Source: an uncultured Thermoleophilia bacterium (GTDB taxonomy: Bacteria; Actinomycetota; Thermoleophilia; UBA2241). From it: a stretch of DNA of 64,000 bases. The position numbers were made by a program, and so were the translations under genes. This document shows, piece by piece, positions 1-64,000 of this stretch (its first letter is position 1; every line of letters begins with the position of its first letter). Below the pieces are notes generated by a model, which did no database searches, was not told the origin of the DNA, and saw only the letters and a program-made list of their open reading frames with translations. The stretch lies in NCBI GenBank assembly GCA_963790185.1, contig CAWBNR010000012.1, positions 13,054 through 77,053 on the forward strand. Direction: 5' to 3'.

Positions 1-28
1 GCGATCGCAGTGGGCAGCTGGCGCCGCA

Positions 29-29
<1 letters not shown>
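1..29 (-). CDS. kdpC: Potassium-transporting ATPase C chain, 5' start only (runs off window)
   Basis: ATG at 29-27 overlaps the kdpB stop; reads MRRQLPTAI; this is the expected position after kdpB. Confidence 0.55.
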
Positions 30-2037
<2,008 letters not shown>

Positions 2038-2041
<4 letters not shown>

Positions 2042-3714
2042 AGCGCCAGCTGCTCCACGATCGGCCCGAGCGCCAGCACGGGGAAGTAGGTCAGGCCGAC
2101 GACGATCACGACCACGGCAAGCAGCATGACCACGAAGAGGGGGCTGTGGGTAGGCAGGGTCCCGGCGCTCGGCGGCACAGTCTGCTTTCTCGCCAGCGAG
2201 CCGGCGATGGCGAGCACCGGGACCATGAGGAAGAACCTTCCGGCGAGCATCACGAGGGCGCCGGTCGTGTTGTACCAGTCAGTGTCGCCGGTCAGCCCGG
2301 CGAAGGCCGACCCGTTGTTGTTCGCCTGCGAGGCGAAGGCGTAGACGACCTCGCCCAGCCCGTGAGGCCCAGGGTTCAGGATCGACGCCTTCGCGGGTCC
2401 CAGCAGCACCGACAAACCACTGAAGAGGAGTACCAGGATGGGCACCGTGAGCAGGTACAGCACGACAAGTTTCATCTCGGCCGCCTGTACCTTCTTGCCG
2501 AGATACTCGGGCGTGCGCCCGACCATGAGGCCGGAGATGAACACGGCAAGGAGCACGAAGATGAGCATGCCGTACAGGCCGGCCCCCACGCCTCCGGGCG
2601 AGACCTCCCCGAGCAGCATGTTGACCAGCGGAACGGCTCCGCCGCCGGGCGTGAAGCTGTCGTGCGACGAGATCACCGCGCCCGTCGACGTGCCGGTGGT
2701 CGACGCGGCGAAGAGCGCCGACGTCGCGGCGCCGAAGCGCACCTCCTTGCCCTCCATGTTGGCGGCGGCGGCCTCGACGCGCGGGTTGCCCCGCACCTCG
2801 AAGTACGTCGCCGTCGCGACCGAGCCGGCCCACAGCACGAACATCGCGAGGAAGATCGCCCAGCCCTGGCGCTGATCGCCGACGAGGCGCCCGAAGGCGT
2901 AGGTGAGCGCGAAGGGGATGAGCAGCAGGGCGAAGAGCTCGAGGAAGTTCGTGAGGCCGGTCGGGTTCTCGAAGGGATGGGCCGAGTTCGCGTTGGCGAT
3001 GCCGCCGCCGTTCGTCCCCAGTTCCTTGATCGACTCCTGACTCGCGACGGGCGCCCGGTAGATCGTCTGCGTCGCGCCCTCCACGGTGGTGACGTCCACC
3101 GGACCCTGCAGCGTCTGCACGACGCCGAGGCCCGCGAGCACGATGGCGAGGACGAGAGCCAACGGCAGCAGCACGCGCGTCACGCCCCGGACCAGGTCGA
3201 CCCAGAGGTTGCCGATCGTCCCCGCGCGCTGGCGCGTGAAGCCGCGGATCAGAGCGACGGCGACCGCCATGCCGACCGCGGCCGAGACGAAGTTCTGCAC
3301 GGTGAGCCCGGTCATCTGGAGGAGGTCGCTCATCGTCGACTCGCCGCCGTAGTTCTGGAAGTCCGTGTTGCTGACGAAGCTCGCTGCCGTGTGAAAGGCC
3401 AGGGAGGGCGGCACCGACTCGACCGATGACGGGTTCAGCGGCAGCCATCCCTGCAGGCGCTGCAAGCCGTACAGCCCCAGCACGGACACGAGGCTGAAGG
3501 CGATGACGGAGCGTGCGTACACGGTCCAGGGCTGCTCGCGCTCGGGGTCGATCCGGCCGACGCGGTAGATCAGCCGCTCGAGCGGCCCGAACACCCGGTC
3601 ACCAGGTGCCGGGCCGCCCCCGTACACTTTGGCGAGGTACGGCCCAAGCAGGCGCGTGCCGAGCAGCAGCAGCCCGATCAGGGCGGCGATCTGGAGCCAC
3701 GCGGCAGCGGTCAT
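2038..3714 (-). CDS. kdpA: Potassium-transporting ATPase A chain
   Basis: [43 protein letters not shown] motifs; 4-nt overlap with kdpB. Confidence 0.97.
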
Positions 3715-3735
3715 CGTGAATCCCTCCCGGCCGCG

Positions 3736-3828
3736 TCACTGCAGGTCTTCGGGCGCGACCAGCGCCCAGGCGAGATAGACGAGCAACGCCGCGATGATGA
3801 CGAAGAAGACGATGTCGGAGGTGGTCAT
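3736..3828 (-). CDS. kdpF: KdpF small subunit (30 aa; not in the ORF track)
   Basis: Manual translation MTTSDIVFFVIIAALLVYLAWALVAPEDLQ; single TM helix with YL..AL..PE motif, directly upstream of kdpA. Confidence 0.9.
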   Translation of the reverse strand: MTTSDIVFFVIIAALLVYLAWALVAPEDLQ

Positions 3829-3947
3829 CGCCGGTCTTCCCGGTGATCGTCCAGGTCGCGGTCGACTATGCGGCCGCAACCACGGACGAACAGGTCGACA
3901 GCGACGAAGAAGCCGATGATCAGCGCGATGAGAAGCACGTCCAGCAT
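3825..3947 (-). CDS. Small 40-aa membrane peptide, first gene of the kdp operon
   Basis: MLDVLLIALIIGFFVAVDLFVRGCGRIVDRDLDDHREDRR; ATGA overlap with the kdpF start; -10-like TACGCT ends 6 nt before its ATG. Confidence 0.7.
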   Translation of the reverse strand: MLDVLLIALIIGFFVAVDLFVRGCGRIVDRDLDDHREDRR

Positions 3948-3953
3948 GGCCAC

Positions 3954-4025
3954 AGCGTACCCTCGCCGGACCGCCACGGAGGCGGTCCTTACGAAACCTG
4001 TACGCTCCGCCCCGGCATCTCTACG
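3954..4025 (-). promoter_or_regulatory. Putative leaderless kdp promoter with direct-repeat (KdpE/OmpR-type) boxes
   Basis: Minus-strand TACGCT at 3959-3954; TACG cores (plus strand) at 3990, 4001 and 4022, spaced 11 and 21 nt. Confidence 0.45.
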
Positions 4026-4186
4026 GGCACTTGACCTTGGTTCACGTGAGGTGCTCGTTGTCGCCGGCATGCCGGCGAGGCGACGGAGCACTGCCGGGCA
4101 CTCTCGGGCACGGCTGAGCACCGTCGCCGCGGAGAGCCTTGGACCGGGCAGCCCGCCTGGTCCGACCGGACGATCCGCCTCGTCCG

Positions 4187-4936
4187 TCAGGCCACGTTCA
4201 TCGTGCGCAGTCGCCAGGTCGCGAGGAGGAGCGCGATGACCGACGCGATCGCCAGGGTGGCGAGCGAGCTGGACAGGCCGATCGTATTCTCGAGCGCGAA
4301 GTCTGGATCGTCCGTGAGGGCCGCGAAGATGGAGCCGACGAAGTGCCGGATGCTCACGTACCGCAGGCCGGGGACGAAGCGCCCCAGGATCGACTCCCAT
4401 ACGAAGAGGTAGATGAGGGCGGCCACCAGCGCGCGAGAGATCAGCAGACTGACGAACATGAAGATCGACGAGTACGTGATCGTGGCGACGAGTGAGGCGA
4501 CGATCATGGCCGAGAGCAGTCGCAGATGCTCGCCGGAGTCTCCCCGCATCACGAGCAGGTAGGCCATCGTCAGGCCGAGCACCACGATCGGCCCCGAGAC
4601 CATCACGCTGCCGGCGAGTTTCTCGATCACGATCCGGGACCGGCTCACCGGCTTGAGGATGAGGAAGGGCAGCGTGCAGTCCTCCACCTCGTTGCCGAAC
4701 GCACTCGTCGCCAGGACCAGCACGATCAGCGGCAGGAGCGTCGGGATCATCAACTCGATGAAGACCGTCTTGCCGAGGAAGAGGTCCGGTTGCGCCCAGT
4801 CCGGCTGAATCAGGTAGATCGCGCTGAAGAGGAGCGGGAGAAGGGCAAGGCCGCTCACGACCCTGATGGCCTTGCCCTCCAGGAACTGCTTGATCGTGAG
4901 CGTGACGATGGGAAGGCGATGCCGGATGATGTTCAC
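4187..4936 (-). CDS. ABC-2 type exporter permease
   Basis: Multi-TM hydrophobic protein with FGNEVEDCTLPFLILKPVSRSRIVIEKL motif; GTG start at 4936 inferred. Confidence 0.85.
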   Translation of the reverse strand: MNIIRHRLPIVTLTIKQFLEGKAIRVVSGLALLPLLFSAIYLIQPDWAQPDLFLGKTVFIELMIPTLLPLIVLVLATSAFGNEVEDCTLPFLILKPVSRSRIVIEKLAGSVMVSGPIVVLGLTMAYLLVMRGDSGEHLRLLSAMIVASLVATITYSSIFMFVSLLISRALVAALIYLFVWESILGRFVPGLRYVSIRHFVGSIFAALTDDPDFALENTIGLSSSLATLAIASVIALLLATWRLRTMNVA

Positions 4937-4955
4937 TGGTATCGCCGCCCGCCTG

Positions 4956-5945
4956 TCATCTCTCCACCAGATACGAGAACACCGACTGCAGCGACTCGTC
5001 TCCGGCCTGGACCTCGAAGAGGCGGATGTCCGCCTGTCTCGCCAGATCCGGCAGGGCTCTGTAGAAGCCGCGAGCGTCGCTCGTCTCCGCCAGGATGCGG
5101 CTCTCACTCTCGACCTTGACCGAACGCGTGGCAGGGTGCCCGATGAGCGCGGCCGCGAGCCGGCGCGGGTGATCTGACCGGATCCGGACAGTGTGGTCGT
5201 GCCCGTCGATCTTGTCGCGGATGACGCGGTAGTCACCGGCGGCAGCCAGTCTGCCGTTCACGAGGACGATGATGTCGTCGGCGAAGCGCTCGACCTCGGC
5301 CAGGACGTGAGATGAGACCAGGATCGTCTTCGTGCGCCCGAGCGCGCGGATCAGGTCGATCATGTGGGCGCGCTGGGCAGGGTCCATGCCGCTCAGCGGC
5401 TCGTCCATGAGCACGACGTCCGGGTCGTGGACCAGCGCGCCCGCCACCTTGATCCGCTGGCGCATGCCCTTCGAGTAGCCCCCGATGCGCCGGTCGGCCG
5501 CGGCGGTCATCTCGACGGTCGCGAGGGCACGGTCGGTCGCCTGGCCGGCGTTCTTCAGCTTCTGCAGGGTCGCGTTGAGGCGCACGAACTCGCGACCCGT
5601 CAGGAACGGATAGACCGTCTCCGAATCGTGCACGAGGCCGAAGCGGCGGTACAGGTCCACGGCGCCTCGGATCGGGTGTCCGTGGATCCGGATCGTCCCG
5701 TTCGAGGGGCGGAGCAGGCCGGCCATCATCTTCAGGATGGTCGACTTCCCCGCGCCGTTGGGCCCGAGCAGGGCGGTGACGCCCGGCGCGACCCCGAAGG
5801 AGACGTCGGAGACGGCGACGATGTCGCGGTACCATTTGGAGACGCCCTCGACGAGGACCGTCGGTTCGGTCCCCGCTACGACGCCGGGGAGGAGGACCGA
5901 AGCCGGCGCCGCGCCGGCGGCCGGAGATGGCGACCTGCCGCTCAT
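4956..5945 (-). CDS. ABC transporter ATP-binding protein
   Basis: GPNGAGKST Walker A, YSKGMRQR signature, LMDEP Walker B, SSH. Confidence 0.93.
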   Translation of the reverse strand: MSGRSPSPAAGAAPASVLLPGVVAGTEPTVLVEGVSKWYRDIVAVSDVSFGVAPGVTALLGPNGAGKSTILKMMAGLLRPSNGTIRIHGHPIRGAVDLYRRFGLVHDSETVYPFLTGREFVRLNATLQKLKNAGQATDRALATVEMTAAADRRIGGYSKGMRQRIKVAGALVHDPDVVLMDEPLSGMDPAQRAHMIDLIRALGRTKTILVSSHVLAEVERFADDIIVLVNGRLAAAGDYRVIRDKIDGHDHTVRIRSDHPRRLAAALIGHPATRSVKVESESRILAETSDARGFYRALPDLARQADIRLFEVQAGDESLQSVFSYLVER

Positions 5946-5946
5946 C

Positions 5947-6846
5947 TCAGTCCTCCGGCACGTAGCGCCAGATCATCACGGCACAGCCGATGACGATCGT
6001 CACGGTCATGCCCGCAGCATACGCCCACCACTGGAACGGGATGACGCCGCCACCAGTCCGCGCCGGGAAGAGCGCGTACGCGAGGTTGTTCGAGATCGTC
6101 GCGGGACTGAGGAAGGTGATCCAGTCGGCGATGCCGTGCTCTCGCAGCGCGTAAGCGAGCGTGTTGACGAGGCCCTCCGTCACCAGGTAGCCGACGACGA
6201 TCACCGGGATGGCGATCACCTTCCGTCCCGTGAACGATGAGATCGCCAGCCCGATCGCCCCGAGATAGAGAGAGATGAGCCCGCCGGCGAGGGCGATCCT
6301 CGCGAGGTCGCCGATGTTGTCCGCGAGCGCGCCCAGCGGCGCATCCGCGAGCAGATTGCGGAAGAGCCAGAGGAGCGCCGCCGGGACGAACGACAGCGTC
6401 AGCGTGAGGATCGCCGTCGCCGCGAGCTTGGCCAGCACGTAGTCCAGCCGGGTGATCGCCCTGGAGAAGTAGAGCGTCAGGACGTTCTCGCGGCGGTCGG
6501 GACAGAGCATCTCCGGCGCGATCGTCGCGACGAAGAGCCCCTCGATGACGAAGATGAAGCCGAAGAAGTCGCCGTACTCCATCAGCGCTCTGCCGGTCAG
6601 GGGCGTCAGGAACGTCTCGACACCGATCACGACGAGCACGGTCCCGGCCGCGACCGCGTAGAGGATGATCGGGACGATCTTCGCGGTCCAGCGCTTCCTG
6701 ATCCCGAGCGCTCTGCTGATTGAGTATCGGGTCAGGGCGCGGAAGGCGTGACGTCGACCGAGGCGTTCCCCCTCGTAGTGCTTGTAGCCGCGGTCGTAGA
6801 CCTCGCCGTAGCGCCCGGCCCGGTCCGTTATCTTGTCAGGAGCCAC
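5947..6846 (-). CDS. ABC-2 type exporter permease
   Basis: Multi-TM protein with PDRRENVLTLYFSRAITRLDYVLAKL motif; GTG start at 6846 inferred. Confidence 0.85.
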   Translation of the reverse strand: MAPDKITDRAGRYGEVYDRGYKHYEGERLGRRHAFRALTRYSISRALGIRKRWTAKIVPIILYAVAAGTVLVVIGVETFLTPLTGRALMEYGDFFGFIFVIEGLFVATIAPEMLCPDRRENVLTLYFSRAITRLDYVLAKLAATAILTLTLSFVPAALLWLFRNLLADAPLGALADNIGDLARIALAGGLISLYLGAIGLAISSFTGRKVIAIPVIVVGYLVTEGLVNTLAYALREHGIADWITFLSPATISNNLAYALFPARTGGGVIPFQWWAYAAGMTVTIVIGCAVMIWRYVPED

Positions 6847-7801
6847 GATCGGCGTCTCCCGCCTCGGCAGGTCGCTCGACCTCACCGATGTAGATGTCCT
6901 CGAGCGACTGCACGGGCTGTCGCAGCGAGCGCAGGCCGACGCCGAGATCGGCCGCCGCATCGCGGAGCGCGTCGAAGACGCGGTCGTCGTCGTGGCGGAC
7001 CACCAGCTCGTCACGCGCGGTCAGCTCGGCTCCTGACCCCCGGACCGCGTGAACCCCGATTCCGGCAAGCCGCTGAATGAACGCGTCGACATCACCGTCG
7101 ATCCGGACGCGCAGATCGCCTTGCTCGGTCCCGAGGCCTTCGATCGGCTGTGCGAGCACGAGTTTGCCGTCACTCAGGATCACGACGTAGTCGCAGACAC
7201 GCTCGACGTCCTCGAGGATGTGCGAGGAGACGATCAGCGAGATGCCGAGCATCCGATGGGTCCGCTTGATCAGATCGAGCATGTCGTCTCGGCCCTGCGG
7301 GTCCATCCCGATGGTCGGTTCGTCGAGGCAGAGGAGCCCGGGGTCGTGCACGATCGCTTGCGCGAGCTTGACGCGCTGCTTCATGCCGGTGGACAGACCT
7401 TTGATCAGGCGATAGCGCTCTTCGTCGAGGCCGACCTGATAGAGCACGTCGGCGGCTCGAAGGCGAGCCGCGTGGGCGGGCAGGCCGCTCATCTCGGCCA
7501 TGTGGCCCACGAGATCGGCAGCCGTCGTACCCGTCGGCAGCACATCGGATTCCGGCATGTACCCGACATGCTCACGCACCTTGACGCCCTGCGAGCGGGT
7601 GTCGAGGCCGAGCACGCTGGCCGTGCCTTCGGTGGGGTCCGTCAGCCCGAGGAGGATCCGGAGCAGGGTCGTCTTGCCGGCTCCATTGGCGCCGAGCAGG
7701 CCGACTGCGGCTCGCGGGATCGTCAGATCGAGGCGATCCAGGGCGATGACATCCCCGAAGCGCTTGCGCACGCCGCGGATCTCGGCGGCCGGCTGCGCCA
7801 T
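6836..7801 (-). CDS. ABC transporter ATP-binding protein
   Basis: [25 protein letters not shown]; start MAQPAAEI at 7801. Confidence 0.93.
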
Positions 7802-7878
7802 GGCGCTCTGTGCACCACCAGCTGGCAAACCGGGTCGTCCTCCTGACCGTGAGCGGTCCCGTCCGTGGTCCGCTTCCT

Positions 7879-7884
7879 ATGATA
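7879..7884 (-). promoter_or_regulatory. Possible -10 element for the ABC operon
   Basis: TATCAT on the minus strand about 77 nt upstream of the ATG at 7801. Confidence 0.3.
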
Positions 7885-7953
7885 GTGCGCGCACCGGGTC
7901 TCGCGTGAGCGCCGCCGGCGCGCCGACTTCGGGTCGGCGTGTGCCCGTCAGGC

Positions 7954-10298
7954 CTACCGGCCGCGGCGCGAGAGCCAGGTCTCCTCGCGCACGAGACCGT
8001 CGGAGAAGGCGAGCACGCGGTTGCGCCCGGCGCGCTTGGCCGCGTACATCGCCCAGTCGGCCTTGTCGAGCAGCTCGTCCTTGGCGGCGGCATCGTCGGG
8101 GTAGGTGGCCACGCCGATGCTGACGGTCAGAGGACGTCCGCTCGGCGGCGCAGTCGCGCTCCACCTCGGCGCGGATGCGCTCGGCCACGGTCAGCGCGCC
8201 CGGCGTCGTCGGTGTCGACCAGCACGAGCACGAACTCCTCGCCGCCGTAGCGCGCCGCCAGGTCGATCCGCCGGCTGCAGGCCTCGATGATGCGCGCGAT
8301 GCGCCCGAGGGCGTCGTCGCCGGCCTTGTGGCCGTAGGCGTCGTTGTAGCGCTTGAACTCGTCGCAGTCGCAGAACAGCAGCGCTCAGCTTGCCGTTGTG
8401 CCGGCGAGCGCGCTGCGAGCTCCTCCTCGAGGCGCTCGTGCAGGTAGCGGTGGTTGTAGAGCCCGGTCAGGCCGTCGGTGATCGCCTCGACCTCGGCCCG
8501 GCTGAAGCGGATGGCGGCCGCCTGCAGCATCGCCGCCAGGGTGTGCGAGCGGTCCGCCTGGAGGCGCTGACCGCAGCGACTCCAGCGGCGGGCGCATCGA
8601 CGGTGACCGCCGCGACGACCGCGCCGTCCGGCATCGCGCACCGGGGCGCGATGCCGGTCACCCAGACGCCGAAGTCGTCGGCGTTGAGGACGTTGGCCTG
8701 CAGGCTCTCGCCGGCAAGCACCGCGGCGAGCTCGTCGTGAGGCAGCCACGGGTCGCCGAGATGCGAGATCTCGCTCTCGGACTCGCCGGTGTCGAGCACC
8801 GTGATGCACTGGTCGCCGACCATGGCGAAGCTCGTGATGAAGCGCACGGCAGGGTGGGCGTCGCGCAGCGCGCGCAGGGCCGCCGACCATCTCGCTGTAC
8901 TGCGGGCGTCGACTCGTCGGCGCGGGTGCGCAGCAGGGCGTGCTCGGCGGGATCGATCAGGCGCGGCCGCCTCGCGCGGCCAGCGCGTCGACGCGCGCCC
9001 GCCGCCGCTGCAGGCGCTCCAGCGCCGCGCAGGAAGGCGTCGACCATCTCGGGGTCGAACTGCGTGCCGGCGCAGCGTCGCAGCTCGGCGAGGCACTGCG
9101 CGGTAGCTGAGGGCGCGGCGGTAGGGCCGCTCGCAGGACATGGCGTCGTAGCAGTCGACCACGCACATGGCGCGCGCGACCAGGGGATCTCCGCGCCGGC
9201 ACAGACCGTCGGGATAGCCGTCGCCGTCGAAGCGCTCGTGGTGGTGACGCACGCCGGCGACGAGCTCGTCGTCGAACAGCGGGCGCACGATCTCGGCGCT
9301 GATGCCGGGGTGCTGGCGCACGAGCTCCCACTCCTCCGAGGTCAGCGGCCCGGCCTTGAGCAGGACGCGGTCGGAGACGCCGATCTTGCCGATGTCGTGC
9401 AGGAAGGCGACGTTCTGCACCTCCTCGAGGCGCTCGTCGGGCCAGCCCAGCTCGCGGCCCAGCAGGGCCGCGTAGGCGGCCACGCGGCCGGCGTGGCCGA
9501 GCGTGTAGTAGTCCTTGGCGCTCAGCGCCGAGCTCAGGGCGCGCAGGTTGCCGAGGTGGAGGCGCTTCACCTCCTCGTAGAGCTGGGCGTGCTCGAGCGC
9601 CAGGGCCACGAGCTTGGCGACGCGCCTCGGCGACGGCGATCTCCTCATCGGTGAACTCACGTTCGACGTGGTCGAGCAGCTCGACCAGGCCGATGACCTT
9701 GTCGCGGGCGATCAGCGGCAGCGAGATGAAGCTGTGCTGGCCGTAGCGGCGCAGCTCGTCGCGCTCGGTCGCGCTGAGCCGCGGATCGTCGAGGCTGCCG
9801 ACGGTGACCGGGCCGGCGCGTCTCGATGGCGAGGCGGATCGCAGGGCCAGTCGTCGAGGGAGAACTCGCGGCCCGACCCAGGACGTCGTCGAGCACGCCG
9901 TCCGTGCTGGAGGCCACGCAGACCAGCGTGTCGTCGCCGTCCAGCCGGTAGATGTCGCAGTCGGGAATCTCGAGGGCGGCGCTCAGACGTCGCGCCGCCG
10001 ACTGCAGGACTTCGTCGAGATCGAGGGTGGAGGCCAGCTCGAGGCTCGTCTCGAGCAGCAGCTGGTAGCGCTGCTCGGCGTCGCTGGGCCGCGGCTCGGG
10101 CCGGCCTTCGTGCGGCTCGCCGGGGCCACGAGCGGCCTCGAGGTCGTCGAGCAGGAAGCGTCGCTGGCCGCTCGGCGTGCGCCGGCTGACCAGCCGGCCG
10201 CTGTCGGCCCAGCGGCGCACGGTCGTGGCGCTGACGCCGAGAAGGTCGGCCGCCTGCTGCACGCGCAACCACGCGGGCTGTGTGGGGGCTGCTCTCAT
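7954..10298 (-). CDS. Multidomain c-di-GMP enzyme: MerR/Xis-like HTH - GAF - HD-GYP - sensor-like insert - GGDEF (several frameshifts)
   Basis: Pieces in successive frames: WLRVQQAADLLGVSATTVRRWADSG (HTH); GAF; HDIGKIG...HHERFDGDGYPDGL; DGLTGLYNHRYLHERL; RRIDLAARYGGEEF; LTVSIGVATYP...AMYAAKRAGRNRV, stop at 7954. Confidence 0.8.
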
Positions 10299-10458
10299 CG
10301 CCGAGGTTATCGGCCGCCGGAGGCCGATTCTTGACCACTCTTTCCATGGGCTGCGCGGTGGGTCCTTCGTCGGCACTCCGCGGCGAGTCGACCCGGGGCA
10401 TCGGGGCTAGGGCATCGGGGCGGCCTCGTATATGGTAGTCGCAGGAGGGTAGATCACC

Positions 10459-11568
10459 ATGACACCGATCCCCGCGCTTCCGTCACTCACAATCAAGGGC
10501 ATGCGTCTCCCCGTGCCGATCGTCCAGGGCGGCATGGGGGTCGGGGTTTCCCTGTACCCGCTGGCCAGCGCCGTGGCAGCGCCGGAGGGCTCGGCGTGCT
10601 GTCGAGCGCCTGCCTGGACCGGCTCGTCTCCCAGCGCCTGGGACGCACGCTCGATACCTATGAGGCCGTGCGTGAGGAGGTCGCGGCCGCCAAGGCCGGA
10701 GGCGGCTTTGCCGGCATCAACATCATGGTCGCCCTCCAGCGCGACTACGAGGCCTCGGTGCGCGGCGCCATCGACGCCGGGGCCGACGCCATCATCTCCG
10801 GCGCGGGATTGCCGCTCTCGCTGCCGGACATCCAGCCGCCGGGCGACACCGCGCTCATCCCGATCGTCTCGTCCGCTCGCGCTCTCGATCTGATCTGCCG
10901 GCGCTGGGAGCGGCAGCACTACCGGCCGGACGCGGTCGTCCTCGAGGGACCGCTCGCGGGCGGGCACCTCGGGCTTCCGGATCGATCAGATCGACCTCGA
11001 GGAGAACAGGCTCGAGCGGCTCCTGCCGCCGGTGAAGGAGCGTGGCGCAGGCCCATGGCGACTTCCCGGTCATCGTCGCCGGCGGCATCTACGACCCACG
11101 AGGACATCCGCCGCTTTCTGGCGCTCGGCGCCGACGGCGTGCAGATGGGCACGCGCTTTCTGGCGACCGAGGAGAGCAGCGCCACCGAGGCGTACAAGCA
11201 GGCAGTGGTGCGAGCCGCGGCCGGAGGACATCCTCGTCGCGCACGACCCGGGCTCGCCCTGCGGCCTGCCGTTCCGCGTGCTGCGAGAGTCGCCGATGTA
11301 CCAGTCGGCGCTCTCGCACCGACGCACGCCGAAGTGCGACAAGGGCTACGTGCTGCTCAAGGACGACGCAGGGGCAGTTCACGCGCTGCCGGCCAAGGCA
11401 CGGCAACGAGCACGTACTTCTGCATCTGCAACGGCCTCTTCGCAGCTCGGCTGCGTACGAGAGCCGGCGAGGAGGAGCCGCTCTACACGGTCGGGCACGA
11501 ACGCCTGGCGGGTCGACCGCATCGTCCCCGTCCGCGAGCTGATGGCAGAGCTCACGGGGGTCGTGTAG
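10459..11568 (+). CDS. Nitronate monooxygenase / FabK-like flavin oxidoreductase (frameshifted)
   Basis: PIVQGGMGVG, IISGAGLP, VLEGPLAGGHLG, ADGVQMGTRFLATEES, spread over 3 frames. Confidence 0.85.
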
Positions 11569-11636
11569 GGGGCGTGGTCGCGCTGCCCCCGGCTCAGGCA
11601 CCTCTCGACAGCTGCGAATCGGCACTGCCGAGTTGG

Positions 11637-11645
11637 TGCTATCCT
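11637..11645 (+). promoter_or_regulatory. Extended -10 promoter candidate upstream of the sigma factor gene
   Basis: TG-C-TATCCT (TGnTANNNT). Confidence 0.35.
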
Positions 11646-11808
11646 TAGATCAGGTTCACCGAGTGTTCGGAACCAATCGCCCCCGGTCCGACGACGAGCT
11701 TGCGCGTCTCCGCACCCCGCAGGGTATCGCGTGTCTGGCGAGTCGTCTGCAGCGCCTTGCTGAGCAGGCCGCTGGCCGTAACTCGCAACGAAGAGCAGGA
11801 GACGTCGA

Positions 11809-12930
<1,122 letters not shown>

Positions 12931-13013
12931 CGCCCCGCCACCTTCCTCCACGCCCGCCGCACGTTTCCTGAACCTGGTGTCGCGGGTCTGATCACAGCCG
13001 GGGGGCGCCGGCG

Positions 13014-15102
13014 CTACTCCTCGGCGGTCTCCGCCTTCGTCCAGCGCCGGCCCGGCCAGCCCGCCTTGGGACCGACCGCCAGCGTCAGCCCCGGCACCAG
13101 TGCCGTGCGCACGAGGAAGGTGTCGATCAGCACGCCGAGGGCCACCCCGATGCTGATCTCAGCCAGGTCCTTCACGGGCTGTGACAGCAGGATGAGGAAG
13201 GTCCCGGCGAGGATGATGCCTGCGCTCGTGAGCACGCCGCCCGTGACCGTCAGCGCCTTCACCGTGCCGTCTCGCAGCCCCTCCTTCATCGCCTCGCTGC
13301 GGATGCGCGTGGTGATGAAGATGTTGTAGTCGCTGCCGAGGGCCACGAGGAAGATGAACATGTACAGCGGGATGCGGTAGCTGATGCGCTCCCAGCCGAA
13401 CAGCACCTCGGTGATGAAGATGGTCGCGCCCAGCGCCGCCAGGTACGACAGCAGGTTGGTGAGCAGCAGGTAGAACGGTGCGACCAGGGCGCGCAGCAGG
13501 GCGGCCAGGATGACGCCGACGACGACGAGCGCGACGACGGCCACGAGGATGGTGTCGCGGTTGGAGAGGGCCCACGTGTCCGCCTGGATGGCCGTGGGCC
13601 CTCCCACCAATGCGATGCCGCCGCCGACGGCCGCCGTCGCGCGCGCCACCTGCCGCAACTCGCCGATCTGCTGCAGCGCCTCCTTGGAGTAGGGATCGCC
13701 CTCGAGGATCACCTGGAAGCTCAGCAGCCTGCCGCCGTCCGCCGCGCCCGTGGGGAAGGCGGCGGCCACGCCGGGCGCCTCGTTCAGGGCGCCGGTGATC
13801 ATGCCGGTGACGAACTCCGGCGGCGCCTCCGGCGCCTTGATGAGCACCGTCGTCGGCGCCAGCGCGCCCTTGGGGAAGTGCCGTTCGAGCAGCGCGTAGC
13901 CCTGCTTGGACGGCATGTCCTTCAGGAAGTCCTCGGTGAAGCTGAACCGCGGGCTGTAGAGGAGCACGCCGCAGCGCCAGGACGACGAGGAGGGCCGCGA
14001 CGACGGCGGCGGAACGCCGCGGGGCCGCGGCCACACCCTCGGCGATGCGACGCCATGTTCGATGCTCGCTGGCGTCGCCGGTGTGCGGCACCCGTGGCCA
14101 GAAGGCGCGGCGGCCCAGCAGCGCGAGCAGCGCCGGCATCAGCGTGAGGCCGGCGACGAGCGTGACGAACACGCCGAGGCCGAGTACCGGCGCGAAGCTG
14201 CGGTAGTCGCCGTAGCGGGCGAAGAGCAGCGTCAGGACGGCCAGCGTGACCGTGAGCCCGCTGGCGGCGATGGCCTCCCATGTCTCGGCGAGCGCCGTGG
14301 CGAGGGCGACGCGCGCGTCGCTCTCACGGCGCAGCTCCTCCCGGTACCTGGAGATCAGGAGCAAGCCGTAGTCGGTGCCGGCGCCGAACAGGAGGATCAC
14401 CATCAGCGAAGTGGCCTGCCCGGACAGCGTCGCGTCCATCGCCTTCGCGCCGAGCGCCAGGATGCCGCCGGCCACGAAGTAGCCGAAGCCCACGGCGAGC
14501 AGCGGCACGAACGGGAGCACCGGCGAGCGGTAGATCACGAGCAGCAGCACGAGCACCAGGATGACCGTGCCGATGAGCAGCTTGACGTCGGCGTTCAGGA
14601 AAATCTGGTAGACGTCGGTGATGAGCCCTCCGGGGCCGGTGACGCGCACCTCCATGCCCGCGACGGTGTCCCCGAAATGGTCGCCGATGCTCTTCACGGA
14701 CTCGCGGAAGCTCGGCTCGCCGGGCGTGCCGCCGAGGCTCGCGAAGATCAGCGCGCCCTTCCCGTCGTCGGAGTACTCGACCCGGGCGCTGCTGATGGGC
14801 TCCGCTCCGCTCGCGAGCCAGGTCTCGCCGGCCTCTATCGTCTGTTTCTGCTCCGCCGTGAGCGGCGCCGTCGAGCTGAACACGACGATGACCGGGGTGC
14901 CCTCGGCGTCGGGGAAGGAGGCCTGCTGCAGCGCCTCGGCCCGCTTGCTCTCCAGGGACGCCGGGAGCGACTTCGACGCGTCGTTCGTGGTCACGCTCTG
15001 GATACTCGGTCCCATGGCCAGCGCGCCGGCGACGAGCACCCACACGGCGATGACGAGCCAGGGATGCCATCTCCGAGTGGACCAGGTGATCACGTTGCGC
15101 AT
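13014..15102 (-). CDS. MMPL/RND-family transporter (one frameshift near 13.98-14.0 kb)
   Basis: LFGAGTDYGLLLISRYREE in the first half and VALGSDYNIFITTRIRSE in the second half. Confidence 0.88.
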
Positions 15103-15291
15103 TCGTCCCCTTCCGTCGCCGCGCGATCCCGTGCGCGGTCGACGTGATATCTACAGGCTCTCTCCGCACCGCGTCCGGCGTCATGAGCGCCTGGCGACCT
15201 CGCTGTGATCCTCGCCAGGCGGCACGCGGCAGTTGCGTACTTGGCCGCTGTGGGCACGGATCGTGTACTTGGTGGTTCTTCCTATATGTAC

Positions 15292-15331
15292 TACTTGCTT
15301 GACGGGCCACAAGTGGGCCGGATATCGTTGG
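15292..15331 (+). promoter_or_regulatory. Sigma-70 type promoter of the corrinoid-MttB operon
   Basis: TTGACG (15299-15304) - 18 nt - TATCGT (15323-15328); flanks conserved with the promoter at 18687-18726. Confidence 0.65.
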
Positions 15332-15409
15332 CGACCCAGCCAGCCTCTTGGCTGAAGTCGCAGCCGCGCCGTGTCTCGGTCGCGACTGACGTTCGCGAAG
15401 GAGGAGTCA

Positions 15410-16057
15410 GTGGCAGCCGAACTCTACGAACAGATGAAGCAGACCGTGATCGACGGTGAGGTCGAACTCGCCGAGGAGCTCGCCCAGAAGGGCCTCGACG
15501 CGGGTCTCCCCGCCGTCGACATCCTCGACCTCGGCTTCGTCAAGGGCATCGAGGAGGTCGGCGACCTCTTCGGCCGCGGTGAGTTCTTCCTGCCCGAGCT
15601 CGTCCAGGGGGCCGAGGCCATGAAGGCCGCGGTCAGCGTCCTGCAGCCGGCCCTCGACGCCGCCGGCGCCGGGCGCTCCTCGATGGGCGTCTGTGTCGCC
15701 GGCACCGTCGCCGGCGACATCCACGAGATCGGCAAGACGATCGTCTGCTCGATGCTCTCGGCGGCCGGCTTCTCGGTCACCGACGTCGGCTGCGACGTCC
15801 CCGTCGAGACCTTCATCGCCAAGGTCCAGGAGCTCGAACCCGACCTCCTCCTGCTCTCGGCCCTCTTGACGACGACGATGCCCAACCAGCAGAAGACGAT
15901 CGCGGCCCTGAAGAGCTCGGGTCTCCGCGAGGGCGTCAAGGTCATGGTCGGCGGCGCCCCGACGACGCGCGCCTGGGCCGACGAGATCGGCGCCGACGGC
16001 TACGCCGAGGACGCGATCGAGGCGGTCGTCGTGGCGAAGACGATCTTGGGCCTCTGA
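15410..16057 (+). CDS. Cobalamin-binding corrinoid protein (MtbC/MttC-like)
   Basis: B12-binding cap FFLPELVQGAEAM, DIHEIGK (DxHxxG), SALLTTTM, VMVGGAP; GGAGGAG RBS before the GTG. Confidence 0.93.
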   Translation: MAAELYEQMKQTVIDGEVELAEELAQKGLDAGLPAVDILDLGFVKGIEEVGDLFGRGEFFLPELVQGAEAMKAAVSVLQPALDAAGAGRSSMGVCVAGTVAGDIHEIGKTIVCSMLSAAGFSVTDVGCDVPVETFIAKVQELEPDLLLLSALLTTTMPNQQKTIAALKSSGLREGVKVMVGGAPTTRAWADEIGADGYAEDAIEAVVVAKTILGL

Positions 16058-16064
16058 GCGGGCG

Positions 16065-17471
16065 ATGACGCCCCGAGTGACGACGAGCGTGTGGGACGAG
16101 GACGCCTGCGCCAAAGCCCATGCGGCGAGTCGCAGCGTGCTCGAGCGCGCCGGTGTCGAGATCCCTCACGAGGAGGCGCTGGAACTCCTCGCCGGGGCCG
16201 GCGCGCGCGTCGAAGGCTCGCGCGCGTTCATCCCGGGGGCGGTCGTCGATACCGCCCTCGCCTCGGCTCCGGGCAGCTTCGCGCTGCCGGGCAGGGGCAA
16301 GGGCGGCATGCTCCTCGAGCAGGGACAGACCTGGTTCGGCTCCGGGCCCGACTGCATGTACCTGCACGACGCGCTCACCGGCGAGCGCCGGCGAGCTCAG
16401 CTCGACGACATCGTCGTCGGCGCCGATCTCTGCGACAAGCTCGACGAGGTCGACTTCGTCATGTCGATGGGGCTGCCGCAAGATGTCGCGCTCGACTCCG
16501 AGGACCTGTTGCAGTTCGCCGCCATGCTGGACGGCACGGCGAAGCCGCTGATCGTCTCGACGAGCCACGGCGGCGACGGCCTCGTGGCGATGCGCGAGAT
16601 GGCGGGCCTCTGCGGCGACCCCGGCAGCTTCGGCTGTCTCGTCATGTCGTCACCGCCGCTGAACTTCGATCGCGACGCCGCCGACAAGCTCGTCACGTGC
16701 GCCCGCCTCGGCATCCCCGCCATCCTGGCGCCGGCGCCTTCGGCCGGCGCCACCTCACCCGCGTCCATGACCGCTTCGATCGTCGTGGGCGACGCCGAGG
16801 TGCTGGCCGGGCTCTGCGTCCATCAGCTCGCGCGGCCCGGGGCGCCCTTCGTCTACGGGGTCGGCGCCTCCGCACTCGACATGCGCGCCGCCGTCGACGC
16901 CTACGTGATCCCGGAGCACTTCCTCGGCAACCTGGCCGGTTGCGACCTCGCGCGCTCGTACGGGGTCCCGAGCTGGGCCTATGCCGGGCCGTCCGACGCC
17001 AAGGCGCTCGACGAGCAGTGGGCCGCCGACGTCGCGATCACGACGTTGCTCGGGGCGCTCTCTCGAGCCACGCTGCTGCACGACCTCGGCTACATGGAGT
17101 CGGGGATGGCCGGCGCCCATGCCTCTATCGTCCTGGGCGCCGAGCTCGTCGGCTTCGCCCGCGCGTTCATGAGGGAGCTGCCGCTCGACGACGAAGCGCT
17201 TCAGCTCGACGAGATCGTCACCGTGGGGCCGGGGGGCAACCACCTGGCCCGGCCCTTCACGCGCAAGCATCACCGCGACTTCTGGAAGAGCGACCTGTTC
17301 GACCACACCGTGCACGATCGCTGGGAGGCGGCCGGGCGGTCGACGCTCGGCGACAGGGTCAAGCAGAAGACCCGCGACCTGCTGACCTTCGGGCGCGCGC
17401 ATCGGCTCGACCCCGAGACGCGTCGCGAGATCGACGCGATCATCGCCGCGGTGGCCGACCGCCGAGGATGA
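16065..17471 (+). CDS. Trimethylamine-methyltransferase (MttB) family protein, no pyrrolysine
   Basis: AG-P-SDAK motif region, PGAPFVYG, LHDLGYMESG, IVTVGPGGNHL; follows the corrinoid gene; no in-frame TAG. Confidence 0.9.
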   Translation: MTPRVTTSVWDEDACAKAHAASRSVLERAGVEIPHEEALELLAGAGARVEGSRAFIPGAVVDTALASAPGSFALPGRGKGGMLLEQGQTWFGSGPDCMYLHDALTGERRRAQLDDIVVGADLCDKLDEVDFVMSMGLPQDVALDSEDLLQFAAMLDGTAKPLIVSTSHGGDGLVAMREMAGLCGDPGSFGCLVMSSPPLNFDRDAADKLVTCARLGIPAILAPAPSAGATSPASMTASIVVGDAEVLAGLCVHQLARPGAPFVYGVGASALDMRAAVDAYVIPEHFLGNLAGCDLARSYGVPSWAYAGPSDAKALDEQWAADVAITTLLGALSRATLLHDLGYMESGMAGAHASIVLGAELVGFARAFMRELPLDDEALQLDEIVTVGPGGNHLARPFTRKHHRDFWKSDLFDHTVHDRWEAAGRSTLGDRVKQKTRDLLTFGRAHRLDPETRREIDAIIAAVADRRG

Positions 17472-17497
17472 GGAGACTCGCACCGGCCGGCCGCCGC

Positions 17498-18607
17498 TCA
17501 GCGTCCGGCGAGCTCCTCGAGAGGCACGCCGACCTGCTGGGCGACGAAGCTGAGCAGCAACTCGCGCACGCGCTGCACGTGCATGCCTGAGTAGCCGATC
17601 GCCGAGCGGAAGCTGAGGCCGTCCGACAGTGCCACGATCCGCTGGGCGAGCTCGGCCGGCGGGGCGACCGGGTGGAAGACGCCGGCCTGCGTGCCCTCTT
17701 CGATCACCTTCTGGACGAAGCCGGTCCAGCGCGCGGACATCGCGACGCAGTCGGCGAGGAGCTCGGGGTGCAGCCGCACACGCGCCCAGGTCTCGATCCA
17801 GAGCACGTATTCGTCGTGCAGGACGCCCTCGAACGGCACCGTCATCTCGAGGACCCGGCGCAGAAGGACCATGTGGTCCCCGGTCTCTTCACGGAGTTCC
17901 TCGAGCCAGCGGCTGGTGTGTTCGTTGGCCCACTGGAGGGCCGCGAGCAGCACCTCGTCCTTGGACTTGTAGTAGTAGTGGATGATGGCGCTCGAGACAC
18001 CGGCCTCGCGGGCGATGTCGGAGATCCGGGTCGCGGAAGGGCCGCGCGCTGCGAAGGCGCGGCAGGCGGCCGCGCGGATGTGCTCGCGCGCCCGCGACGA
18101 GCGCTCCCGCGCCGGCGCGACGCTGCCGTCGCCGGGATCGCCGGCGATCTTCCAGAGGCGCTCCAGCAGGGCGGCGTCCGACGTGCCGCTCGCGGTCGCC
18201 TCTTCCACACGCTTCTTGATGCGCAAGGCAGTCTTGTAGCTGATGCCGAGGAGGTCGGCGAGCGCTCGTGGCGCGACGTGTCCCTCGCTGGCGAAGATGT
18301 GTGTGGCCGCGGTGAACCAGGTGACCACGTTCAAGCCGGAACCCTGCATGAACGTTCCGGCGGTCGGATACACCTGGGTGCCGCAGTGGTCGCAGGCGTA
18401 GGCGCGCCGCTTCGAGACCCGGTGGAAGCGCCTCACGGTGCGGCAGTGCCGGCAGACGGCGCTGGCGCCGTCAGGCGCGTACAGCGTCGTCCAGAGCCAG
18501 TGCACGCATGCGGCCTCGTCGCCGATCGGCGCGAACACGGGGCTCACACCGTCGTCTGCGCCGCTCCCGCCCACCCCCGCCTCTCTCGCATCGGTCTCCC
18601 GCTCCAC
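17498..18607 (-). CDS. TetR/BetI-like transcriptional regulator with an N-terminal IS1595-transposase-like zinc ribbon and HTH
   Basis: CRHC...CDHC, PTAGT, WF, LGISYKTALR, followed by the TetR HTH ISDIAREAGVSSAIIHYYYKSKDEVLLA and a BetI-type C-terminus. Confidence 0.85.
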   Translation of the reverse strand: MERETDAREAGVGGSGADDGVSPVFAPIGDEAACVHWLWTTLYAPDGASAVCRHCRTVRRFHRVSKRRAYACDHCGTQVYPTAGTFMQGSGLNVVTWFTAATHIFASEGHVAPRALADLLGISYKTALRIKKRVEEATASGTSDAALLERLWKIAGDPGDGSVAPARERSSRAREHIRAAACRAFAARGPSATRISDIAREAGVSSAIIHYYYKSKDEVLLAALQWANEHTSRWLEELREETGDHMVLLRRVLEMTVPFEGVLHDEYVLWIETWARVRLHPELLADCVAMSARWTGFVQKVIEEGTQAGVFHPVAPPAELAQRIVALSDGLSFRSAIGYSGMHVQRVRELLLSFVAQQVGVPLEELAGR

Positions 18608-18686
18608 TCGACCCCCGCTCCTCGCGTGCTTACTTGGCGCATCTTACTATGCCTGGACGTCACTTGTGAAGAGTACCACGCTGAGA

Positions 18687-18726
18687 TACATGCTTGACAT
18701 GGTAGTCTGGGCGCGAATATCGTTGG
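18687..18726 (+). promoter_or_regulatory. Sigma-70 type promoter of the second MttB gene
   Basis: TTGACA (18694-18699) - 18 nt - TATCGT (18718-18723). Confidence 0.65.
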
Positions 18727-18821
18727 TGCGCCAGTCAGGCGATTCGGACGAAGAATGGGTCTGGGAGTCTCTTTCGGGGAAGGCCGTCCGTCGCTCGAGA
18801 GAGATCGGGAGGAGTCGGGGT

Positions 18822-20237
18822 ATGCCAGAGGCGTCACTCACGGTCTGGGGCGGTGCCGAGTGCCGGCGCGTCCACGAAGCCACACTCGAGCTGCTCGCCC
18901 GGGTCGGCGTGGAGGTCAAGTACGAGCCCGCGCTCGATCTGTTCCGCGCCGCCGGAGCCGACGTGCGCGAGCGCCGCGTGCGTCTCTCCGCGGCGCTGGT
19001 CGAGGCCGCTCTCGCGAGCGCCCCTCGCGAGTGGCCCCTAAAGCCGCGCGGTGGCGACACCGAGCCGCTGATGCTGCGGGACGGCGAGGTCTACTACGGC
19101 ACCGGATCGGACGTGCTCTACGTCCGTGCCTCTGAGACCGGCGAGCGCCGCCGCGCCCGCCGCGACGATGTGGAGGGCGCGGCCGCCCTCTGCGAGAAAC
19201 TCCCGAACATCGACTTCGTGATGAGTATGGGACTGCCCGAGGACGCTCCGCAGGAGATCGACGACCTCGTCCAGGTCGTCGCCATGCTGCGGGGCACGCG
19301 CAAGCCGCTCCTCGTGGCTCCGCGCGACGGCAGCGTGCTCGCGCGGATGCAGGAGATGGCGGCGGTCTGCGGCGAGAGAGACAGCTTCGCCATCTACGCC
19401 ATGCCGTCGCCCCCGCTGATGCACGACGCGGACGCGCTGACCAAGGTGATCGGCTGCGCGGAGCTTCTCATCCCCGTGGTGTACGCACCGGCGCCGAACA
19501 TGGGCGCGACCGGCCCGCGCAGCATCGCCGGGTCGGTCCTTCTCGGCAACGCCGAGACTCTCAGCGGGCTGGTGCTGCACCAGCACGTCAAGCCGGGGGC
19601 GCCGTTCGTCTACGGGGTCGGCGCCGGCGCCATGGACATGCGCACGATGACCGACCCGTACGTGGCGCCCGACGCGATCCTCGCACAGCAGGTCGGCACC
19701 GATCTCGCGCGTCACTACGGGTTGCCGAGCTTCTCCTACGCCGGCATGTCCGACTCGAAGACCCTCGACGAGCAATGGACCGCGGAGGCCGCGCTCAGCA
19801 TGGCCTACGGCTCGCTGTCCCGCGCCACGCTGCTGCACGATGTCGGCTACCTCGAGTCTGGGCTGCAGAGCTCCTGCGAGTCGATCGTCTTCGGCGACGA
19901 ACTCGTCGGCTACGCGCGCCAGTTCATGCGCAGTGTGCCGGTCGACGACTACGCCCTCGCCGTGGACGAGATCGAGGCGGCCGGTCCGGGCGGCAACTTC
20001 CTCGCCAGCAAGTACACGCGCAAGCACCACCGCGAGTTCTGGTCCGGCGACCTGTTCGATCACGCCGTCCACGATCGCTGGGCCGCGTCCGGCGCGACGA
20101 CGCTGGGCGAGCGCGTCCGGGCGAAGACCGCTCGCCTGCTCGGCGAGCCGCGGGGCTTCGCCCTGTCGGACGAGCAGGACAAGCATCTGGAGACGCTTCT
20201 CAACGACGCCCTGCAGGACGAGGGCGCACGAGTCTGA
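18822..20237 (+). CDS. Second MttB-family methyltransferase, no pyrrolysine
   Basis: AG-M-SDSK, PGAPFVYG, LHDVGYLESG, AAGPGGNFL; start MPEASLT after GGAGGAG. Confidence 0.9.
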   Translation: MPEASLTVWGGAECRRVHEATLELLARVGVEVKYEPALDLFRAAGADVRERRVRLSAALVEAALASAPREWPLKPRGGDTEPLMLRDGEVYYGTGSDVLYVRASETGERRRARRDDVEGAAALCEKLPNIDFVMSMGLPEDAPQEIDDLVQVVAMLRGTRKPLLVAPRDGSVLARMQEMAAVCGERDSFAIYAMPSPPLMHDADALTKVIGCAELLIPVVYAPAPNMGATGPRSIAGSVLLGNAETLSGLVLHQHVKPGAPFVYGVGAGAMDMRTMTDPYVAPDAILAQQVGTDLARHYGLPSFSYAGMSDSKTLDEQWTAEAALSMAYGSLSRATLLHDVGYLESGLQSSCESIVFGDELVGYARQFMRSVPVDDYALAVDEIEAAGPGGNFLASKYTRKHHREFWSGDLFDHAVHDRWAASGATTLGERVRAKTARLLGEPRGFALSDEQDKHLETLLNDALQDEGARV

Positions 20238-20324
20238 GAGCCTCGCCGCCGCCTCCGTTTGAGGCCACCCGGCCGACGTGCGGGCGAGCTAGGGGCACGC
20301 CTCGGTCTCAGACGTTCGTCGTGC

Positions 20325-20792
20325 TCAGAGCGACTGGGTCTCGGCGCTGGGCGCGCCGGGGGGCGCCGCTCCGTCGCGCTGGGGCATGGCGGCGCTCAGG
20401 GCTGCGAGCACCGCCTCGCTCTGCGCCGCCGTGAGCGTGCCGTCGTCCACCAGGTCGTCGAGCGCGCTGGAGAACATCGCGCCCGGTCCGGGCCGCTCCT
20501 CGGGGGTGCTCGGCGGCGAACTTTCCTGAGCCCCCTGCGGCCCGCCGGCCGGCATCGAGGCCGTGATCGCCGCGAGGACGGCGTCCTCCTGCTGGGCCGT
20601 GATGGTGCCGTCGTCGACGAGCGGGTCGAGGGCCTGCTGAAACACGGCGGCCATGTCGCCGCGGGCCGCCGGGCCGTTGTTGCCGCCGGCGCTCGGGTCG
20701 TCTGTCGCCGAGTCGCCACAGCCCGCGGCCAGCGCGGCGAGTGCCGTCGCGACCGCCACCGCGAGCAGGACCCGCATTGGCGTCTTCATCAC
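20325..20792 (-). CDS. Hypothetical lipoprotein with a duplicated LxxLVDDGTxTxxQxxAVLAA motif
   Basis: Signal peptide ending LAAGC (lipobox); two copies of a ~30-aa motif. Confidence 0.7.
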   Translation of the reverse strand: MMKTPMRVLLAVAVATALAALAAGCGDSATDDPSAGGNNGPAARGDMAAVFQQALDPLVDDGTITAQQEDAVLAAITASMPAGGPQGAQESSPPSTPEERPGPGAMFSSALDDLVDDGTLTAAQSEAVLAALSAAMPQRDGAAPPGAPSAETQSL

Positions 20793-20912
20793 TCTCTCCT
20801 CCGGGGTGGGGTCGGGTCAGTGACGAGAGTCTGCGGGAGCCGGCTGGGGGGAGCCTGAGGCACGGCTGTGGTGTGGCTGTGACGGTGGCTGCCTCGTCGG
20901 CGTCGGGCGGCT

Positions 20913-22096
20913 CTACGTGGGTGGTATGGTGACCGTGACGACGAGCCCGCCCTCCGGAGGCGCTTCGGCCGCGACCGCGCCGCCGTGCACGTCGGCCACG
21001 GCGGCCACGATCGCCAGGCCCAGCCCGGAGCCGCCGGTGCGTCGGCTGCGCGACGTGCCGCGCCGGTAGAAGCGCTCGAAGAGGCGCGGCACCTCGTCCG
21101 GGCTGATGACGTCGCCCTCGTTGGCCACGCGCAGCGTCACCTGGCCGCTCGCGTCCGACGCTGACCGTCACCTGGACGACGCTGCCCGGCGAGGCGTAGC
21201 GCACGGCGTTGTCGACGAGGTTGTCGGCGAGCCGCTCGAGGAGAGCCTCGTCGCCGCTCACGATCGCCGGCCGCGCGTCGCACGCGGAAGCTGATGCCCC
21301 GCGCGTCGGCCGCGCGGGCGTGCTGCCGCGACGACGCCTGTCGACCACGCCGTGCCATGTCGACGGCGTCGCGCTCGGCGAGCTCCTCGCTCTCGGCCAG
21401 CACGAGGAGCTTGTCGATCACGTCCTCGCTGCGCGCGATGGCGTCGCGGATCGTCTCGGCCATGCGGCGCAGGTCGTCGGCGTCGGTCGCCGGGTCGGCG
21501 AGCGTGACGTCGAGCTCGGTGCGCATGATCGCCAGCGGCGTGCGCAGCTCGTGCGAGGCGTTCGAGACGAACTCCCGCTGGGCGTCGAAGGCCGCCTCGA
21601 GACGGCCGAGCATGGCGTCGAAGGTGTCGGCCAGCTGCCCGAGCTCGTCCTTGGGGCCCTTGAGGTCGATGCGCTCGTGCAGCGTGCTGGCCGAGAGCCG
21701 GCGGGCCACGGCGGAGATCTCCTGCACCGGCCGCAGCATGCGCCCGGCCATCCACCAGCCGGCCGACGACCGAGACGACGGTGGCGACGGCGAGCGCCCA
21801 GAACGTGACGCCGAGCAGGGCGCGGAGCACCTCCGAGATGACCTGGTCCTGGACCTGCCGCATGAAGGCGCCCACGGTCTGCCGGCCACCGGACGGCGAC
21901 GGCATGTGCTGCTGCAGGTAGGCCTGCGAGAGGTGCAGCTCCTGCGGCGGTGTGGTTCGCCAGCTCGCCGGGGTTCTTGATCGCGACCTGGCGCAGCAGC
22001 ACGTAGCTGAGCGCGAGGAGCAGGAAGCCGATCGACGAAGAACAGCAGCCCGTAGGACAGCGTGAGGCGCAGGCGCAGGCTGGCGCGGCGCCTCAC
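20913..22096 (-). CDS. HAMP sensor histidine kinase (frameshifted)
   Basis: FVSNASHELRTPLA H-box, RLADNLVDNAVRYA N-box, GGSGLGLAIV G-box, in different frames. Confidence 0.85.
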
Positions 22097-22750
22097 CACA
22101 GCCGGTACCCGGCGCCGGGGAGCGTCTCGATGAGCTGCGGCTCGCCGAGCTTGCGGCGCAGCGTCATCATGGTGACGCGCACCACGTTGCTGAAGGGGTC
22201 GGCGTTCTCGTCCCACACCTTCTCGAGCAGCTCCTCGGCGGAGACGACGCCGCCGTCGGCGGCCAGCAGCACCTCGAGCACGCCGAACTCCTTGTTGGTG
22301 AGCTCGAGCTCGCGGCCGCCGCGACGTCGCACGACGGGCGGCCGGGTCGAGCTCGATGTCGCCGCGGCGCAGGATCGGCGGGCGCGGCGGGCCGGCGCGC
22401 CGCGCCAGGGCGCGCACGCGCGCCACGAGCTCGTCGAAGGCGAAGGGCTTGCCGAGGTAGTCGTCCGCGCCGAGGTCGAGCCCGGCGACCCTGTCGCGCA
22501 GCCCGCGCGCCGCGGTGAGCATCAGGATGCGCGCCGTGGAGTCCGAGGCGGCGAGCCGCCGGCAGACCTCGTCGCCGTGCATCTCCGGCAGGTTGCGGTC
22601 GAGGATGACGACGTCGTAGTCGTTGAGGCACGCCTTCTCGAGGCCGCTGAGGCCGTCGAGGGCCACGTCGACCGCCATGCCCTGCAGGCGCAGACCGCGA
22701 GCGATGGCGGCGGCGAGAGCTTCCTCGTCTTCGATGATGAGTACGCGCAT
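22093..22750 (-). CDS. OmpR-family response regulator (frameshift near 22.33 kb)
   Basis: MRVLIIEDE, ILDRNLP, GADDYLGKPF, LTNKEFGVL, VRVTMMTLRRKLG. Confidence 0.9.
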
Positions 22751-22818
22751 CGCGCTTCCCTTGTGTCATCGGGCTCGGACGTCGGGGCTGCCGCGACTCG
22801 ATTGTCGCATCTCCGCGT

Positions 22819-22879
22819 GTAGGGAGAGCGTAAGGCGGCCGCAGCGGAGGCGCCAGCGCGAGCCTTACGCTGACCTTAT
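22819..22879. promoter_or_regulatory. Paired 11-bp-periodic direct repeats in opposite orientation between the divergent RR and ABC genes
   Basis: GTAGGG/GTAAGG at 22819 and 22830; CCTTAC/CCTTAT at 22863 and 22874. Confidence 0.5.
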
Positions 22880-22973
22880 GCCGCCTGGGTAGTGTGGTGC
22901 CCGAGCACGTCTGACAACGACACCGCCGCTGTCTCGGCGCGACGCCGTGGCGCGGTGACGGAAGGATCAAGAG

Positions 22974-23997
22974 ATGACGATGACGTCCATGCGCGACGCC
23001 AGCGACCGCGACGATCGCCGCACCACGGCGGCGGAGGAGCCGCCCGTCGTCCTCGCCACCCACGGTCTCACCAAGATCTTCGACGGCATCGTCGCCGTCG
23101 ACCATCTCGACCTCACCGTGCGCCGCGGCGACGTCTTCGGCTTCCTCGGCCCCAACGGCGCCGGCAAGACGACGACGATCCGCATGATCTTCGGTCTCAT
23201 CTACCCGACCAGCGGCTACGTCGAGGTGCTCGACCATCGGGTGCCCGAGGACAAGGCGCGAGGCGCTGCGGCACATCGGCGGCTTCGTCGAGGTGCCGGC
23301 CTTCTACGGCAACATGAGCGCGCGCCGCAACCTGCGCCTGATGGGCCGCCTGAACGACGTGCACGACGAGAAGCGCATCGACGAGGTGCTCGACATCGTC
23401 GGCCTGCTGCGAGCGCGCCGACTCCAAGGTCGGCGACTACTCGCACGGCATGAAGCAGCGCCTGGGCATCGCCAACGCGCTGCTCCACCGGCCGGAGCTC
23501 ATCATCCTCGACGAGCCCACGAGCGGCCTCGACCCGCAGGGCATGAAGGACGTGCGCGAGCTGATCCGCGCGCTGGGAGCCGGCGGCACGACGGTCTTCC
23601 TCTCCTCGCACCTGCTGCACGAGATCGAGCAGGTCTGCAACCGCGCCGTGATCATCAACAAGGGCCGCGTGGTCGTCGAGGGACCGGTGGCCGAGCTGCG
23701 CCCGGCGAGCTCCGCGGTCAAGGTGCTGACCAGCGATCAGGAGCGGGCGCGCGGGGTGATCGCCGCGCTCGTCGGCCCGCAGGCCGTCGCAGCGACGAGG
23801 GGTACCTGATGGTCGACGGCTCGGACGGCACGGTGCGCGAGATGGTGCGCCGCCTGGTCGCCGCGGGTCTCGGCGTCGACGCCGTGATCCCCGCGCGCGA
23901 GCAGGGACTCGAGGACTACTTCCTCGGGCTCACCCAGAGCTCCGGACGTCGTCGCTCCCGTCGGAAGCGCCACGCGAGAAGAGGCGGCGCCCGATGA
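22974..23997 (+). CDS. ABC transporter ATP-binding protein (frameshifted)
   Basis: GPNGAGKTT, YSHGMKQRL, LDEPT, SSHLL in successive frames. Confidence 0.85.
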
Positions 23998-24813
23998 AGC
24001 TGCTGCGCGGCGAAGCTCACCAAGCTCCTCTTCCAGAAGCGCACCTACGTCGGCTGGGTCGGGCTGCTCGCCATCCCCATCCTGATCGTCGTGGCGCTCT
24101 ATCTCTCGTCGCCCGTCATCGCAGGCGACGACGGCCCGGGCGGCTTCTTCCTCCTCGCCTCCCACAACGGACTGCTCGTGCCCCTGGCGGCCATCGGCGC
24201 TGCTGACGGCCTTCCTGCTGCCCTTGCTCGCCTCGATGGCCGGCAGCTTCCAGCTCGCCGGCGAGGCCGAGACCGGGACGATCAAGACCTGGCTCGTGCA
24301 TCCCGTGAGTCGCGGCGGCGTGCTCGTCTCGAAGTGGGTCGTCGCCGTCATCTACCTGCTCGCCGGCCTGGTGCTGGTCGCGGCCGGCGCGCTACGTCGG
24401 CGGGCGTGGTCGTCTTCGGCGCGCACGCATCCGACACTGCTCTCGGGCGGCACGGTGAGCATCGCCCACGGTCTGTGGCTGACCCTGCTGGCCTACCTGT
24501 TCGTGTCGGCTCGGCATGATCTGCGTGATCTCGCTGGCGATGCTCTTCTCGACGTTCACCAACTCGAGCCTGACGGCGGCCATCGGCACGCTGGTCGTCG
24601 TCATCGTCATGCAGATCCTCGGCGCCTTCAGCTACTTCGACTTCCTCAAGCCGTACCTGTTCACCAGCCATCTCGACGCCTGGCAGAACCTCTTCCAGCG
24701 GGTCGATCGACTGGGCTCCGATCGAGAAGGGCGTGCTCGCCTTCGCCGTCTACATCGTCGTGTCCACCGTGGCGGCCTGGTACGTGTTCCGCCGCAAGGA
24801 CGTCCTCGTGTAG
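23994..24813 (+). CDS. ABC-2 permease (frameshifted)
   Basis: AGEAETGTIKTWLVHPVSRGGVLVSKW motif; ends YVFRRKDVLV-stop at 24813. Confidence 0.8.
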
Positions 24814-25121
24814 AGGAGATCACGCCGAGCGGACGACATCTGCCCAGTCCGATGCGCGGACAGGCTCCACAGCGCGCCGTGACGTTTACCTGAAGCCGAA
24901 TCCGTGGTACTTCCCATTCACCACGTGTCGATTCGCTGCGACACGCACTCCCCTTGCCGCGGAACAGCTCGTCGGCCTGTGCGCGGAATCGGTGTCCGAT
25001 GTGGGCGGGATCCCCACCGACGTCGGCAATCGCTTGCGCATGATCGTCCTACGTTGGCTCGGCCGAGACGGTGGCCCCAGCGATCGGCGGACGACTGGGC
25101 CGGCCGAACGGAATGGCGGGC

Positions 25122-25862
25122 ATGGAGCTTCTCCTGCTGTCGAACTCCACGAACTACGGTGGCACGATGTTCTCCCATGCCGCGGAGGCCTTCGCCGGAG
25201 TGTCGGCGGGCGACGTGGTGACGTTCGTCCCGTATGCCCTGGCGGACTGGGACGACTACGCCGACAGGGCCGCGGCCGCGCTCGGCGCCTTCGACATCGA
25301 GGTCGTCTCGGCTCACCGGTCGGGCGCGCCCGACCGGGCGATCCTCGAAGCGGACGTGCTGATGATGGGCGGCGGGAACACCTTCCGGCTGCTCGACTCT
25401 CTCTACGCCCTCGGCGTGATCGACGAGCTGGGCCTCCGCGTGCGCGAGGGCGCGATCCGCTACGTGGGCGCCTCCGCGGGCACGAACGTCGCCTGCCCGA
25501 CCATCCGCACCACCAACGACATGCCGATCTGCCTGCCGCCGAGCTTCGCGGCGCTCGGGTTGGTGCCCTTCCAGATCAACCTCCACTACATCGATGCCGA
25601 CCCGGCTTCGACCTTCATGGGCGAGACCCGGGAGGAGCGGATCGAGGAGTTCCTCGAGGAGAACGACTGCGCGGTGCTGGCGCTGTACGAGGGCTCGTGG
25701 CTGCGGGTCAGCGGCGAGACGGCCGAGGTCACCGGTCGGGCCCGCCTGTTCCAGCGCGCGGGCGTCGGCACCTTCCGTGACGGTCTCGACGTCTCCGAGC
25801 TCCTGCACCTCGCGCCGACCTTCGATGGCGGGAGACGGCCCGGACCGGGGGGCATCGCATGA
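25122..25862 (+). CDS. pepE: Dipeptidase E (peptidase S51)
   Basis: MELLLLSNS start, GGGNTFRLL, GASAG nucleophile motif, TIRTTNDMPI, FQINLHY, GETREERI. Confidence 0.9.
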   Translation: MELLLLSNSTNYGGTMFSHAAEAFAGVSAGDVVTFVPYALADWDDYADRAAAALGAFDIEVVSAHRSGAPDRAILEADVLMMGGGNTFRLLDSLYALGVIDELGLRVREGAIRYVGASAGTNVACPTIRTTNDMPICLPPSFAALGLVPFQINLHYIDADPASTFMGETREERIEEFLEENDCAVLALYEGSWLRVSGETAEVTGRARLFQRAGVGTFRDGLDVSELLHLAPTFDGGRRPGPGGIA

Positions 25863-26949
25863 GCGGTACGACTGCGGTCGTCTACTGCGAAGCGAACTTC
25901 GGCGCCAGCGACGGCAAGACCGCCAACGGCCTGGTGCGCCACTCCGAGAAGTACGAGATCCTCTCGGTGATCGACAGCGAGAAGGCGGGGCTCGACGCCG
26001 GCGAGGTGCTCGGCGACGAGCCGAACGGGATCCCGATCTGTGCCGATCTGGCCGACGCGATCGCTCTGGCGGGACACGTCCCCGACTTCTTCATCCTCGG
26101 GATGGCGCCCTCCAGCGGCATGCTCTCGCCCGTCGAGCGCGGCGTCGTGCTCGACGCGATCGGGCGCGGGATGAACATCGTCAACGGCCTGCACGAGTTC
26201 CTGAACGACGACCCGGAGTTCGCGGCGGCGGCAGCGGCGCACAACGTGACGATCCTCGACGTGCGACGCCCGCGCGACAAGAAGGACCTGCGGATGTTCA
26301 GCGGCCGCATCGCCACGGTCACCTGCCCGCGCATCGCCGTGCTCGGCACCGACGGCGCGATCGGCAAGCGCACCACCGCGACGATCCTCACGCAGGCGCT
26401 CAACGAGCGCGGGATCAAGGCGGTCCTGGTCGGCACGGGGCAGACCGGGCTCATCCAGGGCGCGCGCTACGGCGTGGCGCTCGACGCCATCCCGTGCCAG
26501 TTCTGCTCGGGCGAGATGGAGGCCACCGTCGTGGAGGCCTTCGAAGGCGAGCACCCGGACGTGATCGTCATCGAAGGGCAGGGCGCGCTGAGTCATCCCG
26601 CCTACCTGACGTCGAGCTTCATCCTGCGAGGCAGCCGGCCCGACGCGGTCATCCTGCAGCACGCGCCGGCGCGCCGCATGGCTGGGCGACTTCGCCGGAC
26701 GTGCCGATGCCGACCCCCGCGAGCGAGATCGACCTCATCGAGACCTTCGCCGACACGAAGGTCATCGGCCTCACCATCAACCACGAGGACATGACCGACG
26801 CCGAGGTCACCGCGGCGATCATGCTGTACGAGTTCGAGCTCGGCATCCCGGCCACGGACGCGCTCACGCGGTCGCCCGAGCGGCTGGTCGACATGGTGGT
26901 GCAGGCGTTCCCCGAGCTCGAAACGAAGCTGGATGCGGGCGCGGTATGA
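25859..26949 (+). CDS. DUF1611 family P-loop protein (frameshift near 26.69 kb)
   Basis: KTANGLVRHS, NIVNGLHEFL, GTDGAIGKRTT, GTGQTG, IEGQGALSHPAY. Confidence 0.85.
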
Positions 26950-26988
26950 CCAGCGCACGGGCGTCGGTGACGCGCCATCGATCCCCTC

Positions 26989-27555
26989 TCAGATCGCGAG
27001 CACCGTCGCTGTCGGCGACCGCTCCCCTGAGGCGGTGACGTAGAAGAGCTCGATGCAGCTTGTGCGCCCGTCGCGGTTGATCAGCACGACCATAAGGGTC
27101 CCGGCGAGATCGCGTTCGGTCGTCTGCGAGGCAACGAACGCACTGTACGAGTACTGCTGGTTGCCGGTGACCCAGACAGCCGGCGGCACGCCGTTCGCCC
27201 CTATCGGCAGCCTGGTCTGACCGACGATCGCACGGCTCCCGTCGAGCGCGTTGACGTAGTCTGCCCATTGACCGTCGGTGTGATCCTGCAGCGCTTGCGC
27301 GATGAGCTGCGAAGCCCTCTCCATGGCGTCCGTGTCGCCAGCGGTGCGGCAGTCCGCATCCAGACCCTCCATCAGGTGGCTCTTGAGCTCGAGCTCCAGG
27401 GTCTTGGCGTTCTCCTTGAGGACTGACTCCTTGGCTCTGGCTGCGTACACGGGGACGGCGACGGTCGCGAAGATCGCGGCGACAGCCACTGCGATCAGAG
27501 TCTGAAGGACTGAGAATCCGCTCTGGCTGCCGGTGATGGGGGCCCGTCGGTGCAC
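26989..27555 (-). CDS. Type IV pilin-like protein (class III signal peptide)
   Basis: SG|FSVLQTLIAVAVAAIFATVAVPVY prepilin-like N-terminus; start at GTG 27555 inferred. Confidence 0.65.
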   Translation of the reverse strand: MHRRAPITGSQSGFSVLQTLIAVAVAAIFATVAVPVYAARAKESVLKENAKTLELELKSHLMEGLDADCRTAGDTDAMERASQLIAQALQDHTDGQWADYVNALDGSRAIVGQTRLPIGANGVPPAVWVTGNQQYSYSAFVASQTTERDLAGTLMVVLINRDGRTSCIELFYVTASGERSPTATVLAI

Positions 27556-27717
27556 GTTCAGCTCCTGCTTCGTCGAGCTTGGCAAGCCTGCATCGGCGGA
27601 AGACTGCTCGCGTGCGCTTGCCGGTCGCCTACACTGTCGGCGATCGCCGTGGCGGACTCCATGGGTCATGCGTCCAGACGATCCACGTTGCGGAGATCCT
27701 GGCGATCCAGCCGGCGG

Positions 27718-30672
27718 TCAGATCGGGAGGTGGACTGCCGCGCTGTGGCCGAACGCGAAGCCCTCCTCGCGGAAGAGCGCGAGGCATGCGTCGGCGACGA
27801 CCGGGTCGTAGAGCGTCCCGCGATTGGCCTCGATCTCCGCCAGCGCCGCCTCGATGCCCAGGGCGGGGCGATACGGCCGGTGGGAGGACATCGCCTCGAC
27901 GACGTCGGCGATCGCCACGAGGCGCGACTCGAGCCTGATCTCGTCTCCCTTCAGGCCTAGTGGATAGCCTGAGCCGTCGAGGCGTTCGTGGTGCTGGCGG
28001 ACGATGTCCGCGACGGCGCCGGGGAAGTGCATCTGGCGCACGAGTTGGTAGCCGCTCTCGGAATGCTGTCGCAGGAGGTCGAACTCGAGTGTGCTCAGCT
28101 TACCCGGCTTCGTCAGGATCTCGGCCGGGATGGAGAGCTTGCCGAGGTCGTGGATCAGTGCCGCGATGTGCAGGGCGGCACGAGCGTTCTCGTGCAGCCC
28201 CAGACTCTCGGCCAGTCGGTCCACCAGCTGCGTGACGCGGTCCTGATGCCCGGCGGTGTAGAGGTCGCGCATCTCGACCGCGCCGGCGAGCGTCCGGGCC
28301 GCAGACTCGACCGTCCGTCGCAGGCGTACGAGGGCGCGCTCGCGCTGCTGCTCGGCCTTGTGCCGGCGTTCCTGCTCGCGGATCTGGTCGCTGACATCCT
28401 GGCACGAGCAGATGACGCCTCTCGGCTCGACGCCCGCGGGGGACGGTGCGCTCATCACGCTCAGGTGGCGCCTGGCACCGTTGCGACTGGCCATCTTGAG
28501 CACGACCGGCGGCATCGCGTGCTGGAGCGCCTCCGCAAGGAGCGCCCGCGCGCCATCGTGCTCGTCCTCGGCGATCAAGTCCAGAAAGCGGAGGTGTTCG
28601 ACATCGGCCCGCTTCACGCCGAGCAGGCGCTCGGCCGTCGGGCTCATGTAGTCCACCAAGCCCTCGGAGTCGATCGAGAAGACGCCTTCGCTGAGGTTCT
28701 CGACGAGCGTACGGTAACGCTCCTCGCTGACGCGCAGCCCCTCTTCGGCGGCGTGGCGTGCGGTGACGTCGATCAGCAACCCCTCAAGACTCGCGGGGGC
28801 GCCCTCGGCGTCGCGGATGATGACGGCGCGGTCCAGGATCCAGCGCTCGCTGCCATCCTTTGCACGGACGCGGTACTCTGTCTCCACCCTGTCGCTGCCC
28901 GCCGTGATCGCCTGCTGGACGCAGTCCCAAGAACGATCCATGTCATCCGCGTGCACGAGGGTGGACCAGTCGAGACCGCCGACGAGGAACTCCTCGGCGC
29001 TGTAGCCCGTGACCGTCAGAATACCGTCGCTGATGAACTCGTCTCGCCAAGGCGGCTCCAGCGAGCTGCGGTAGGCCGCGCCCGAGAGGTTGTCGAACAG
29101 CGCGGTCAGTCGCTCGTCGCGTTCCTGCAGCTCCGCCTGGGTCTGCCTTCGCGCGGTGATGTCGTGGCTCCGCCCGCTGATCCCCGTGACCCGGCCGTCA
29201 TCGTCGGTGATGGGGTCGAGCACGCATTCGTAGATGTGCGTCGTCCCGTCGGGCCCTGGCGCCGTCAGCTCGGCCTCCACGCTCTCGCCTTGAGCGATCA
29301 CGCGCGCGTAGAGGGATCGCCGCTCCGCGATCGCCTCGGGGGGGAATCCCAGCTCGGCGTGGTTCTTGCCGATGATCTCCTCGCGCGCCAACCCGAAGGC
29401 CCGACAGGCTGCCCCGTTGACGGCTGTGTGGCGTCCTTGAGTGTCGAGGCTCAGGATGAGGTCTGGCGTGCTCTCGACGAGCGTCCGGTAGCGCTCCTCG
29501 CTCTCTTGCAGGGCGATCGCCATGTCCCGGCGCGCACTCGCCTCCTCGATGCTCCGCAGAGCGAAGCTGAGGTCGCTGGCGAGCTCCTCCAGCAAATCGA
29601 CCTCTCCGTCGTCGAACTCTCGCGGCTCGGCCTGGTAGAGGGCGAGGATGCCGCGCACGCGACCATCGCCGTTCAGTGGCAGCGCGACCACCGAGCTGTA
29701 GTGCTGCGCCGGGGCGGCCTTGAGGAAGGGCGCGAACGTCTTATCCGACGCGATGTCGGAGCTGGTGACCACCCGGCCGCTGCGGGCCGCGCGACCCTCA
29801 GGCCCCTGTCCCTCGGGCGCATCGTCATAGCAGATCGTGATGTCGTCAGGGGAGCCCGCGCCGTCGCCGGCCCGGGCGCTGGGAACCAGGGTCTTCGTCA
29901 CCGGGTCGCAGAGGGCGATGGTCGCCGTGGAGAAGCCGCCCTGCTCGACGAAGATCGAGCAGGCCCGCTCACAGAGCGCCTCCGGTTCCTCGACCCGGAC
30001 CATCATCTCGTTGATGCCGGTGGCCATGCGCAGCAAGCGGTTGAGGTGCAGGATGCGCTGCTCGCCGGTCTCGTACTGGGCGGCCACCCGTCTGAGCTCG
30101 GCGGCGTCGAGCGCCGTCCCGCCCAGCAGCTCCGAGAGGGCGGTCAGGAACTGCACAGCGGCCTTCGCCTTCGCCTCCGTGAGCACCGGTATCTGGCCGA
30201 GGCACCGGAGGTAGGCGGCTTCGTCGAAGCCGCAGTCGGCCGCCTGGCGTCGGAAGCGCTCGACGTCTGGCGGTTCGAGCAGGAACTGGCCGACGAAGAC
30301 GTTGGCGACATGCTCGCCGGCCACGATGACCGGTGAGACGATATCGGTGAGGCCGTTCCCGCAGGTGTAGAGAGCCGCGGTCTCGCCCTCGCGCAGCCGC
30401 GAGGCGAGCTCGGTGTCGCTCACGCGGCAGCGCCTCGCCGTCTCTGGATGGACTCGGTGGAACTCGGTGCAGAGCGGCTGCCAGTTGGAGGCGAGCAGGA
30501 TGTCGCCGTCAGGGTTGAGCAGGGCGGCGGCGATGCCCGTGGCGCTGCAGAAGCCCTCCAGGAGCGGCCCAATGCACTGGAGATCGACTGCGCCCGCGTT
30601 CGAGATGGTCGTCCTCGGTTCCTCTACGCCCGCCGCAGCTGGTGTGGGGGTGACTTGTGTGTCCCGCGACAC
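27718..30672 (-). CDS. PocR - GAF - PAS x3 - HD-GYP c-di-GMP phosphodiesterase
   Basis: PocR-type CTEFHRVHPETARRC and YTCGNGLTDIVSPVIV; ERYRTLVE PAS starts; HDLGKL, HHERLDGSGYPLGL. Confidence 0.9.
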   Translation of the reverse strand: MSRDTQVTPTPAAAGVEEPRTTISNAGAVDLQCIGPLLEGFCSATGIAAALLNPDGDILLASNWQPLCTEFHRVHPETARRCRVSDTELASRLREGETAALYTCGNGLTDIVSPVIVAGEHVANVFVGQFLLEPPDVERFRRQAADCGFDEAAYLRCLGQIPVLTEAKAKAAVQFLTALSELLGGTALDAAELRRVAAQYETGEQRILHLNRLLRMATGINEMMVRVEEPEALCERACSIFVEQGGFSTATIALCDPVTKTLVPSARAGDGAGSPDDITICYDDAPEGQGPEGRAARSGRVVTSSDIASDKTFAPFLKAAPAQHYSSVVALPLNGDGRVRGILALYQAEPREFDDGEVDLLEELASDLSFALRSIEEASARRDMAIALQESEERYRTLVESTPDLILSLDTQGRHTAVNGAACRAFGLAREEIIGKNHAELGFPPEAIAERRSLYARVIAQGESVEAELTAPGPDGTTHIYECVLDPITDDDGRVTGISGRSHDITARRQTQAELQERDERLTALFDNLSGAAYRSSLEPPWRDEFISDGILTVTGYSAEEFLVGGLDWSTLVHADDMDRSWDCVQQAITAGSDRVETEYRVRAKDGSERWILDRAVIIRDAEGAPASLEGLLIDVTARHAAEEGLRVSEERYRTLVENLSEGVFSIDSEGLVDYMSPTAERLLGVKRADVEHLRFLDLIAEDEHDGARALLAEALQHAMPPVVLKMASRNGARRHLSVMSAPSPAGVEPRGVICSCQDVSDQIREQERRHKAEQQRERALVRLRRTVESAARTLAGAVEMRDLYTAGHQDRVTQLVDRLAESLGLHENARAALHIAALIHDLGKLSIPAEILTKPGKLSTLEFDLLRQHSESGYQLVRQMHFPGAVADIVRQHHERLDGSGYPLGLKGDEIRLESRLVAIADVVEAMSSHRPYRPALGIEAALAEIEANRGTLYDPVVADACLALFREEGFAFGHSAAVHLPI

Positions 30673-30786
30673 CCCAATGCCACCTTATTCCCCTTGGCAG
30701 CGTTCTTCACCTGTATCGGTCGTCGTGAGTGACTTCTTGAACGTTCGGGGGGACCTTGCTGAAGGCGTCCCCTGCGGCCGACGGCC

Positions 30787-31759
30787 CTACTCGAACTCAG
30801 GCGGTGCGCGGTGCTTGTTCTCGTACATGAGGCTGTCCGCCTCTTGCAGCAGGTCGTCCAGGCTGAGTTCGTTCAGCGGCCCGGAGTGAGCAGACCCGAT
30901 CGTCAGCGAGACGGCAAACTGCAGCCCCGAATTGGCCGTCCTGCGGTCGAGCTCTTGGTCGAGACGCGTGTTCACGGTGCCGAGGTCGCGCGTGTCCGCC
31001 TCCGACATCACGACGAACTCGTCGCCTCCGACGCGGGCCACCACATCGGACTCGCGGAACGTCGCCTCGAGCGCCCGGGCGCTGAGAGTGAGGGCGATGT
31101 CGCCGGCGCTGTGACCGAACTCGTCGTTGATGGCCTTTAGCCCGTCGACGTCCGCGTAGATGAGCGTCAGGGTCGACCCCGACCGCCGGCTCTCCTTGAG
31201 CCGTTGCCCGGCCAGCAGCATGAAGCCACGGCGATTGCACAGCCCGGTCATGTCGTCGAGCAACGACATCGTGCGCAGCGTGTCTTCGAGGGCACGGGTC
31301 TGAGTGATGTCGGACGCGGTGATGATGATGTGCTTCAGCACTCCGTCGGCATCGCGCAGCGGCGTCAGCGAGCCGGCGACGAGCAGCCGCTCACCTGTGC
31401 GTCTTCACCCAATGAGTCTCGAAAGGGTATGCGCCTCCGCCCGCGTCGAGGTCTCGCAGGCCGTGGCTCAACGACGCGGCGGCTTCGGGGATCGGGAGGG
31501 CAGAGACGAATTCGCGAGCACGCAAGTCGTCTTCTGAGTAGCCGGTCGCGAGCTCCACGGCACGATTGACCTGCAGGATACGCCCGGCGCTGTCGAGCAC
31601 GATGATGAAGGCGTCGGCCGACTCCAGCACGGAACTGAGGAAGTCGCGCTCCGTCTCGAGCGCCTTCTCGGCACGCACGTGCTTGCGTACGTTGTTGCGG
31701 AGGCGCGCCTTCTCGTCCGCCGGTGGAGCTGCCCGCTGTTGTTCGTGTACGTCAGCCAT
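30787..31759 (-). CDS. PAS-GGDEF diguanylate cyclase (frameshift near 31.39 kb)
   Basis: PAS segment, then DDMTGLCNRRGF, DVDGLKAINDEFGHSAGD, RESDVVARVGGDEF. Confidence 0.85.
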
Positions 31760-31994
31760 GCGCCGGGATGCGCGACCTCGAGCGGTCGTTCGACTGCTGC
31801 CGCCGCCTGCGGCGGGAGCGTCCAGTGGAGCCATTATGCCCACTTCTCCGCGGATCGCATCAAACGTTCAGGGCGTTCAGCCGGAGCGAGGCACGAAACA
31901 CTCGTCGCTGCGCAGGCCGCTGCGCCTGCCGCAGCGCGGCGAGGCGTGTGGAGCCGAGTCTTGACAGCTCCCCGCGCGGCGGGGAGTATTCGCC

Positions 31995-32020
31995 TAATCC
32001 CTATCTCCAACAAGGGAATT
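31995..32020. promoter_or_regulatory. Candidate Rrf2 operator (imperfect palindrome)
   Basis: TAATCCCTA-N8-AAGGGAATT upstream of rrf2; the same 9-mer recurs at 34250. Confidence 0.4.
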
Positions 32021-32033
32021 GGAGAGTTCGCGC

Positions 32034-32447
32034 GTGGAGATTCCGCTTCGTACTCAGTACGCTCTGCGAGCCTTGGTGTGCCTTGCCCTCAAGCGGGGGG
32101 AGGGCGTCCTGAATGGTCAGCGCATCGCGGCGCTCGCCGGCATCCCGAAGAAGTACGTGGAACAGGTGATGCGCGACCTGCGTCAGAACGGCTTCGTTGT
32201 GAGCCGGCGCGGCCGGGGGGGCGGGTACGCGCTCAGCCGGCAGGCATCGGCCGTGTCGATCCTTGAGGTCATCGAGACGCTCGACGGCTCGCTCGACGAT
32301 CTGGGACGGGTCCGCGACCGTGACCCCGGAGCGCCACTGCTCGAGCCGATGTGGGGCGTCGTCCGGGGTGCGCTGCGCGACGCCCTCGCCGGGGAGACCG
32401 TCGCGAGCGTCGCCGACCGGGCCACCGTCACCACCTACCAGATCTGA
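32034..32447 (+). CDS. Rrf2-family transcriptional regulator (CymR-like, no Fe-S cysteine triad)
   Basis: TQYALRAL, YVEQVMRDLRQNGFVVSRRGRGGGYALS; precedes cysK; GTG start after GGAGAG. Confidence 0.9.
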   Translation: MEIPLRTQYALRALVCLALKRGEGVLNGQRIAALAGIPKKYVEQVMRDLRQNGFVVSRRGRGGGYALSRQASAVSILEVIETLDGSLDDLGRVRDRDPGAPLLEPMWGVVRGALRDALAGETVASVADRATVTTYQI

Positions 32448-32519
32448 GGGTCTCTTGAGGCTCTGCATCCGAGGTGGCCGGGTCTGGCTCGATGGGCGAC
32501 AGACGGCAGGAGATGAGGC

Positions 32520-33443
32520 ATGAGGATCGCCGAGAGCATCGCCGACCTGATCGGGGGGACGCCCCTCGTGCGCTTGCGACGGGTGTCCGAGGAGTCCGGC
32601 GCGACGATCCTCGGCAAACTCGAGTCCTTCAACCCCGGCGGCAGCGTGAAGGACCGCATCGCTCTGTCCATGATCGAGGCAGCCGAGAGGGCGGGTCTCC
32701 TCGATCCCAGGAGCACGACGCTGGTGGAGCCCACGAGCGGCAACACGGGCATCGCTCTGGCCATGGTCGCGGCGGCCAAAGGCTACAAGGTGCTCCTGAC
32801 GATGCCCGAGAGTATGAGCGTGGAGCGCCGTCTCCTGTTGCAGGCCTACGGCGCTGAGGTCGTCCTCACGCCGGGCGTGGATGGCATGCGCGGGGCGGTC
32901 GCGAAGGCGCAGGAGATCTGTGCGACATTGCCGGGGGCGCGCATGCTGCAGCAGTTCGAGAACCCCGCCAATCCGGAGGCGCACCGCCAGGCGACGGCCG
33001 AGGAGATCTGGGCGGACACCGACGGCGCCGTCGACATCTTCGTGGCCGGTGTAGGCACAGGGGGCACGCTCACCGGCGTGGGTCAGCTGCTCAAGCGGCG
33101 GAAGCCGGACGTGCGGGTCGTGGCCGTGGAGCCCGCGGGCTCGCCGGTCCTCTCCGGCGGTGTCGCCGGCCCTCACGGGATCCAGGGCATCGGGGCCGAC
33201 TTCCTGCCTGCCGTCCTCGATACGGGTGTCTACGATGAGGTGGTGGGGGTCACCGAGGAGGACGCGTTCGCGACGGCTCGGGCCCTGGCTCGGGATGAGG
33301 GCATCCTGCTCGGTATGGCGGGAGGCGCCGTCGTGTGGGCCGCCCTGCACGTCGCTCGCCGCGCGGAGAACGCCGGACGACTCATCGTCGTGATCCTCCC
33401 GGACTCTGGCGAGCGGTACCTCTCGACGCCACTCTTTCAGTAG
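32520..33443 (+). CDS. cysK: Cysteine synthase A
   Basis: [18 protein letters not shown] (PLP lysine), [25 protein letters not shown]. Confidence 0.95.
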
Positions 33444-33454
33444 GTGAGGAGGCA

Positions 33455-33490
33455 GGGAGGGCGGCATGCTCGCGAGCATGCCGCCCTCCC
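33455..33490. terminator. Perfect 36-bp palindrome between convergent genes (likely bidirectional terminator)
   Basis: GGGAGGGCGGCATGCTCG/CGAGCATGCCGCCCTCCC. Confidence 0.7.
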
Positions 33491-33520
33491 GGTGCTGTCG
33501 TCCTTCCGGATGGGCCTCTC

Positions 33521-34105
33521 TCAGCGGCCGTGAGCCGGGGAAGCGGTGACCGTGTGTCGCTGGCCTTCGGTCACCGTCGCCGGCGCCGTCTGGCGCGCGC
33601 GCACGAGTCCGAAGACGGAGAGGATGAGCAGGATGCCGGCCGCCGCAAAGGCGACGATGGCGGCGATCCAGGCGATGGCGCCGAGCGTCGAGAACGCGTA
33701 GGCCTGCAGCAGCATGCTTCGCAGGGTCGTACCCATGAAGAGGGTCTCGCGCTGCGCCTGCAGCCCCGCGTTCTCCGGGTCCTCGCGAGAAGCCGCGCTC
33801 ACCTGCGAGTATGTCTGGCCGTCGGCGATCTCGTCCAGGTGGGACTGGATGTACGCGGCGTAGGCGTTCGCCTGCTCACCGGTCACGACCTGCTGACCGG
33901 CGTACTTCTGGAGTTCGGGATACTGTTCGGGATCCAGACTAGGCCCCGCCGGCGGGAAGCTGATCTGCTGTGCCGTGAGCTGGTCCCGTATCTGGGTCTG
34001 CGCGAAGGAACTTCCCCACGTCAGCAGGCCTCCCGCGACGAGCAGAATGACCACCAAAGAGAGTCCGGCCACGTTGACCCACCTCAAGAACGTCTGGCGA
34101 CTCAT
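33521..34105 (-). CDS. Conserved-looking actinobacterial membrane protein (hypothetical)
   Basis: N- and C-terminal TM helices flanking QIRDQLTAQQISFP...RETLFMGTTLRSMLLQAYAF; start MSRQTF. Confidence 0.7.
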   Translation of the reverse strand: MSRQTFLRWVNVAGLSLVVILLVAGGLLTWGSSFAQTQIRDQLTAQQISFPPAGPSLDPEQYPELQKYAGQQVVTGEQANAYAAYIQSHLDEIADGQTYSQVSAASREDPENAGLQAQRETLFMGTTLRSMLLQAYAFSTLGAIAWIAAIVAFAAAGILLILSVFGLVRARQTAPATVTEGQRHTVTASPAHGR

Positions 34106-34249
34106 AGCGCTGCCCCTTTCCGGCCGGTCTCCGCGTCCGGCGCACAACGATCACCGTCATTCGCAGTTCCTCCGGCCTTCGGAGAGCAGATCCGGAGTGC
34201 ATCCATGTCGAGCAACGCTGCTTCATTTCTTCCACAAGTGAACTCATAG

Positions 34250-34274
34250 TAATCCCTAGGCATATAGGAGATTA
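34250..34274. promoter_or_regulatory. Second candidate Rrf2 operator
   Basis: TAATCCCTA-GGCATA-TAGGAGATTA in an AT-rich promoter region. Confidence 0.4.
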
Positions 34275-34457
34275 CCAAAGGAGGCACAGGGTGGCGTGCC
34301 GCGTCAACGATCAGCCGGCGAGTCGCCGGAGCCGCACGGCGACGAACGTCTCATCAGCGGCTGCCCGGTCGCAGGAACCCGGCGGACCGGGCAGACCGAC
34401 GGGGATCGTCCCGCGCGACGCGCGGGGGAGGGTCTGGCCGCGTGCGCCGCCCCCGCG

Positions 34458-35888
34458 TCAGCCCTGCAGCGGCCGCCGCTCGGGCGTGTCGAGCCAGGGC
34501 CGCAGGCGCTCGTAGGCGGCGCCGGCGCGGAAGACGCTGACGTCCTCGTAGGGCCGCCCGACGATCTGCAGGCCGGTCGGCACGCCGTTGCCGGCGAAGC
34601 CCGACGGCACGTTGAGCACCGGACAGCGGCTGGCGATGTTGAAGAGCGGCGTGAGGAAGGCCTCGAAGTAGTCCGGCAGGTCGACGCCGCCGACGCTCAC
34701 TCCGTGGTCGACGTAGTCGTCGCCGGCGAGGAGTCCCCGAGTCGTCACGGTCGGCAGCAGCAGGAGATCGTGAGCGGCAAGGACGTCGGCGATGGCGCTC
34801 ATGATACGCGCCTCGATCCGCAGGCCTTCGGCGACGTTCGTCTCACGCAGCGCGGCGACGGTGTCCTCGGCCATCTTGATGGCGTAGGGGGTCAGCAGCT
34901 CACGGTATGCGTCGACCGCGGCCATGACGTCGGCGCCGAAGATGGCGCCGAAGTGGACGTAGGTCGCCCGGCGGACGTCCGCCCGTTCGACCGCGAGATC
35001 GACCTCTTCGACGGTCGCCCCGGCCTCCCGGAACGCCTCCGCCGCGGCGCGGGTGTTGGCCGCCACGGCTGGGTCGATCGGCCAGTCGCCGGGGGCGACG
35101 ACGAGGGCGACCTTCATGCCGTCGATCCCGTCGAGCGGGTCCGGGATCTCGAGCTTGGGGGCCACGCAGACCAAGTCACGCGGGTGAGGTCCGCTGATCA
35201 CGTTCTCGAAGAGGGCGCAGTCGGCGACGGTGCGCGCCAGAGGACCCTCGTGGCAGTACTGGTCGAGGTTGTAGGGCGGCTCCTCGGGCACGCGCCCGAA
35301 GGGCGGCTTGAAGCCGACCACGCCGTTGAAGGACGCCGGCAGCCGGATCGAGCCGCCGATGTCGGAGCCGGTGGCCAGGCTGGCGGTGCCGCTGGCGAGG
35401 GCGGCGCCGGAGCCGCCCGAGGAGCCGCCGACGGCGTACTCGGGGTTCCACGGGTTGCGGGTCACACCCCAGAGCCGCGAGTGCGTGAACCCGGCGCAGC
35501 TGAACTCGGGTGTCGTCGTGCGCGCGTGTACGATGCCGCCGGCCGCGAGGATGCGCTCGGCGACGACGGCGCTCTCGTCGGCGATGTCGTCCTTGTGGAG
35601 CAACGAGCCGCCCGAGCAGGGCTGGCTGGCGACGGGCATCTCGTCCTTGATGCCGACGGGGAGACCGGTGAGGGGCCGCGGCGTCTCGCCGCGGCCCATG
35701 TAGGCGTCCTCGGCCCTCCGGGCTGCTACGAGGGCCTCGTCGAAGTAGGTGATGCAGAGGGCGTTCACTGTCGGCTCCACCGACTCGGCGCGGGCGATGA
35801 CCGCCTCCATCAGCTCGACCGGCGAGAGGCTGCGCTCCCTGAACAGGCGCAGGGTCTCGGTGGCCGGCAGATAGCACAGGTCGGTCAT
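34458..35888 (-). CDS. Amidase signature (AS) family amidase
   Basis: GLPVGIKD, VGGSSGGSGAA, TGSDIGGSIRLPA; start MTDLCYL. Confidence 0.92.
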   Translation of the reverse strand: MTDLCYLPATETLRLFRERSLSPVELMEAVIARAESVEPTVNALCITYFDEALVAARRAEDAYMGRGETPRPLTGLPVGIKDEMPVASQPCSGGSLLHKDDIADESAVVAERILAAGGIVHARTTTPEFSCAGFTHSRLWGVTRNPWNPEYAVGGSSGGSGAALASGTASLATGSDIGGSIRLPASFNGVVGFKPPFGRVPEEPPYNLDQYCHEGPLARTVADCALFENVISGPHPRDLVCVAPKLEIPDPLDGIDGMKVALVVAPGDWPIDPAVAANTRAAAEAFREAGATVEEVDLAVERADVRRATYVHFGAIFGADVMAAVDAYRELLTPYAIKMAEDTVAALRETNVAEGLRIEARIMSAIADVLAAHDLLLLPTVTTRGLLAGDDYVDHGVSVGGVDLPDYFEAFLTPLFNIASRCPVLNVPSGFAGNGVPTGLQIVGRPYEDVSVFRAGAAYERLRPWLDTPERRPLQG

Positions 35889-36071
35889 GCGCTCTCCCTT
35901 CATCGCTCGCGGCATCCGGACGAGAGTGGGGCTCCACCCCACCGCCAACTGTAGCTGAAGCGAGCGACCGGCGGACCGTGCAGGGTGTCCGTGGGGGCGC
36001 CTTCCGACGACGCCCCGACCGTCCGAAGGCTAATGTTCTGCCATCGTCTGCCGAAGGTCAGTGGTATCGGC

Positions 36072-38261
36072 ATGCGATGGAACAGAGACAGAGTCGTTGC
36101 CAGGGTCGCCCGCGCGGCGACCGCCCTGATTCTCGGGACGGTCGCCTTCCTCGCGGTCGCCTGGGCGGCGCCACGCACCAGCGAGGCCGTCGGCACGTGG
36201 ATCAAGTCACCGCCGGCGGTCACGACGCGCACCGTGGCCATCGAGCCGCGCCTTCAGGTCGGTCAGGCCGGTCCGGAGAACGCCTCGTCGGCCGAGCGTC
36301 TGCGCAGCGCGCGCGAGGCCGGGCCGGTCACCCTGGACGTCGGCAAGGGCTTCACCATGGTCGGCCTGATGTGCGACGTGCCGGCGACCGGGGCCGAGGT
36401 CGAGGTGCAGCTTCGCACCAGCCTCGACGGCCGCGAGTGGAGCGCCTGGTACGCCGTTCCTCTCGAGATCGCGGGCGACGGCGACAAGGCGCCGCGCGCC
36501 TTCACAGACGCCCTGTGGACCGGCGAGGGCCGCTTCGTGCAGGTCTGCGCCGCGGCCGTGGGCGACGACGCCCCCCTCGCTCTCTCGGGGGTCGAGCTCA
36601 TGGCGCTCGACACCGAGGGCGGGTCCGGCGTCGTCGCGGCGGCCGCCACCACCCTGCGCCAGGTCGTCGCCACGATCTCCGGCGTCAGTCTCGCCGCACC
36701 GGCTGCGGCGGCGGTCGAGACCCCGCTCTGGGTCACGCGCGCCGGGTGGGGCGCCGACGAGTCGTTGCGCACGGGCGAGCCCGCCTACGCCACGGTCAAG
36801 ATGGCCTTCGTCCATCACACCGCCGGAAGCAACAGCTACACCGAAGCGCAGGCGCCGTCGATCGTGCGCGGCATCTACGCCTACCACACCCTCGGGCTCG
36901 GCTGGAGCGACATCGGCTACAACTTCCTCATCGACCGCTACGGCACGACCTACGTGGGCCGCTACGGCGGGCCGCGGCAGGGCGTCATCGGCGCTCAGGC
37001 CTACGGTTTCAACACGGGCAGCACGGGCGTCTCGGTCATGGGCACTTACACGAGTGAGGCTCCCCCGGCCGCGGCCATGAACGCCCTCGGTCGCCTGCTC
37101 GCCTGGAAGCTCGAGGTGCACGGTCTCGACCCGCTGGCTAACGCGAGGATGACCTGCGGCGCCACAGAGAAGTACACGGAGGGCCAGACGGTGACCTTGC
37201 CGGTCATCTCGGGCCATCGCGACGCCAACTACACGGCCTGTCCGGGCGACGCGCTCTACGCCAAGCTCGGCGCGGTGCGCAGCGCCGCGGCAACGCAGAT
37301 CAAGCTCGCTTCCGTCGTCCCCGAGCCCTTCATCGTGACCCTCGGCCTCTCGGCGACCGAGGTCGCGGTCGACACCAAGGTCACCTACAAGGGGACGGTC
37401 AAGACCGCGAGCGGCGCCCCGGCTGTGGGCACGGTGACCATACAGAAGCGCCTCGCCCCCGACGGCGACTGGATCAACTGGCGCTCGGCGACGCTCTCCT
37501 CGACCGGCGCCTACTCGGTCGCCGTGACGATGACCAGCGCGCCGCGGGACTGGCAGTTCCGCGCCCGCATGCCCGGCGACGGCGCCGTCAACCTCACCGG
37601 CAAGAGCCCGATCCGTGAGCTCCAGGTCGTGATCCCGGAGCCGTATGTCGTCACCCTGTCGCTCTCGGCGACCGAGGTCGCGGTCGGGACGACGGTCGCC
37701 TACAGAGGGACGGTCAAGACCGCGAGCGGCGCCGCGGCCGCAGGCACCGTGACCGTTCAGAAGCGCCTCGCCCCCGACGGCGACTGGATCAACTGGCGCT
37801 CGGCGACGCTCTCCTCGACCGGCGCCTACTCGGTCGCCGTGACGATGACCAGCGCGTCGCGGGACTGGCAGTTCCGCGCCCGCATGCCCGGCGACGGCGC
37901 CGTCAACCTCACCGGCAAGAGCCCGATCCGTGAGCTCCAGGTCGTGATCCCGGAGCCGTATGTCGTCACCCTGTCGCTCTCGGCGACCGAGGTCGCGGTC
38001 GGGACGACGGTCGCCTACAGAGGGACGGTCAAGACCGCGAGCGGCGCCGCGGCCGCAGGCACCGTGACCGTTCAGAAGCGCCTCGCCCCCGACGGCGACT
38101 GGGCGAACTGGCGCTCGGCGACGCTCTCCTCGACCGGCGCCTACTCGGTCGCCGTGACGATGACCACCGCGTCACGCAGCTGGCAGTTCCGCACGCGCAT
38201 GGTGGGCGACGGGGTCAACCTGACCGCCTTCAGCCCGATCAGAGGCCTCATCGTCCGCTGA
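36072..38261 (+). CDS. Secreted N-acetylmuramoyl-L-alanine amidase (Amidase_2/PGRP-like) with three C-terminal Ig-like repeats
   Basis: Signal peptide; FVHHTAG, GWSDIGYNFLIDRYG, GHRDANYTACPG; three 105-aa repeats. Confidence 0.88.
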   Translation: MRWNRDRVVARVARAATALILGTVAFLAVAWAAPRTSEAVGTWIKSPPAVTTRTVAIEPRLQVGQAGPENASSAERLRSAREAGPVTLDVGKGFTMVGLMCDVPATGAEVEVQLRTSLDGREWSAWYAVPLEIAGDGDKAPRAFTDALWTGEGRFVQVCAAAVGDDAPLALSGVELMALDTEGGSGVVAAAATTLRQVVATISGVSLAAPAAAAVETPLWVTRAGWGADESLRTGEPAYATVKMAFVHHTAGSNSYTEAQAPSIVRGIYAYHTLGLGWSDIGYNFLIDRYGTTYVGRYGGPRQGVIGAQAYGFNTGSTGVSVMGTYTSEAPPAAAMNALGRLLAWKLEVHGLDPLANARMTCGATEKYTEGQTVTLPVISGHRDANYTACPGDALYAKLGAVRSAAATQIKLASVVPEPFIVTLGLSATEVAVDTKVTYKGTVKTASGAPAVGTVTIQKRLAPDGDWINWRSATLSSTGAYSVAVTMTSAPRDWQFRARMPGDGAVNLTGKSPIRELQVVIPEPYVVTLSLSATEVAVGTTVAYRGTVKTASGAAAAGTVTVQKRLAPDGDWINWRSATLSSTGAYSVAVTMTSASRDWQFRARMPGDGAVNLTGKSPIRELQVVIPEPYVVTLSLSATEVAVGTTVAYRGTVKTASGAAAAGTVTVQKRLAPDGDWANWRSATLSSTGAYSVAVTMTTASRSWQFRTRMVGDGVNLTAFSPIRGLIVR
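37315..38258 (+). repeat. Three tandem ~315-bp coding repeats
   Basis: For example GCCCGATCCG at 37606 and 37921 (315 apart); copies 2 and 3 are nearly identical in DNA. Confidence 0.95.
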
Positions 38262-38402
38262 GTGGCCGACCGGCCCGGGATTGTCCGGCGCCACTCCCGA
38301 CAGTAAGCTGGGAGCCGTCCCGGCCGGCGCCGCCATCGCACTCGCCACCTGCTCTCGAACGCCGGACGGCGCCGTCCCTTCCCGGCAGTCCGAAGGAGCC
38401 TC

Positions 38403-38672
38403 GTGGACCTCATCATCTCCGCCATCGTCCAGATCCTGCAGATCTACATGTGGGTGATCATCGCGAGGGCGCTGTTGTCATGGTTCCCTGTGCGCTACGG
38501 TACGCCGCTCCATAGCGTCAACCAGGTGCTCGTCTCCCTGACCGAGCCGTACGTCGGTCTGTTCCGCCGCTACCTGCCTATGGCGCGTCTGGGCGGGATG
38601 GGTCTGGATCTGAGCCCGCTGGTCGCGCTGTTCGTGCTGATCTTCGTGATCCGCATCATCGCCCGTCTCTAG
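38403..38672 (+). CDS. yggT: YggT family membrane protein
   Basis: IIARALLSWFP...LTEPYVGLFRRYLP...GLDLSPLVA. Confidence 0.88.
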   Translation: MDLIISAIVQILQIYMWVIIARALLSWFPVRYGTPLHSVNQVLVSLTEPYVGLFRRYLPMARLGGMGLDLSPLVALFVLIFVIRIIARL

Positions 38673-38675
38673 CCC

Positions 38676-39980
38676 ATGAGTCCCGGCCGCCTACGTGGGC
38701 TTCGTGAGCGGACCTTCCGCTCGCTGCGCATCCGCAACTACCGCCTGTACTTCATCGCCCAGACGGTATCGATGAGCGGGACGTGGCTGCAGTCGGTCGC
38801 GCTCTCGTGGCTCGTGCTCGAGCTGACGCACAGCGCCGTCGCCCTCGGAGCCGTCGTGGGCATCCTCTTCGGCCCCACGCTGGTGCTCGGCGCGTGGGGC
38901 GGCGTGCTCGCGGACCGCGTCGACAAGCGCCGACTGCTGATCGTGACGCAGAGCTTGTCCGGCGTCTTTGCGCTGGCGCTCGCCGTGGTGACGGCGACGG
39001 GGGTCGTGGAGCTCTGGATGCTCGGCGGGCTGGCACTGCTCACGGGCATCGCACTCGCTCTCGACATGCCGGCCCGTCAGAGCTTCGTCATCGAGATGGT
39101 CGGGCCCGACGACGTGGCCAACGCGGTCGGTCTCAACGCCGTGATCGTCAACGCCTCGCGCATCGTCGGTCCCGCGCTCGCCGGCCTCATCATCGCCACT
39201 GTGGGGATCGCCGCCTGCTTCTTCGTGAACGCGGCGTCGTTCATCGTGGTGATCGGCGGCCTGCTGCTCATGCGTGTCGAGGAGCTGCGGCCCGCGCCGC
39301 TCAGCGCCCGCGCGCCGGGTCAGCTGCGCGCGGGCTTGCGGCACGCTTGGGAGTCGTCGAGCCTGCGCGTGCCCCTCCTCATGATGGCCGTGGTCAGTAC
39401 GCTCGGCTACAACTTCTCGGTGCTGCTGCCGCTGCTGGCGCAGCGCGCGTACGGCCGCGGCCCCGGGAGCTACGGCGTGCTCTCGGCGGCCATGGGCGTG
39501 GGCGCCCTTCTGGGCGCCCTTCTGGCCGCCGGGCGGGCGCACCCGTCGCGGCGCCTGCTCGTCGCCTCGACGCTCGCGTTCGGGGTCTTCAGCCTTGCAG
39601 TCGCGGCCGCGCCCGGGTTCACGTCCGGGCTCGTGCTGCTGTTGCCGATGGGCGCGGCCGCCGTCCTCTTCATCTCGACGACCAACGCCATGCTGCAGCT
39701 GAACGCGGCGCCTGCCATGCGCGGCCGCGTGATGGCGCTGTGGGCGATGCTCTTTCTCGGGAGCACGCCGATCGGCGCGCCCATCGCGGGTCTGCTGGTG
39801 TACGGGTTCGGCGTGCGCTGGGCGATCGCCGTCGGCGGGCTCGCGACGCTGGTCGCGGGCGTCGGTGGGGCATGGGCGCTGCGCCGGCGGCGCCTCGAGG
39901 AGGGCTCGTGCGAGACGCCCTGGTGCCTGCCGGAGACGGAGGAGGCCGGCATCGGTCTGGAGCGCGCCCCGACCAGGTGA
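38676..39980 (+). CDS. MFS transporter
   Basis: SLRIRNYRLYF, GGVLADRVDKRRLL (motif A), MRGRVMAL; about 12 TM. Confidence 0.92.
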   Translation: MSPGRLRGLRERTFRSLRIRNYRLYFIAQTVSMSGTWLQSVALSWLVLELTHSAVALGAVVGILFGPTLVLGAWGGVLADRVDKRRLLIVTQSLSGVFALALAVVTATGVVELWMLGGLALLTGIALALDMPARQSFVIEMVGPDDVANAVGLNAVIVNASRIVGPALAGLIIATVGIAACFFVNAASFIVVIGGLLLMRVEELRPAPLSARAPGQLRAGLRHAWESSSLRVPLLMMAVVSTLGYNFSVLLPLLAQRAYGRGPGSYGVLSAAMGVGALLGALLAAGRAHPSRRLLVASTLAFGVFSLAVAAAPGFTSGLVLLLPMGAAAVLFISTTNAMLQLNAAPAMRGRVMALWAMLFLGSTPIGAPIAGLLVYGFGVRWAIAVGGLATLVAGVGGAWALRRRRLEEGSCETPWCLPETEEAGIGLERAPTR

Positions 39981-40111
39981 GCCGCGCGAGAGGCGGGTGA
40001 GCGGCGCGACGGGCAGGTGAGCCGCGCGCCGCAGGTGTCGTAACATACGGGGTCAGGGATGGGAGCCGCCTGTCGCGCCCACCCCAGTCGCCGTCGGACG
40101 AAAGGCTGCCG

Positions 40112-41377
40112 TTGCTGCTCCAGGGCAACCTCAGGGAGTTCAGCCTCCCGAACATCTTCCAGCTGGTCAAGATGAGCGCCAAGAGCGGCGCGCTCACGAT
40201 CCGGCGCGACGAGGAATGGGGCAAGATCTTCTTCACGAACGGCCTCATCAACTACGCCTTCTCGGTGCCGCAGCAGCTGCCGCTCGGCGAGCGCCTGGTG
40301 CAAGCCGGCATGCTCAAGCGCGCACAGCTCAAGCAGGCGCTGTCCGCGCAGAAGAAGGCCGGCAAGGAGGGACCGCGCATCGGCACGATCCTCCTCGAGA
40401 AGGTGTTTCTCGAGCGGGCGCAGCTCGAGCAGGCCGTGCGCGACCAGATCCAGGACGCCGCCTTCGACTTCTTCAGCTGGGCCGACGGCGAGTTCTCGTT
40501 CAGCGCCGAGGAGCGGCCCGACGACCAGGACATCCTGGTCGAGATGAACGTCGAGAACGTCATCATGGAGGGCTGCCGGCGCATCGACGAGTGGGAGCTC
40601 ATCTTCGAGCACCTCGGGTCTCTCGAGCGCATCCCGCACCTCGCCTGCAACGTCGGCGTCGAGGACCGCGGCGAGGTGCGACTCACGCCCGACGAGTGGC
40701 GCGTCGTCGTACACATCGACGGGCGCGCCGACGTCAACACCATCCTGCGCGACTGCGGACTCGACCGCTTCCACGGCGCCAAGGTCATATACAGCCTCTT
40801 CTCGAGCGGCCTGGTGACCGTGTCGGAGCCGGTCATCGACGGCATCGGCAAGGGGGTGAGCATCTGCGTCCGCGGGCTGATCGACATCTACAACGAGGTC
40901 TTCCTTACCACGCTGACCGACTCGAACGTCACCAAGCAGCTGCGCGTCGAGCTCATCGACGAGAAGGAGATCGAGGTGCCGATCGTGGCCGGCACCCTGA
41001 CGGAGCCCGGGGGTGAGACCGAATCCGAACTCGGCGCCATCGGCGACGTCCTCGTCTACACCTCCGTGAACTCCGCGCCCGAGATCGCCTGGGCGCGCAT
41101 CGCCCGCGACGCCTCGGCTTTCGTGCTGCTGGTCAACGCCAACGATCCCGACAGCTTGCGCGCGGCCCGGCCCGACATCGCCTTCGCGAAGGGGTACGAC
41201 GGTGTGCCCTTCGTGGTGGCGACGTACACTACGATGGTCGACGATGCCGTCGAGCCCGACGCCGCGCGCAAGGCGCTCGGCGTCGGGCTCGACGTCCCCA
41301 TCGTCGCCTGCAGTCTGCGCGACCGCACGTCGGTGACCGGCGTCGTGCGCGCGGCCATCGATCTGGTCGGGGGCTGA
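40112..41377 (+). CDS. DUF4388 (PATAN) - MshEN-like - degenerate small-GTPase-fold protein
   Basis: LQGNLREFSLPNIFQLV...GEFSF (DUF4388); tandem LGxxLVxxG..L..L..Q motifs; C-terminus resembles MglA/CvnD GTPases lacking G motifs. Confidence 0.75.
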   Translation: MLLQGNLREFSLPNIFQLVKMSAKSGALTIRRDEEWGKIFFTNGLINYAFSVPQQLPLGERLVQAGMLKRAQLKQALSAQKKAGKEGPRIGTILLEKVFLERAQLEQAVRDQIQDAAFDFFSWADGEFSFSAEERPDDQDILVEMNVENVIMEGCRRIDEWELIFEHLGSLERIPHLACNVGVEDRGEVRLTPDEWRVVVHIDGRADVNTILRDCGLDRFHGAKVIYSLFSSGLVTVSEPVIDGIGKGVSICVRGLIDIYNEVFLTTLTDSNVTKQLRVELIDEKEIEVPIVAGTLTEPGGETESELGAIGDVLVYTSVNSAPEIAWARIARDASAFVLLVNANDPDSLRAARPDIAFAKGYDGVPFVVATYTTMVDDAVEPDAARKALGVGLDVPIVACSLRDRTSVTGVVRAAIDLVGG

Positions 41378-41412
41378 GCGGCGCCCCTCATGCGATGAAA
41401 GGACGAGCGTAG

Positions 41413-42384
41413 ATGTACTACCCCAGCTATCGGATGCGACGTCTGCGCCGCACCCCGACGGTGCGCCGCATGCTGCGCGAGACGACGCTGTCCCCCGACG
41501 ATCTGATCTACCCGCTGTTCGTGATCCACGGCGAGAACGTGAACAACCCGATCGAGTCCATGCCGGGGTGCTCCCAGCTCTCGATCGGCAACCTGCTGGC
41601 CGAGGTGCGCGAGGTCGCGCAGCTCGGCATCCCGGCCGTGCTCCTCTTCGGGATCCCGTCGCACAAGGATTCGGCGGCGACCGCCGCCTACGATCCGGAG
41701 GGCATCGTCCAGCTCGCCGTGAAGGCGATCAAGGACGAGGCGCCGGAGTTGCTCGTGATCACCGACGTCTGCCTCTGCGAGTACATGGACCATGGCCACT
41801 GCGGCGTGGTCCAGGACGGCGAGGTCCTCAACGACGTGACCCTCGAGCTGCTCTCGAAGATGGCGGTCACGCACGCCGAGGCGGGCGTCGACCTGGTCGC
41901 CCCCTCGGACATGATGGACGGGCGCGTCGCCGCGATCCGCAACGCGCTCGATGACGAGGGTCTCTACGACGCCGGCATCATGGCGTACTCGGCCAAGTTC
42001 GCCTCGGCCTTCTACGGTCCGTTCCGCGAGGCGGCCGAGTCGACGCCGTCTTTCGGCGATCGCAAGACCTACCAGATGGACCCGCCCAACGGTGAGGAGG
42101 CCGTCCGCGAGGTGCTCCTCGACATCGAGGAGGGCGCCGACATCGTCATGGTCAAGCCGGCGCTGCCGTACCTCGACGTGATCCGCGCCGTCAAGCAGGA
42201 GACGCGCTTCCCCCTGGCCGCGTACAGCGTGAGCGGCGAGTACGCGATGATCAAGGCCGCGGCCGAGAAGGGCTGGCTCGACGAGGAGCGCTGCGTCCTC
42301 GAGGCGATGACCGGTATCAAGCGCGCCGGCGCCGACCTCCTCATCACGTACTGGGCGAAGGACCTGGCGCGCTGGCTCGGGTGA
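41413..42384 (+). CDS. hemB: Porphobilinogen synthase
   Basis: RMRRLRR, DVCLCEYMDHGHCG zinc site, APSDMMDG, AYSAKFAS, VMVKPALPYLD. Confidence 0.97.
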   Translation: MYYPSYRMRRLRRTPTVRRMLRETTLSPDDLIYPLFVIHGENVNNPIESMPGCSQLSIGNLLAEVREVAQLGIPAVLLFGIPSHKDSAATAAYDPEGIVQLAVKAIKDEAPELLVITDVCLCEYMDHGHCGVVQDGEVLNDVTLELLSKMAVTHAEAGVDLVAPSDMMDGRVAAIRNALDDEGLYDAGIMAYSAKFASAFYGPFREAAESTPSFGDRKTYQMDPPNGEEAVREVLLDIEEGADIVMVKPALPYLDVIRAVKQETRFPLAAYSVSGEYAMIKAAAEKGWLDEERCVLEAMTGIKRAGADLLITYWAKDLARWLG

Positions 42385-42398
42385 GGCGGGTGGCAGGC

Positions 42399-43520
42399 GT
42401 GACGCATCCGGAGGCCGACGACGCGGTGACGCCGCGCGGCGGCGACACCGCGGAGGTCGCGCCGCCGCGCGTCGTCGCCTGGGAGGTCACCCGCAGCTGC
42501 AACCTCGCCTGCAGCCACTGCCGCGCCTCGGCCGAGCGCGGTCCGTACGAGGGCGAGCTGACGACCGCCGAGGCCTTCGAGCTCGTCGATCAGATCGCCT
42601 CGTTCGCGGACCCCATCCTGATCCTCACGGGCGGCGACCCGCTCATGCGCGACGACGTGTTCGACATCGCCGCTCGCGGCATCGAGAAGGGCCTGCGCGT
42701 CGTGATGTCGCCGAACGGCACCCTGGTCACGCCCGAGGTCGCGCGCCGCATGAAGGAGGTCGGGGTCGGGCGCATCAGCGTCTCGATCGACTTTCCGACG
42801 GCCGCGGAGCACGACGAGTTCCGCGGCGTCTCCGGCGCCTTCGACGGCGCCGTGCGCGGTATCCGCAACGCGCTCGCCGCCGGTGTCGAAGTGCAGGTCA
42901 ACTCGACGATCACCAAGCTCAACGCGCACCATCTGCCGGCGCTGCTCGCCCTCAGCGAGGAGCTCGGCGCCGTCAGCTTCCATCCCTTCATGCTGGTGCC
43001 GACCGGCCGCGGCAAGGAGCTCGAGGAGCAGGAGCTCCCGCCCGAGGAGTACGAGCGCGCCCTCGAGTGGATGTTCGACGCGCAGCAGACGTCGGCGCTC
43101 TTCCTCAAGCCGACCGACGTGCCGCACTACTGGCGCGTCATGCGGCAGCGGGCGAAGGCGACGGGCAAGAAGATCGAGGTGCACCCGCACAGCCACGGTG
43201 GCCTGCACACGCTCACCCGCGGCTGCCTCGCCGGGCTCGGGTTCTGCTTCATCTCGCACCGCGGCGAGGTGCAGCCCTGCGGCTACTTCGACAAGGTGGC
43301 GGGCGACGTGCGCCAGACGTCGTTCCTCGAGATCTGGCGCACGTCGCCGCTCTTCATCGAGCTGCGCGACTTCGACCGGCTCAAGGGCAAGTGCGGCGTC
43401 TGCGAGTTCAAGAGGGTCTGCGGCGGCTGCCGCGCTCGCGCCTACGAGGCCACCGGCGACTACATGGCCGAGGAGCCCTACTGTGCCTACGTGCCGAAGG
43501 GCTGGTGTCCTCCGGAGTGA
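42399..43520 (+). CDS. ahbD: Radical SAM/SPASM heme biosynthesis protein, AhbD (or AhbC)-like
   Basis: AWEVTRSCNLACSHCRA (CX3CX2C), SPASM CLAG...CGVC...CGGCRARAY; follows hemB. Confidence 0.75.
   Translation: MTHPEADDAVTPRGGDTAEVAPPRVVAWEVTRSCNLACSHCRASAERGPYEGELTTAEAFELVDQIASFADPILILTGGDPLMRDDVFDIAARGIEKGLRVVMSPNGTLVTPEVARRMKEVGVGRISVSIDFPTAAEHDEFRGVSGAFDGAVRGIRNALAAGVEVQVNSTITKLNAHHLPALLALSEELGAVSFHPFMLVPTGRGKELEEQELPPEEYERALEWMFDAQQTSALFLKPTDVPHYWRVMRQRAKATGKKIEVHPHSHGGLHTLTRGCLAGLGFCFISHRGEVQPCGYFDKVAGDVRQTSFLEIWRTSPLFIELRDFDRLKGKCGVCEFKRVCGGCRARAYEATGDYMAEEPYCAYVPKGWCPPE
43412..43515 (+). repeat. Left copy of a ~104-bp direct repeat (3' end of the ahbD-like gene)
   Basis: Aligns to 53714-53818 with 8 substitutions and 1 indel. 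Confidence 0.93.
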
Positions 43521-43581
43521 TGGCAGCCGGGTCCGATGTCGGCCCCTTCCGACCGCCGCCGATCGCGCCGTCGGCTCGGCT

Positions 43582-44989
43582 TTATCCTCTCGGCGGCAGA
43601 GTCACTCGGCACGACGTGCCCCCGCCAGGGTGGGCGGCCAGCCGGATGGTCCCACCGTGCGCGCCGGCGATCTCCTGTGCGACGGCGAGTCCGAGACCGG
43701 TCCCTTCCGAGGACCGAGAGGAGTCGCCGCGATAGAAGCGCTCGAAGACGTGCGGAAGGTCGACGTCCGCGATGCCCCGCCCAGTGTCGACCACCTCGAT
43801 CTCGATCGCGTCCGCCCTGCGCGACGCCGTGACCGTCACTGCTCCGGCGTCCGTGTACTTGATGGCGTTGTCGACGAGGTTGACGAGGAGCCGCACGAGG
43901 GCGTCGCCGTCGCCGTCCATCGCTAGACCGTCGTCGATCTCGCCGACGAGTTCCAGGCCGCGAGCCTGAGCGACGATGTCCAGGGACGCGACGACGTCGC
44001 GCAGCAGCTCGCTGAGGTCGACACGCTGAGGCGCCTCGAACCTGCCGGCGTCACCGCGCGCCAGCTCGAGCAGGTCGCTCGACGAGGGTGTTGAGGCGCT
44101 CGGTTTCGGCGTCGATGTCGTCGAGTGCCTGCTCGTACTCGTCGGCCCCGCGCGGCCGACCGCGCGTGACCGCGACGATCGCGCGCACCGCCGCGAGCGG
44201 TGTGCGCAGCTCGTGCGAGGCATCGGCCACGAAACGGCGCTCGACGTATCGAATGAGTCCTCGAGCCGGTCGAGCATGGCGTCGAAGGTCGCTGCGAGTC
44301 GACCTACCTCGTCGCCGCCGTGCAGCACCCCAAGGCGCTGTGAGAGGTCAGACGGCGAGATGGCTGCGGCCGTGCTCGTGATCCGTGCGAGTGGCCGCAG
44401 CATGCGTGCGATGAGCAGGTAGCCGAGCAGCGCCGCGACCGCGGCCGCCAGTGGCAGCAGCACAAGGAGCGTCAGGCGCAGCTGCTGCAGCGTGTCCACC
44501 AGCGGTTCCTCGCGACATGGCGACGCTGAACAGGGCAACGGTCGTGCCGTCTTCGCGGAGCGGTGTGGTCAGCACACGTGAGCGCGCGCCGGTGGTAGGG
44601 TCGATGCGGGTCTCGAAACACCTCGTCACCCCGCGCTTGTCGCAGCCAAGGTCGCTGAGGTAGGGGGAGATTGCTCGTACGTCCCGGACTGCCGGAGCGT
44701 GGCTCCGCTGGGCGAGAACACGACGAGGCTCAGTCCGGGTACGCTGGAGGTCGTCGGCAGTCGGCTTCCTCGTCAAGCCGCGGGCCCAGCGTACGAAGTG
44801 CCCGTTCTGGACGTTGGCACCGGCCATCGCCTGCGCCGTTGCGGTACGCAGCGAGTCGTCCAGAGCGGCGACCAATCAGGCGCTGCGCGTGCCGTAGTAG
44901 ACGACGAGCCCGACGACGGCGAGCACGATGAGGACCAGTATCGCGATGCCGAGTGACAGGCGGGCGCGCAGGCTCCTAGGTCGCAGCAT
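43582..44989 (-). CDS. HAMP sensor histidine kinase (frameshifted)
   Basis: Start MLRPRSLRARL; FVADASHELRTPL; RLLVNLVDNAIKY; GTGLGLAVA. Confidence 0.85.
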
Positions 44990-45669
44990 CGTCCTGCTCC
45001 GCCGAGAGTCGGTAGCCGGCGCCGCGCACCGTGTGGATCAGCTTGACCGCGGCGCCGTCGTCGAGCTTGCGGCGCAGGTTGCGGATGTAGACGTCGACGA
45101 CGTTCGAGTGGTTGAAGACGTCGTAGTTCCAGACGTGCTCGGCGATCTGTGTGCGCGTGAGCACTCGCTCGGGCTCGCGCATGAGGCACTCGAGCACCGC
45201 CATCTCCTTGGCCGTGAGCCCGATCCGGCCGCCCGCCGCGCTCCACGCGGTGGGTGAGCGTGTCGAGGCTGAGGTCGGCGATCTGCAGCACGCTCGTTCG
45301 AGGCTGGTCGTCGGCCCGCCGAGTGAGCGCGCGCAGCCGCGCCAGCAGCTCCTTGAGCGCGAACGGCTTGACGAGGTAGTCGTCGGCGCCAGCGTCGAGG
45401 CCGGCGACGCGATCGTCGACGCCGTCGCGGGCGGTGAGCATGAGGATCGGTGTCTTGACGCCGCGAGCACGGAGCTGCCGACACACCGTGAGCCCGTCGA
45501 GTCCGGGCAGCAACAGGTCGAGGACGATGACGTCGAAGGGCACGCCGCTGGCCCACTCGAGAGCCTCACGGCCGTCGTGCGCCACGTCGACCGCGTAGCC
45601 CTCCTCCTCGAGGCCGCGCTTCACGTAGGCGGCGATGCGCCGCTCGTCTTCGACGATGAGGACGTGCAT
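44976..45669 (-). CDS. OmpR-family response regulator (frameshift near 45.23 kb)
   Basis: MHVLIVEDE, VLDLLLPG, GADDYLVKPF, LTAKEMAVL, VVDVYIRNLRRKL. Confidence 0.9.
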
Positions 45670-45715
45670 GCACCACCTCTGGTCGTTTGCCGGTACATCC
45701 AGTGTACGCGGGCGA

Positions 45716-45744
45716 CATGAAATCCACATGAAAGCCAGATGAAG
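45716..45744. promoter_or_regulatory. Triple 11-bp-periodic box upstream of the response regulator
   Basis: CATGAAA (45716), CATGAAA (45727), GATGAAG (45738). Confidence 0.65.
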
Positions 45745-45783
45745 AAGGAGGCGGGGGCGGCTGTGCGCCCCCTCCGCCGGCCG

Positions 45784-46617
45784 TCAGGTGCCCGTGCCGC
45801 TATGGGAATCTGCGGCTGGGCGCGGCGCCGTCAGGGAGCCGGCATTGACGTCGGCCCGAGACGATTCCACCGCCGGGCTCCTTGCGGCGGCCACCTCTTG
45901 CCCGGCGGGGTCGGCCTTCTCGTCGGCACCCTGCTCGTGGTCGTTGGTGTCGGGCGGGCCGGCGGTCGCCGCGACGACCAGCGCGACCGACGCGGTGGCG
46001 ACGAGCCAACCGGCGAGCAGGTCCGACGGGTAGTGCACGCCCAAGTAGGTGCGGCTGAAGGAGACGAGCAGCACGAGCGGAGCCCCGCAGGCGACAGCGG
46101 CCCAGCGCGCGCGTGTGTGCCACAGGACGAGGCACAGGACAATGGCGAGGGCCGCGGTGACGGTAGCATGACCGCTGGGGAAGGAGGCGCTCGTCTCGTG
46201 CACGAGTGGAGCGAAGACGTGGGGTCGCGGCCGGCCGAAGAGCAGCTTCAACGTCACCTCCAGCGCCCCCGCACCGGCGACGGCCAGGACGACGGACAGG
46301 GAGGTACGAGGCCGCCGGAACAGCAGCAGCGCCGCTGCCGCCGGCATGGTCAGCAGCGCGATCGAGAACCACGAACCGAGCTGTGTGACGGCGCGCATCA
46401 CGGCATCCTGGGTATCACCGTGCAGCCGTTCCACGGCCCGCAGCGCGGCGATGTCCCAGCCGCTCAGGCCCAGCCGAAAGACGAGGACGCTGAGGAGCGT
46501 GAACGCCCCGAGGGCGACTGCCCAGACAAGTACGGCCCGGAAGCGGACGCCCAACTCAGGCGCCGTCGGCTGCTCAGCCACACGACCACGTGCCGAGCAC
46601 ATGCATTGGATCTCCAT
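45784..46617 (-). CDS. PAP2-family phosphatase (undecaprenyl-PP phosphatase-like)
   Basis: KLLFGRPRP, SFPSGH, SRTYLGVHYPSDLLAG; start uncertain. Confidence 0.88.
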   Translation of the reverse strand: MEIQCMCSARGRVAEQPTAPELGVRFRAVLVWAVALGAFTLLSVLVFRLGLSGWDIAALRAVERLHGDTQDAVMRAVTQLGSWFSIALLTMPAAAALLLFRRPRTSLSVVLAVAGAGALEVTLKLLFGRPRPHVFAPLVHETSASFPSGHATVTAALAIVLCLVLWHTRARWAAVACGAPLVLLVSFSRTYLGVHYPSDLLAGWLVATASVALVVAATAGPPDTNDHEQGADEKADPAGQEVAAARSPAVESSRADVNAGSLTAPRPAADSHSGTGT

Positions 46618-47154
46618 CGACCGGCGAGCGTTTCTCGTTCCTGGATGCGCGACGAGCACGACAGGTTTGGGCCAGCGACAGGACGATGATGCCGATGACC
46701 AGGTACTCGAGGTTCTGCGCGATGAAGGGGATCGCGCCGAAGAGGTAGCCGGCCGCAAGGAGCACCGAGACCCAGGCCAGCGCGCCGGCAACGTCGAAGA
46801 GCGTGAAGCGGCCCCGGTCCATGCGCGAGATCCCCGCGACGAACGGCGCGAACGTCCTCACGAACGGGACGAAGCGAGCCAGCGAGACGGCCTTGCCGCC
46901 GTGCCTGGCGAAGAGCGTGTCGGTCTGGGTGACATGCCCGGGCTTGATGACCCGGGAGAAGCGGCCGTCATCCAGGACGCGGCGGCCCCATCCTCGACCG
47001 ACAGAGTAGTTGGCGGCGTCACCACCACAGCCGTCTCCATGAAGATGGCGAGAAAGAGCAGGGCGTAGATCCGCGCACCGTAGGTGATGGCCCATTCTCC
47101 GAGAACGACGTCCGGGTGGAGTATGAAGTCGATGAGCGACGTGACGGGGCTCAC
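46574..47154 (-). pseudogene. dedA: DedA/VTT family protein with an internal deletion and frameshift
   Basis: [15 protein letters not shown] joins directly to [10 protein letters not shown]; later [17 protein letters not shown]; the PGDSLL segment is missing. Confidence 0.75.
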
Positions 47155-47198
47155 GCGATCTCCTCGTGGTGACCTGCCGTCTGAACCTGGCGGTGGAA

Positions 47199-47227
47199 CA
47201 TGAAAGCGGCATGAGACTGTGATGAAG
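47199..47227. promoter_or_regulatory. Triple 11-bp-periodic box upstream of dedA
   Basis: CATGAAA (47199), CATGAGA (47210), GATGAAG (47221); matches 45716-45744. Confidence 0.65.
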
Positions 47228-47258
47228 GGGCGCGGGCGGGGGCTGCCCGCGCCCCTTC
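47224..47258 (-). terminator. GC-rich hairpin terminator after the lipoprotein gene
   Basis: Perfect 14-bp stem GAAGGGGCGCGGGC/GCCCGCGCCCCTTC with a 7-nt loop. Confidence 0.65.
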
Positions 47259-47276
47259 GCGTTCCGGGGAGGGGGG

Positions 47277-47861
47277 CTACTCCCCGGCCGCCTCGCCGGT
47301 CCCGGCGTCCTTGGCTACCGTGGCCGTCGCCGGCTGGAAGCCGGGGGCGCTCACCTGGACGTCGAAGACCACCTCGTTCTGCGAGGTGCGATACAGGCTG
47401 TATTGGTTCTCGGGGTAGTGTCCTGCTCCGCTGCCGCCATCGAAGTAGACCGTCTTCGTCTCCCCGGGCGCCAGCGTGAGGCCGGTCAGTTTCTGGTAGT
47501 AGCCTTCAGTCTCCTTCGTCTTCGAGTCGGCCATCTGATAGAAGATCTCGAGGTCACTCATCGTCTCCGTGCCGGCGTTCGTGAGGTCTATCTGCAGCTG
47601 GTCCGGCAGGGCCTGTTGAGTAGCGGAATCGACGTTGTTCTCCACCATGATCGACGTGACCTCCAGCCCGGCCTTGGTCGCGGTGTTGACGATGGGGTTG
47701 CTGTCGACGGGGAGGACCTGTTCGGAACTCCGGGTAGCGGCGGCGCTCGGTGAGGCGTTGCCCGACGAGGCGGTGTTCGAACTGGAACAGCCACCCAGTG
47801 CGATGGTGCCGATGATCGCCGCCACGATGCCGATGAACCCGACGACTTGCCTAGCCTTCAT
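47277..47861 (-). CDS. Hypothetical lipoprotein (beta-rich)
   Basis: [25 protein letters not shown] lipobox; last gene of the ABC operon. Confidence 0.75.
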
Positions 47862-47862
47862 G

Positions 47863-48831
47863 TCATGCCTTTCGTAGGAGCTTGCGTTTGTTGGTCTGAG
47901 TGACCGCCAGGCCGACGGCGACCAGAGCGCCGCAGATGAGCCAGACGACATTGGTCCACATGCCCTTGCTGATGTAGCTGAGGGATCGCTGGTTGTACTT
48001 GTCCTTCACGCCGAGATAGGCGAAGCTGACGCGCTCGTAGCGCTTGCTTATCGAGGATGTTTCCAGCAGGTTGCGGGTCCGCTCGTAGCCTGCGAAGTGC
48101 GCCATGACCGCCTTCTCGTGTGGTTTGTCGACCTGCAGGCTGTTGAAGAGCCCACCCGGCACCTGGTTGTCCGGGTCCATCGTGTCGCCGATCTGAGGGA
48201 CGATGAGGACGAAGCCGAGCCACAGGATCAGGCCCACCACGAGAGCTGTGCTGAGCTGTTTCGTGAAGCCTGCGAGGCCCATCGCGAGAGCACTCCACAG
48301 GAACAGGTAGACCCACGAGAAGCCGAGGGCGATGGCGAGCTTCGTGAGTTCGATGGATGAGAGACTCGCGCCGCCGACGAAGCGGATCGAGACGATCATG
48401 ACGACGCCCAGGGCCACGACGACCGACAGCCAGATGACGGCGAGGGCCAGCAGCTTGCCGGCTGCGATCGCAAAGTCGCTCACCGGACGGCTGAAGAGCA
48501 GCCGAAGCGTACCCCTGTTCTTCTCCTTCGCCGTCATGCCATAGCCGATCACGATGGCGACGATCGACCCGATGATCTCGAGGTACTCGATGGTGCCGCG
48601 CAGGAGCTGCAGCGGGAAGAAGAGAGGTGCTGTGGCGGCGCTCCCTCCGGCTTGCTTCAGAGCGTCGAGGTAGTGCTGGTAGTCGACCACTTTCGCGTGA
48701 TATGCGGACGCGGCGACGACGACCGAGAGGACGACGACGACGCTCAGTCCCGCGACGAGCAAAAGGATGAGCCGGCTGCGCAGTGCGTCGCGGAGCTCCT
48801 TGCGGAAGATGACCAAGGACGGCCTATTCAT
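47863..48831 (-). CDS. ABC-2 permease
   Basis: AKEKNRGTLRLLFSRPVSDFAIAAGKL motif; multi-TM. Confidence 0.85.
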   Translation of the reverse strand: MNRPSLVIFRKELRDALRSRLILLLVAGLSVVVVLSVVVAASAYHAKVVDYQHYLDALKQAGGSAATAPLFFPLQLLRGTIEYLEIIGSIVAIVIGYGMTAKEKNRGTLRLLFSRPVSDFAIAAGKLLALAVIWLSVVVALGVVMIVSIRFVGGASLSSIELTKLAIALGFSWVYLFLWSALAMGLAGFTKQLSTALVVGLILWLGFVLIVPQIGDTMDPDNQVPGGLFNSLQVDKPHEKAVMAHFAGYERTRNLLETSSISKRYERVSFAYLGVKDKYNQRSLSYISKGMWTNVVWLICGALVAVGLAVTQTNKRKLLRKA

Positions 48832-49729
48832 AGAGAGGCCTTCTCAGCGATGACCGGCTGACGAGGGCGAGCGCCGTGACACTCAGGGTGGCGATGACGA
48901 CCAGGGAGAGGAGGTCTCCGCCGATCGCTGAAGAACCGGCGTCCCGCAGGTGCAGGATCGCGCCGCTGGCGTGCTTGAAGTGCTCGGTGATCGACACGGG
49001 TTGCAGAGCCACCTGATTGACCTTGAAGAACAGGTCGGTAGTGGAGGCCGCCGAGGCCACGGGGTTGAGCAGGGCCGACGGGCTCTGCGCCGTGCCGAGT
49101 TGCGGGATGACGAACACCACCGTCACCCAGACGAGGATGGGTATCAGCAGCGCCGTCGACTCGTGGCGGCTTCTCGCTCCGGCGATGATGCCGAGGGCGG
49201 AGAACGACAGAAGGAAGAGCCAGGCCAGCGCGAAGAACTCAGCCAGCGAAGCCGTTTCCGACAGTGAGAGCGGTGTTCCCAGCACGACCCAGACGCTGAA
49301 CCAGCTGGCGAGCATGGCGGCGGCGAGAACGATGCCGATCCACGCGTGCACCCCGAGCAACTTGCTCAGCATGTAGGCACGCGTTCCCATCGGCCGCGAC
49401 AGGATCAGGTCGGTCACTCCGGCCTTGCGGTCGCGCACCGCCGAGCGCACGCCGACGACGGTCGCGAGCAGGGCGCCGATGAGGACGATGTAGATGATCG
49501 TGTTGCGCGTGATGTCGAGATGCGACACCCCGGCGAAGGGATTGGGCACGTTGCGACCCATCTGAATGACGGTCTGGTCGTACACGCTCATCACCGTGTG
49601 ATGAGTCGCCCAGCCGATCGAGCTGGAGACCAGTGCCATCCCGAGGAAGACGCCGAGCAGGGCCATGGCCAGCCGCTCTCGCGTCGCTGACCTTATCTCC
49701 TGCTTCGCGACCACGAAGATGTCGTTCAC
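48824..49729 (-). CDS. ABC-2 permease
   Basis: VRDRKAGVTDLILSRPMGTRAYMLSKL motif; multi-TM. Confidence 0.85.
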   Translation of the reverse strand: MNDIFVVAKQEIRSATRERLAMALLGVFLGMALVSSSIGWATHHTVMSVYDQTVIQMGRNVPNPFAGVSHLDITRNTIIYIVLIGALLATVVGVRSAVRDRKAGVTDLILSRPMGTRAYMLSKLLGVHAWIGIVLAAAMLASWFSVWVVLGTPLSLSETASLAEFFALAWLFLLSFSALGIIAGARSRHESTALLIPILVWVTVVFVIPQLGTAQSPSALLNPVASAASTTDLFFKVNQVALQPVSITEHFKHASGAILHLRDAGSSAIGGDLLSLVVIATLSVTALALVSRSSLRRPLYE

Positions 49730-50477
49730 GCGGCGTCCGTTTCGATCTGCAGGTAGATCTCCTCGAGAGAATCCTGCCCGGGGAAGGAGCCGAGCGTGCG
49801 CTCCAGCGAGTCGTGGTAGATCAGGCGCCCGGCTCTCAGGATCCCGATGCTCGTGCAGGTCTTGGTGACCTCGGCGAGCAGGTGCGTGTTCATGAAGATC
49901 GTCATGCCCAGCTCTCGGTTGAGGCGGATGATCGTGTCGCGCAGCATCTTGACACCGGTGGGGTCGAGACCAGAGGTCGGCTCGTCGAGGAAGAGCACCG
50001 ACGGCTCGTGGAGGATGGCCTGAGCGATGCCGACGCGTTGACGCATCCCCTTGCTGAAAGTCGATAGGCGCTCGTCGTCGTGACCCTCGAAGTCGAGGAA
50101 GCTCAGGACCTCGCTGATGCGGCCGGCCGGCTTTGCGATGCCGGACAGGCGGGCGAAGAAGGCGAGATTCTCCTTCAGGCTGAGGGCGTCGTAGAACTCG
50201 ACGTTCTCGGGCAGGTAGCCGATGGACCTGCGCACCTCGAGGCTGTCGCGAGCGACGTCGTGGCCGTTCACCTCGGCGCCACCGGCGGAAGGGTCGAGGA
50301 GTGTCGTCAGGATGCTCACGGTGGTGGTCTTGCCGGCTCCGTTGTGGCCGAGGAGGCCAAACACTTCGCCCTGCTTCACGTCGATGGTCAGGTCTGCCAG
50401 GGCGGGCTTGCCGTTGTACGTCTTGGTCAGGCCGCTGGTCTGGATCGCGGTCTCGTTCACAGGCGTGCAGTGGTCAT
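49726..50477 (-). CDS. ABC transporter ATP-binding protein (start at GTG 50460, or ATG 50477 with an indel)
   Basis: GHNGAGKTT, FSKGMRQR, LDEPT. Confidence 0.92.
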
Positions 50478-50546
50478 GATCAGGGTTTCCTCCCGGTCGA
50501 GTCGGCGTGGTGTCATCCCACTCCGGGGAAAAGACTAGACTGGAGA

Positions 50547-50564
50547 CCTGAAGAAGGCCTGAAA
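50547..50564. promoter_or_regulatory. 11-bp-periodic box between the divergent ABC and TCS operons
   Basis: CCTGAAG (50547), CCTGAAA (50558). Confidence 0.45.
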
Positions 50565-50688
50565 GAAGAGCCCAAGCATCCCGCGCGCCACTCGCGCGCG
50601 TGTACTCTGCGGGCCATGCGAGGATGCCGATCGGGCCTCCGGCGCTGCGCTTGAAGAGGTCATACGGCGGCGGCATACTGCGGGAGCC

Positions 50689-51357
50689 ATGAGCCGAGCG
50701 AGCATACTGATCCTCGAGGACGACCTTGAGATGAGATCCCTCCTCGTGCGTGGTTTGCGCGAGGAGGAGTACGAGGCGGAGGGCGTCGGGAGCGGCGCAC
50801 AGTTGCTCGACTGGGTGACGCGCGCCGTCCCCGACGCCTTCATCGTCGACATCGGTCTGCCGGATGCCGATGGGCGCGACGTCGTGCAGGCCCTCCGCGC
50901 CCACGGCATCCGGGCGCCGGTGCTGTTCCTCACGGCGAGGAGTGCTCTGCCCGACAGGCTGTCGGGCTTCAGCGCCGGTGGCGACGACTACCTCACCAAG
51001 CCGTTCGACTTCGCCGAGCTGGTGGCACGCTTGGGAGCGCTGCTGCGACGCGCCGGTCACGACGACGGCGTCATGGCCGGCGACCTGCGACTCGACCCGG
51101 CTTCGCATGCGGCGGAGTGCAGTGGCGTGACCGCCGACCTCACCCCCACGGAGTTCCGACTCCTCGCGCTTCTTGCGGCCGTGCCGGGCGAAGCGGTGCG
51201 TCGGCGCAGACTCGTTCAGGCGGCTTGGCCGCACGGCGCCATCGTGCACGACAACACCCTCGACGTGTACATCGCTCGCTTGCGTCGCAAACTCGCTGGA
51301 CTACCCAGGGCGCCGCGCATCCATACCGTGCACGGCGTCGGCTACTCGCTGCGATGA
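50689..51357 (+). CDS. OmpR-family response regulator (PrrA/MprA-like)
   Basis: ILILEDD, IVDIGLPD, GGDDYLTKPF, LTPTEFRLL, LDVYIARLRRKL. Confidence 0.93.
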   Translation: MSRASILILEDDLEMRSLLVRGLREEEYEAEGVGSGAQLLDWVTRAVPDAFIVDIGLPDADGRDVVQALRAHGIRAPVLFLTARSALPDRLSGFSAGGDDYLTKPFDFAELVARLGALLRRAGHDDGVMAGDLRLDPASHAAECSGVTADLTPTEFRLLALLAAVPGEAVRRRRLVQAAWPHGAIVHDNTLDVYIARLRRKLAGLPRAPRIHTVHGVGYSLR

Positions 51358-52718
51358 AGCAGCGCCTCGGTGTCCGAACGCGACTCTTGATCGTCGTCGT
51401 CATCTCGGTCAGCGTCGCCCTTGCCGTGACGATTGCCGGGTTCAACCTTCTCTTGGCGCGCAGCCTCTCCGGCGATGCCGACTCCATGGTGCGCGCCAGG
51501 GCCGAGGCCGAGGCGGCCGGCATCGACGTGACGGAAGACCGCGTGACGCTCCCCGATCAGCCTGACAACGGTGGGCTGGAGGGCCAGGCATGGGTCTTTC
51601 GGGGAGGTCGTGCGCTGGAGACTCCCAATGTGAGCGAGGTCCTTACCGATGCGGCGCAACGTGTAGCAGCGACCCCTGGGCAGCTGGTGGATGTTCCCGG
51701 TCTGCACACACGGTTGTACGCGATACCGGCGAGTGACGCTCCCGAGGTGGTAGTGGTCGCCGGCGTCTCTCTGACTCCCTACGAGCGTACGCAACGCACG
51801 GCGTTGATCGGCTCCTTCGTCCTCGCGGGGCTGCTCCTTCTGGTGGTTGTCTTGGTCGTCCGCTGGATGCTGCGCCAGGCGTTGCAGCCCGTTGCACGCA
51901 TGGCCACCGACGTCGACTCCTGGAGCGAACACGATCTCGACCGACGATTCGCGGTCGGCGAACCCTACGACGAACTCAGCCAGCTTGCCGCGACGCTCGA
52001 CGGGCTCCTTGACCGCATCTCCGCGAGTCTGCGTCGCGAGCAACGGTTCTCTGCCGAGATGTCGCACGAGCTGCGCACGCCCTTGGCCAAGGCGCGGGCC
52101 GAGGCGGAGCTGGCCCTGCGCCGTCCGCGCCCGTCAGATGAGTATCGAGCGGCTCTTGAGACGATCGTCCGCTTCACGCGACAGATGGACGCTGTCGTCG
52201 ATACGCTGGTAGCGGCCTCGCGACAAGAGAGCGGCCTTGCCCGGGGAACCTGTGGTGTGGGACTCGTCCTCGAGCAGACCGCGGAGTCGTGCGAGGGTCT
52301 GGCCGTTGCGCGCGGCCTGCGCATCGTCGTGGAGACTCCGGCCAGCCGACTCACCCTCGGTGTCGACAGCGACGTTGCAGCCGGGGTACTCAAGCCTCTG
52401 CTTGAGAACGCCTGCCGGTATGCGCATGCCGAGATCAAGCTCAGCGGGCGCCGCGACGGTACGTTCGTCGTCTTGCGCGTCGAAGACGATGGACCCGGAG
52501 TGCTCCCCAGCGAGGTCGAGCCCATCTTCGAGCCAGGTGTGCGCGGCAGCGCTGCCGCGGCGGACGCCCCGCGTCTGGAGGACGAGGTGACCGGCATGCC
52601 GGACGGGGCCGGTCTCGGGCTCGCGCTGGCTCGCCGCCTCGCGCGTGCTGCCGGCGGTGACGTCGTGGCGACGGGCGCCCCCAGCGGCGATTTCGCAGCA
52701 CGACTTCCGGCCGGCTGA
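51354..52718 (+). CDS. HAMP sensor histidine kinase
   Basis: Two TM, FSAEMSHELRTPL, LLENACRYA, VEDDGPG, GAGLGLALA. Confidence 0.92.
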   Translation: MKQRLGVRTRLLIVVVISVSVALAVTIAGFNLLLARSLSGDADSMVRARAEAEAAGIDVTEDRVTLPDQPDNGGLEGQAWVFRGGRALETPNVSEVLTDAAQRVAATPGQLVDVPGLHTRLYAIPASDAPEVVVVAGVSLTPYERTQRTALIGSFVLAGLLLLVVVLVVRWMLRQALQPVARMATDVDSWSEHDLDRRFAVGEPYDELSQLAATLDGLLDRISASLRREQRFSAEMSHELRTPLAKARAEAELALRRPRPSDEYRAALETIVRFTRQMDAVVDTLVAASRQESGLARGTCGVGLVLEQTAESCEGLAVARGLRIVVETPASRLTLGVDSDVAAGVLKPLLENACRYAHAEIKLSGRRDGTFVVLRVEDDGPGVLPSEVEPIFEPGVRGSAAAADAPRLEDEVTGMPDGAGLGLALARRLARAAGGDVVATGAPSGDFAARLPAG

Positions 52719-53106
52719 GTGCCCACGCTCGGAGTCGAGCGAATCCATCGCCGTGCACGGCGGTGTCGCAGGGTGCGAACAGGATTCAGGGCCACGAGAT
52801 CGCCGAGGCGGTTGGCGCGACGCTCGCCATGCCCTGGCGTATCCTGCGCCGACGCTTCCCGGGGCGACTTGGCCCACGACGACCGAAGGCGCCTCCATCG
52901 CTGCCGCGCCGAGCGTGCCCGACCGGGTGACGGTGTTGGCGTCGGGTCCAGACTCACGCTCGAGAGTACGCGATCTCTTCGCGTCCTCACGCTCGCTCCG
53001 CGAGCCTAGGTTACGAGTGTCTCGGCGTGAAGCTGTTGCGACGCGGGCCGGCTCGAAGCCGGCCCGCGTCGCGGAGACCGAAGGCACTTACGGGTGGGTC
53101 GGGTGC

Positions 53107-53451
53107 TTACTCGACGCCTTCGAACTCATGGTCGACGTTGTCACCGGTGTCCTGGTGACCTCCGCCCGGCAGGTTTTCGTCACCGGCCTCTTCCGCACTC
53201 GCGGACTCGGACTCGGTGGCCTCCGTCGCATCGTCGGCGGCGTTCTGGTCGCCGACCTCTTCCTGCACGGCGTCGGTGTCCGGCAGGTTGGCGTCGGCCT
53301 CGGCGGCCTCGGCCTGATCGGTGGCGACTGCTGCGGCCGCCGGCTGCGGTGACGCCGGTGTCGCTGCACCGGCGCGCACGGCGAAACCGCCGGCGGCGGC
53401 GACCGCGAGAACGGCGACCGCCGCCATCGTGGCGATCTTGATCTTGTCCAT
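53107..53451 (-). CDS. Small secreted acidic protein (hypothetical)
   Basis: Signal-peptide-like N-terminus; D/E-rich body ending GDNVDHEFEGVE. Confidence 0.65.
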   Translation of the reverse strand: MDKIKIATMAAVAVLAVAAAGGFAVRAGAATPASPQPAAAAVATDQAEAAEADANLPDTDAVQEEVGDQNAADDATEATESESASAEEAGDENLPGGGHQDTGDNVDHEFEGVE

Positions 53452-53503
53452 GGTGTCTTCTCCTTGTCTCGTTTGACTGACGATGCGACTCTAGGAGCCA
53501 GGG

Positions 53504-53531
53504 ATGAAGCCCTCGTGAAGCGGTTGTGAAG
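53504..53531. promoter_or_regulatory. Triple 11-bp-periodic box upstream of the acidic protein gene
   Basis: ATGAAG (53504), GTGAAG (53515), GTGAAG (53526). Confidence 0.55.
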
Positions 53532-53713
53532 GGCTGTCACCCGGAGACGGGGCGGGCCTGTCGCGCCCTTGTCACGTGGGCTTCGTCGGCCGTCGCCACG
53601 CTCGTTGCCAGCCGCGGGCACCGGGCCCGCCTGGGGAGTCACACGGAGACGGGAATCATGCCATTAGGGATCAGGGCGAGGATCATCGCGAGCGCGGCGG
53701 CCGCGCCGCTCGC

Positions 53714-53829
53714 GAGGGTCTGCGGCGGCTGTCGCGCTCGCGCCTACGAGGCGACCGGCGACTACATTGGCGGAGGAGCCCTACTGCGCGTACGTGCCGC
53801 GGGGCTGGTGTCCACCGGCCGCGCCCTGA
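53714..53829 (+). pseudogene. Orphan 3' fragment of the ahbD-like gene (right copy of the direct repeat)
   Basis: Encodes RVCGGCRARAYEATGDY(+1)AEEPYCAYVPRGWCPPAAP-stop versus ...VPKGWCPPE-stop in the intact gene. Confidence 0.9.
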
Positions 53830-53841
53830 CGGCGCGCCCGC

Positions 53842-54378
53842 CTACTGCTCAGCGATGAAGTGTCGCTGCAGGCAGATGAGCTCGTCGGTCAGACCGGCAC
53901 GCCGGTAGACCCCCTGGGCGCGCCGGTTGTCGCGGCTGGTGATCACGCCGATCTCGGCGCACCCGTCGGCTTTGAGACGGCGCATGGCCTCGCGCACGAG
54001 GGCCTCGCCGATCCCCTGACCCTGCGCCGACGGGGTCACCGTCACGTCCTCGATCTCGCCGGCGGGGGCGGCGTGGTAGAGGTCGAGGGTCAAGGAGTAC
54101 GAGAGCAGGCCGACCGGCCCCTCGGGACCGACCGCGAGCAGGATGTGGGCGCCGGACTGCTCGAGGTAGCGCCGCACGAAGACCTCGTCGACGGTCGTGC
54201 CGTGGGCGAAGTCGCGGCCCATCTCGACGACGAGGCGCACGACGGCCGCCTCGTCGCCGGCGCCGGCCTCACGGATCTCGAGGTCGGCGGGGCGGTCCGG
54301 GCGCCGCCGACCCTCCCCCGGTTTCTTCGCCCGCCCGCCTCCGGACCTTCGCGGGCCGGTGTCTCGGCCGACCCTCAC
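53842..54378 (-). CDS. GNAT acetyltransferase
   Basis: EIEDVTVTPSAQGQGIGEALV, NRRAQGVYRRAG; GTG start overlapping the upstream stop inferred. Confidence 0.85.
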   Translation of the reverse strand: MRVGRDTGPRRSGGGRAKKPGEGRRRPDRPADLEIREAGAGDEAAVVRLVVEMGRDFAHGTTVDEVFVRRYLEQSGAHILLAVGPEGPVGLLSYSLTLDLYHAAPAGEIEDVTVTPSAQGQGIGEALVREAMRRLKADGCAEIGVITSRDNRRAQGVYRRAGLTDELICLQRHFIAEQ

Positions 54379-54833
54379 AGGTGCCGCTCGAGCAGCAGGG
54401 ACGCGTCGGTGAAGCCCAGCCGCCGATAGAGCCGCTGGGCGCCCTCGTTCTCGAGCCCCGTGGAGACACCGATCTCGGCTACGCCGAGCCCTTCGAGATG
54501 CGCCATCGTGTGGCGCAGGAGCGCGGTGCCGGTGCCGCGCCCGCGGTGGGCCGCGGTCACGATCGCCTCGTCGACGGTGGCGCAGTCGGCGGCGTGGTAG
54601 AGCCCGGGGAAGAGGAACCATGTGACGACGCCGATGACCTCGCCGTCGATGTCGGCGACGAAGGCGCCTGCGTCCTCTCGGGCGAGGAAGGTCTCGACCC
54701 AGGCGGGCGCGACCGCCGAGCGCTCGCCGAAGGCGGCCGCCATCTCGCGGATGAGGCCGGCGATCGCGGCGGCGTCGACCGGCCCCGCCGCCCTGATCGT
54801 CGGTGACACGCCTGTTCGAGCGTCGTCCCTCAC
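54375..54833 (-). CDS. GNAT acetyltransferase
   Basis: VDEAIVTAAHRGRGTGTALL, NEGAQRLYRRLGF. Confidence 0.88.
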   Translation of the reverse strand: MRDDARTGVSPTIRAAGPVDAAAIAGLIREMAAAFGERSAVAPAWVETFLAREDAGAFVADIDGEVIGVVTWFLFPGLYHAADCATVDEAIVTAAHRGRGTGTALLRHTMAHLEGLGVAEIGVSTGLENEGAQRLYRRLGFTDASLLLERHL

Positions 54834-54842
54834 CCGGCCTCC

Positions 54843-54881
54843 TTGTGCGACATCTCACATGAGCCGCCGACCACGTAGTAT
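54843..54881 (+). promoter_or_regulatory. Rex-like (TGTG-N7-TCACA) operator and -10 element of the hemL-rex operon
   Basis: TTGTGCG-ACAT-CTCACAT at 54843-54860; TAGTAT at 54876-54881. Confidence 0.5.
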
Positions 54882-54918
54882 ATGGGGAGTCCCTGAGTCC
54901 GTCCTGTTGGAGGAGCGC

Positions 54919-56199
<1,281 letters not shown>

Positions 56200-56211
56200 C
56201 GAGGAGTCCCC

Positions 56212-56853
56212 GTGCGCAACGTCGACAGAAGGGACGTGCCGGCGGTCACCGTCCCGCGCCTCGCGCTCTACCTCCGCAAGCTGCGCGAACTGCGCGCGCG
56301 CGGCGTCGAGCGCGTCTCCTCGAAGGACCTCGCCGCGCTGATCGACCTCAACGCCGCGCAGATCCGCAAGGACTTCTCCTACTTCGGCGAGTTCGGCACG
56401 CGCGGCGTCGGCTACGAGGTCGAGAGCCTCGTCGAGGTCATCACGCGTTCACTCGGGCTGCACCGCACCTGGAACGTGGTCATCGTCGGCGCCGGCCCCC
56501 TCGGCACGGCGCTCGCGCGCTACCGCGGTTTCGGCGAGCAGGGGTTCAGGCTGGCCGCGATGTTCGACAGCTCCGCGACGGTCATAGGGGCGAGCTACGG
56601 CGAGGGCAGGGTGCGCAGCGTCGTCGACCTCGAGGAGTACTGCGCGGCGGAGCGCGTCGACATCGCCGTGGTGACCGTTCCGGCGAGCGAGGCGCAGGCC
56701 ACGATCGAGCGGCTCGTGGCGGCCGGGGTGCGCGCGATCCTCAACTTCGCACCGGTCCGGGTACACACGCCCGACGACGTGCTCGTACGCCAGGTCGACC
56801 TTTCGAGCGAACTCATGGCGCTGTCCTTCCACCTCGACCGGGAGTCCGACTGA
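56212..56853 (+). CDS. rex: Redox-sensing transcriptional repressor Rex
   Basis: TVPRLALYLR, QIRKDFSYFGEFGTRGVGY, GAGPLGTAL, AILNFAP. Confidence 0.95.
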   Translation: MRNVDRRDVPAVTVPRLALYLRKLRELRARGVERVSSKDLAALIDLNAAQIRKDFSYFGEFGTRGVGYEVESLVEVITRSLGLHRTWNVVIVGAGPLGTALARYRGFGEQGFRLAAMFDSSATVIGASYGEGRVRSVVDLEEYCAAERVDIAVVTVPASEAQATIERLVAAGVRAILNFAPVRVHTPDDVLVRQVDLSSELMALSFHLDRESD

Positions 56854-57066
56854 GCGTCCGCAGCGTCCAGCACCCGGCAGTCCTCCCTGGATATCGAGCG
56901 CTCTCGGCGTGTCGAGGCGGCACGGTACGGCTTGCTTCGACCGCACCGATCGCGCCCCCGAACGCCAGCCCCGATCCCAGCCCCCGAAGGGCCGACGCTT
57001 CTGACGAGCAGAAGCGTCAGGGCCTATTTGCATGAATCTGATGCAGTACAACTACATGTATTGTTG

Positions 57067-57095
57067 TTGACACTGCATCCCCCCGATGGTAGATA
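57067..57095 (+). promoter_or_regulatory. Promoter candidate for the peptide ABC operon
   Basis: TTGACA (57067-57072) - 17 nt - TAGATA, in an AT-rich island. Confidence 0.4.
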
Positions 57096-57238
57096 CCGGT
57101 TGTTCCTTCTGCCATCCGATGTGGAGAGGGACGAGAGGCCGATCAGGGGCCTCTCGCCGCAAGCCTGGGGGACAGGTGGTGACGTCACCTGACCGCCCAC
57201 CTGACCGCTCAGTTGACCGTCGACGGATCGGAGACGCC

Positions 57239-58868
57239 ATGGTGTGGGAAAGCAACAGCTACACGCGCAGGGAGGTGCTCAAGGTGGGAGCCGCCGGCGT
57301 CGGTCTGCTGGCCCTGGGTCCGCTGGCGGCGGCGTGCGGCTCTGAGTCCGAGACCTCGACGTCCGCCACCGGCGTCCGGCCCCAAGACCGGCGGCCCGCT
57401 GATCATCGGTCGCGCACGTCCAGCCGACGGTGCAGGCCGTCGGGCTCGACCCGCACAACGTGCGCGGTCAGCAGCGGCAACGTGTACACGCTCGACAAGA
57501 TGTACGAGACGCTCTACGTCACCGACGCCGAGCGGCAAGCTGCAGCCGTGGCTGGTCGAGGCGCACGAGGTGAGCAGCCGACGGCATGATCTACACGCTC
57601 GTCGCTCGAAGCAGGGCGTCACTGTTCTCCGACGGCAAGGCGATGACGGCCGACGACGTGGCGTGGTCGCTCGAACCGCGCCCGGCTCAGCGAGACGGGC
57701 TCGATGAGCTTCCTGAACTTCGCCATCAAGCGACGTCACGGCGGTCGACGCGGCGCACGGTCGAGATCACGCTCTCGCAGCCGTGGGCGCCGCTGCTCTC
57801 CGACCTGTCGATCTACTCCGACGCCATCCTGCCCAAGGACCTGCGCGGCATGTCGGAGAAGGAGTTCTTCGCGAACCCGATCGGGACCGGCCCGTTCGTG
57901 CTCAAGCGCTGGGCGCAGCAGGGCGCCGAGATCACCCTGGCGCGCAACGCCAACTACTGGCAGCGCGGCAAGCCGTACCTCGACGAGGTCGTCTTCAAGG
58001 TCATCCTCGACGACAACCAGCGCGTGCTGCAGGTGCAGAGCGGCGACGTCCAGATCATCGACTCGGTGCCGCCGGCCCAGGTCGCAGTCGCTCAAGGGCG
58101 ACAGCAACCTGAGCGTCGGCGTCTTCCCGGCGTGGTCGGTCGGACCTCGTCTTCTTCAACGAGAAGGTCAAGCAGCTACGCCGACCGCAACGTGCGGCGG
58201 GCGATCGCCTACACCATCGACACCAAGGGGATCGCCGCAGGCGACGACGTTCGGCACCGCGCGAGGCCGGCGGCTCGTTCTTCCCGCCGAGCCTCGAGTA
58301 CTACGACGCCAACACGCCGGTGCTCTCGTACGACATCGAGGCCGCCAAGGCCGAGCTGGCCAAGTCCGGGTACCCGAACGGTTTCGACACGAGATCCTCA
58401 TCCCCACGCGGCAACCAGGTGTGGGCGCAGACGGCGCAGATCCTCCAGGCCGGCATGAAGCAGATCGGCATCAACGTGACGATCAACCAGAAGGACCACG
58501 CGGCCTACGAGAACGACTTCCGCGCCTTCGACTACGACATGATGATCAACAACGCCATCAACGACATCAGCGACCCCGACGAGATGGCGTCGTTCCAGTG
58601 CGACGCCGAGAACGGCGGCTCCGACTCGTTCTGGACCGGCTACAACAACCCCGAGGTCGTCGAAGCTCGTGCGCGAGGCGGCCGCGGAGATGGACTCCGC
58701 CAAGCGCGGCGAGATGTACGCGCAGATCCAGGCGATGGTCGCGCAGGACGCGCCGTACGTGGCGCTGACCTACCCGCCGTCGATCTACGCGCAACACGAC
58801 GACGGTCAACGGCTTCGCGCGTCAACCCGGCCGGCGCCTACACGCTGGAGAGCGTCTGGCTGGCGTGA
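57239..58868 (+). CDS. Peptide/nickel ABC substrate-binding lipoprotein with Tat signal (many frameshifts)
   Basis: TRREVLK twin-arginine motif and LAAAC lipobox; NPIGTGPF, YLDEVVFK, GYNNPEV. Confidence 0.8.
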
Positions 58869-58912
58869 CGGCCGTTCGCTCCGACCACCGGGATGGCCTG
58901 AGGAGGCGGCGC

Positions 58913-59854
58913 ATGTACGTAGCTCCGCCGCCTGCTTCAGGCCATCCCGGTCGTGCTCGGCATCACCGTCGTCACGTTCTTCCTGCTGCGCCTGATCCCG
59001 GGCGACCCGGCGATGACGCTGCTGGGCAATCACGGCACGCCGGAGCAGATCGCCGCGCTGCGCGACGCGCTGGGGGCTCGACGAGCCGATCTGGGTCCAG
59101 TTCTGGCTGTTCCTCAAGCAGCTGGCCCACGGCGACACGGGCGCGTCGCTCTTCTACGACGTCCCGACGCGCGACGCTGATCGCCAGCCGCATCGGCGTC
59201 ACCGTCGTCGCTGGTCGCGCTGGCGACGCTCTTCAGCGTGCTGATCGCCGTGCCGCTCGCGACCATCGCGGCCGATCCGCAAGGACCGGCCCGCGGACCA
59301 CGTCATCCGCGTGGTGCCGCTGGTCGGCCTCGGCATGCCGTCCTTCTGGGTCGGCCTCGTCCTGATCCTCATCTTCGCCGTGAACCTGGGCTGGTTCCCG
59401 GTCGGCGGCTGGGGCGACACCGTTCCCGGAGCACATCTACGGGCTCATCCTGCCGGCGCTCACGTCGGCGCTGGCGCATCGTGCCCGCTGCTGGTGCGCA
59501 GCCTGCGCGTCGGCATGCTCGAGGTCCTCCAGGCCGACTACGTCGCCACGGCGCGCTCCAAGGGCCTGCGCGAGCACCGCGTGCTGCTCGTCCACGTCGC
59601 GCGCAACGCCATCATCCCGACGCTGACGCTGCTCGGCATCAACATCGCCTTCCTCATCGGCGCGACCGTGGTCGTCGAGCGGGTGTTCCAGCTCAACGGG
59701 CTCGGCAGCCTCATGCTCACCTCGATCAGCAACCGCGACTTCCCCGTCGTCCAGGGCGTCACCTTCGTCTTCGCGCTTGTCGGTCGTCATCATCAATCTC
59801 GTCACCGATCTCGTGGCCGCGGCGAGGCTCGACCCGCGGATCCGGCTGTCGTGA
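58913..59854 (+). CDS. Peptide ABC permease (DppB/OppB-like, frameshifted)
   Basis: IPGDPA, GMPSFWVG, DYVATARSKGL, NRDFPVVQG, LDPRIR-stop. Confidence 0.82.
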
Positions 59855-60758
59855 GCACGCGACCGGGATCGGCACGCGCGAGGCGGCGGCGACCAGGCCG
59901 TCGCGCTCGAGGGCTTCGTCGTCCGCTCCCACCCGATGCTGCGCAAGGCGCTGCGCAACCGCTCGCTGCTCGCTGGGCGCGAGCGTCATCGGCATCCTGA
60001 TCCTCGCTCGCCCTGCTGGCGCCGTGGATCGACCGCTACGACCCCGCTGGAGCAGGACCTCATGGCGATCGCTGCAGACTCCGTCCTGGGCGACACTGGC
60101 TGGGGACCGACCAGCTCGGGCGGGACGTGTGGTCGCGGCTCCTGTGGGCGGCCCGGTTCGACCTCGCCACCGGGCTTCCTCGTCGTGCTCATCCCGTTCA
60201 CCTTCGGCACGCTCATCGGCACGCTTGCCGGCTACTACGGCGGCTGGCTCGACACCGTGCTCAGCCGCATCATCGACGTCGTCATGGCCTTCCCGTACTA
60301 CGTGCTGATCATCACGCTGGTGTTCGTGGTGGGCAAGGGCATCCGCGGCATCTTCATCGCCTTCGCGCTCACCGACTGGGTGACGTACGCGCGCACGGTG
60401 CGCAGCACGACGCTCGTGGCGCGTCGGCATCGGACTGGGCGGCGGCGGCGCGCAGGGCGGCGGCCTCTCGGACCGGCGCATCCTCGTCCGTCACATCCTG
60501 CCCAACACGATCACGCAGGCCATCGTCTACGCGATGTCGGACATCGTCTACGTGATCCTCGCGGTCGTCACGCTCGGCTACCTGGGTCTCGGCATCCAGG
60601 CGCCGCAACCTGACTGGGGGTCGATGATCTTCGACGGCCAGGCCTTCATGACGACGCGCTGGTGGCTGTCGACCATCCCCGGTCTCTGCGTGGTGCTCAC
60701 CGGCATCGGACTCTCACTGCTCGGCGACGGGCTGGCCGACGTGTTGCGTCCCGAATGA
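59851..60758 (+). CDS. Peptide ABC permease (DppC/OppC-like, frameshifted)
   Basis: LGTDQLGRDV, AGYYGGWLDTVLSRIID, LGYLGLGIQAPQPDWG. Confidence 0.82.
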
Positions 60759-61830
60759 GCCGACCCCGCTCTCCAGGTCGACGACCTCGTCGTCGAGATC
60801 ACGCGGGACCGCGAGCGCTTCCGCGCCGTCGACGGCGTCTCGCTGGCGGTGCAGCCCGGCACGTTCGATCGGGCTGGTCGGCGAGTCCGGCTGCGGCAAG
60901 AGCCTCACGCTGCGCGCGGTCATGGGGCTGCTGCCCGACGCGCGCCGCGCGCCGTGCGCCGGCCGCGTCAGCGTCGACGGCGTCGAGCTGCCTCTGGCGG
61001 GCAAGAGGGCGTCGCGGCCGCGCGCCGCGGCCGGCTGGCGATGATCTTCCAGGACCCGGGCACGGCGCTCGAACCCGGTGCATGACGGTCGGCGACCAGA
61101 TCGCCGAGGCGCCGCGGCGCGTGCTGGGCGATGTCGCGCGCGCGGGCCGATGCCCGCGCCCTGGAGCTGCTGCGCCAGGTCGGCATCGCCGACCCCGAGC
61201 ACCGCATACGCAGCTATCCGCACGAGCTCTCGGGCGGCACGCGGCAGCGGGTGATGATCGCCATCGCGCTGTCGTCGGAGCCCAAGGTGCTGCTCTGCGA
61301 CGAGCCGACGACGGCGCTCGACGTGACGATCCAGGCACAGATCCTGCGCCTGCTGGTCGACCTGCAGCGAGGAGATGGGGCTCGTCGATCGTGTTCGTCA
61401 CGCACGAACTGGCGCTCGTCGGCCAGCTGTGCGAGGACGTCTGCGTCATGTACGCCGGCCGGCTCGTGGAGACCGGCCCCACGCCGGCCGTGCTCGCGCG
61501 CCCGCTGCACCCGTACACGCTCGGGCTGCTGCGCTCGGCGGTCGATCTCGACGTCGAGCTGGAGCGCGCCCGTGCCGATCCCCGGCAGCCTGCCGGATCC
61601 GCTGCGCCGTCCGGCGGGTGCGCCGTTCCACCCGCGCTGCTTCCTCGCGACCCCCGAGTGCGAGACGAGCCGACGTGGCGCTGGCGCCGGCCGGGCGCGG
61701 GCCGCGCCAGCGCCTGCCTGCACGTCGACCGAGCTCGTCGCCGAAGACGGCGGGCCCTGCTCGAGCAGGCCACGCGGGCCGCCGCCGACTGTCAAGCAGA
61801 CCGGGCCGACTCGACGGACGGCCGCGATGA
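60755..61830 (+). CDS. Peptide ABC ATP-binding protein (DppD/OppD-like, frameshifted; 3' end approximate)
   Basis: [49 protein letters not shown]. Confidence 0.8.
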
Positions 61831-62829
61831 CTGAGCCTCTGCTCGCGGTGCGCGACCTCAAGGCCACTTCGACGTGCCGGCTACGGGGTGGTCCGCGCCG
61901 TCGACGGCGTGTCGCTGGACGTGGCCGCCGGCGAGATCGTCGGCCTCGTCGGCGAGTCCGGCTGCGGCAAGACGACCATCGGCCGCTGCATCACGGGCGA
62001 GGTCGAGCCGCGACAGCGGCGAGATGCTGCTCGACGGCGCCGTCGCTGGACAGCCGCCGGTCCGTCGGAGCGGCGGCGAGCGGTGCAGATGGTCTTCCAG
62101 GACCCGGCCACGTCGCTGAACCCGCGCATGTCCGTGCGCGCAGGTGCTGGCGGAGCTGCTGCGCGTGCACCGACTGGTGCCCGCGCGACCAGGTCGAGCG
62201 CCGCTGCCGCGAGCTCATGGGGCTACGTCGGGCTGCCGGACGCGGCCCTCGACGGGCTATCCGCACCAGTTCTCGGGGGGACAGCGGCAGCGCATCGCCA
62301 TCGCGCGGGCGCTGGCCGTGGAGCCGCGCCTGCTGGTCGCCGACGAGCCGGTGTCCGCGCTGGACGTCTCCGTGCAGGCGACGATCCTGCAGCTGTTCGA
62401 CGAGCTGCGCGAGCGACTGGGGCTCGCCATCCTGCTCATCTCGCACAACCTGGCGGTGGTGCGTCATCTCTCGGACAGGGTGGCGGTCATGTACCTCGGC
62501 CGCATCGCCGAGATCGGCGCCGCGCGACGCCCTCTTCGGCGACCCGCGCGCGCCCTACACGCGGTGCTGCTCGAGGCGGCGCCGCGGCTGAGCCAGGTCG
62601 GCACGCACGCCGGAGGCGCCGGCTCAAGGGCGATCCGCCGAGCGCCGTCGACGTCCCCGCGGGCTGTCGCTTCCACACGCGCTGCCCGCGGGCGGAAGAG
62701 CGCTGTGCGCTGGAGGAGCCGGCCCTGTCGCCCGTCGCCGACGGGCCGACCCCGGCCGGCGCCCAGCCGCATCTCGCAGCCTGCCACTTCCGGGCGGAGC
62801 GCGTCGGAGCGCCGGGGAGTGCGACGTGA
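61827..62829 (+). CDS. Peptide ABC ATP-binding protein (DppF/OppF-like, frameshifted)
   Basis: [51 protein letters not shown]. Confidence 0.82.
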
Positions 62830-64000
62830 CCGCGGCTGACCGACGGCCAGGCCGCGCTCGCGGCTCTGGCTCGTACCCGGCGGACGGCTTGAAGGCTGCC
62901 CTCGAGGACTTCGTCGCCTGTTACCCCGAGTACGCCGGGACGGACGCGATCGATGGGTTGCGCGCCGCGGAGTACGCGCGCCTCGACCGCGCGGGCCACA
63001 CGTATCTCGACTACACCGGCGGCGGCCAGTACGCGGAGTCCCAGCTGGACCGCCACCACGCGCTGTTCAGCGATCGCGTGCTCGGCAACCCGCATTCGCA
63101 CAACCCGAGCTCAGCCGCGTCCACCCGGCTGGTGCGAGGAGGCTCGCGACGCCGTGCGGGACTTCTTCAACGCCTCGCCCGACGAGTACGAGGTCATCTT
63201 CACGGCCAACGCGAGCGGTGCGCTCAAGCTCGTCGGCGAGGCGTACCCGTTCCGCCCGAGCGGCGTCTACCTCGTGAGGTACGACAATCACAACTCGGTG
63301 AACGGCATCCGCGAGTTCGCGCACGCGAAGGGCGCCCAGGTCACCTACGTTCCCGTGCGCAACCCCGACCTCCGGCTCGACGCCGAGCCTGATGACGCGC
63401 GCTCGCGCTGTCGACGCCGGGCACCGACAACCTCTTCGCGTACCCGGCGCAGTCGAACTTCAGCGGCGTGCAGCATCCCGCTCGAGTGGGTCGCCGAGGC
63501 GCAGGACGCCGGCTGGGACGTGCTCCTCGACTGCGCCGCCTTCGTGCCGACCAACCGGCTCGACTCTCGGCGTCGTCAAGCCGGACTTCGTGCCGCGTCT
63601 CGTTCTACAAGCTGTTCGGCTACCCCACCGGCGTCGGCGCGCTCGATCGCGCGTCGCGACAAGCTCGCCAAGCTGCGGCGACCGTGGTTCGCCGGCGGCA
63701 CGATCACCGTCGCCTAGCGTGCAGGACGACGGCTGGTACCACCTCGCTCCCGCCGCCGGCCGGTTTCGAGGACGGAACGGTCGATTATCTGGGCCTACCG
63801 GCAGTGACCATCGGCCTCGAGCACCTTCGGCGATCGGCGTCGAGACGATCCACACGCGGGTGTCATGGCCCTGGCGGGCTGGTTGCTCGAGGAGATGAGC
63901 GATCCTGCGCCACAGCAATGGCGCGCCGATGGTGCACATCTTCGGCCCGCCAGGATCGATCGGCGCGGCGCCACGATCGCTCTCTACCTGCTGGACCCCG
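62826..64000 (+). CDS. Aminotransferase class V-fold PLP enzyme (MOCOS/desulfurase-like; frameshifted; runs off window)
   Basis: [62 protein letters not shown]. Confidence 0.8.

Follow-up and report, generated by a model that had tools for sequence, protein, structure and literature searches.

The window, by which we mean the whole 64,000-nt stretch of a contig from an uncultured Thermoleophilia bacterium that was analysed, carries a gene for a TetR-type regulator between two genes for MttB-superfamily methyltransferases, the first of which follows a corrinoid protein gene (Table 1). An earlier reading made from the letters alone (the sequence-only reading) had described one uninterrupted 369-aa ORF for the regulator and had quoted residues from it; both match the ORF translation of the minus strand, which contains GDEAACVHWLWTTLYAPDGASAVCRHCRTVRRFHRVSKRRAYACDHCGTQVYPTAGTFMQGSGLNVVTWF and LGISYKTALRIKKR. 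The best PDB match of both methyltransferases is glycine betaine methyltransferase (9YCE/2QNE), with an E of 2e-49 for MttB1 and 3e-62 for MttB2.

Table 1. Genes, protein regions and predicted DNA elements at the regulator locus (window coordinates)
Feature	Position	Strand	Basis or remarks
Predicted corrinoid-gene promoter region: GTACTTGG at 15237, GTACTTGG at 15265, TACTTGCTTGAC at 15292	15237..15328	plus	
Predicted corrinoid-gene promoter hexamers: -35 TTGACG, -10 TATCGT	15299-15304 (-35), 15323-15328 (-10)	plus	
Corrinoid (B12-binding) protein gene, putative regulon member	15371..16057	plus	PF02310 + PF02607
MttB-superfamily methyltransferase 1 (non-Pyl), putative regulon member	16065..17471	plus	PF06253, E 9e-70
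Regulator CDS, 369 aa, GTG start: IS1595-type Zn-ribbon/HTH module, linker, BetI-like TetR	17498..18607	minus	ORF list
TetR_C_6, BetI-type ligand/dimerisation domain, residues 249-358	17534..17863	minus	PF13977
TetR_N HTH, residues 177-223	17939..18079	minus	PF00440
Disordered inter-domain linker, residues 157-165	18113..18139	minus	pLDDT <50
N-terminal module, residues ~27-156: helix 31-42, zinc ribbon, HTH, helix 143-156	18140..18529	minus	Profile A2, AF2, dN/dS
Three-helix HTH of the module, residues 94-137: helices 94-106, 113-120, 124-137	18197..18328	minus	NCBIfam, AF2
Putative Cys4 zinc ribbon, residues 47-78: C52, C55, C72, C75; strands 49-52, 57-64, 69-72	18374..18469	minus	Pfam, conservation, AF2
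Conserved Block I, TTACTTGGCGCATCTTACT, TACTTG invariant; overlaps regulator -10 and start site	18630..18648		22-locus alignment
Predicted regulator promoter: TTCACA, 18 nt, TAAGAT	18641..18670	minus	Hexamers within blocks conserved across 22 loci
Conserved Block II, CACTTGTGAA, ACTTGT invariant; overlaps regulator -35	18661..18670		22-locus alignment
Conserved Block III, TACATGCTTGACAT; overlaps MttB2 -35	18687..18700		22-locus alignment
Predicted MttB2 promoter: TTGACA, 18 nt, TATCGT	18694..18723	plus	Conserved in 22 loci
Block IV, TTGGT-GCGCCA-GTCAG, directly after MttB2 -10; candidate TetR-type operator	18723..18738		22-locus alignment
MttB-superfamily methyltransferase 2 (non-Pyl), divergent from regulator	18822..20237	plus	PF06253, E 1e-73

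HMM searches and structure prediction, which that reading had proposed as checks, identified each half of the regulator and modelled two folds. The AF2 models predict a protein of two confident folds, residues ~27-156 and 166-369, with a disordered linker between them; the length and sequence of this linker vary in the homologue alignment A1, and in several pairs no other region has a higher dN/dS. For the full-length model the mean pLDDT was 86.2 and the pTM 0.55, and the placement of the heads relative to each other was not fixed. The N-terminal module modelled alone gave a pLDDT of 92 and a pTM of 0.82. Its zinc-ribbon region is a three-stranded sheet in the model, and the putative recognition helix of its HTH, YKTALRIKKR, is basic.

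The C-terminal half had been read as a complete BetI-like TetR regulator, and Pfam, Foldseek and phmmer all agree with this assignment. TetR_N (PF00440) scored 52.4 bits against a cut-off of 24, and TetR_C_6 (PF13977), which is matched by all 39 of the 39 aligned homologues, scored 55.3 bits against a cut-off of 27. Foldseek returned 165 PDB matches at E<=1e-3, and the best 50 of these 165 were all TetR-family regulators, headed by 4NEL (TM 0.87, rmsd 2.1 A). The nearest structures are the entries for a Saccharomonospora viridis TetR, with choline (4KWA) and dimethylamine-type ligands; 4NEL/4KWA and the regulator share 33-34% identity (phmmer E 1.5e-24). The equivalog cut-offs for BetI itself (NCBIfam) were not reached, with 53 bits against 118 for NF001978; because TIGR03384 scores 59.4 bits against a cut-off of 201.3, the window protein is classed by its profile scores as a BetI-like TetR and not as a BetI orthologue.

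For the N-terminal half, the sequence-only reading had proposed the zinc ribbon and HTH of an IS1595-family transposase. With the window protein as query the matches are sub-threshold: Zn_ribbon_IS1595 (PF12760, Pfam) scored 21.7 bits over residues 47-78 against a cut-off of 25.4 (E 1.9e-4), and residues 93-141 align with positions 5-54 of 215 in transpos_IS1595 (NF033547, NCBIfam) at an E of 0.0036. That reading had tied its case to an IS1595 hit for this half, and at the level of the family the hit is there. PF12760 is matched by 36/39 aligned homologues of the regulator, and the module profile A2 alone matches 11,632 representatives. Because this profile by itself aligns with transposases that do carry DDE_Tnp_IS1595 along ~115 of 125 positions (E 1e-27 to 1e-38), we conclude from these alignments that the homology between the module and the DNA-binding front end of IS1595 transposases is real. 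Among the top 102 non-family matches to the profile, PF12760 is present in 76 and DDE_Tnp_IS1595 in 23 (best E 2.8e-42); P0136, matched at E 3.7e-38, is a recorded DDE_Tnp_IS1595 protein. A search of the PDB gave no match to the whole module, only sub-domain zinc-ribbon/HTH matches with a best E of 0.32 by sequence and 0.68 by fold, and the fold matches to the HTHs of KorA, Lrp/AsnC and DeoR were not significant (E>0.6).

C-terminal to the module, the remainder of the window protein is TetR. Two absences noted from the sequence alone hold in the Pfam and repeat searches: the DDE catalytic domain (PF12762/DDE_Tnp_IS1595) is absent from the window protein at E<=1, and no inverted-repeat pair was found bracketing 17498-18607. 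Around the nearest two DDE-bearing relatives (L085 and L086), no convincing terminal inverted repeats were found either. A search of the source genome for an IS1595 transposase elsewhere found none, and the fusion regulator is single-copy there; 11 of 41 relatives have 1-3 fusion-sized copies. The fusion gene is without mobility traits, being present in one copy and in the same synteny in >25 loci.

The module is conserved as a protein-coding unit. C52, C55, C72 and C75 do not vary in any of 39 homologues, whose identity ranges from 34 to 95%, and W39, FHR61-63, P81, T85, W97 and R129 are likewise invariant across this range. A dN/dS comparison of the N-terminal half, another check put forward at the outset, gave 0.03-0.27 for the module in ten pairs, similar to the 0.05-0.24 of TetR_C and indicating purifying selection. 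This constraint on the N-terminal half, together with its invariant cysteines, rules out a translation start at the TetR domain.

Between 15100 and 18900, promoter-like sites number exactly 3 (0.0 expected), and the promoter predicted for the regulator precedes the long ORF. The four conserved blocks listed in Table 1 emerged when 22 orthologous intergenic regions were aligned, and the CTTG cores at 18633, 18663 and 18693 are spaced by exactly 30 bp. The signature of Block III, TRCNTGCTTGAC, has only two occurrences in the 2.44 Mb assembly, one in Block III itself and one at 15292, and the architecture of the corrinoid-gene promoter recurs in at least 11 orthologous loci, with an ACTTG-GCG-CAAGT palindrome. 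The earlier proposal that the regulator co-controls the two methyltransferase promoters gains support from these comparisons, in which the two promoters have conserved elements in common, at this locus and at its orthologues; the regulator probably controls two neighbouring corrinoid-dependent quaternary-amine methyltransferase operons. Part of the conservation of the blocks may reflect promoter rather than operator function, because the blocks coincide with the -35/-10 hexamers of the divergent promoters.

The consensus of Block IV in relatives is TTGAC-N6-GTCAG, the left arm being degenerate in the window's lineage. In Gaiellales, TetR relatives without the module carry ATTGAC-N6-GTCAAT upstream of the genes that encode them, and other module-less TetR relatives have ACTGG-ACGT-CCAGT upstream. 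An assignment of Block IV to the TetR domain was dropped, as this second motif resembles the ACTTG-GCG-CAAGT of the corrinoid promoter. Because TetR relatives without the module thus have upstream counterparts of both candidate operator types, the ACTTG-N3-CAAGT palindrome and TTGAC-N6-GTCAG, none of the elements is attributable to the extra head alone. CAAGT[AG] was seen upstream of the regulator in 4/8 lineage representatives, against a chance of 0.05-0.10 each in this post hoc comparison, and is suggestive of a family-wide motif; in Nonomuraea it overlaps the start of the coding region and may be conserved there as coding sequence.

The sequence-only reading had suggested looking for the same fusion next to MttB genes in other genomes. 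In >25 Thermoleophilia loci the regulator gene and an MtgB-like orthologue of MttB2 are divergent, with a corrinoid-protein gene adjacent, and synteny of the corrinoid gene with the regulator is seen in >15 loci, which bears out the association with MttB; the architecture is not specific to it, however, since distant members occur elsewhere. A 43%-identical member of the fusion family (L003) is divergent from soxBDAG, which are sarcosine oxidase genes. The Nonomuraea and Mycobacterium fusion loci have an MmgE/PrpD gene and an ABC transporter instead, and a sarcosine oxidase context like that of L003 was rejected for them. By analogy, the effector is presumably a quaternary or methylated amine, because the nearest structures are choline-bound, the MttB neighbours are of the glycine-betaine type and soxBDAG lies beside the 43%-identical member.

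Several known systems resemble parts of the regulator. The S. viridis regulator (4ICH/4KWA/4JNN/4NEL) is like residues 166-369 in fold and family, with TetR_N and TetR_C_6, and the choline ligand of 4KWA agrees with the quaternary-amine context of the window regulator. The 4ICH chain and its relatives also have an extra N-terminal DNA-binding domain before the TetR HTH; this is an XRE/Cro-type HTH (HTH_31/HTH_3), whereas the window protein has a zinc ribbon and HTH, and the neighbouring gene encodes a BKACE enzyme rather than MttB. As the module profile has no match to 4ICH, the two extensions are unrelated and were acquired independently. IS1595-family (ISXO2-like) transposases have an N-terminal ~115 residues like those of the module, with the Cys4 ribbon, PTAGT, WF and the HTH; unlike them, the window protein has neither DDE domain nor terminal inverted repeats, and it occurs in one copy, keeps its synteny across genera and evolves under purifying selection as part of a regulator. 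The IS1595 family is described as related to IS1 by Siguier et al. 2009, as cited in PMC12428005. InsA of IS1 has a zinc finger and an HTH, DNA-binding domains in common with the InsAB' transposase, and this unit binds DNA sequence-specifically without a catalytic domain, as a regulator (PMC12428005). InsA is thus, like the module, a transposase zinc-finger and HTH unit that lacks the catalytic domain, but it is element-encoded and binds its own inverted repeats, whereas the window unit is fused to TetR at a host catabolic locus. The Pfam models of the IS1 zinc finger and HTH gave no match to the window protein.

Taking these observations together, we consider it likely that the protein is a functional, vertically maintained BetI-like TetR repressor with a transposase-derived second head, controlling demethylation operons. 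An ancestral regulator would have taken over the Cys4 zinc ribbon and HTH, a DNA-binding unit, from an IS1595-family transposase, but not its DDE domain. The regulator would be a homodimer whose pocket takes a small molecule, presumably a quaternary or methylated amine, and in its effector-free state it would bind conserved sites overlapping three sigma70-type promoters, namely its own, that of divergent MttB2 and that of the corrinoid-MttB1 genes 3.4 kb off. In the bound state it would repress the corrinoid-dependent demethylation system for quaternary amines (glycine-betaine-type), and binding of the effector by the TetR_C_6 domain would release it. The tethered second head would give up to four DNA-reading units per dimer. 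The extra heads would probably read same-orientation ACTTG elements, phased at 26-30 bp and flanking a TetR-type palindrome, which may add affinity, specificity or cooperativity. What we infer in this scheme is that the regulator represses and does not activate, which effector it responds to, that the module binds DNA and zinc, and what site belongs to each head.

A more ambitious form of this scheme seems to us unlikely. It would make the IS1595 zinc-ribbon/HTH a repeatedly exapted bacterial DNA-binding module, taken up by TetR, STAND/LuxR and NHL proteins, and, here, a true zinc-dependent second head, such that a four-headed dimer reads the TetR palindrome together with ACTTG half-sites ~30 bp apart, wrapping or looping promoter DNA and perhaps bridging both methyltransferase promoters 3.4 kb apart.

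It is rather improbable, in our judgement, that the module has been kept for a role other than binding DNA, as a zinc or redox sensor, for oligomerisation or as an interaction surface (for RNA polymerase or another regulator), and that the TetR HTH does all the DNA recognition. Purifying selection and the invariant Cys4 show that there is a function, not which one, and TetR-type palindromes plus promoter hexamers could in principle explain all the conserved DNA elements. The module nevertheless retains its HTH too, with a basic putative recognition helix and invariant R129, its homology to the transposase region is whole-length, the counterpart in the related IS1 family binds the inverted repeat specifically (PMC12428005), and the phased ACTTG elements at both promoters exceed what one TetR dimer needs. 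The module is also fused to NHL propellers and STAND NTPases, where something other than promoter binding is conceivable; the STAND fusion P0211, however, pairs it with a LuxR HTH, so that P0211 would itself be a transcription factor.

These other fusions bear on the origin of the regulator. Without a DDE domain, the same N-terminal module is joined to different partners in STAND NTPase/TPR/LuxR proteins (P0211) and in NHL-propeller proteins (P0164 and P0166), at E ~1e-29 to 1e-34. In the unrooted module tree, a single branch (SH-aLRT 86) sets apart all 103 TetR-linked modules together with 6 fragments, and the tree of the TetR half groups the fusions, with 6 label changes against 38 in shuffles; both trees essentially fit one origin of the fusion. 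Because the STAND and NHL fusions fall among DDE-linked sequences and not in the TetR clade, they are, as placed in this tree, recruitments independent of the TetR fusion.

We infer the direction from transposase to regulator on the strength of an unrooted tree. The reverse, in which an old cellular Zn-ribbon/HTH domain was acquired by both IS1595 transposases and the TetR lineage, is in our view very improbable. The tree places the TetR clade beside the DDE-linked sequences, as their sister, and not demonstrably within them, and many module proteins in the library are without a recognisable DDE domain. Most of the 'short' module proteins, however, look like short-contig fragments (several are exactly 192 aa) and not like stand-alone genes. 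Against the reverse polarity there is also the spread of DDE-linked modules over the whole non-TetR side of the tree, with the STAND and NHL fusions nested within, and the restriction of the TetR fusions to a single clade in Actinomycetota only; curated Pfam and NCBIfam models, moreover, class the module as a transposase domain.

The fusion is not peculiar to this assembly, as it might have been had the join been an artefact. There are ~100 independent clusters of full-length homologues (34-95% identity), and the fusion recurs in >40 named genomes, with carriers among Thermoleophilia MAGs, Nonomuraea and a Mycobacterium in NCBI, ENA, JGI and Logan sources; the Nonomuraea and Mycobacterium carriers are isolate genomes, and the source genome is a MAG, 76% complete. 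Since the fusion recurs in many independent assemblies, an assembly chimera is implausible. The notion of a spurious or non-functional fusion (a chimeric assembly, an IS remnant upstream of a normal TetR, or a true start at the TetR domain), to which the sub-threshold Zn_ribbon_IS1595 score and the incomplete MAG lend a little colour, deserves next to no credence and is effectively refuted by the recurrence of the architecture across those sources and isolates, by the invariant cysteines and low dN/dS, and by a predicted promoter upstream of the long ORF at a gene with no IS ends. The architecture is auto-annotated in databases, and a literature search on the IS1595/zinc ribbon-TetR architecture, PF12760 or domesticated transposase transcription factors found no study of it.

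TetR regulators, which normally have one HTH and one ligand domain, belong to the best-understood repressors of bacteria. The fusions form a conserved TetR subfamily with a second, unrelated and putative DNA-binding head, probably from a transposase. The independent addition of an XRE-type head in a sister lineage, the 4ICH family, hints that the clade has repeatedly moved in this way towards more complex operator recognition, and four-headed reading, if true, would be a way of recognising operators that has not been described among TetR regulators. Host reuse of transposase DNA-binding domains is well known in eukaryotes; to our knowledge, it has seldom been documented in bacteria, of which the fusion is a clear case, the domain here being reused by a host regulator. 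PF12760 serves as a transposase marker in the pipeline of PMC13639185, and pipelines that use it in this way will miscount fusion regulators as mobile elements. The presence of the fusion in cultured Nonomuraea species makes it open to experiment. In soil Thermoleophilia, the fusion regulator is a marker for MttB/corrinoid demethylation systems of the non-pyrrolysine kind that are as yet uncharacterised, and it probably controls them; its effector, once identified, would point to the substrate of the demethylation system.

We recovered the uninterrupted 369-aa ORF and the translation quoted in the sequence-only reading. Its complete TetR HTH and BetI-like ligand domain scored well over the Pfam cut-offs: TetR_N at residues 177-223 (52.4 bits) and the BetI-type TetR_C_6 at residues 249-358 (55.3 bits). 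The IS1595-type front half that it also proposed gave sub-threshold matches in this protein: Zn_ribbon_IS1595 (PF12760) at residues 47-78 (21.7 bits, E 1.9e-4), just under the 25.4-bit cut-off, and positions 5-54 of an NCBIfam IS1595 transposase model against residues 93-141 (E 0.0036). Thus, the single sequence provided a lead only. No DDE domain was detected in the regulator by Pfam.

A search of 5.8 billion proteins yielded ~90 full-length homologue clusters (37-95% identity), many already carrying a precomputed PF12760 match. When 39 aligned homologues (34-95% identity) were scanned singly, 36 matched Zn_ribbon_IS1595. Invariant in this alignment were the cysteines C52, C55, C72 and C75, together with L38, W39, G47, F61-H62-R63, R67, P81, T85, S90, W97 and R129. 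A module-only profile (125 positions), searched against 1.84 billion cluster representatives, gave 11,632 protein matches at E<=1e-3, of which 2,034 reached E<=1e-10. Once the obvious TetR proteins were set aside, 76 of 102 top-ranking matches (E about 1e-27 to 1e-41, ~115 of 125 positions covered) contained PF12760 and 23 a DDE_Tnp_IS1595 domain (best E 2.8e-42), while others carried STAND NTPase/TPR/LuxR or NHL-propeller domains. One match, P0136 (E 3.7e-38), is independently recorded on its own contig as a DDE_Tnp_IS1595 protein. That the entire module, ribbon as well as HTH, is homologous to the N-terminal part of IS1595 transposases is therefore established.

The module without DDE was also observed in the STAND proteins P0211, P0257 and P0191, fused to NB-ARC/AAA_16, MalT-like TPR and LuxR-type GerE domains (1,117 aa), and in P0164 and P0166, joined to NHL beta-propellers. 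Nested among transposase-linked modules, these appear to be independent exaptations.

A chimeric join unique to this assembly is contradicted by the full fusion in many Thermoleophilia MAGs, several Nonomuraea isolates and Mycobacterium sp. 21AC1, and a translation start at the TetR domain was not borne out. Over ten orthologue pairs, dN/dS (Nei-Gojobori) was 0.03-0.27 for the module, 0.05-0.24 for TetR_C and 0-0.17 for TetR_N. The 2.44 Mb MAG (76% complete) that contains the window holds exactly one module copy and no IS1595 transposase, and no inverted repeats bracket the regulator gene, as the sequence-only reading had noted. The module was present in 11 of 41 relatives (1-3 copies each), where strong matches (E<=1e-40) lay in fusion-sized open frames of 342-538 aa. 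We conclude that the regulator is a BetI-like TetR family member, not a BetI orthologue, that has in common with IS1595 transposases their DNA-binding module; with no DDE domain, no inverted repeats and no sign of being mobile, it is not itself such a transposase. Elsewhere, two DDE_Tnp_IS1595 genes from unrelated samples (L085 and L086) had a common upstream promoter-like element, AACTATCCCTTGAC(A/T)GTA (L085 2519-2577; L086 ~985-1020); no terminal inverted repeats were detected around the two genes, which may be something other than canonical insertion sequences.

In an unrooted tree of 216 modules, a single branch (SH-aLRT 86) set all 103 TetR-linked modules and six fragments apart from the DDE, STAND and NHL forms. 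Fusions also clustered in the TetR-half tree (6 label changes vs 38 in shuffles), the exceptions being truncated gene calls. This pattern fits what is essentially a single fusion, after which the architecture spread within Actinomycetota. Transfer from transposase to regulator is the more parsimonious direction, though not proven because the module tree is unrooted.

AlphaFold2, given the family alignment, modelled the full-length regulator with mean pLDDT 86, confident at residues 30-155 and 166-369 with a disordered linker at 157-165. The pTM was only 0.55, so the placement of the module relative to the TetR half is undefined. Modelled alone, the module reached pLDDT 92 and pTM 0.82, with a conserved loop between ribbon and HTH and a further helix after the HTH. 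No PDB entry resembled the whole module by sequence or fold (best E 0.68); matches were piecewise, to zinc ribbons or HTHs. The TetR half superposed on the Saccharomonospora viridis TetR structures 4NEL, 4ICH, 4KWA and 4JNN (TM 0.87, 33-34% identity; phmmer E 1.5e-24), which hold choline in 4KWA and an N,N-dimethyl compound in 4NEL.

A sister lineage offers a comparison. In 4ICH_A (311 residues) the TetR part begins only at residue 116, and relatives in Pseudonocardiaceae (including loci L087 and L102) carry an XRE-type HTH (HTH_31/HTH_3) ahead of TetR_N and TetR_C_6, with a BKACE (beta-keto acid cleavage enzyme) gene located after the regulator. The crystallised choline-binding S. viridis protein is a member of this dual-HTH family, although its structures show or use only the TetR half of the protein. 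BetI-like TetRs have thus acquired an additional DNA-binding head at the N-terminus on at least two occasions, and the sources were unrelated.

Coordinates of genes, predicted promoters, conserved blocks and module elements
Feature	Position	Strand	Source
Corrinoid (B12-binding) protein gene, convergent with regulator	15371-16057		
MttB1, after corrinoid gene	16065-17471		
Regulator ORF	17498-18607	minus	ORF listing
MttB2, divergent from regulator	18822-20237		
P_corr, predicted (TTGACG, 18 nt, TATCGT)	15299-15328	plus	consensus scan
P_reg, predicted (TTCACA, 18 nt, TAAGAT)	18670-18641	minus	consensus scan
P_mttB2, predicted (TTGACA, 18 nt, TATCGT)	18694-18723	plus	consensus scan
Block I, TTACTTGGCGCAT..TAC	18630-18648		22-region alignment
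Block II, CACTTGTGAA	18661-18670		22-region alignment
Block III, TACnTGCTTGACAT	18687-18700		22-region alignment
Block IV, TTGAC-N6-GTCAG (left arm degenerate in the window's lineage)	18723-18738		22-region alignment
Module helix	residues 31-42		AlphaFold2 model
Module three-stranded ribbon with four cysteines	residues 49-52, 57-64, 69-72		AlphaFold2 model
Module three-helix HTH	residues 94-106, 113-120, 124-137		AlphaFold2 model

The regulator sits between the corrinoid-MttB1 unit and MttB2. By tBLASTn over fetched loci, an MttB2 orthologue is divergent from it in >25 Thermoleophilia loci, even at ~46% regulator identity, with a corrinoid gene, with or without MttB1, on the other side. In most of loci L005-L024 the corrinoid gene is directly convergent with the regulator and there is no full MttB1; among loci compared, only the window, L025, L026 and L037 keep the pair. 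MttB is not an obligatory neighbour of the fusion: one 43%-identical member has soxBDAG sarcosine oxidase genes in divergent orientation, and the Nonomuraea members lie divergent from an MmgE/PrpD gene and an amino-acid-type ABC transporter. Among solved structures, the nearest to both MttB paralogues is glycine betaine methyltransferase 9YCE/2QNE (E 3e-62 for MttB2, 2e-49 for MttB1) and not a trimethylamine methyltransferase. An MMPL-type transporter gene (13014-15102, minus), which lies divergent from P_corr, reads in two overlapping frames, a 647-aa ORF (13159-15102) whose second half is Arg/Gly-rich nonsense and a 340-aa ORF (13014-14036) encoding a plausible C-terminal membrane domain, which suggests a frameshift near 13900-14036, by sequencing error or in a pseudogene.

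A consensus search of 15100-18900 yielded three sigma70-like promoters and no others (0.0 expected), and the P_mttB2 and P_corr regions align with each other. Alignment of the divergent regions from 22 orthologous loci showed four conserved blocks. In Blocks I-III the CTTG cores (18633, 18663, 18693) are spaced exactly 30 bp apart, and Block IV lies just past the MttB2 -10. Within the 2.44 Mb assembly the signature of Block III, TRCNTGCTTGAC, is present at P_mttB2 and P_corr and nowhere else. At least 11 orthologous loci also have it ahead of the corrinoid gene, accompanied by further TACTTG elements and by ACTTG-GCG-CAAGT, an almost perfect palindrome. Because this signature and ACTTG elements are common to both promoters, in the window and in orthologues, there is good comparative evidence, strengthening the co-control suggested earlier, that one factor controls P_mttB2, P_corr and P_reg; most simply, it would be the adjacent regulator.

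In TetR relatives that lack the module, a single palindrome precedes the regulator's own gene: ATTGAC-N6-GTCAAT in Gaiellales, ACTGG-ACGT-CCAGT elsewhere. Since these resemble Block IV and the ACTTG palindrome, both have plain-TetR counterparts. The extra ACTTG elements, which share one orientation with a phasing of 26-30 bp, exceed the need of a plain TetR dimer and may be candidate sites for the IS1595-type head. Part of their conservation reflects the promoter hexamers that they overlap, and the signal for CAAGT[AG] as a family-wide motif ahead of the regulator gene is no more than suggestive. The closest mechanistic precedent for the module as a stand-alone unit is IS1 InsA, a zinc-finger and HTH unit that the transposase also contains and that binds IR DNA specifically on its own (PMC12428005); as cited there, Siguier et al. 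(2009) describe the IS1595 family as related to IS1.

Other repeats were observed outside the window. At 445303-445378 of contig C7 in the same genome, TACTTGGT occurs five times (four gaps of exactly 15 bp, one of 30 bp) in a tandem repeat that includes the Block I heptamer and may be coding or unrelated. About 60-130 nt upstream of the Nonomuraea and Mycobacterium fusion genes (L033, L035, L039-L047), a strongly conserved palindrome, CTTG-T-CAAGGAAT-N3-ATTCCTTG, overlaps the TTGACA box of the divergent MmgE/PrpD-ABC operon; an upstream inverted repeat, TGTTTC-N24-GAAACA, is also present.

Taken together, the sequence, its family and their evolution all support the sequence-only reading, and the finding is real. 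Both halves of the fusion are already annotated by database pipelines, and we found no study of this architecture in the literature. At least one pipeline (PMC13639185) takes PF12760 to mark transposases and would miscount the fusion regulator genes. If the second head binds DNA, this TetR may have an unusual, multi-site mode of operator recognition.

Follow-up and report, generated by a model that had tools for sequence, protein, structure and literature searches.

How does a gene for heme b synthase, ahbD, come to have its 3' end twice, with some 10 kb of other genes in between? The locus (Table 1) lies in a stretch of 64,000 nucleotides, the window, from a metagenome-assembled Thermoleophilia genome, here called G000. 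An earlier note on this DNA proposed ahbD as the target into which an integrative element had inserted, and left open whether an element without recombinase had decayed, was mobilised in trans or had entered by homologous recombination. Among these options the data favour homologous recombination. We consider it fairly probable that the structure arose by homology-facilitated illegitimate recombination with displacement of the 3' end, that is, by import from a related strain and not by a self-integrating element.

Table 1. Features of the ahbD locus, in window coordinates
Feature	Coordinates	Strand	Basis and remarks
hemB (ALAD), native backbone	41413-42384	+	Pfam ALAD in L233 annotation; 99% amino acid identity to G011
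ahbD, heme b synthase, radical SAM/SPASM	42381-43520	+	NCBIfam equivalog TIGR04545, 508.6 bits (cut-off 500); Radical_SAM and SPASM domains
Probable homologous recombination joint, left end of putative imported tract	42666-42671		Maximum chi-square
Left copy	43412-43515	+	Functional final 34 codons of ahbD; donor-type but mosaic
Left junction: new tail (GAG TGA, PPE*) and island left-end spacer	43516-43581		L233 aligns continuously
HK1, histidine kinase, disrupted	43582-44990	-	Pfam HAMP and HATPase_c, no HisKA
RR1, OmpR-type response regulator	44979-45729	-	Only receiver domain in frame; frameshift ~45232, output domain out of frame
PAP2-family phosphatase	45784-46560	-	PAP2 domain; resembles undecaprenyl-diphosphatase at family level only
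DedA/VTT-family membrane protein	46574-47212	-	VTT_dom; NCBIfam DedA match at profile positions 85-214 of 219 only
Four-gene operon, all ORFs intact	47277-50520	-	Pfam
Operon: conserved hypothetical, 224 aa	47277-47951	-	
Operon: ABC-2 permease	47863-48831	-	Pfam
Operon: ABC-2 permease	48824-49729	-	Pfam
Operon: ATPase	49726 to about 50520	-	NCBIfam drrA/lantibiotic-protection type models, under cut-off
Second two-component system, both genes intact	50689-52718	+	Pfam
RR2, OmpR-type	50689-51357	+	Pfam
HK2, 454 aa	51354-52718	+	Pfam; called protein P0220
Small acidic ORF, signal-peptide-like N-terminus	53107-53451	-	Adjoins module in L049 and L153 too (tblastx, blastn)
Island right-end non-coding DNA	53452-53713		Ends at non-homologous joint with right copy, 53713/53714
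Right copy	53714-53818	+	Recipient-type 3' end of ahbD, displaced; one inserted T shifts its frame
Native ahbD tail (...AAP, TGA 53827-53829) and 12-nt spacer	53819-53841		Identical to sequence after G011 ahbD
Two GNAT acetyltransferase genes, native right flank	53842-54833 (53842-54378; 54375-54833)	-	Pfam; called protein P0340; closest G011 and L236

The repeated gene end and the cargo between its copies

The ahbD 3' end at 43412-43515 recurs at 53714-53818, and alignment of the two copies returns the 8 substitutions and 1 indel that had been counted before, the indel being an inserted T in the right copy (~92% identity). The copies are 10,198 bp apart, the longest exact words common to both are at most 20 nt, and upstream of 53712 no ahbD homology precedes the right copy. 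The extra T, at 53767/53768, breaks the frame. When it is removed, six of the differences are synonymous third-position changes and the other two fall in one AAG/CGG (K/R) codon, in agreement with the earlier reading; differences that are nearly all synonymous are what two alleles, each once functional, should show. The left copy terminates in CCG GAG TGA (PPE*), and the right copy would, if in frame, terminate in PPAAP*. The stop codon attributed to the right copy is thus present, at 53827-53829, but the copy as it stands is frameshifted. The identity of 92% gives no date for the duplication, because the nucleotide sequence of the ahbD 3' end is 85-96% conserved across the family.

Between the copies lie a kinase/regulator pair, PAP2, DedA, a hypothetical protein, two ABC-2 permeases, an ATPase, an OmpR-type regulator and a second kinase; Pfam thereby confirms the two two-component systems, dedA/PAP2 and ABC exporter that were read from the window at the outset. 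The composition check proposed for the island gives a GC3 of 0.72-0.87 for the cargo, below the 0.91-0.96 of the flanks. The four-gene unit of ATPase, two permeases and hypothetical protein is found in many Actinomycetota. The last ~1 kb of the island has a small acidic, secreted-looking ORF (53107-53451) as its sole ORF, and this ORF matches no Pfam family. At the level of families only, the cargo may be described as a regulated envelope module, consisting of an ABC-2 exporter with its two-component system, PAP2 and DedA, where the latter two give a hint of polyprenyl-phosphate handling; the scores of the PAP2 protein against the NCBIfam SepP/UppP models are far under the cut-offs.

In G000, DedA and the first two-component system appear to have lost their function. 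Relative to the intact gene of L233, an island-bearing contig described below, HK1 has nine or ten insertions of 1-2 nt, and its HisKA segment, present in the L233 kinase, is out of frame from ~44074 to 44246 (the frames differ between tblastn segments). The L233 counterpart of RR1 is intact, with Trans_reg_C. The N-terminal third of DedA is missing or out of frame in comparison with its homologue in L153, a more distant relative, where the region has ~111 nt more; the frame changes at ~47014-47023. A domain search bears out that no recombinase is encoded in the island, and finds none in its L233 and L153 versions or on contig C12. The window has no tRNA, and five tyrosine-recombinase genes occur elsewhere in G000.

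Empty sites, junctions and a donor-type tract

At least 20 genomes of the family have an empty site, where ahbD is followed directly by GNAT/hemL(-rex), and the empty site was checked over its full length at 10 loci (9 relatives, one with the locus in two copies). The predicted arrangement, with an ahbD ending in PPAAP* straight before the GNAT genes, is found for example in G011, the nearest relative, and the claim of a genuine insertion is upheld by such sites. The PPAAP* tail and spacer of G011 are identical to those behind the right copy, G011 is the closest sequence in every window of the right flank (53842-56890), and the flanks align to G011 cleanly with few gaps. The sequence to the right of the right copy is in the empty-site configuration, which speaks for the right copy as the displaced original 3' end.

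The left junction recurs in another sample. L233, an independent JGI metagenome contig, matches 42422-46358 at 94.2%, unbroken across this junction; its AhbD protein (P0217) ends in ...PRGWCPPE, and its gene order is ahbD (PPE*), HK, RR and PAP2, within which the contig ends. For the island right end, 53452-53713, homologues are absent elsewhere in G000 and in 20 relatives, and it does not align to the right end of the L153 island. A Logan contig, L237 (run ERR12035932), equals 53772-55131 at 100% and so runs from the 3' part of the right copy across the spacer and through the GNAT genes; it breaks off at 53772, just beyond the inserted T. Assemblies independent of G000 thus cover the left junction (L233) and the DNA from 53772 onward (L237), the joint 53713/53714 being known from G000 only. 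Homology underlies the left joint and appears to be lacking at the right one, between island and right copy.

Where does the foreign DNA begin? In the hemB region G000 groups with G011 by site patterns, and breakpoint analysis identifies ahbD as recombinant, with ~290 nt at the 5' end that are G011-like and a remainder that is L233-like. The affinity of G000 switches at 42666-42671 from the empty-site G011 to the island-bearing L233, with a maximum chi-square of 42.9 that was reached in 0 of 2000 permutations. To the left of 42666, 203 sites link G000 to G011 and 47 link it to L233; in the remainder of ahbD, beginning at 42671, the numbers are 8 and 22, and ~8 of the sites on this right side are shared-derived states of G000 and L233 (outgroups L153 and G007). 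G000 and L233 diverge by 5.5-8% in the flank and by 1.3% over 42671-43304; dS between them is 0.20-0.26 in genes of the flank, 0.09-0.14 in RR1 and 0.04 in PAP2. Since the switch lies ~750 nt upstream of the repeat, the foreign DNA starts inside ahbD and not at the repeat. The left copy sits in this donor-type tract, in accordance with its proposed role as the replacement that arrived with the cargo and with the view of two allelic C-termini from different lineages.

The cargo is patchy, occurring in 3 of the 89 genomes of the family/order set, where the other two have it in different contexts. Presence and absence are distributed as ((G000+, G011-), (G007-, L153+)). In L153 a related island fills the same slot behind a native-type ahbD tail (PPAGP*), and a search for a second ahbD 3' copy in it gave a best local score of 29, compared with 22±3.4 for shuffles and reached by 15 of 300 of them, i.e., none. 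From this follows that the cassette can occupy the slot without an att-like repeat. Among the other genomes of the set and 160 loci there is no second ahbD 3' end; the candidate G070 was ruled out as a duplicate of the whole locus.

A proposed origin and its rivals

In the proposed history, the ancestral G000 lineage would have had the empty order hemB-ahbD-GNAT-GNAT-hemL-rex, as G011 has today. DNA would have been taken up from an L233-like lineage which already had the cassette directly downstream of ahbD, the incoming fragment reaching from within ahbD through the entire cassette. Its left end would have recombined homologously in ahbD at ~42666-42671, whereby the donor allele, and with it the left copy and the PPE* tail, would have taken the place of the final ~850 nt of the gene. 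Its right end, because it had no homologous partner, would have become linked illegitimately to recipient DNA at the counterpart of position 43412. With the joint at this position, the final 104 nt of the recipient ahbD would persist, together with the PPAAP* tail and the spacer, as an orphan beyond the cassette, and this orphan would have been frameshifted afterwards. We infer the direction of transfer, the single event and the illegitimate nature of the right joint. The event would be ordinary in kind, with a scar that is unusually legible.

Some states fit this scheme less directly. The left copy shares the bases of the right copy at 43414, 43436, 43457 and 43508, and these four may stem from the repair of a heteroduplex or from a later conversion. 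Compared with G011, the right copy has 10 differing sites and an indel in 104 nt, followed by 0 differences in the next 35 nt, and its CGG codon agrees with the G007/L153 clade and not with G011, so that it is not a clean G011-like allele. Three states are common to both copies and missing from both G011 and L233; conversion or mosaic repair is therefore needed, and this counts against the proposed import.

It is doubtful that the island is a decayed or trans-mobilised site-specific element, similar to a CIME, with the 104-nt copies as attL and attR, an attP that carried the replacement ahbD 3' end and an integrase that is lost or encoded elsewhere. CIMEs are a known class (PMC5704250), and foreign cargo of lower GC3 between direct repeats of a gene 3' end, a working stop codon supplied by the island, a slot filled in three lineages and the tyrosine-recombinase genes elsewhere in G000 all speak for such an element. 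However, donor-type DNA extends ~750 nt upstream of the supposed attL, the L153 cassette has a native tail and no repeat, and an integrase is absent from all three versions of the island, which differ by up to 20%. Neither an integrase-bearing relative nor another duplicated ahbD end is found among the 89 genomes and 160 loci, and elsewhere the cassette is found in unrelated contexts without ahbD fragments. The same observations disfavour ahbD as an attachment site, and the suggested search for the cargo joined to ahbD-like ends and integrases returned no such element from these genomes and loci.

Another history, rather unlikely in our estimate, has two steps. The cassette came in by double crossover in both flanks, or was inherited, and a later fragment of an empty allele, homologous in GNAT/hemL and illegitimate in the island right end, left the right copy, tail and spacer behind when it failed to delete the island. 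The final structure would be identical; island-bearing and empty alleles co-exist in the genus, the right copy, tail, spacer and first GNAT gene are in perfect empty-site configuration, and no alignment is obtained between the island right ends of G000 and L153. Yet two events are invoked where one suffices, and the right flank has no tract of different origin.

The switch at 42.67 kb could also be made by the assembler, since G000 is a 76% complete MAG (2.3% contamination) from a strain-mixed sample with at least one strain variant of the island at 98.5%. The arrangement of copies and island would then be real but long-standing in an L233-like strain, the apparent crossover being a strain switch in a chimeric contig. 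The 98.5% variant is seen for the ABC genes in the same run, and the odd cluster of +1/+2 insertions in HK1 could reflect errors of the consensus where strains were mixed. This explanation is quite improbable: G000 and L233 differ by 1.3-6% even within the tract, so that no sampled strain matches, the flanks are gap-poor against G011, and exact words this short cannot lead a k-mer assembler astray at the repeat. A misjoining of the island right end to a right copy from a co-occurring empty-site strain is very improbable, for while the right copy resembles a selected allele with mostly synonymous differences, L237 breaks just past the inserted T and the sample is strain-mixed, there is no common sequence to link the island right end with mid-ahbD, the frameshift is unexpected in the gene of a functional strain, and the long contig is collinear with relatives in its other parts.

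Comparison with known systems

Homology-facilitated illegitimate recombination (de Vries & Wackernagel 2002, Prudhomme et al. 2002, Meier & Wackernagel 2003, as cited in PMC5361080) is the closest match to the import proposed here, in that one end would be anchored by homology (the ahbD tract from ~42.67 kb) and the other joined without it, with foreign genes trapped beside the anchor. The G000 case differs in that it is read from natural sequences and not from a transformation experiment, and in that the illegitimate joint would lie inside a stretch homologous to the anchor, because of which 104 nt and the tail are duplicated and no recipient DNA is deleted.

Displacement of C-terminal (3') ends, leaving orphan ends, is described at rhs, CDI and T6SS effector loci (Jackson et al. 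2009; Kirchberger et al. 2017, PMC5361080). There, as here, a new 3' end comes with the cargo and is anchored by the gene's conserved 5' portion, and the old end is moved downstream as an orphan. In contrast to those polymorphic toxins, ahbD encodes a heme b synthase with a housekeeping role and a near-invariant C-terminus, its displaced end confers nothing and has no immunity gene, and a regulated transporter/envelope cassette of 10 kb makes up the cargo.

CIMEs, which keep attL and attR but have lost their integration genes, are reviewed together with integrase-less ICE/IME remnants at gene 3' ends (PMC5704250), and islands also occur at ssrA or tRNA 3' ends, e.g., the Dehalococcoides vcr islands (PMC3146451). 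The likeness lies in direct repeats of a gene 3' end that bound the cargo, a replacement end that keeps the gene intact and the missing integrase. The G000 island departs from them in that its foreign-DNA boundary is not the repeat, a sister island has no repeat, and no integrase-bearing relative of it is found.

Flexible genomic islands exchanged through conserved flanking genes are likewise patchy among close relatives, and the island of G000 and L233 is less diverged than their flanks. In G000 only one flank would have been used for homologous exchange, and for this reason the scar remains.

Repeat and empty site

The left (L) and right (R) copies of the ahbD 3' end, listed with the other features in the table below, differ by eight substitutions and one extra T in R, and the 104-nt repeat is 92% identical. 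Six of the substitutions are synonymous third positions and the other two fall in one AAG/CGG codon, a pattern that the earlier note had described and that our alignment of L and R reproduces. The 379-codon radical SAM/SPASM gene that ends with L scores 508.6 bits with TIGR04545, the NCBIfam equivalog model of the heme b synthase AhbD (cut-off 500), and contains the Pfam domains Radical_SAM and SPASM. Heme synthesis is predicted to be unaffected, because ahbD is still intact. R as it stands is frameshifted, and upstream of about 53712, beside R, there is no homology to ahbD.

Throughout the family, nucleotide identity over the final ~105 nt of ahbD is 85-96%, and from this follows that the ends of any two members would resemble the L/R pair; the repeat by itself is not diagnostic. 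Among 89 genomes of the order a second ahbD 3' end was found in none but G070, where the whole locus is present in two copies, which are probably two strains binned together. The split ahbD of two other relatives, G012 and G022, would be either assembly frameshift errors or pseudogenes.

Features of the window and of related loci
Feature	Position or accession	Description
Gene upstream of hemB	40112-41377	not a heme gene; matches PatA_N and an MshEN-type c-di-GMP-binding motif
L	43412-43515	last 34 codons of ahbD; terminus CCG GAG TGA (PPE*)
Island	43516-53713 (10,198 bp)	kinase/regulator pair, PAP2, DedA, conserved hypothetical, two ABC-2 permeases, ATPase, divergent OmpR-type regulator with its kinase, small acidic ORF
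Insertions in first kinase (HK1) and regulator (RR1)	44073-45232	clustered; reference genes in L233 intact, 94% identical
Small acidic ORF	53107-53520, minus strand	hydrophobic N-terminus; kept beside the ABC-2 module in L153 and L049, elsewhere within the cassette there
R	53714-53818	reads ...PRGWCPPAAP* when the extra T is removed
Stretch downstream of rex	56970-61998	identity to G011 falls from ~96% to 86%; GC3 0.75-0.85
L153	JGI Ga0209164_1000968	related island, 78-82% nt identity, without PAP2, between ahbD and GNAT-hemL-rex
L233	JGI 3300063012, Ga0598299_0005730	hemB, extra methyltransferase, ahbD (...PRGWCPPE*), intact kinase, intact regulator, PAP2
Extra methyltransferase	L233 3123-3923	266 aa, SAM-dependent, between hemB and ahbD
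G070 loci	C9 and C5 (L131, L132)	hemB-ahbD-GNAT-hemL-rex region twice, 88-96% identity, both with empty site
Split ahbD	G012:C5:440445-441661	two or three pieces, differing frames
Split ahbD	G022:C7:432892-433861	two or three pieces, differing frames

The empty site that the earlier note predicted, with ahbD ending in PPAAP* straight before the GNAT genes, is present in the nearest relative (G011), where the gene order is hemB-ahbD-GNAT-GNAT-hemL-rex, AhbD is 98% identical to that of the genome under study (G000) and the flanks are ~96% identical in nucleotide sequence. The 12-nt spacer and the GNAT stop codon that come after ahbD in G011 are those that come after R in the window. The empty arrangement recurs in all other genomes of the family whose flanks are long enough, which brings the number to at least 20. 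From this arrangement in the relatives follows that the insertion is the derived state, and that R and the DNA downstream of it stand in the ancestral configuration. In the tree of concatenated hemB, ahbD, hemL and rex, ((G000,G011),(G007,L153)), the presence of the island is scattered. The view that the island is a vertical relic, lost from G011 by recombination between L and R, is rejected, since G000 and L233 are much more alike in the island and the 3' part of ahbD than they are in the flanks.

Breakpoint within ahbD

Consider the sites that vary among G000, G011 and L233, classed by which two sequences agree. Over 39506-42666, G000 sides with G011 at 203 sites and with L233 at 47; over the remainder of ahbD, which begins at 42671 and is counted with a frameshifted stretch of L233 left out, the corresponding numbers are 8 and 22. 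The maximum chi-square, 42.9, falls at a break within 42666-42671 and was reached in none of 2000 permutations; about 8 of the sites at which G000 agrees with L233 are shared-derived in relation to L153 and G007. Across the break the divergence between G000 and L233 falls from 5.5-8% outside the tract to 1.3% inside it, while the right flank is nearest to G011 in each 200-nt window. The breakpoint together with the G011-like right flank thus delimits a foreign segment of about 42671-53713, which would begin within ahbD, ~750 nt before L, and end at the joint between the island and R.

Between G000 and L233, dS is 0.20-0.26 in the flank genes, 0.16 in ahbD, 0.09-0.14 in RR1 and 0.04 in PAP2; between G000 and G011 it is about 0.08-0.15 in the flanks, and between G000 and L153 it is 0.35-0.54 in the flank genes and 0.42-0.78 in the island genes. 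By this pattern, the lineages of G000 and L233 exchanged the island, along with a portion of ahbD, after their hosts had diverged.

L233 aligns with window 42422-46358 at 94.2% identity, unbroken through the left junction, so that this junction is confirmed by an independent sample; the contig stops short of the right junction. The joint at 53713/53714 and the linkage across 42.67 kb are both based on one contig of the metagenome-assembled genome (MAG), and a Logan contig (L237, run ERR12035932) matches 53772-55131 exactly. A switch between strains by the assembler could possibly account for the breakpoint at 42.67 kb; it could not account for the joint at R, because the longest exact word shared by L and R is at most 20 nt.

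Two allelic origins of L and R, which follow from the recombination proposed below, would explain why their differences look like those between two selected alleles. L departs from L233 towards R at 43414, 43436, 43457 and 43508, which we read as mosaic repair of a heteroduplex or as later conversion between the copies. Three states common to L and R had first suggested that they are simple sister duplicates, but L233 places L in the donor tract, with L deviating from L233 towards R at these four sites.

Proposed recombination and possible integration at the 3' end

The data fit homology-facilitated illegitimate recombination with displacement of the 3' end, an explanation that we hold slightly more probable than not. 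A homologous joint would have formed within ahbD, with the donor-type tract adjoining the insert, and a non-homologous joint would have linked the right end of the island to the recipient sequence where it corresponds to 43412. The last 104 nt of the recipient's gene, with tail and spacer, would thereby have been stranded downstream as the orphan R, in which the inserted T would be later decay or a consensus error.

The donor-type tract adjoins the insert, as seen from the maximum chi-square and the drop in divergence. R is followed by tail, spacer and first GNAT gene exactly as in G011, and the suggestion of the earlier note that R is the displaced original 3' end is upheld. A donor-like allele, ahbD(PPE*)-HK-RR-PAP2 at 94% identity, exists in L233, and L153 carries a more distant version. 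Non-homologous joints of this type mostly form at microhomologies of a few bases; the right end of the island has no similarity to ahbD upstream of 43412, and the donor's right end is absent from the L233 contig. Compared with G011, R has 10 differing sites and one indel, with no differences in the next 35 nt, and its CGG codon is the state of the G007/L153 clade; R is hence no purely G011-like allele. The outcome at ahbD of G000 is the same as in the C-terminal displacement described for rhs, CDI and T6SS loci (PMC5361080 and the literature that it cites), and the present case adds one more instance to a known class of events and reveals no new mechanism.

Direct repeats derived from the 3' end of the target, as expected for att sites, are also what the 104-nt copies provide, and such repeats arise by homology-facilitated illegitimate recombination as well. 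It could be argued that the ultra-conserved last ~100 nt of ahbD are a recurrent landing site, in these Thermoleophilia-type actinobacteria, for a family of integrase-less envelope-stress cassettes, which a recombinase with its gene at another locus would mobilise in trans. L would then be attL, R would be attR, and the donor tract in ahbD would stem from an unrelated conversion. Had the island excised, the circular junction would then read …GCCGCTCGCG + one repeat + AGTGATGGCAGCC…. We regard this as improbable. Independent insertions bounded by att sites were found neither in L153, which has its native tail and no second copy, nor in any other of the 89 genomes. No ORF of 43.5-53.7 kb has a recombinase domain, as the earlier note had remarked, and there is no recombinase in the island versions of L233 and L153 or anywhere on the G000 contig that holds the window; nor is there a tRNA in the window. 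The proposal that the heme-synthase gene is the target of an integrative element is thus not upheld, given the donor tract upstream of the repeat, the missing recombinase and the single ahbD end of L153, and among the options of the earlier note, entry by homologous recombination fits best, with the donor tract inside ahbD. Site-specific integration, as in a CIME, would set the limit of the foreign DNA inside the repeat, while the donor tract starts at 42666-42671. A single Campbell-type crossover confined to the 104 nt would do so too, and it is dismissed as the sole event because the donor tract reaches upstream of the repeat.

Where direct repeats of a gene's 3' end bracket foreign genes, they are routinely taken for an integrase footprint. 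In the present case such a footprint is accounted for better by homologous recombination on one side only, involving an island-bearing and an empty allele, and the event was caught in uncultured actinobacteria with donor-like, empty and intermediate states all in public data. For pipelines that call islands it is a cautionary case, in that 3'-end repeats do not equal integrase activity, and it shows in nature a process for which most of the knowledge comes from transformation in the laboratory.

Cargo, occurrence and neighbouring slots

The window is part of a MAG of 2.44 Mb, 76% complete, with a GC content of ~70%. In the GC and codon profile that the earlier note proposed, the island genes stand apart, with GC3 of 0.72-0.87 against 0.91-0.96 in the flanking genes. 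Relative to L233, HK1 has ten insertions of 1-2 nt and RR1 has one (eleven in total), with zero deletions, and because of these insertions the HisKA domain of HK1 and the output domain of RR1 are out of frame in G000. DedA is without its N-terminal third. Indels relative to G011 are almost absent in the flanks. With these changes in HK1, RR1 and DedA, part of the cargo may truly have been inactivated, or the consensus may contain errors where strains are mixed. For HK1 and RR1, insertions without any deletion are unusual for natural decay, and strain mixture may have produced them as an artefact of the consensus.

At the level of families, the cargo consists of an ABC-2 exporter that has an OmpR-type two-component system of its own, together with a phosphatase of the PAP2 family and a member of the DedA family. 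The PAP2 and DedA families include undecaprenyl-diphosphatases and undecaprenyl-phosphate transporters. A role of the cargo in envelope stress or antimicrobial tolerance is suggested by these assignments. A more specific identity, as a bacitracin or lipid-carrier resistance cassette of the BcrAB-BcrC/UppP and UptA type, is not supported, since the likeness is at family level only and the cargo proteins fall far short of the cut-offs of all specific NCBIfam models (SepP, 65 bits against 250; UptA, 43 against 250; lantibiotic-protection ATPase, 182 against 310). A PDB search with the ABC-2 permease gave no relative, a search for homologues of the non-coding DNA at the right end of the island found none, and proteins identical to AhbD, to the ABC-2 permease or to the products of ten ORFs near the two junctions were confined to the genome's own records.

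The ABC-2 module is patchy, in 3 of 89 family genomes, and occurs also in many more distant Actinomycetota. In the other two family genomes (G059 and G060) its contexts are unrelated, beside a heavy-metal ATPase/ArsR in one and beside BNR and AAA_14 proteins in the other, with neither ahbD nor an integrase there. At ahbD the cassette is found on two contigs, L153 and L233, and the search that the earlier note proposed, for cargo joined to ahbD-like ends plus integrases, finds ahbD ends there and no integrase in either island version. The ahbD of L153 has a native-type tail (PPAGP*), and a second ahbD end, decayed ones included, does not rise above the shuffled background there. L153 excepted, none of 160 fetched loci has an ahbD fragment beside the cassette; L235, L238 and L239 represent unrelated contexts or the empty site.

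The gap between hemB and ahbD, occupied in L233 by the extra methyltransferase gene and reduced in G000 and G011 to an overlap of 4 nt, is a second variable slot of the heme gene cluster. The stretch downstream of rex is another variable one, in which a family-5 solute-binding protein is apparently split into several ORFs.
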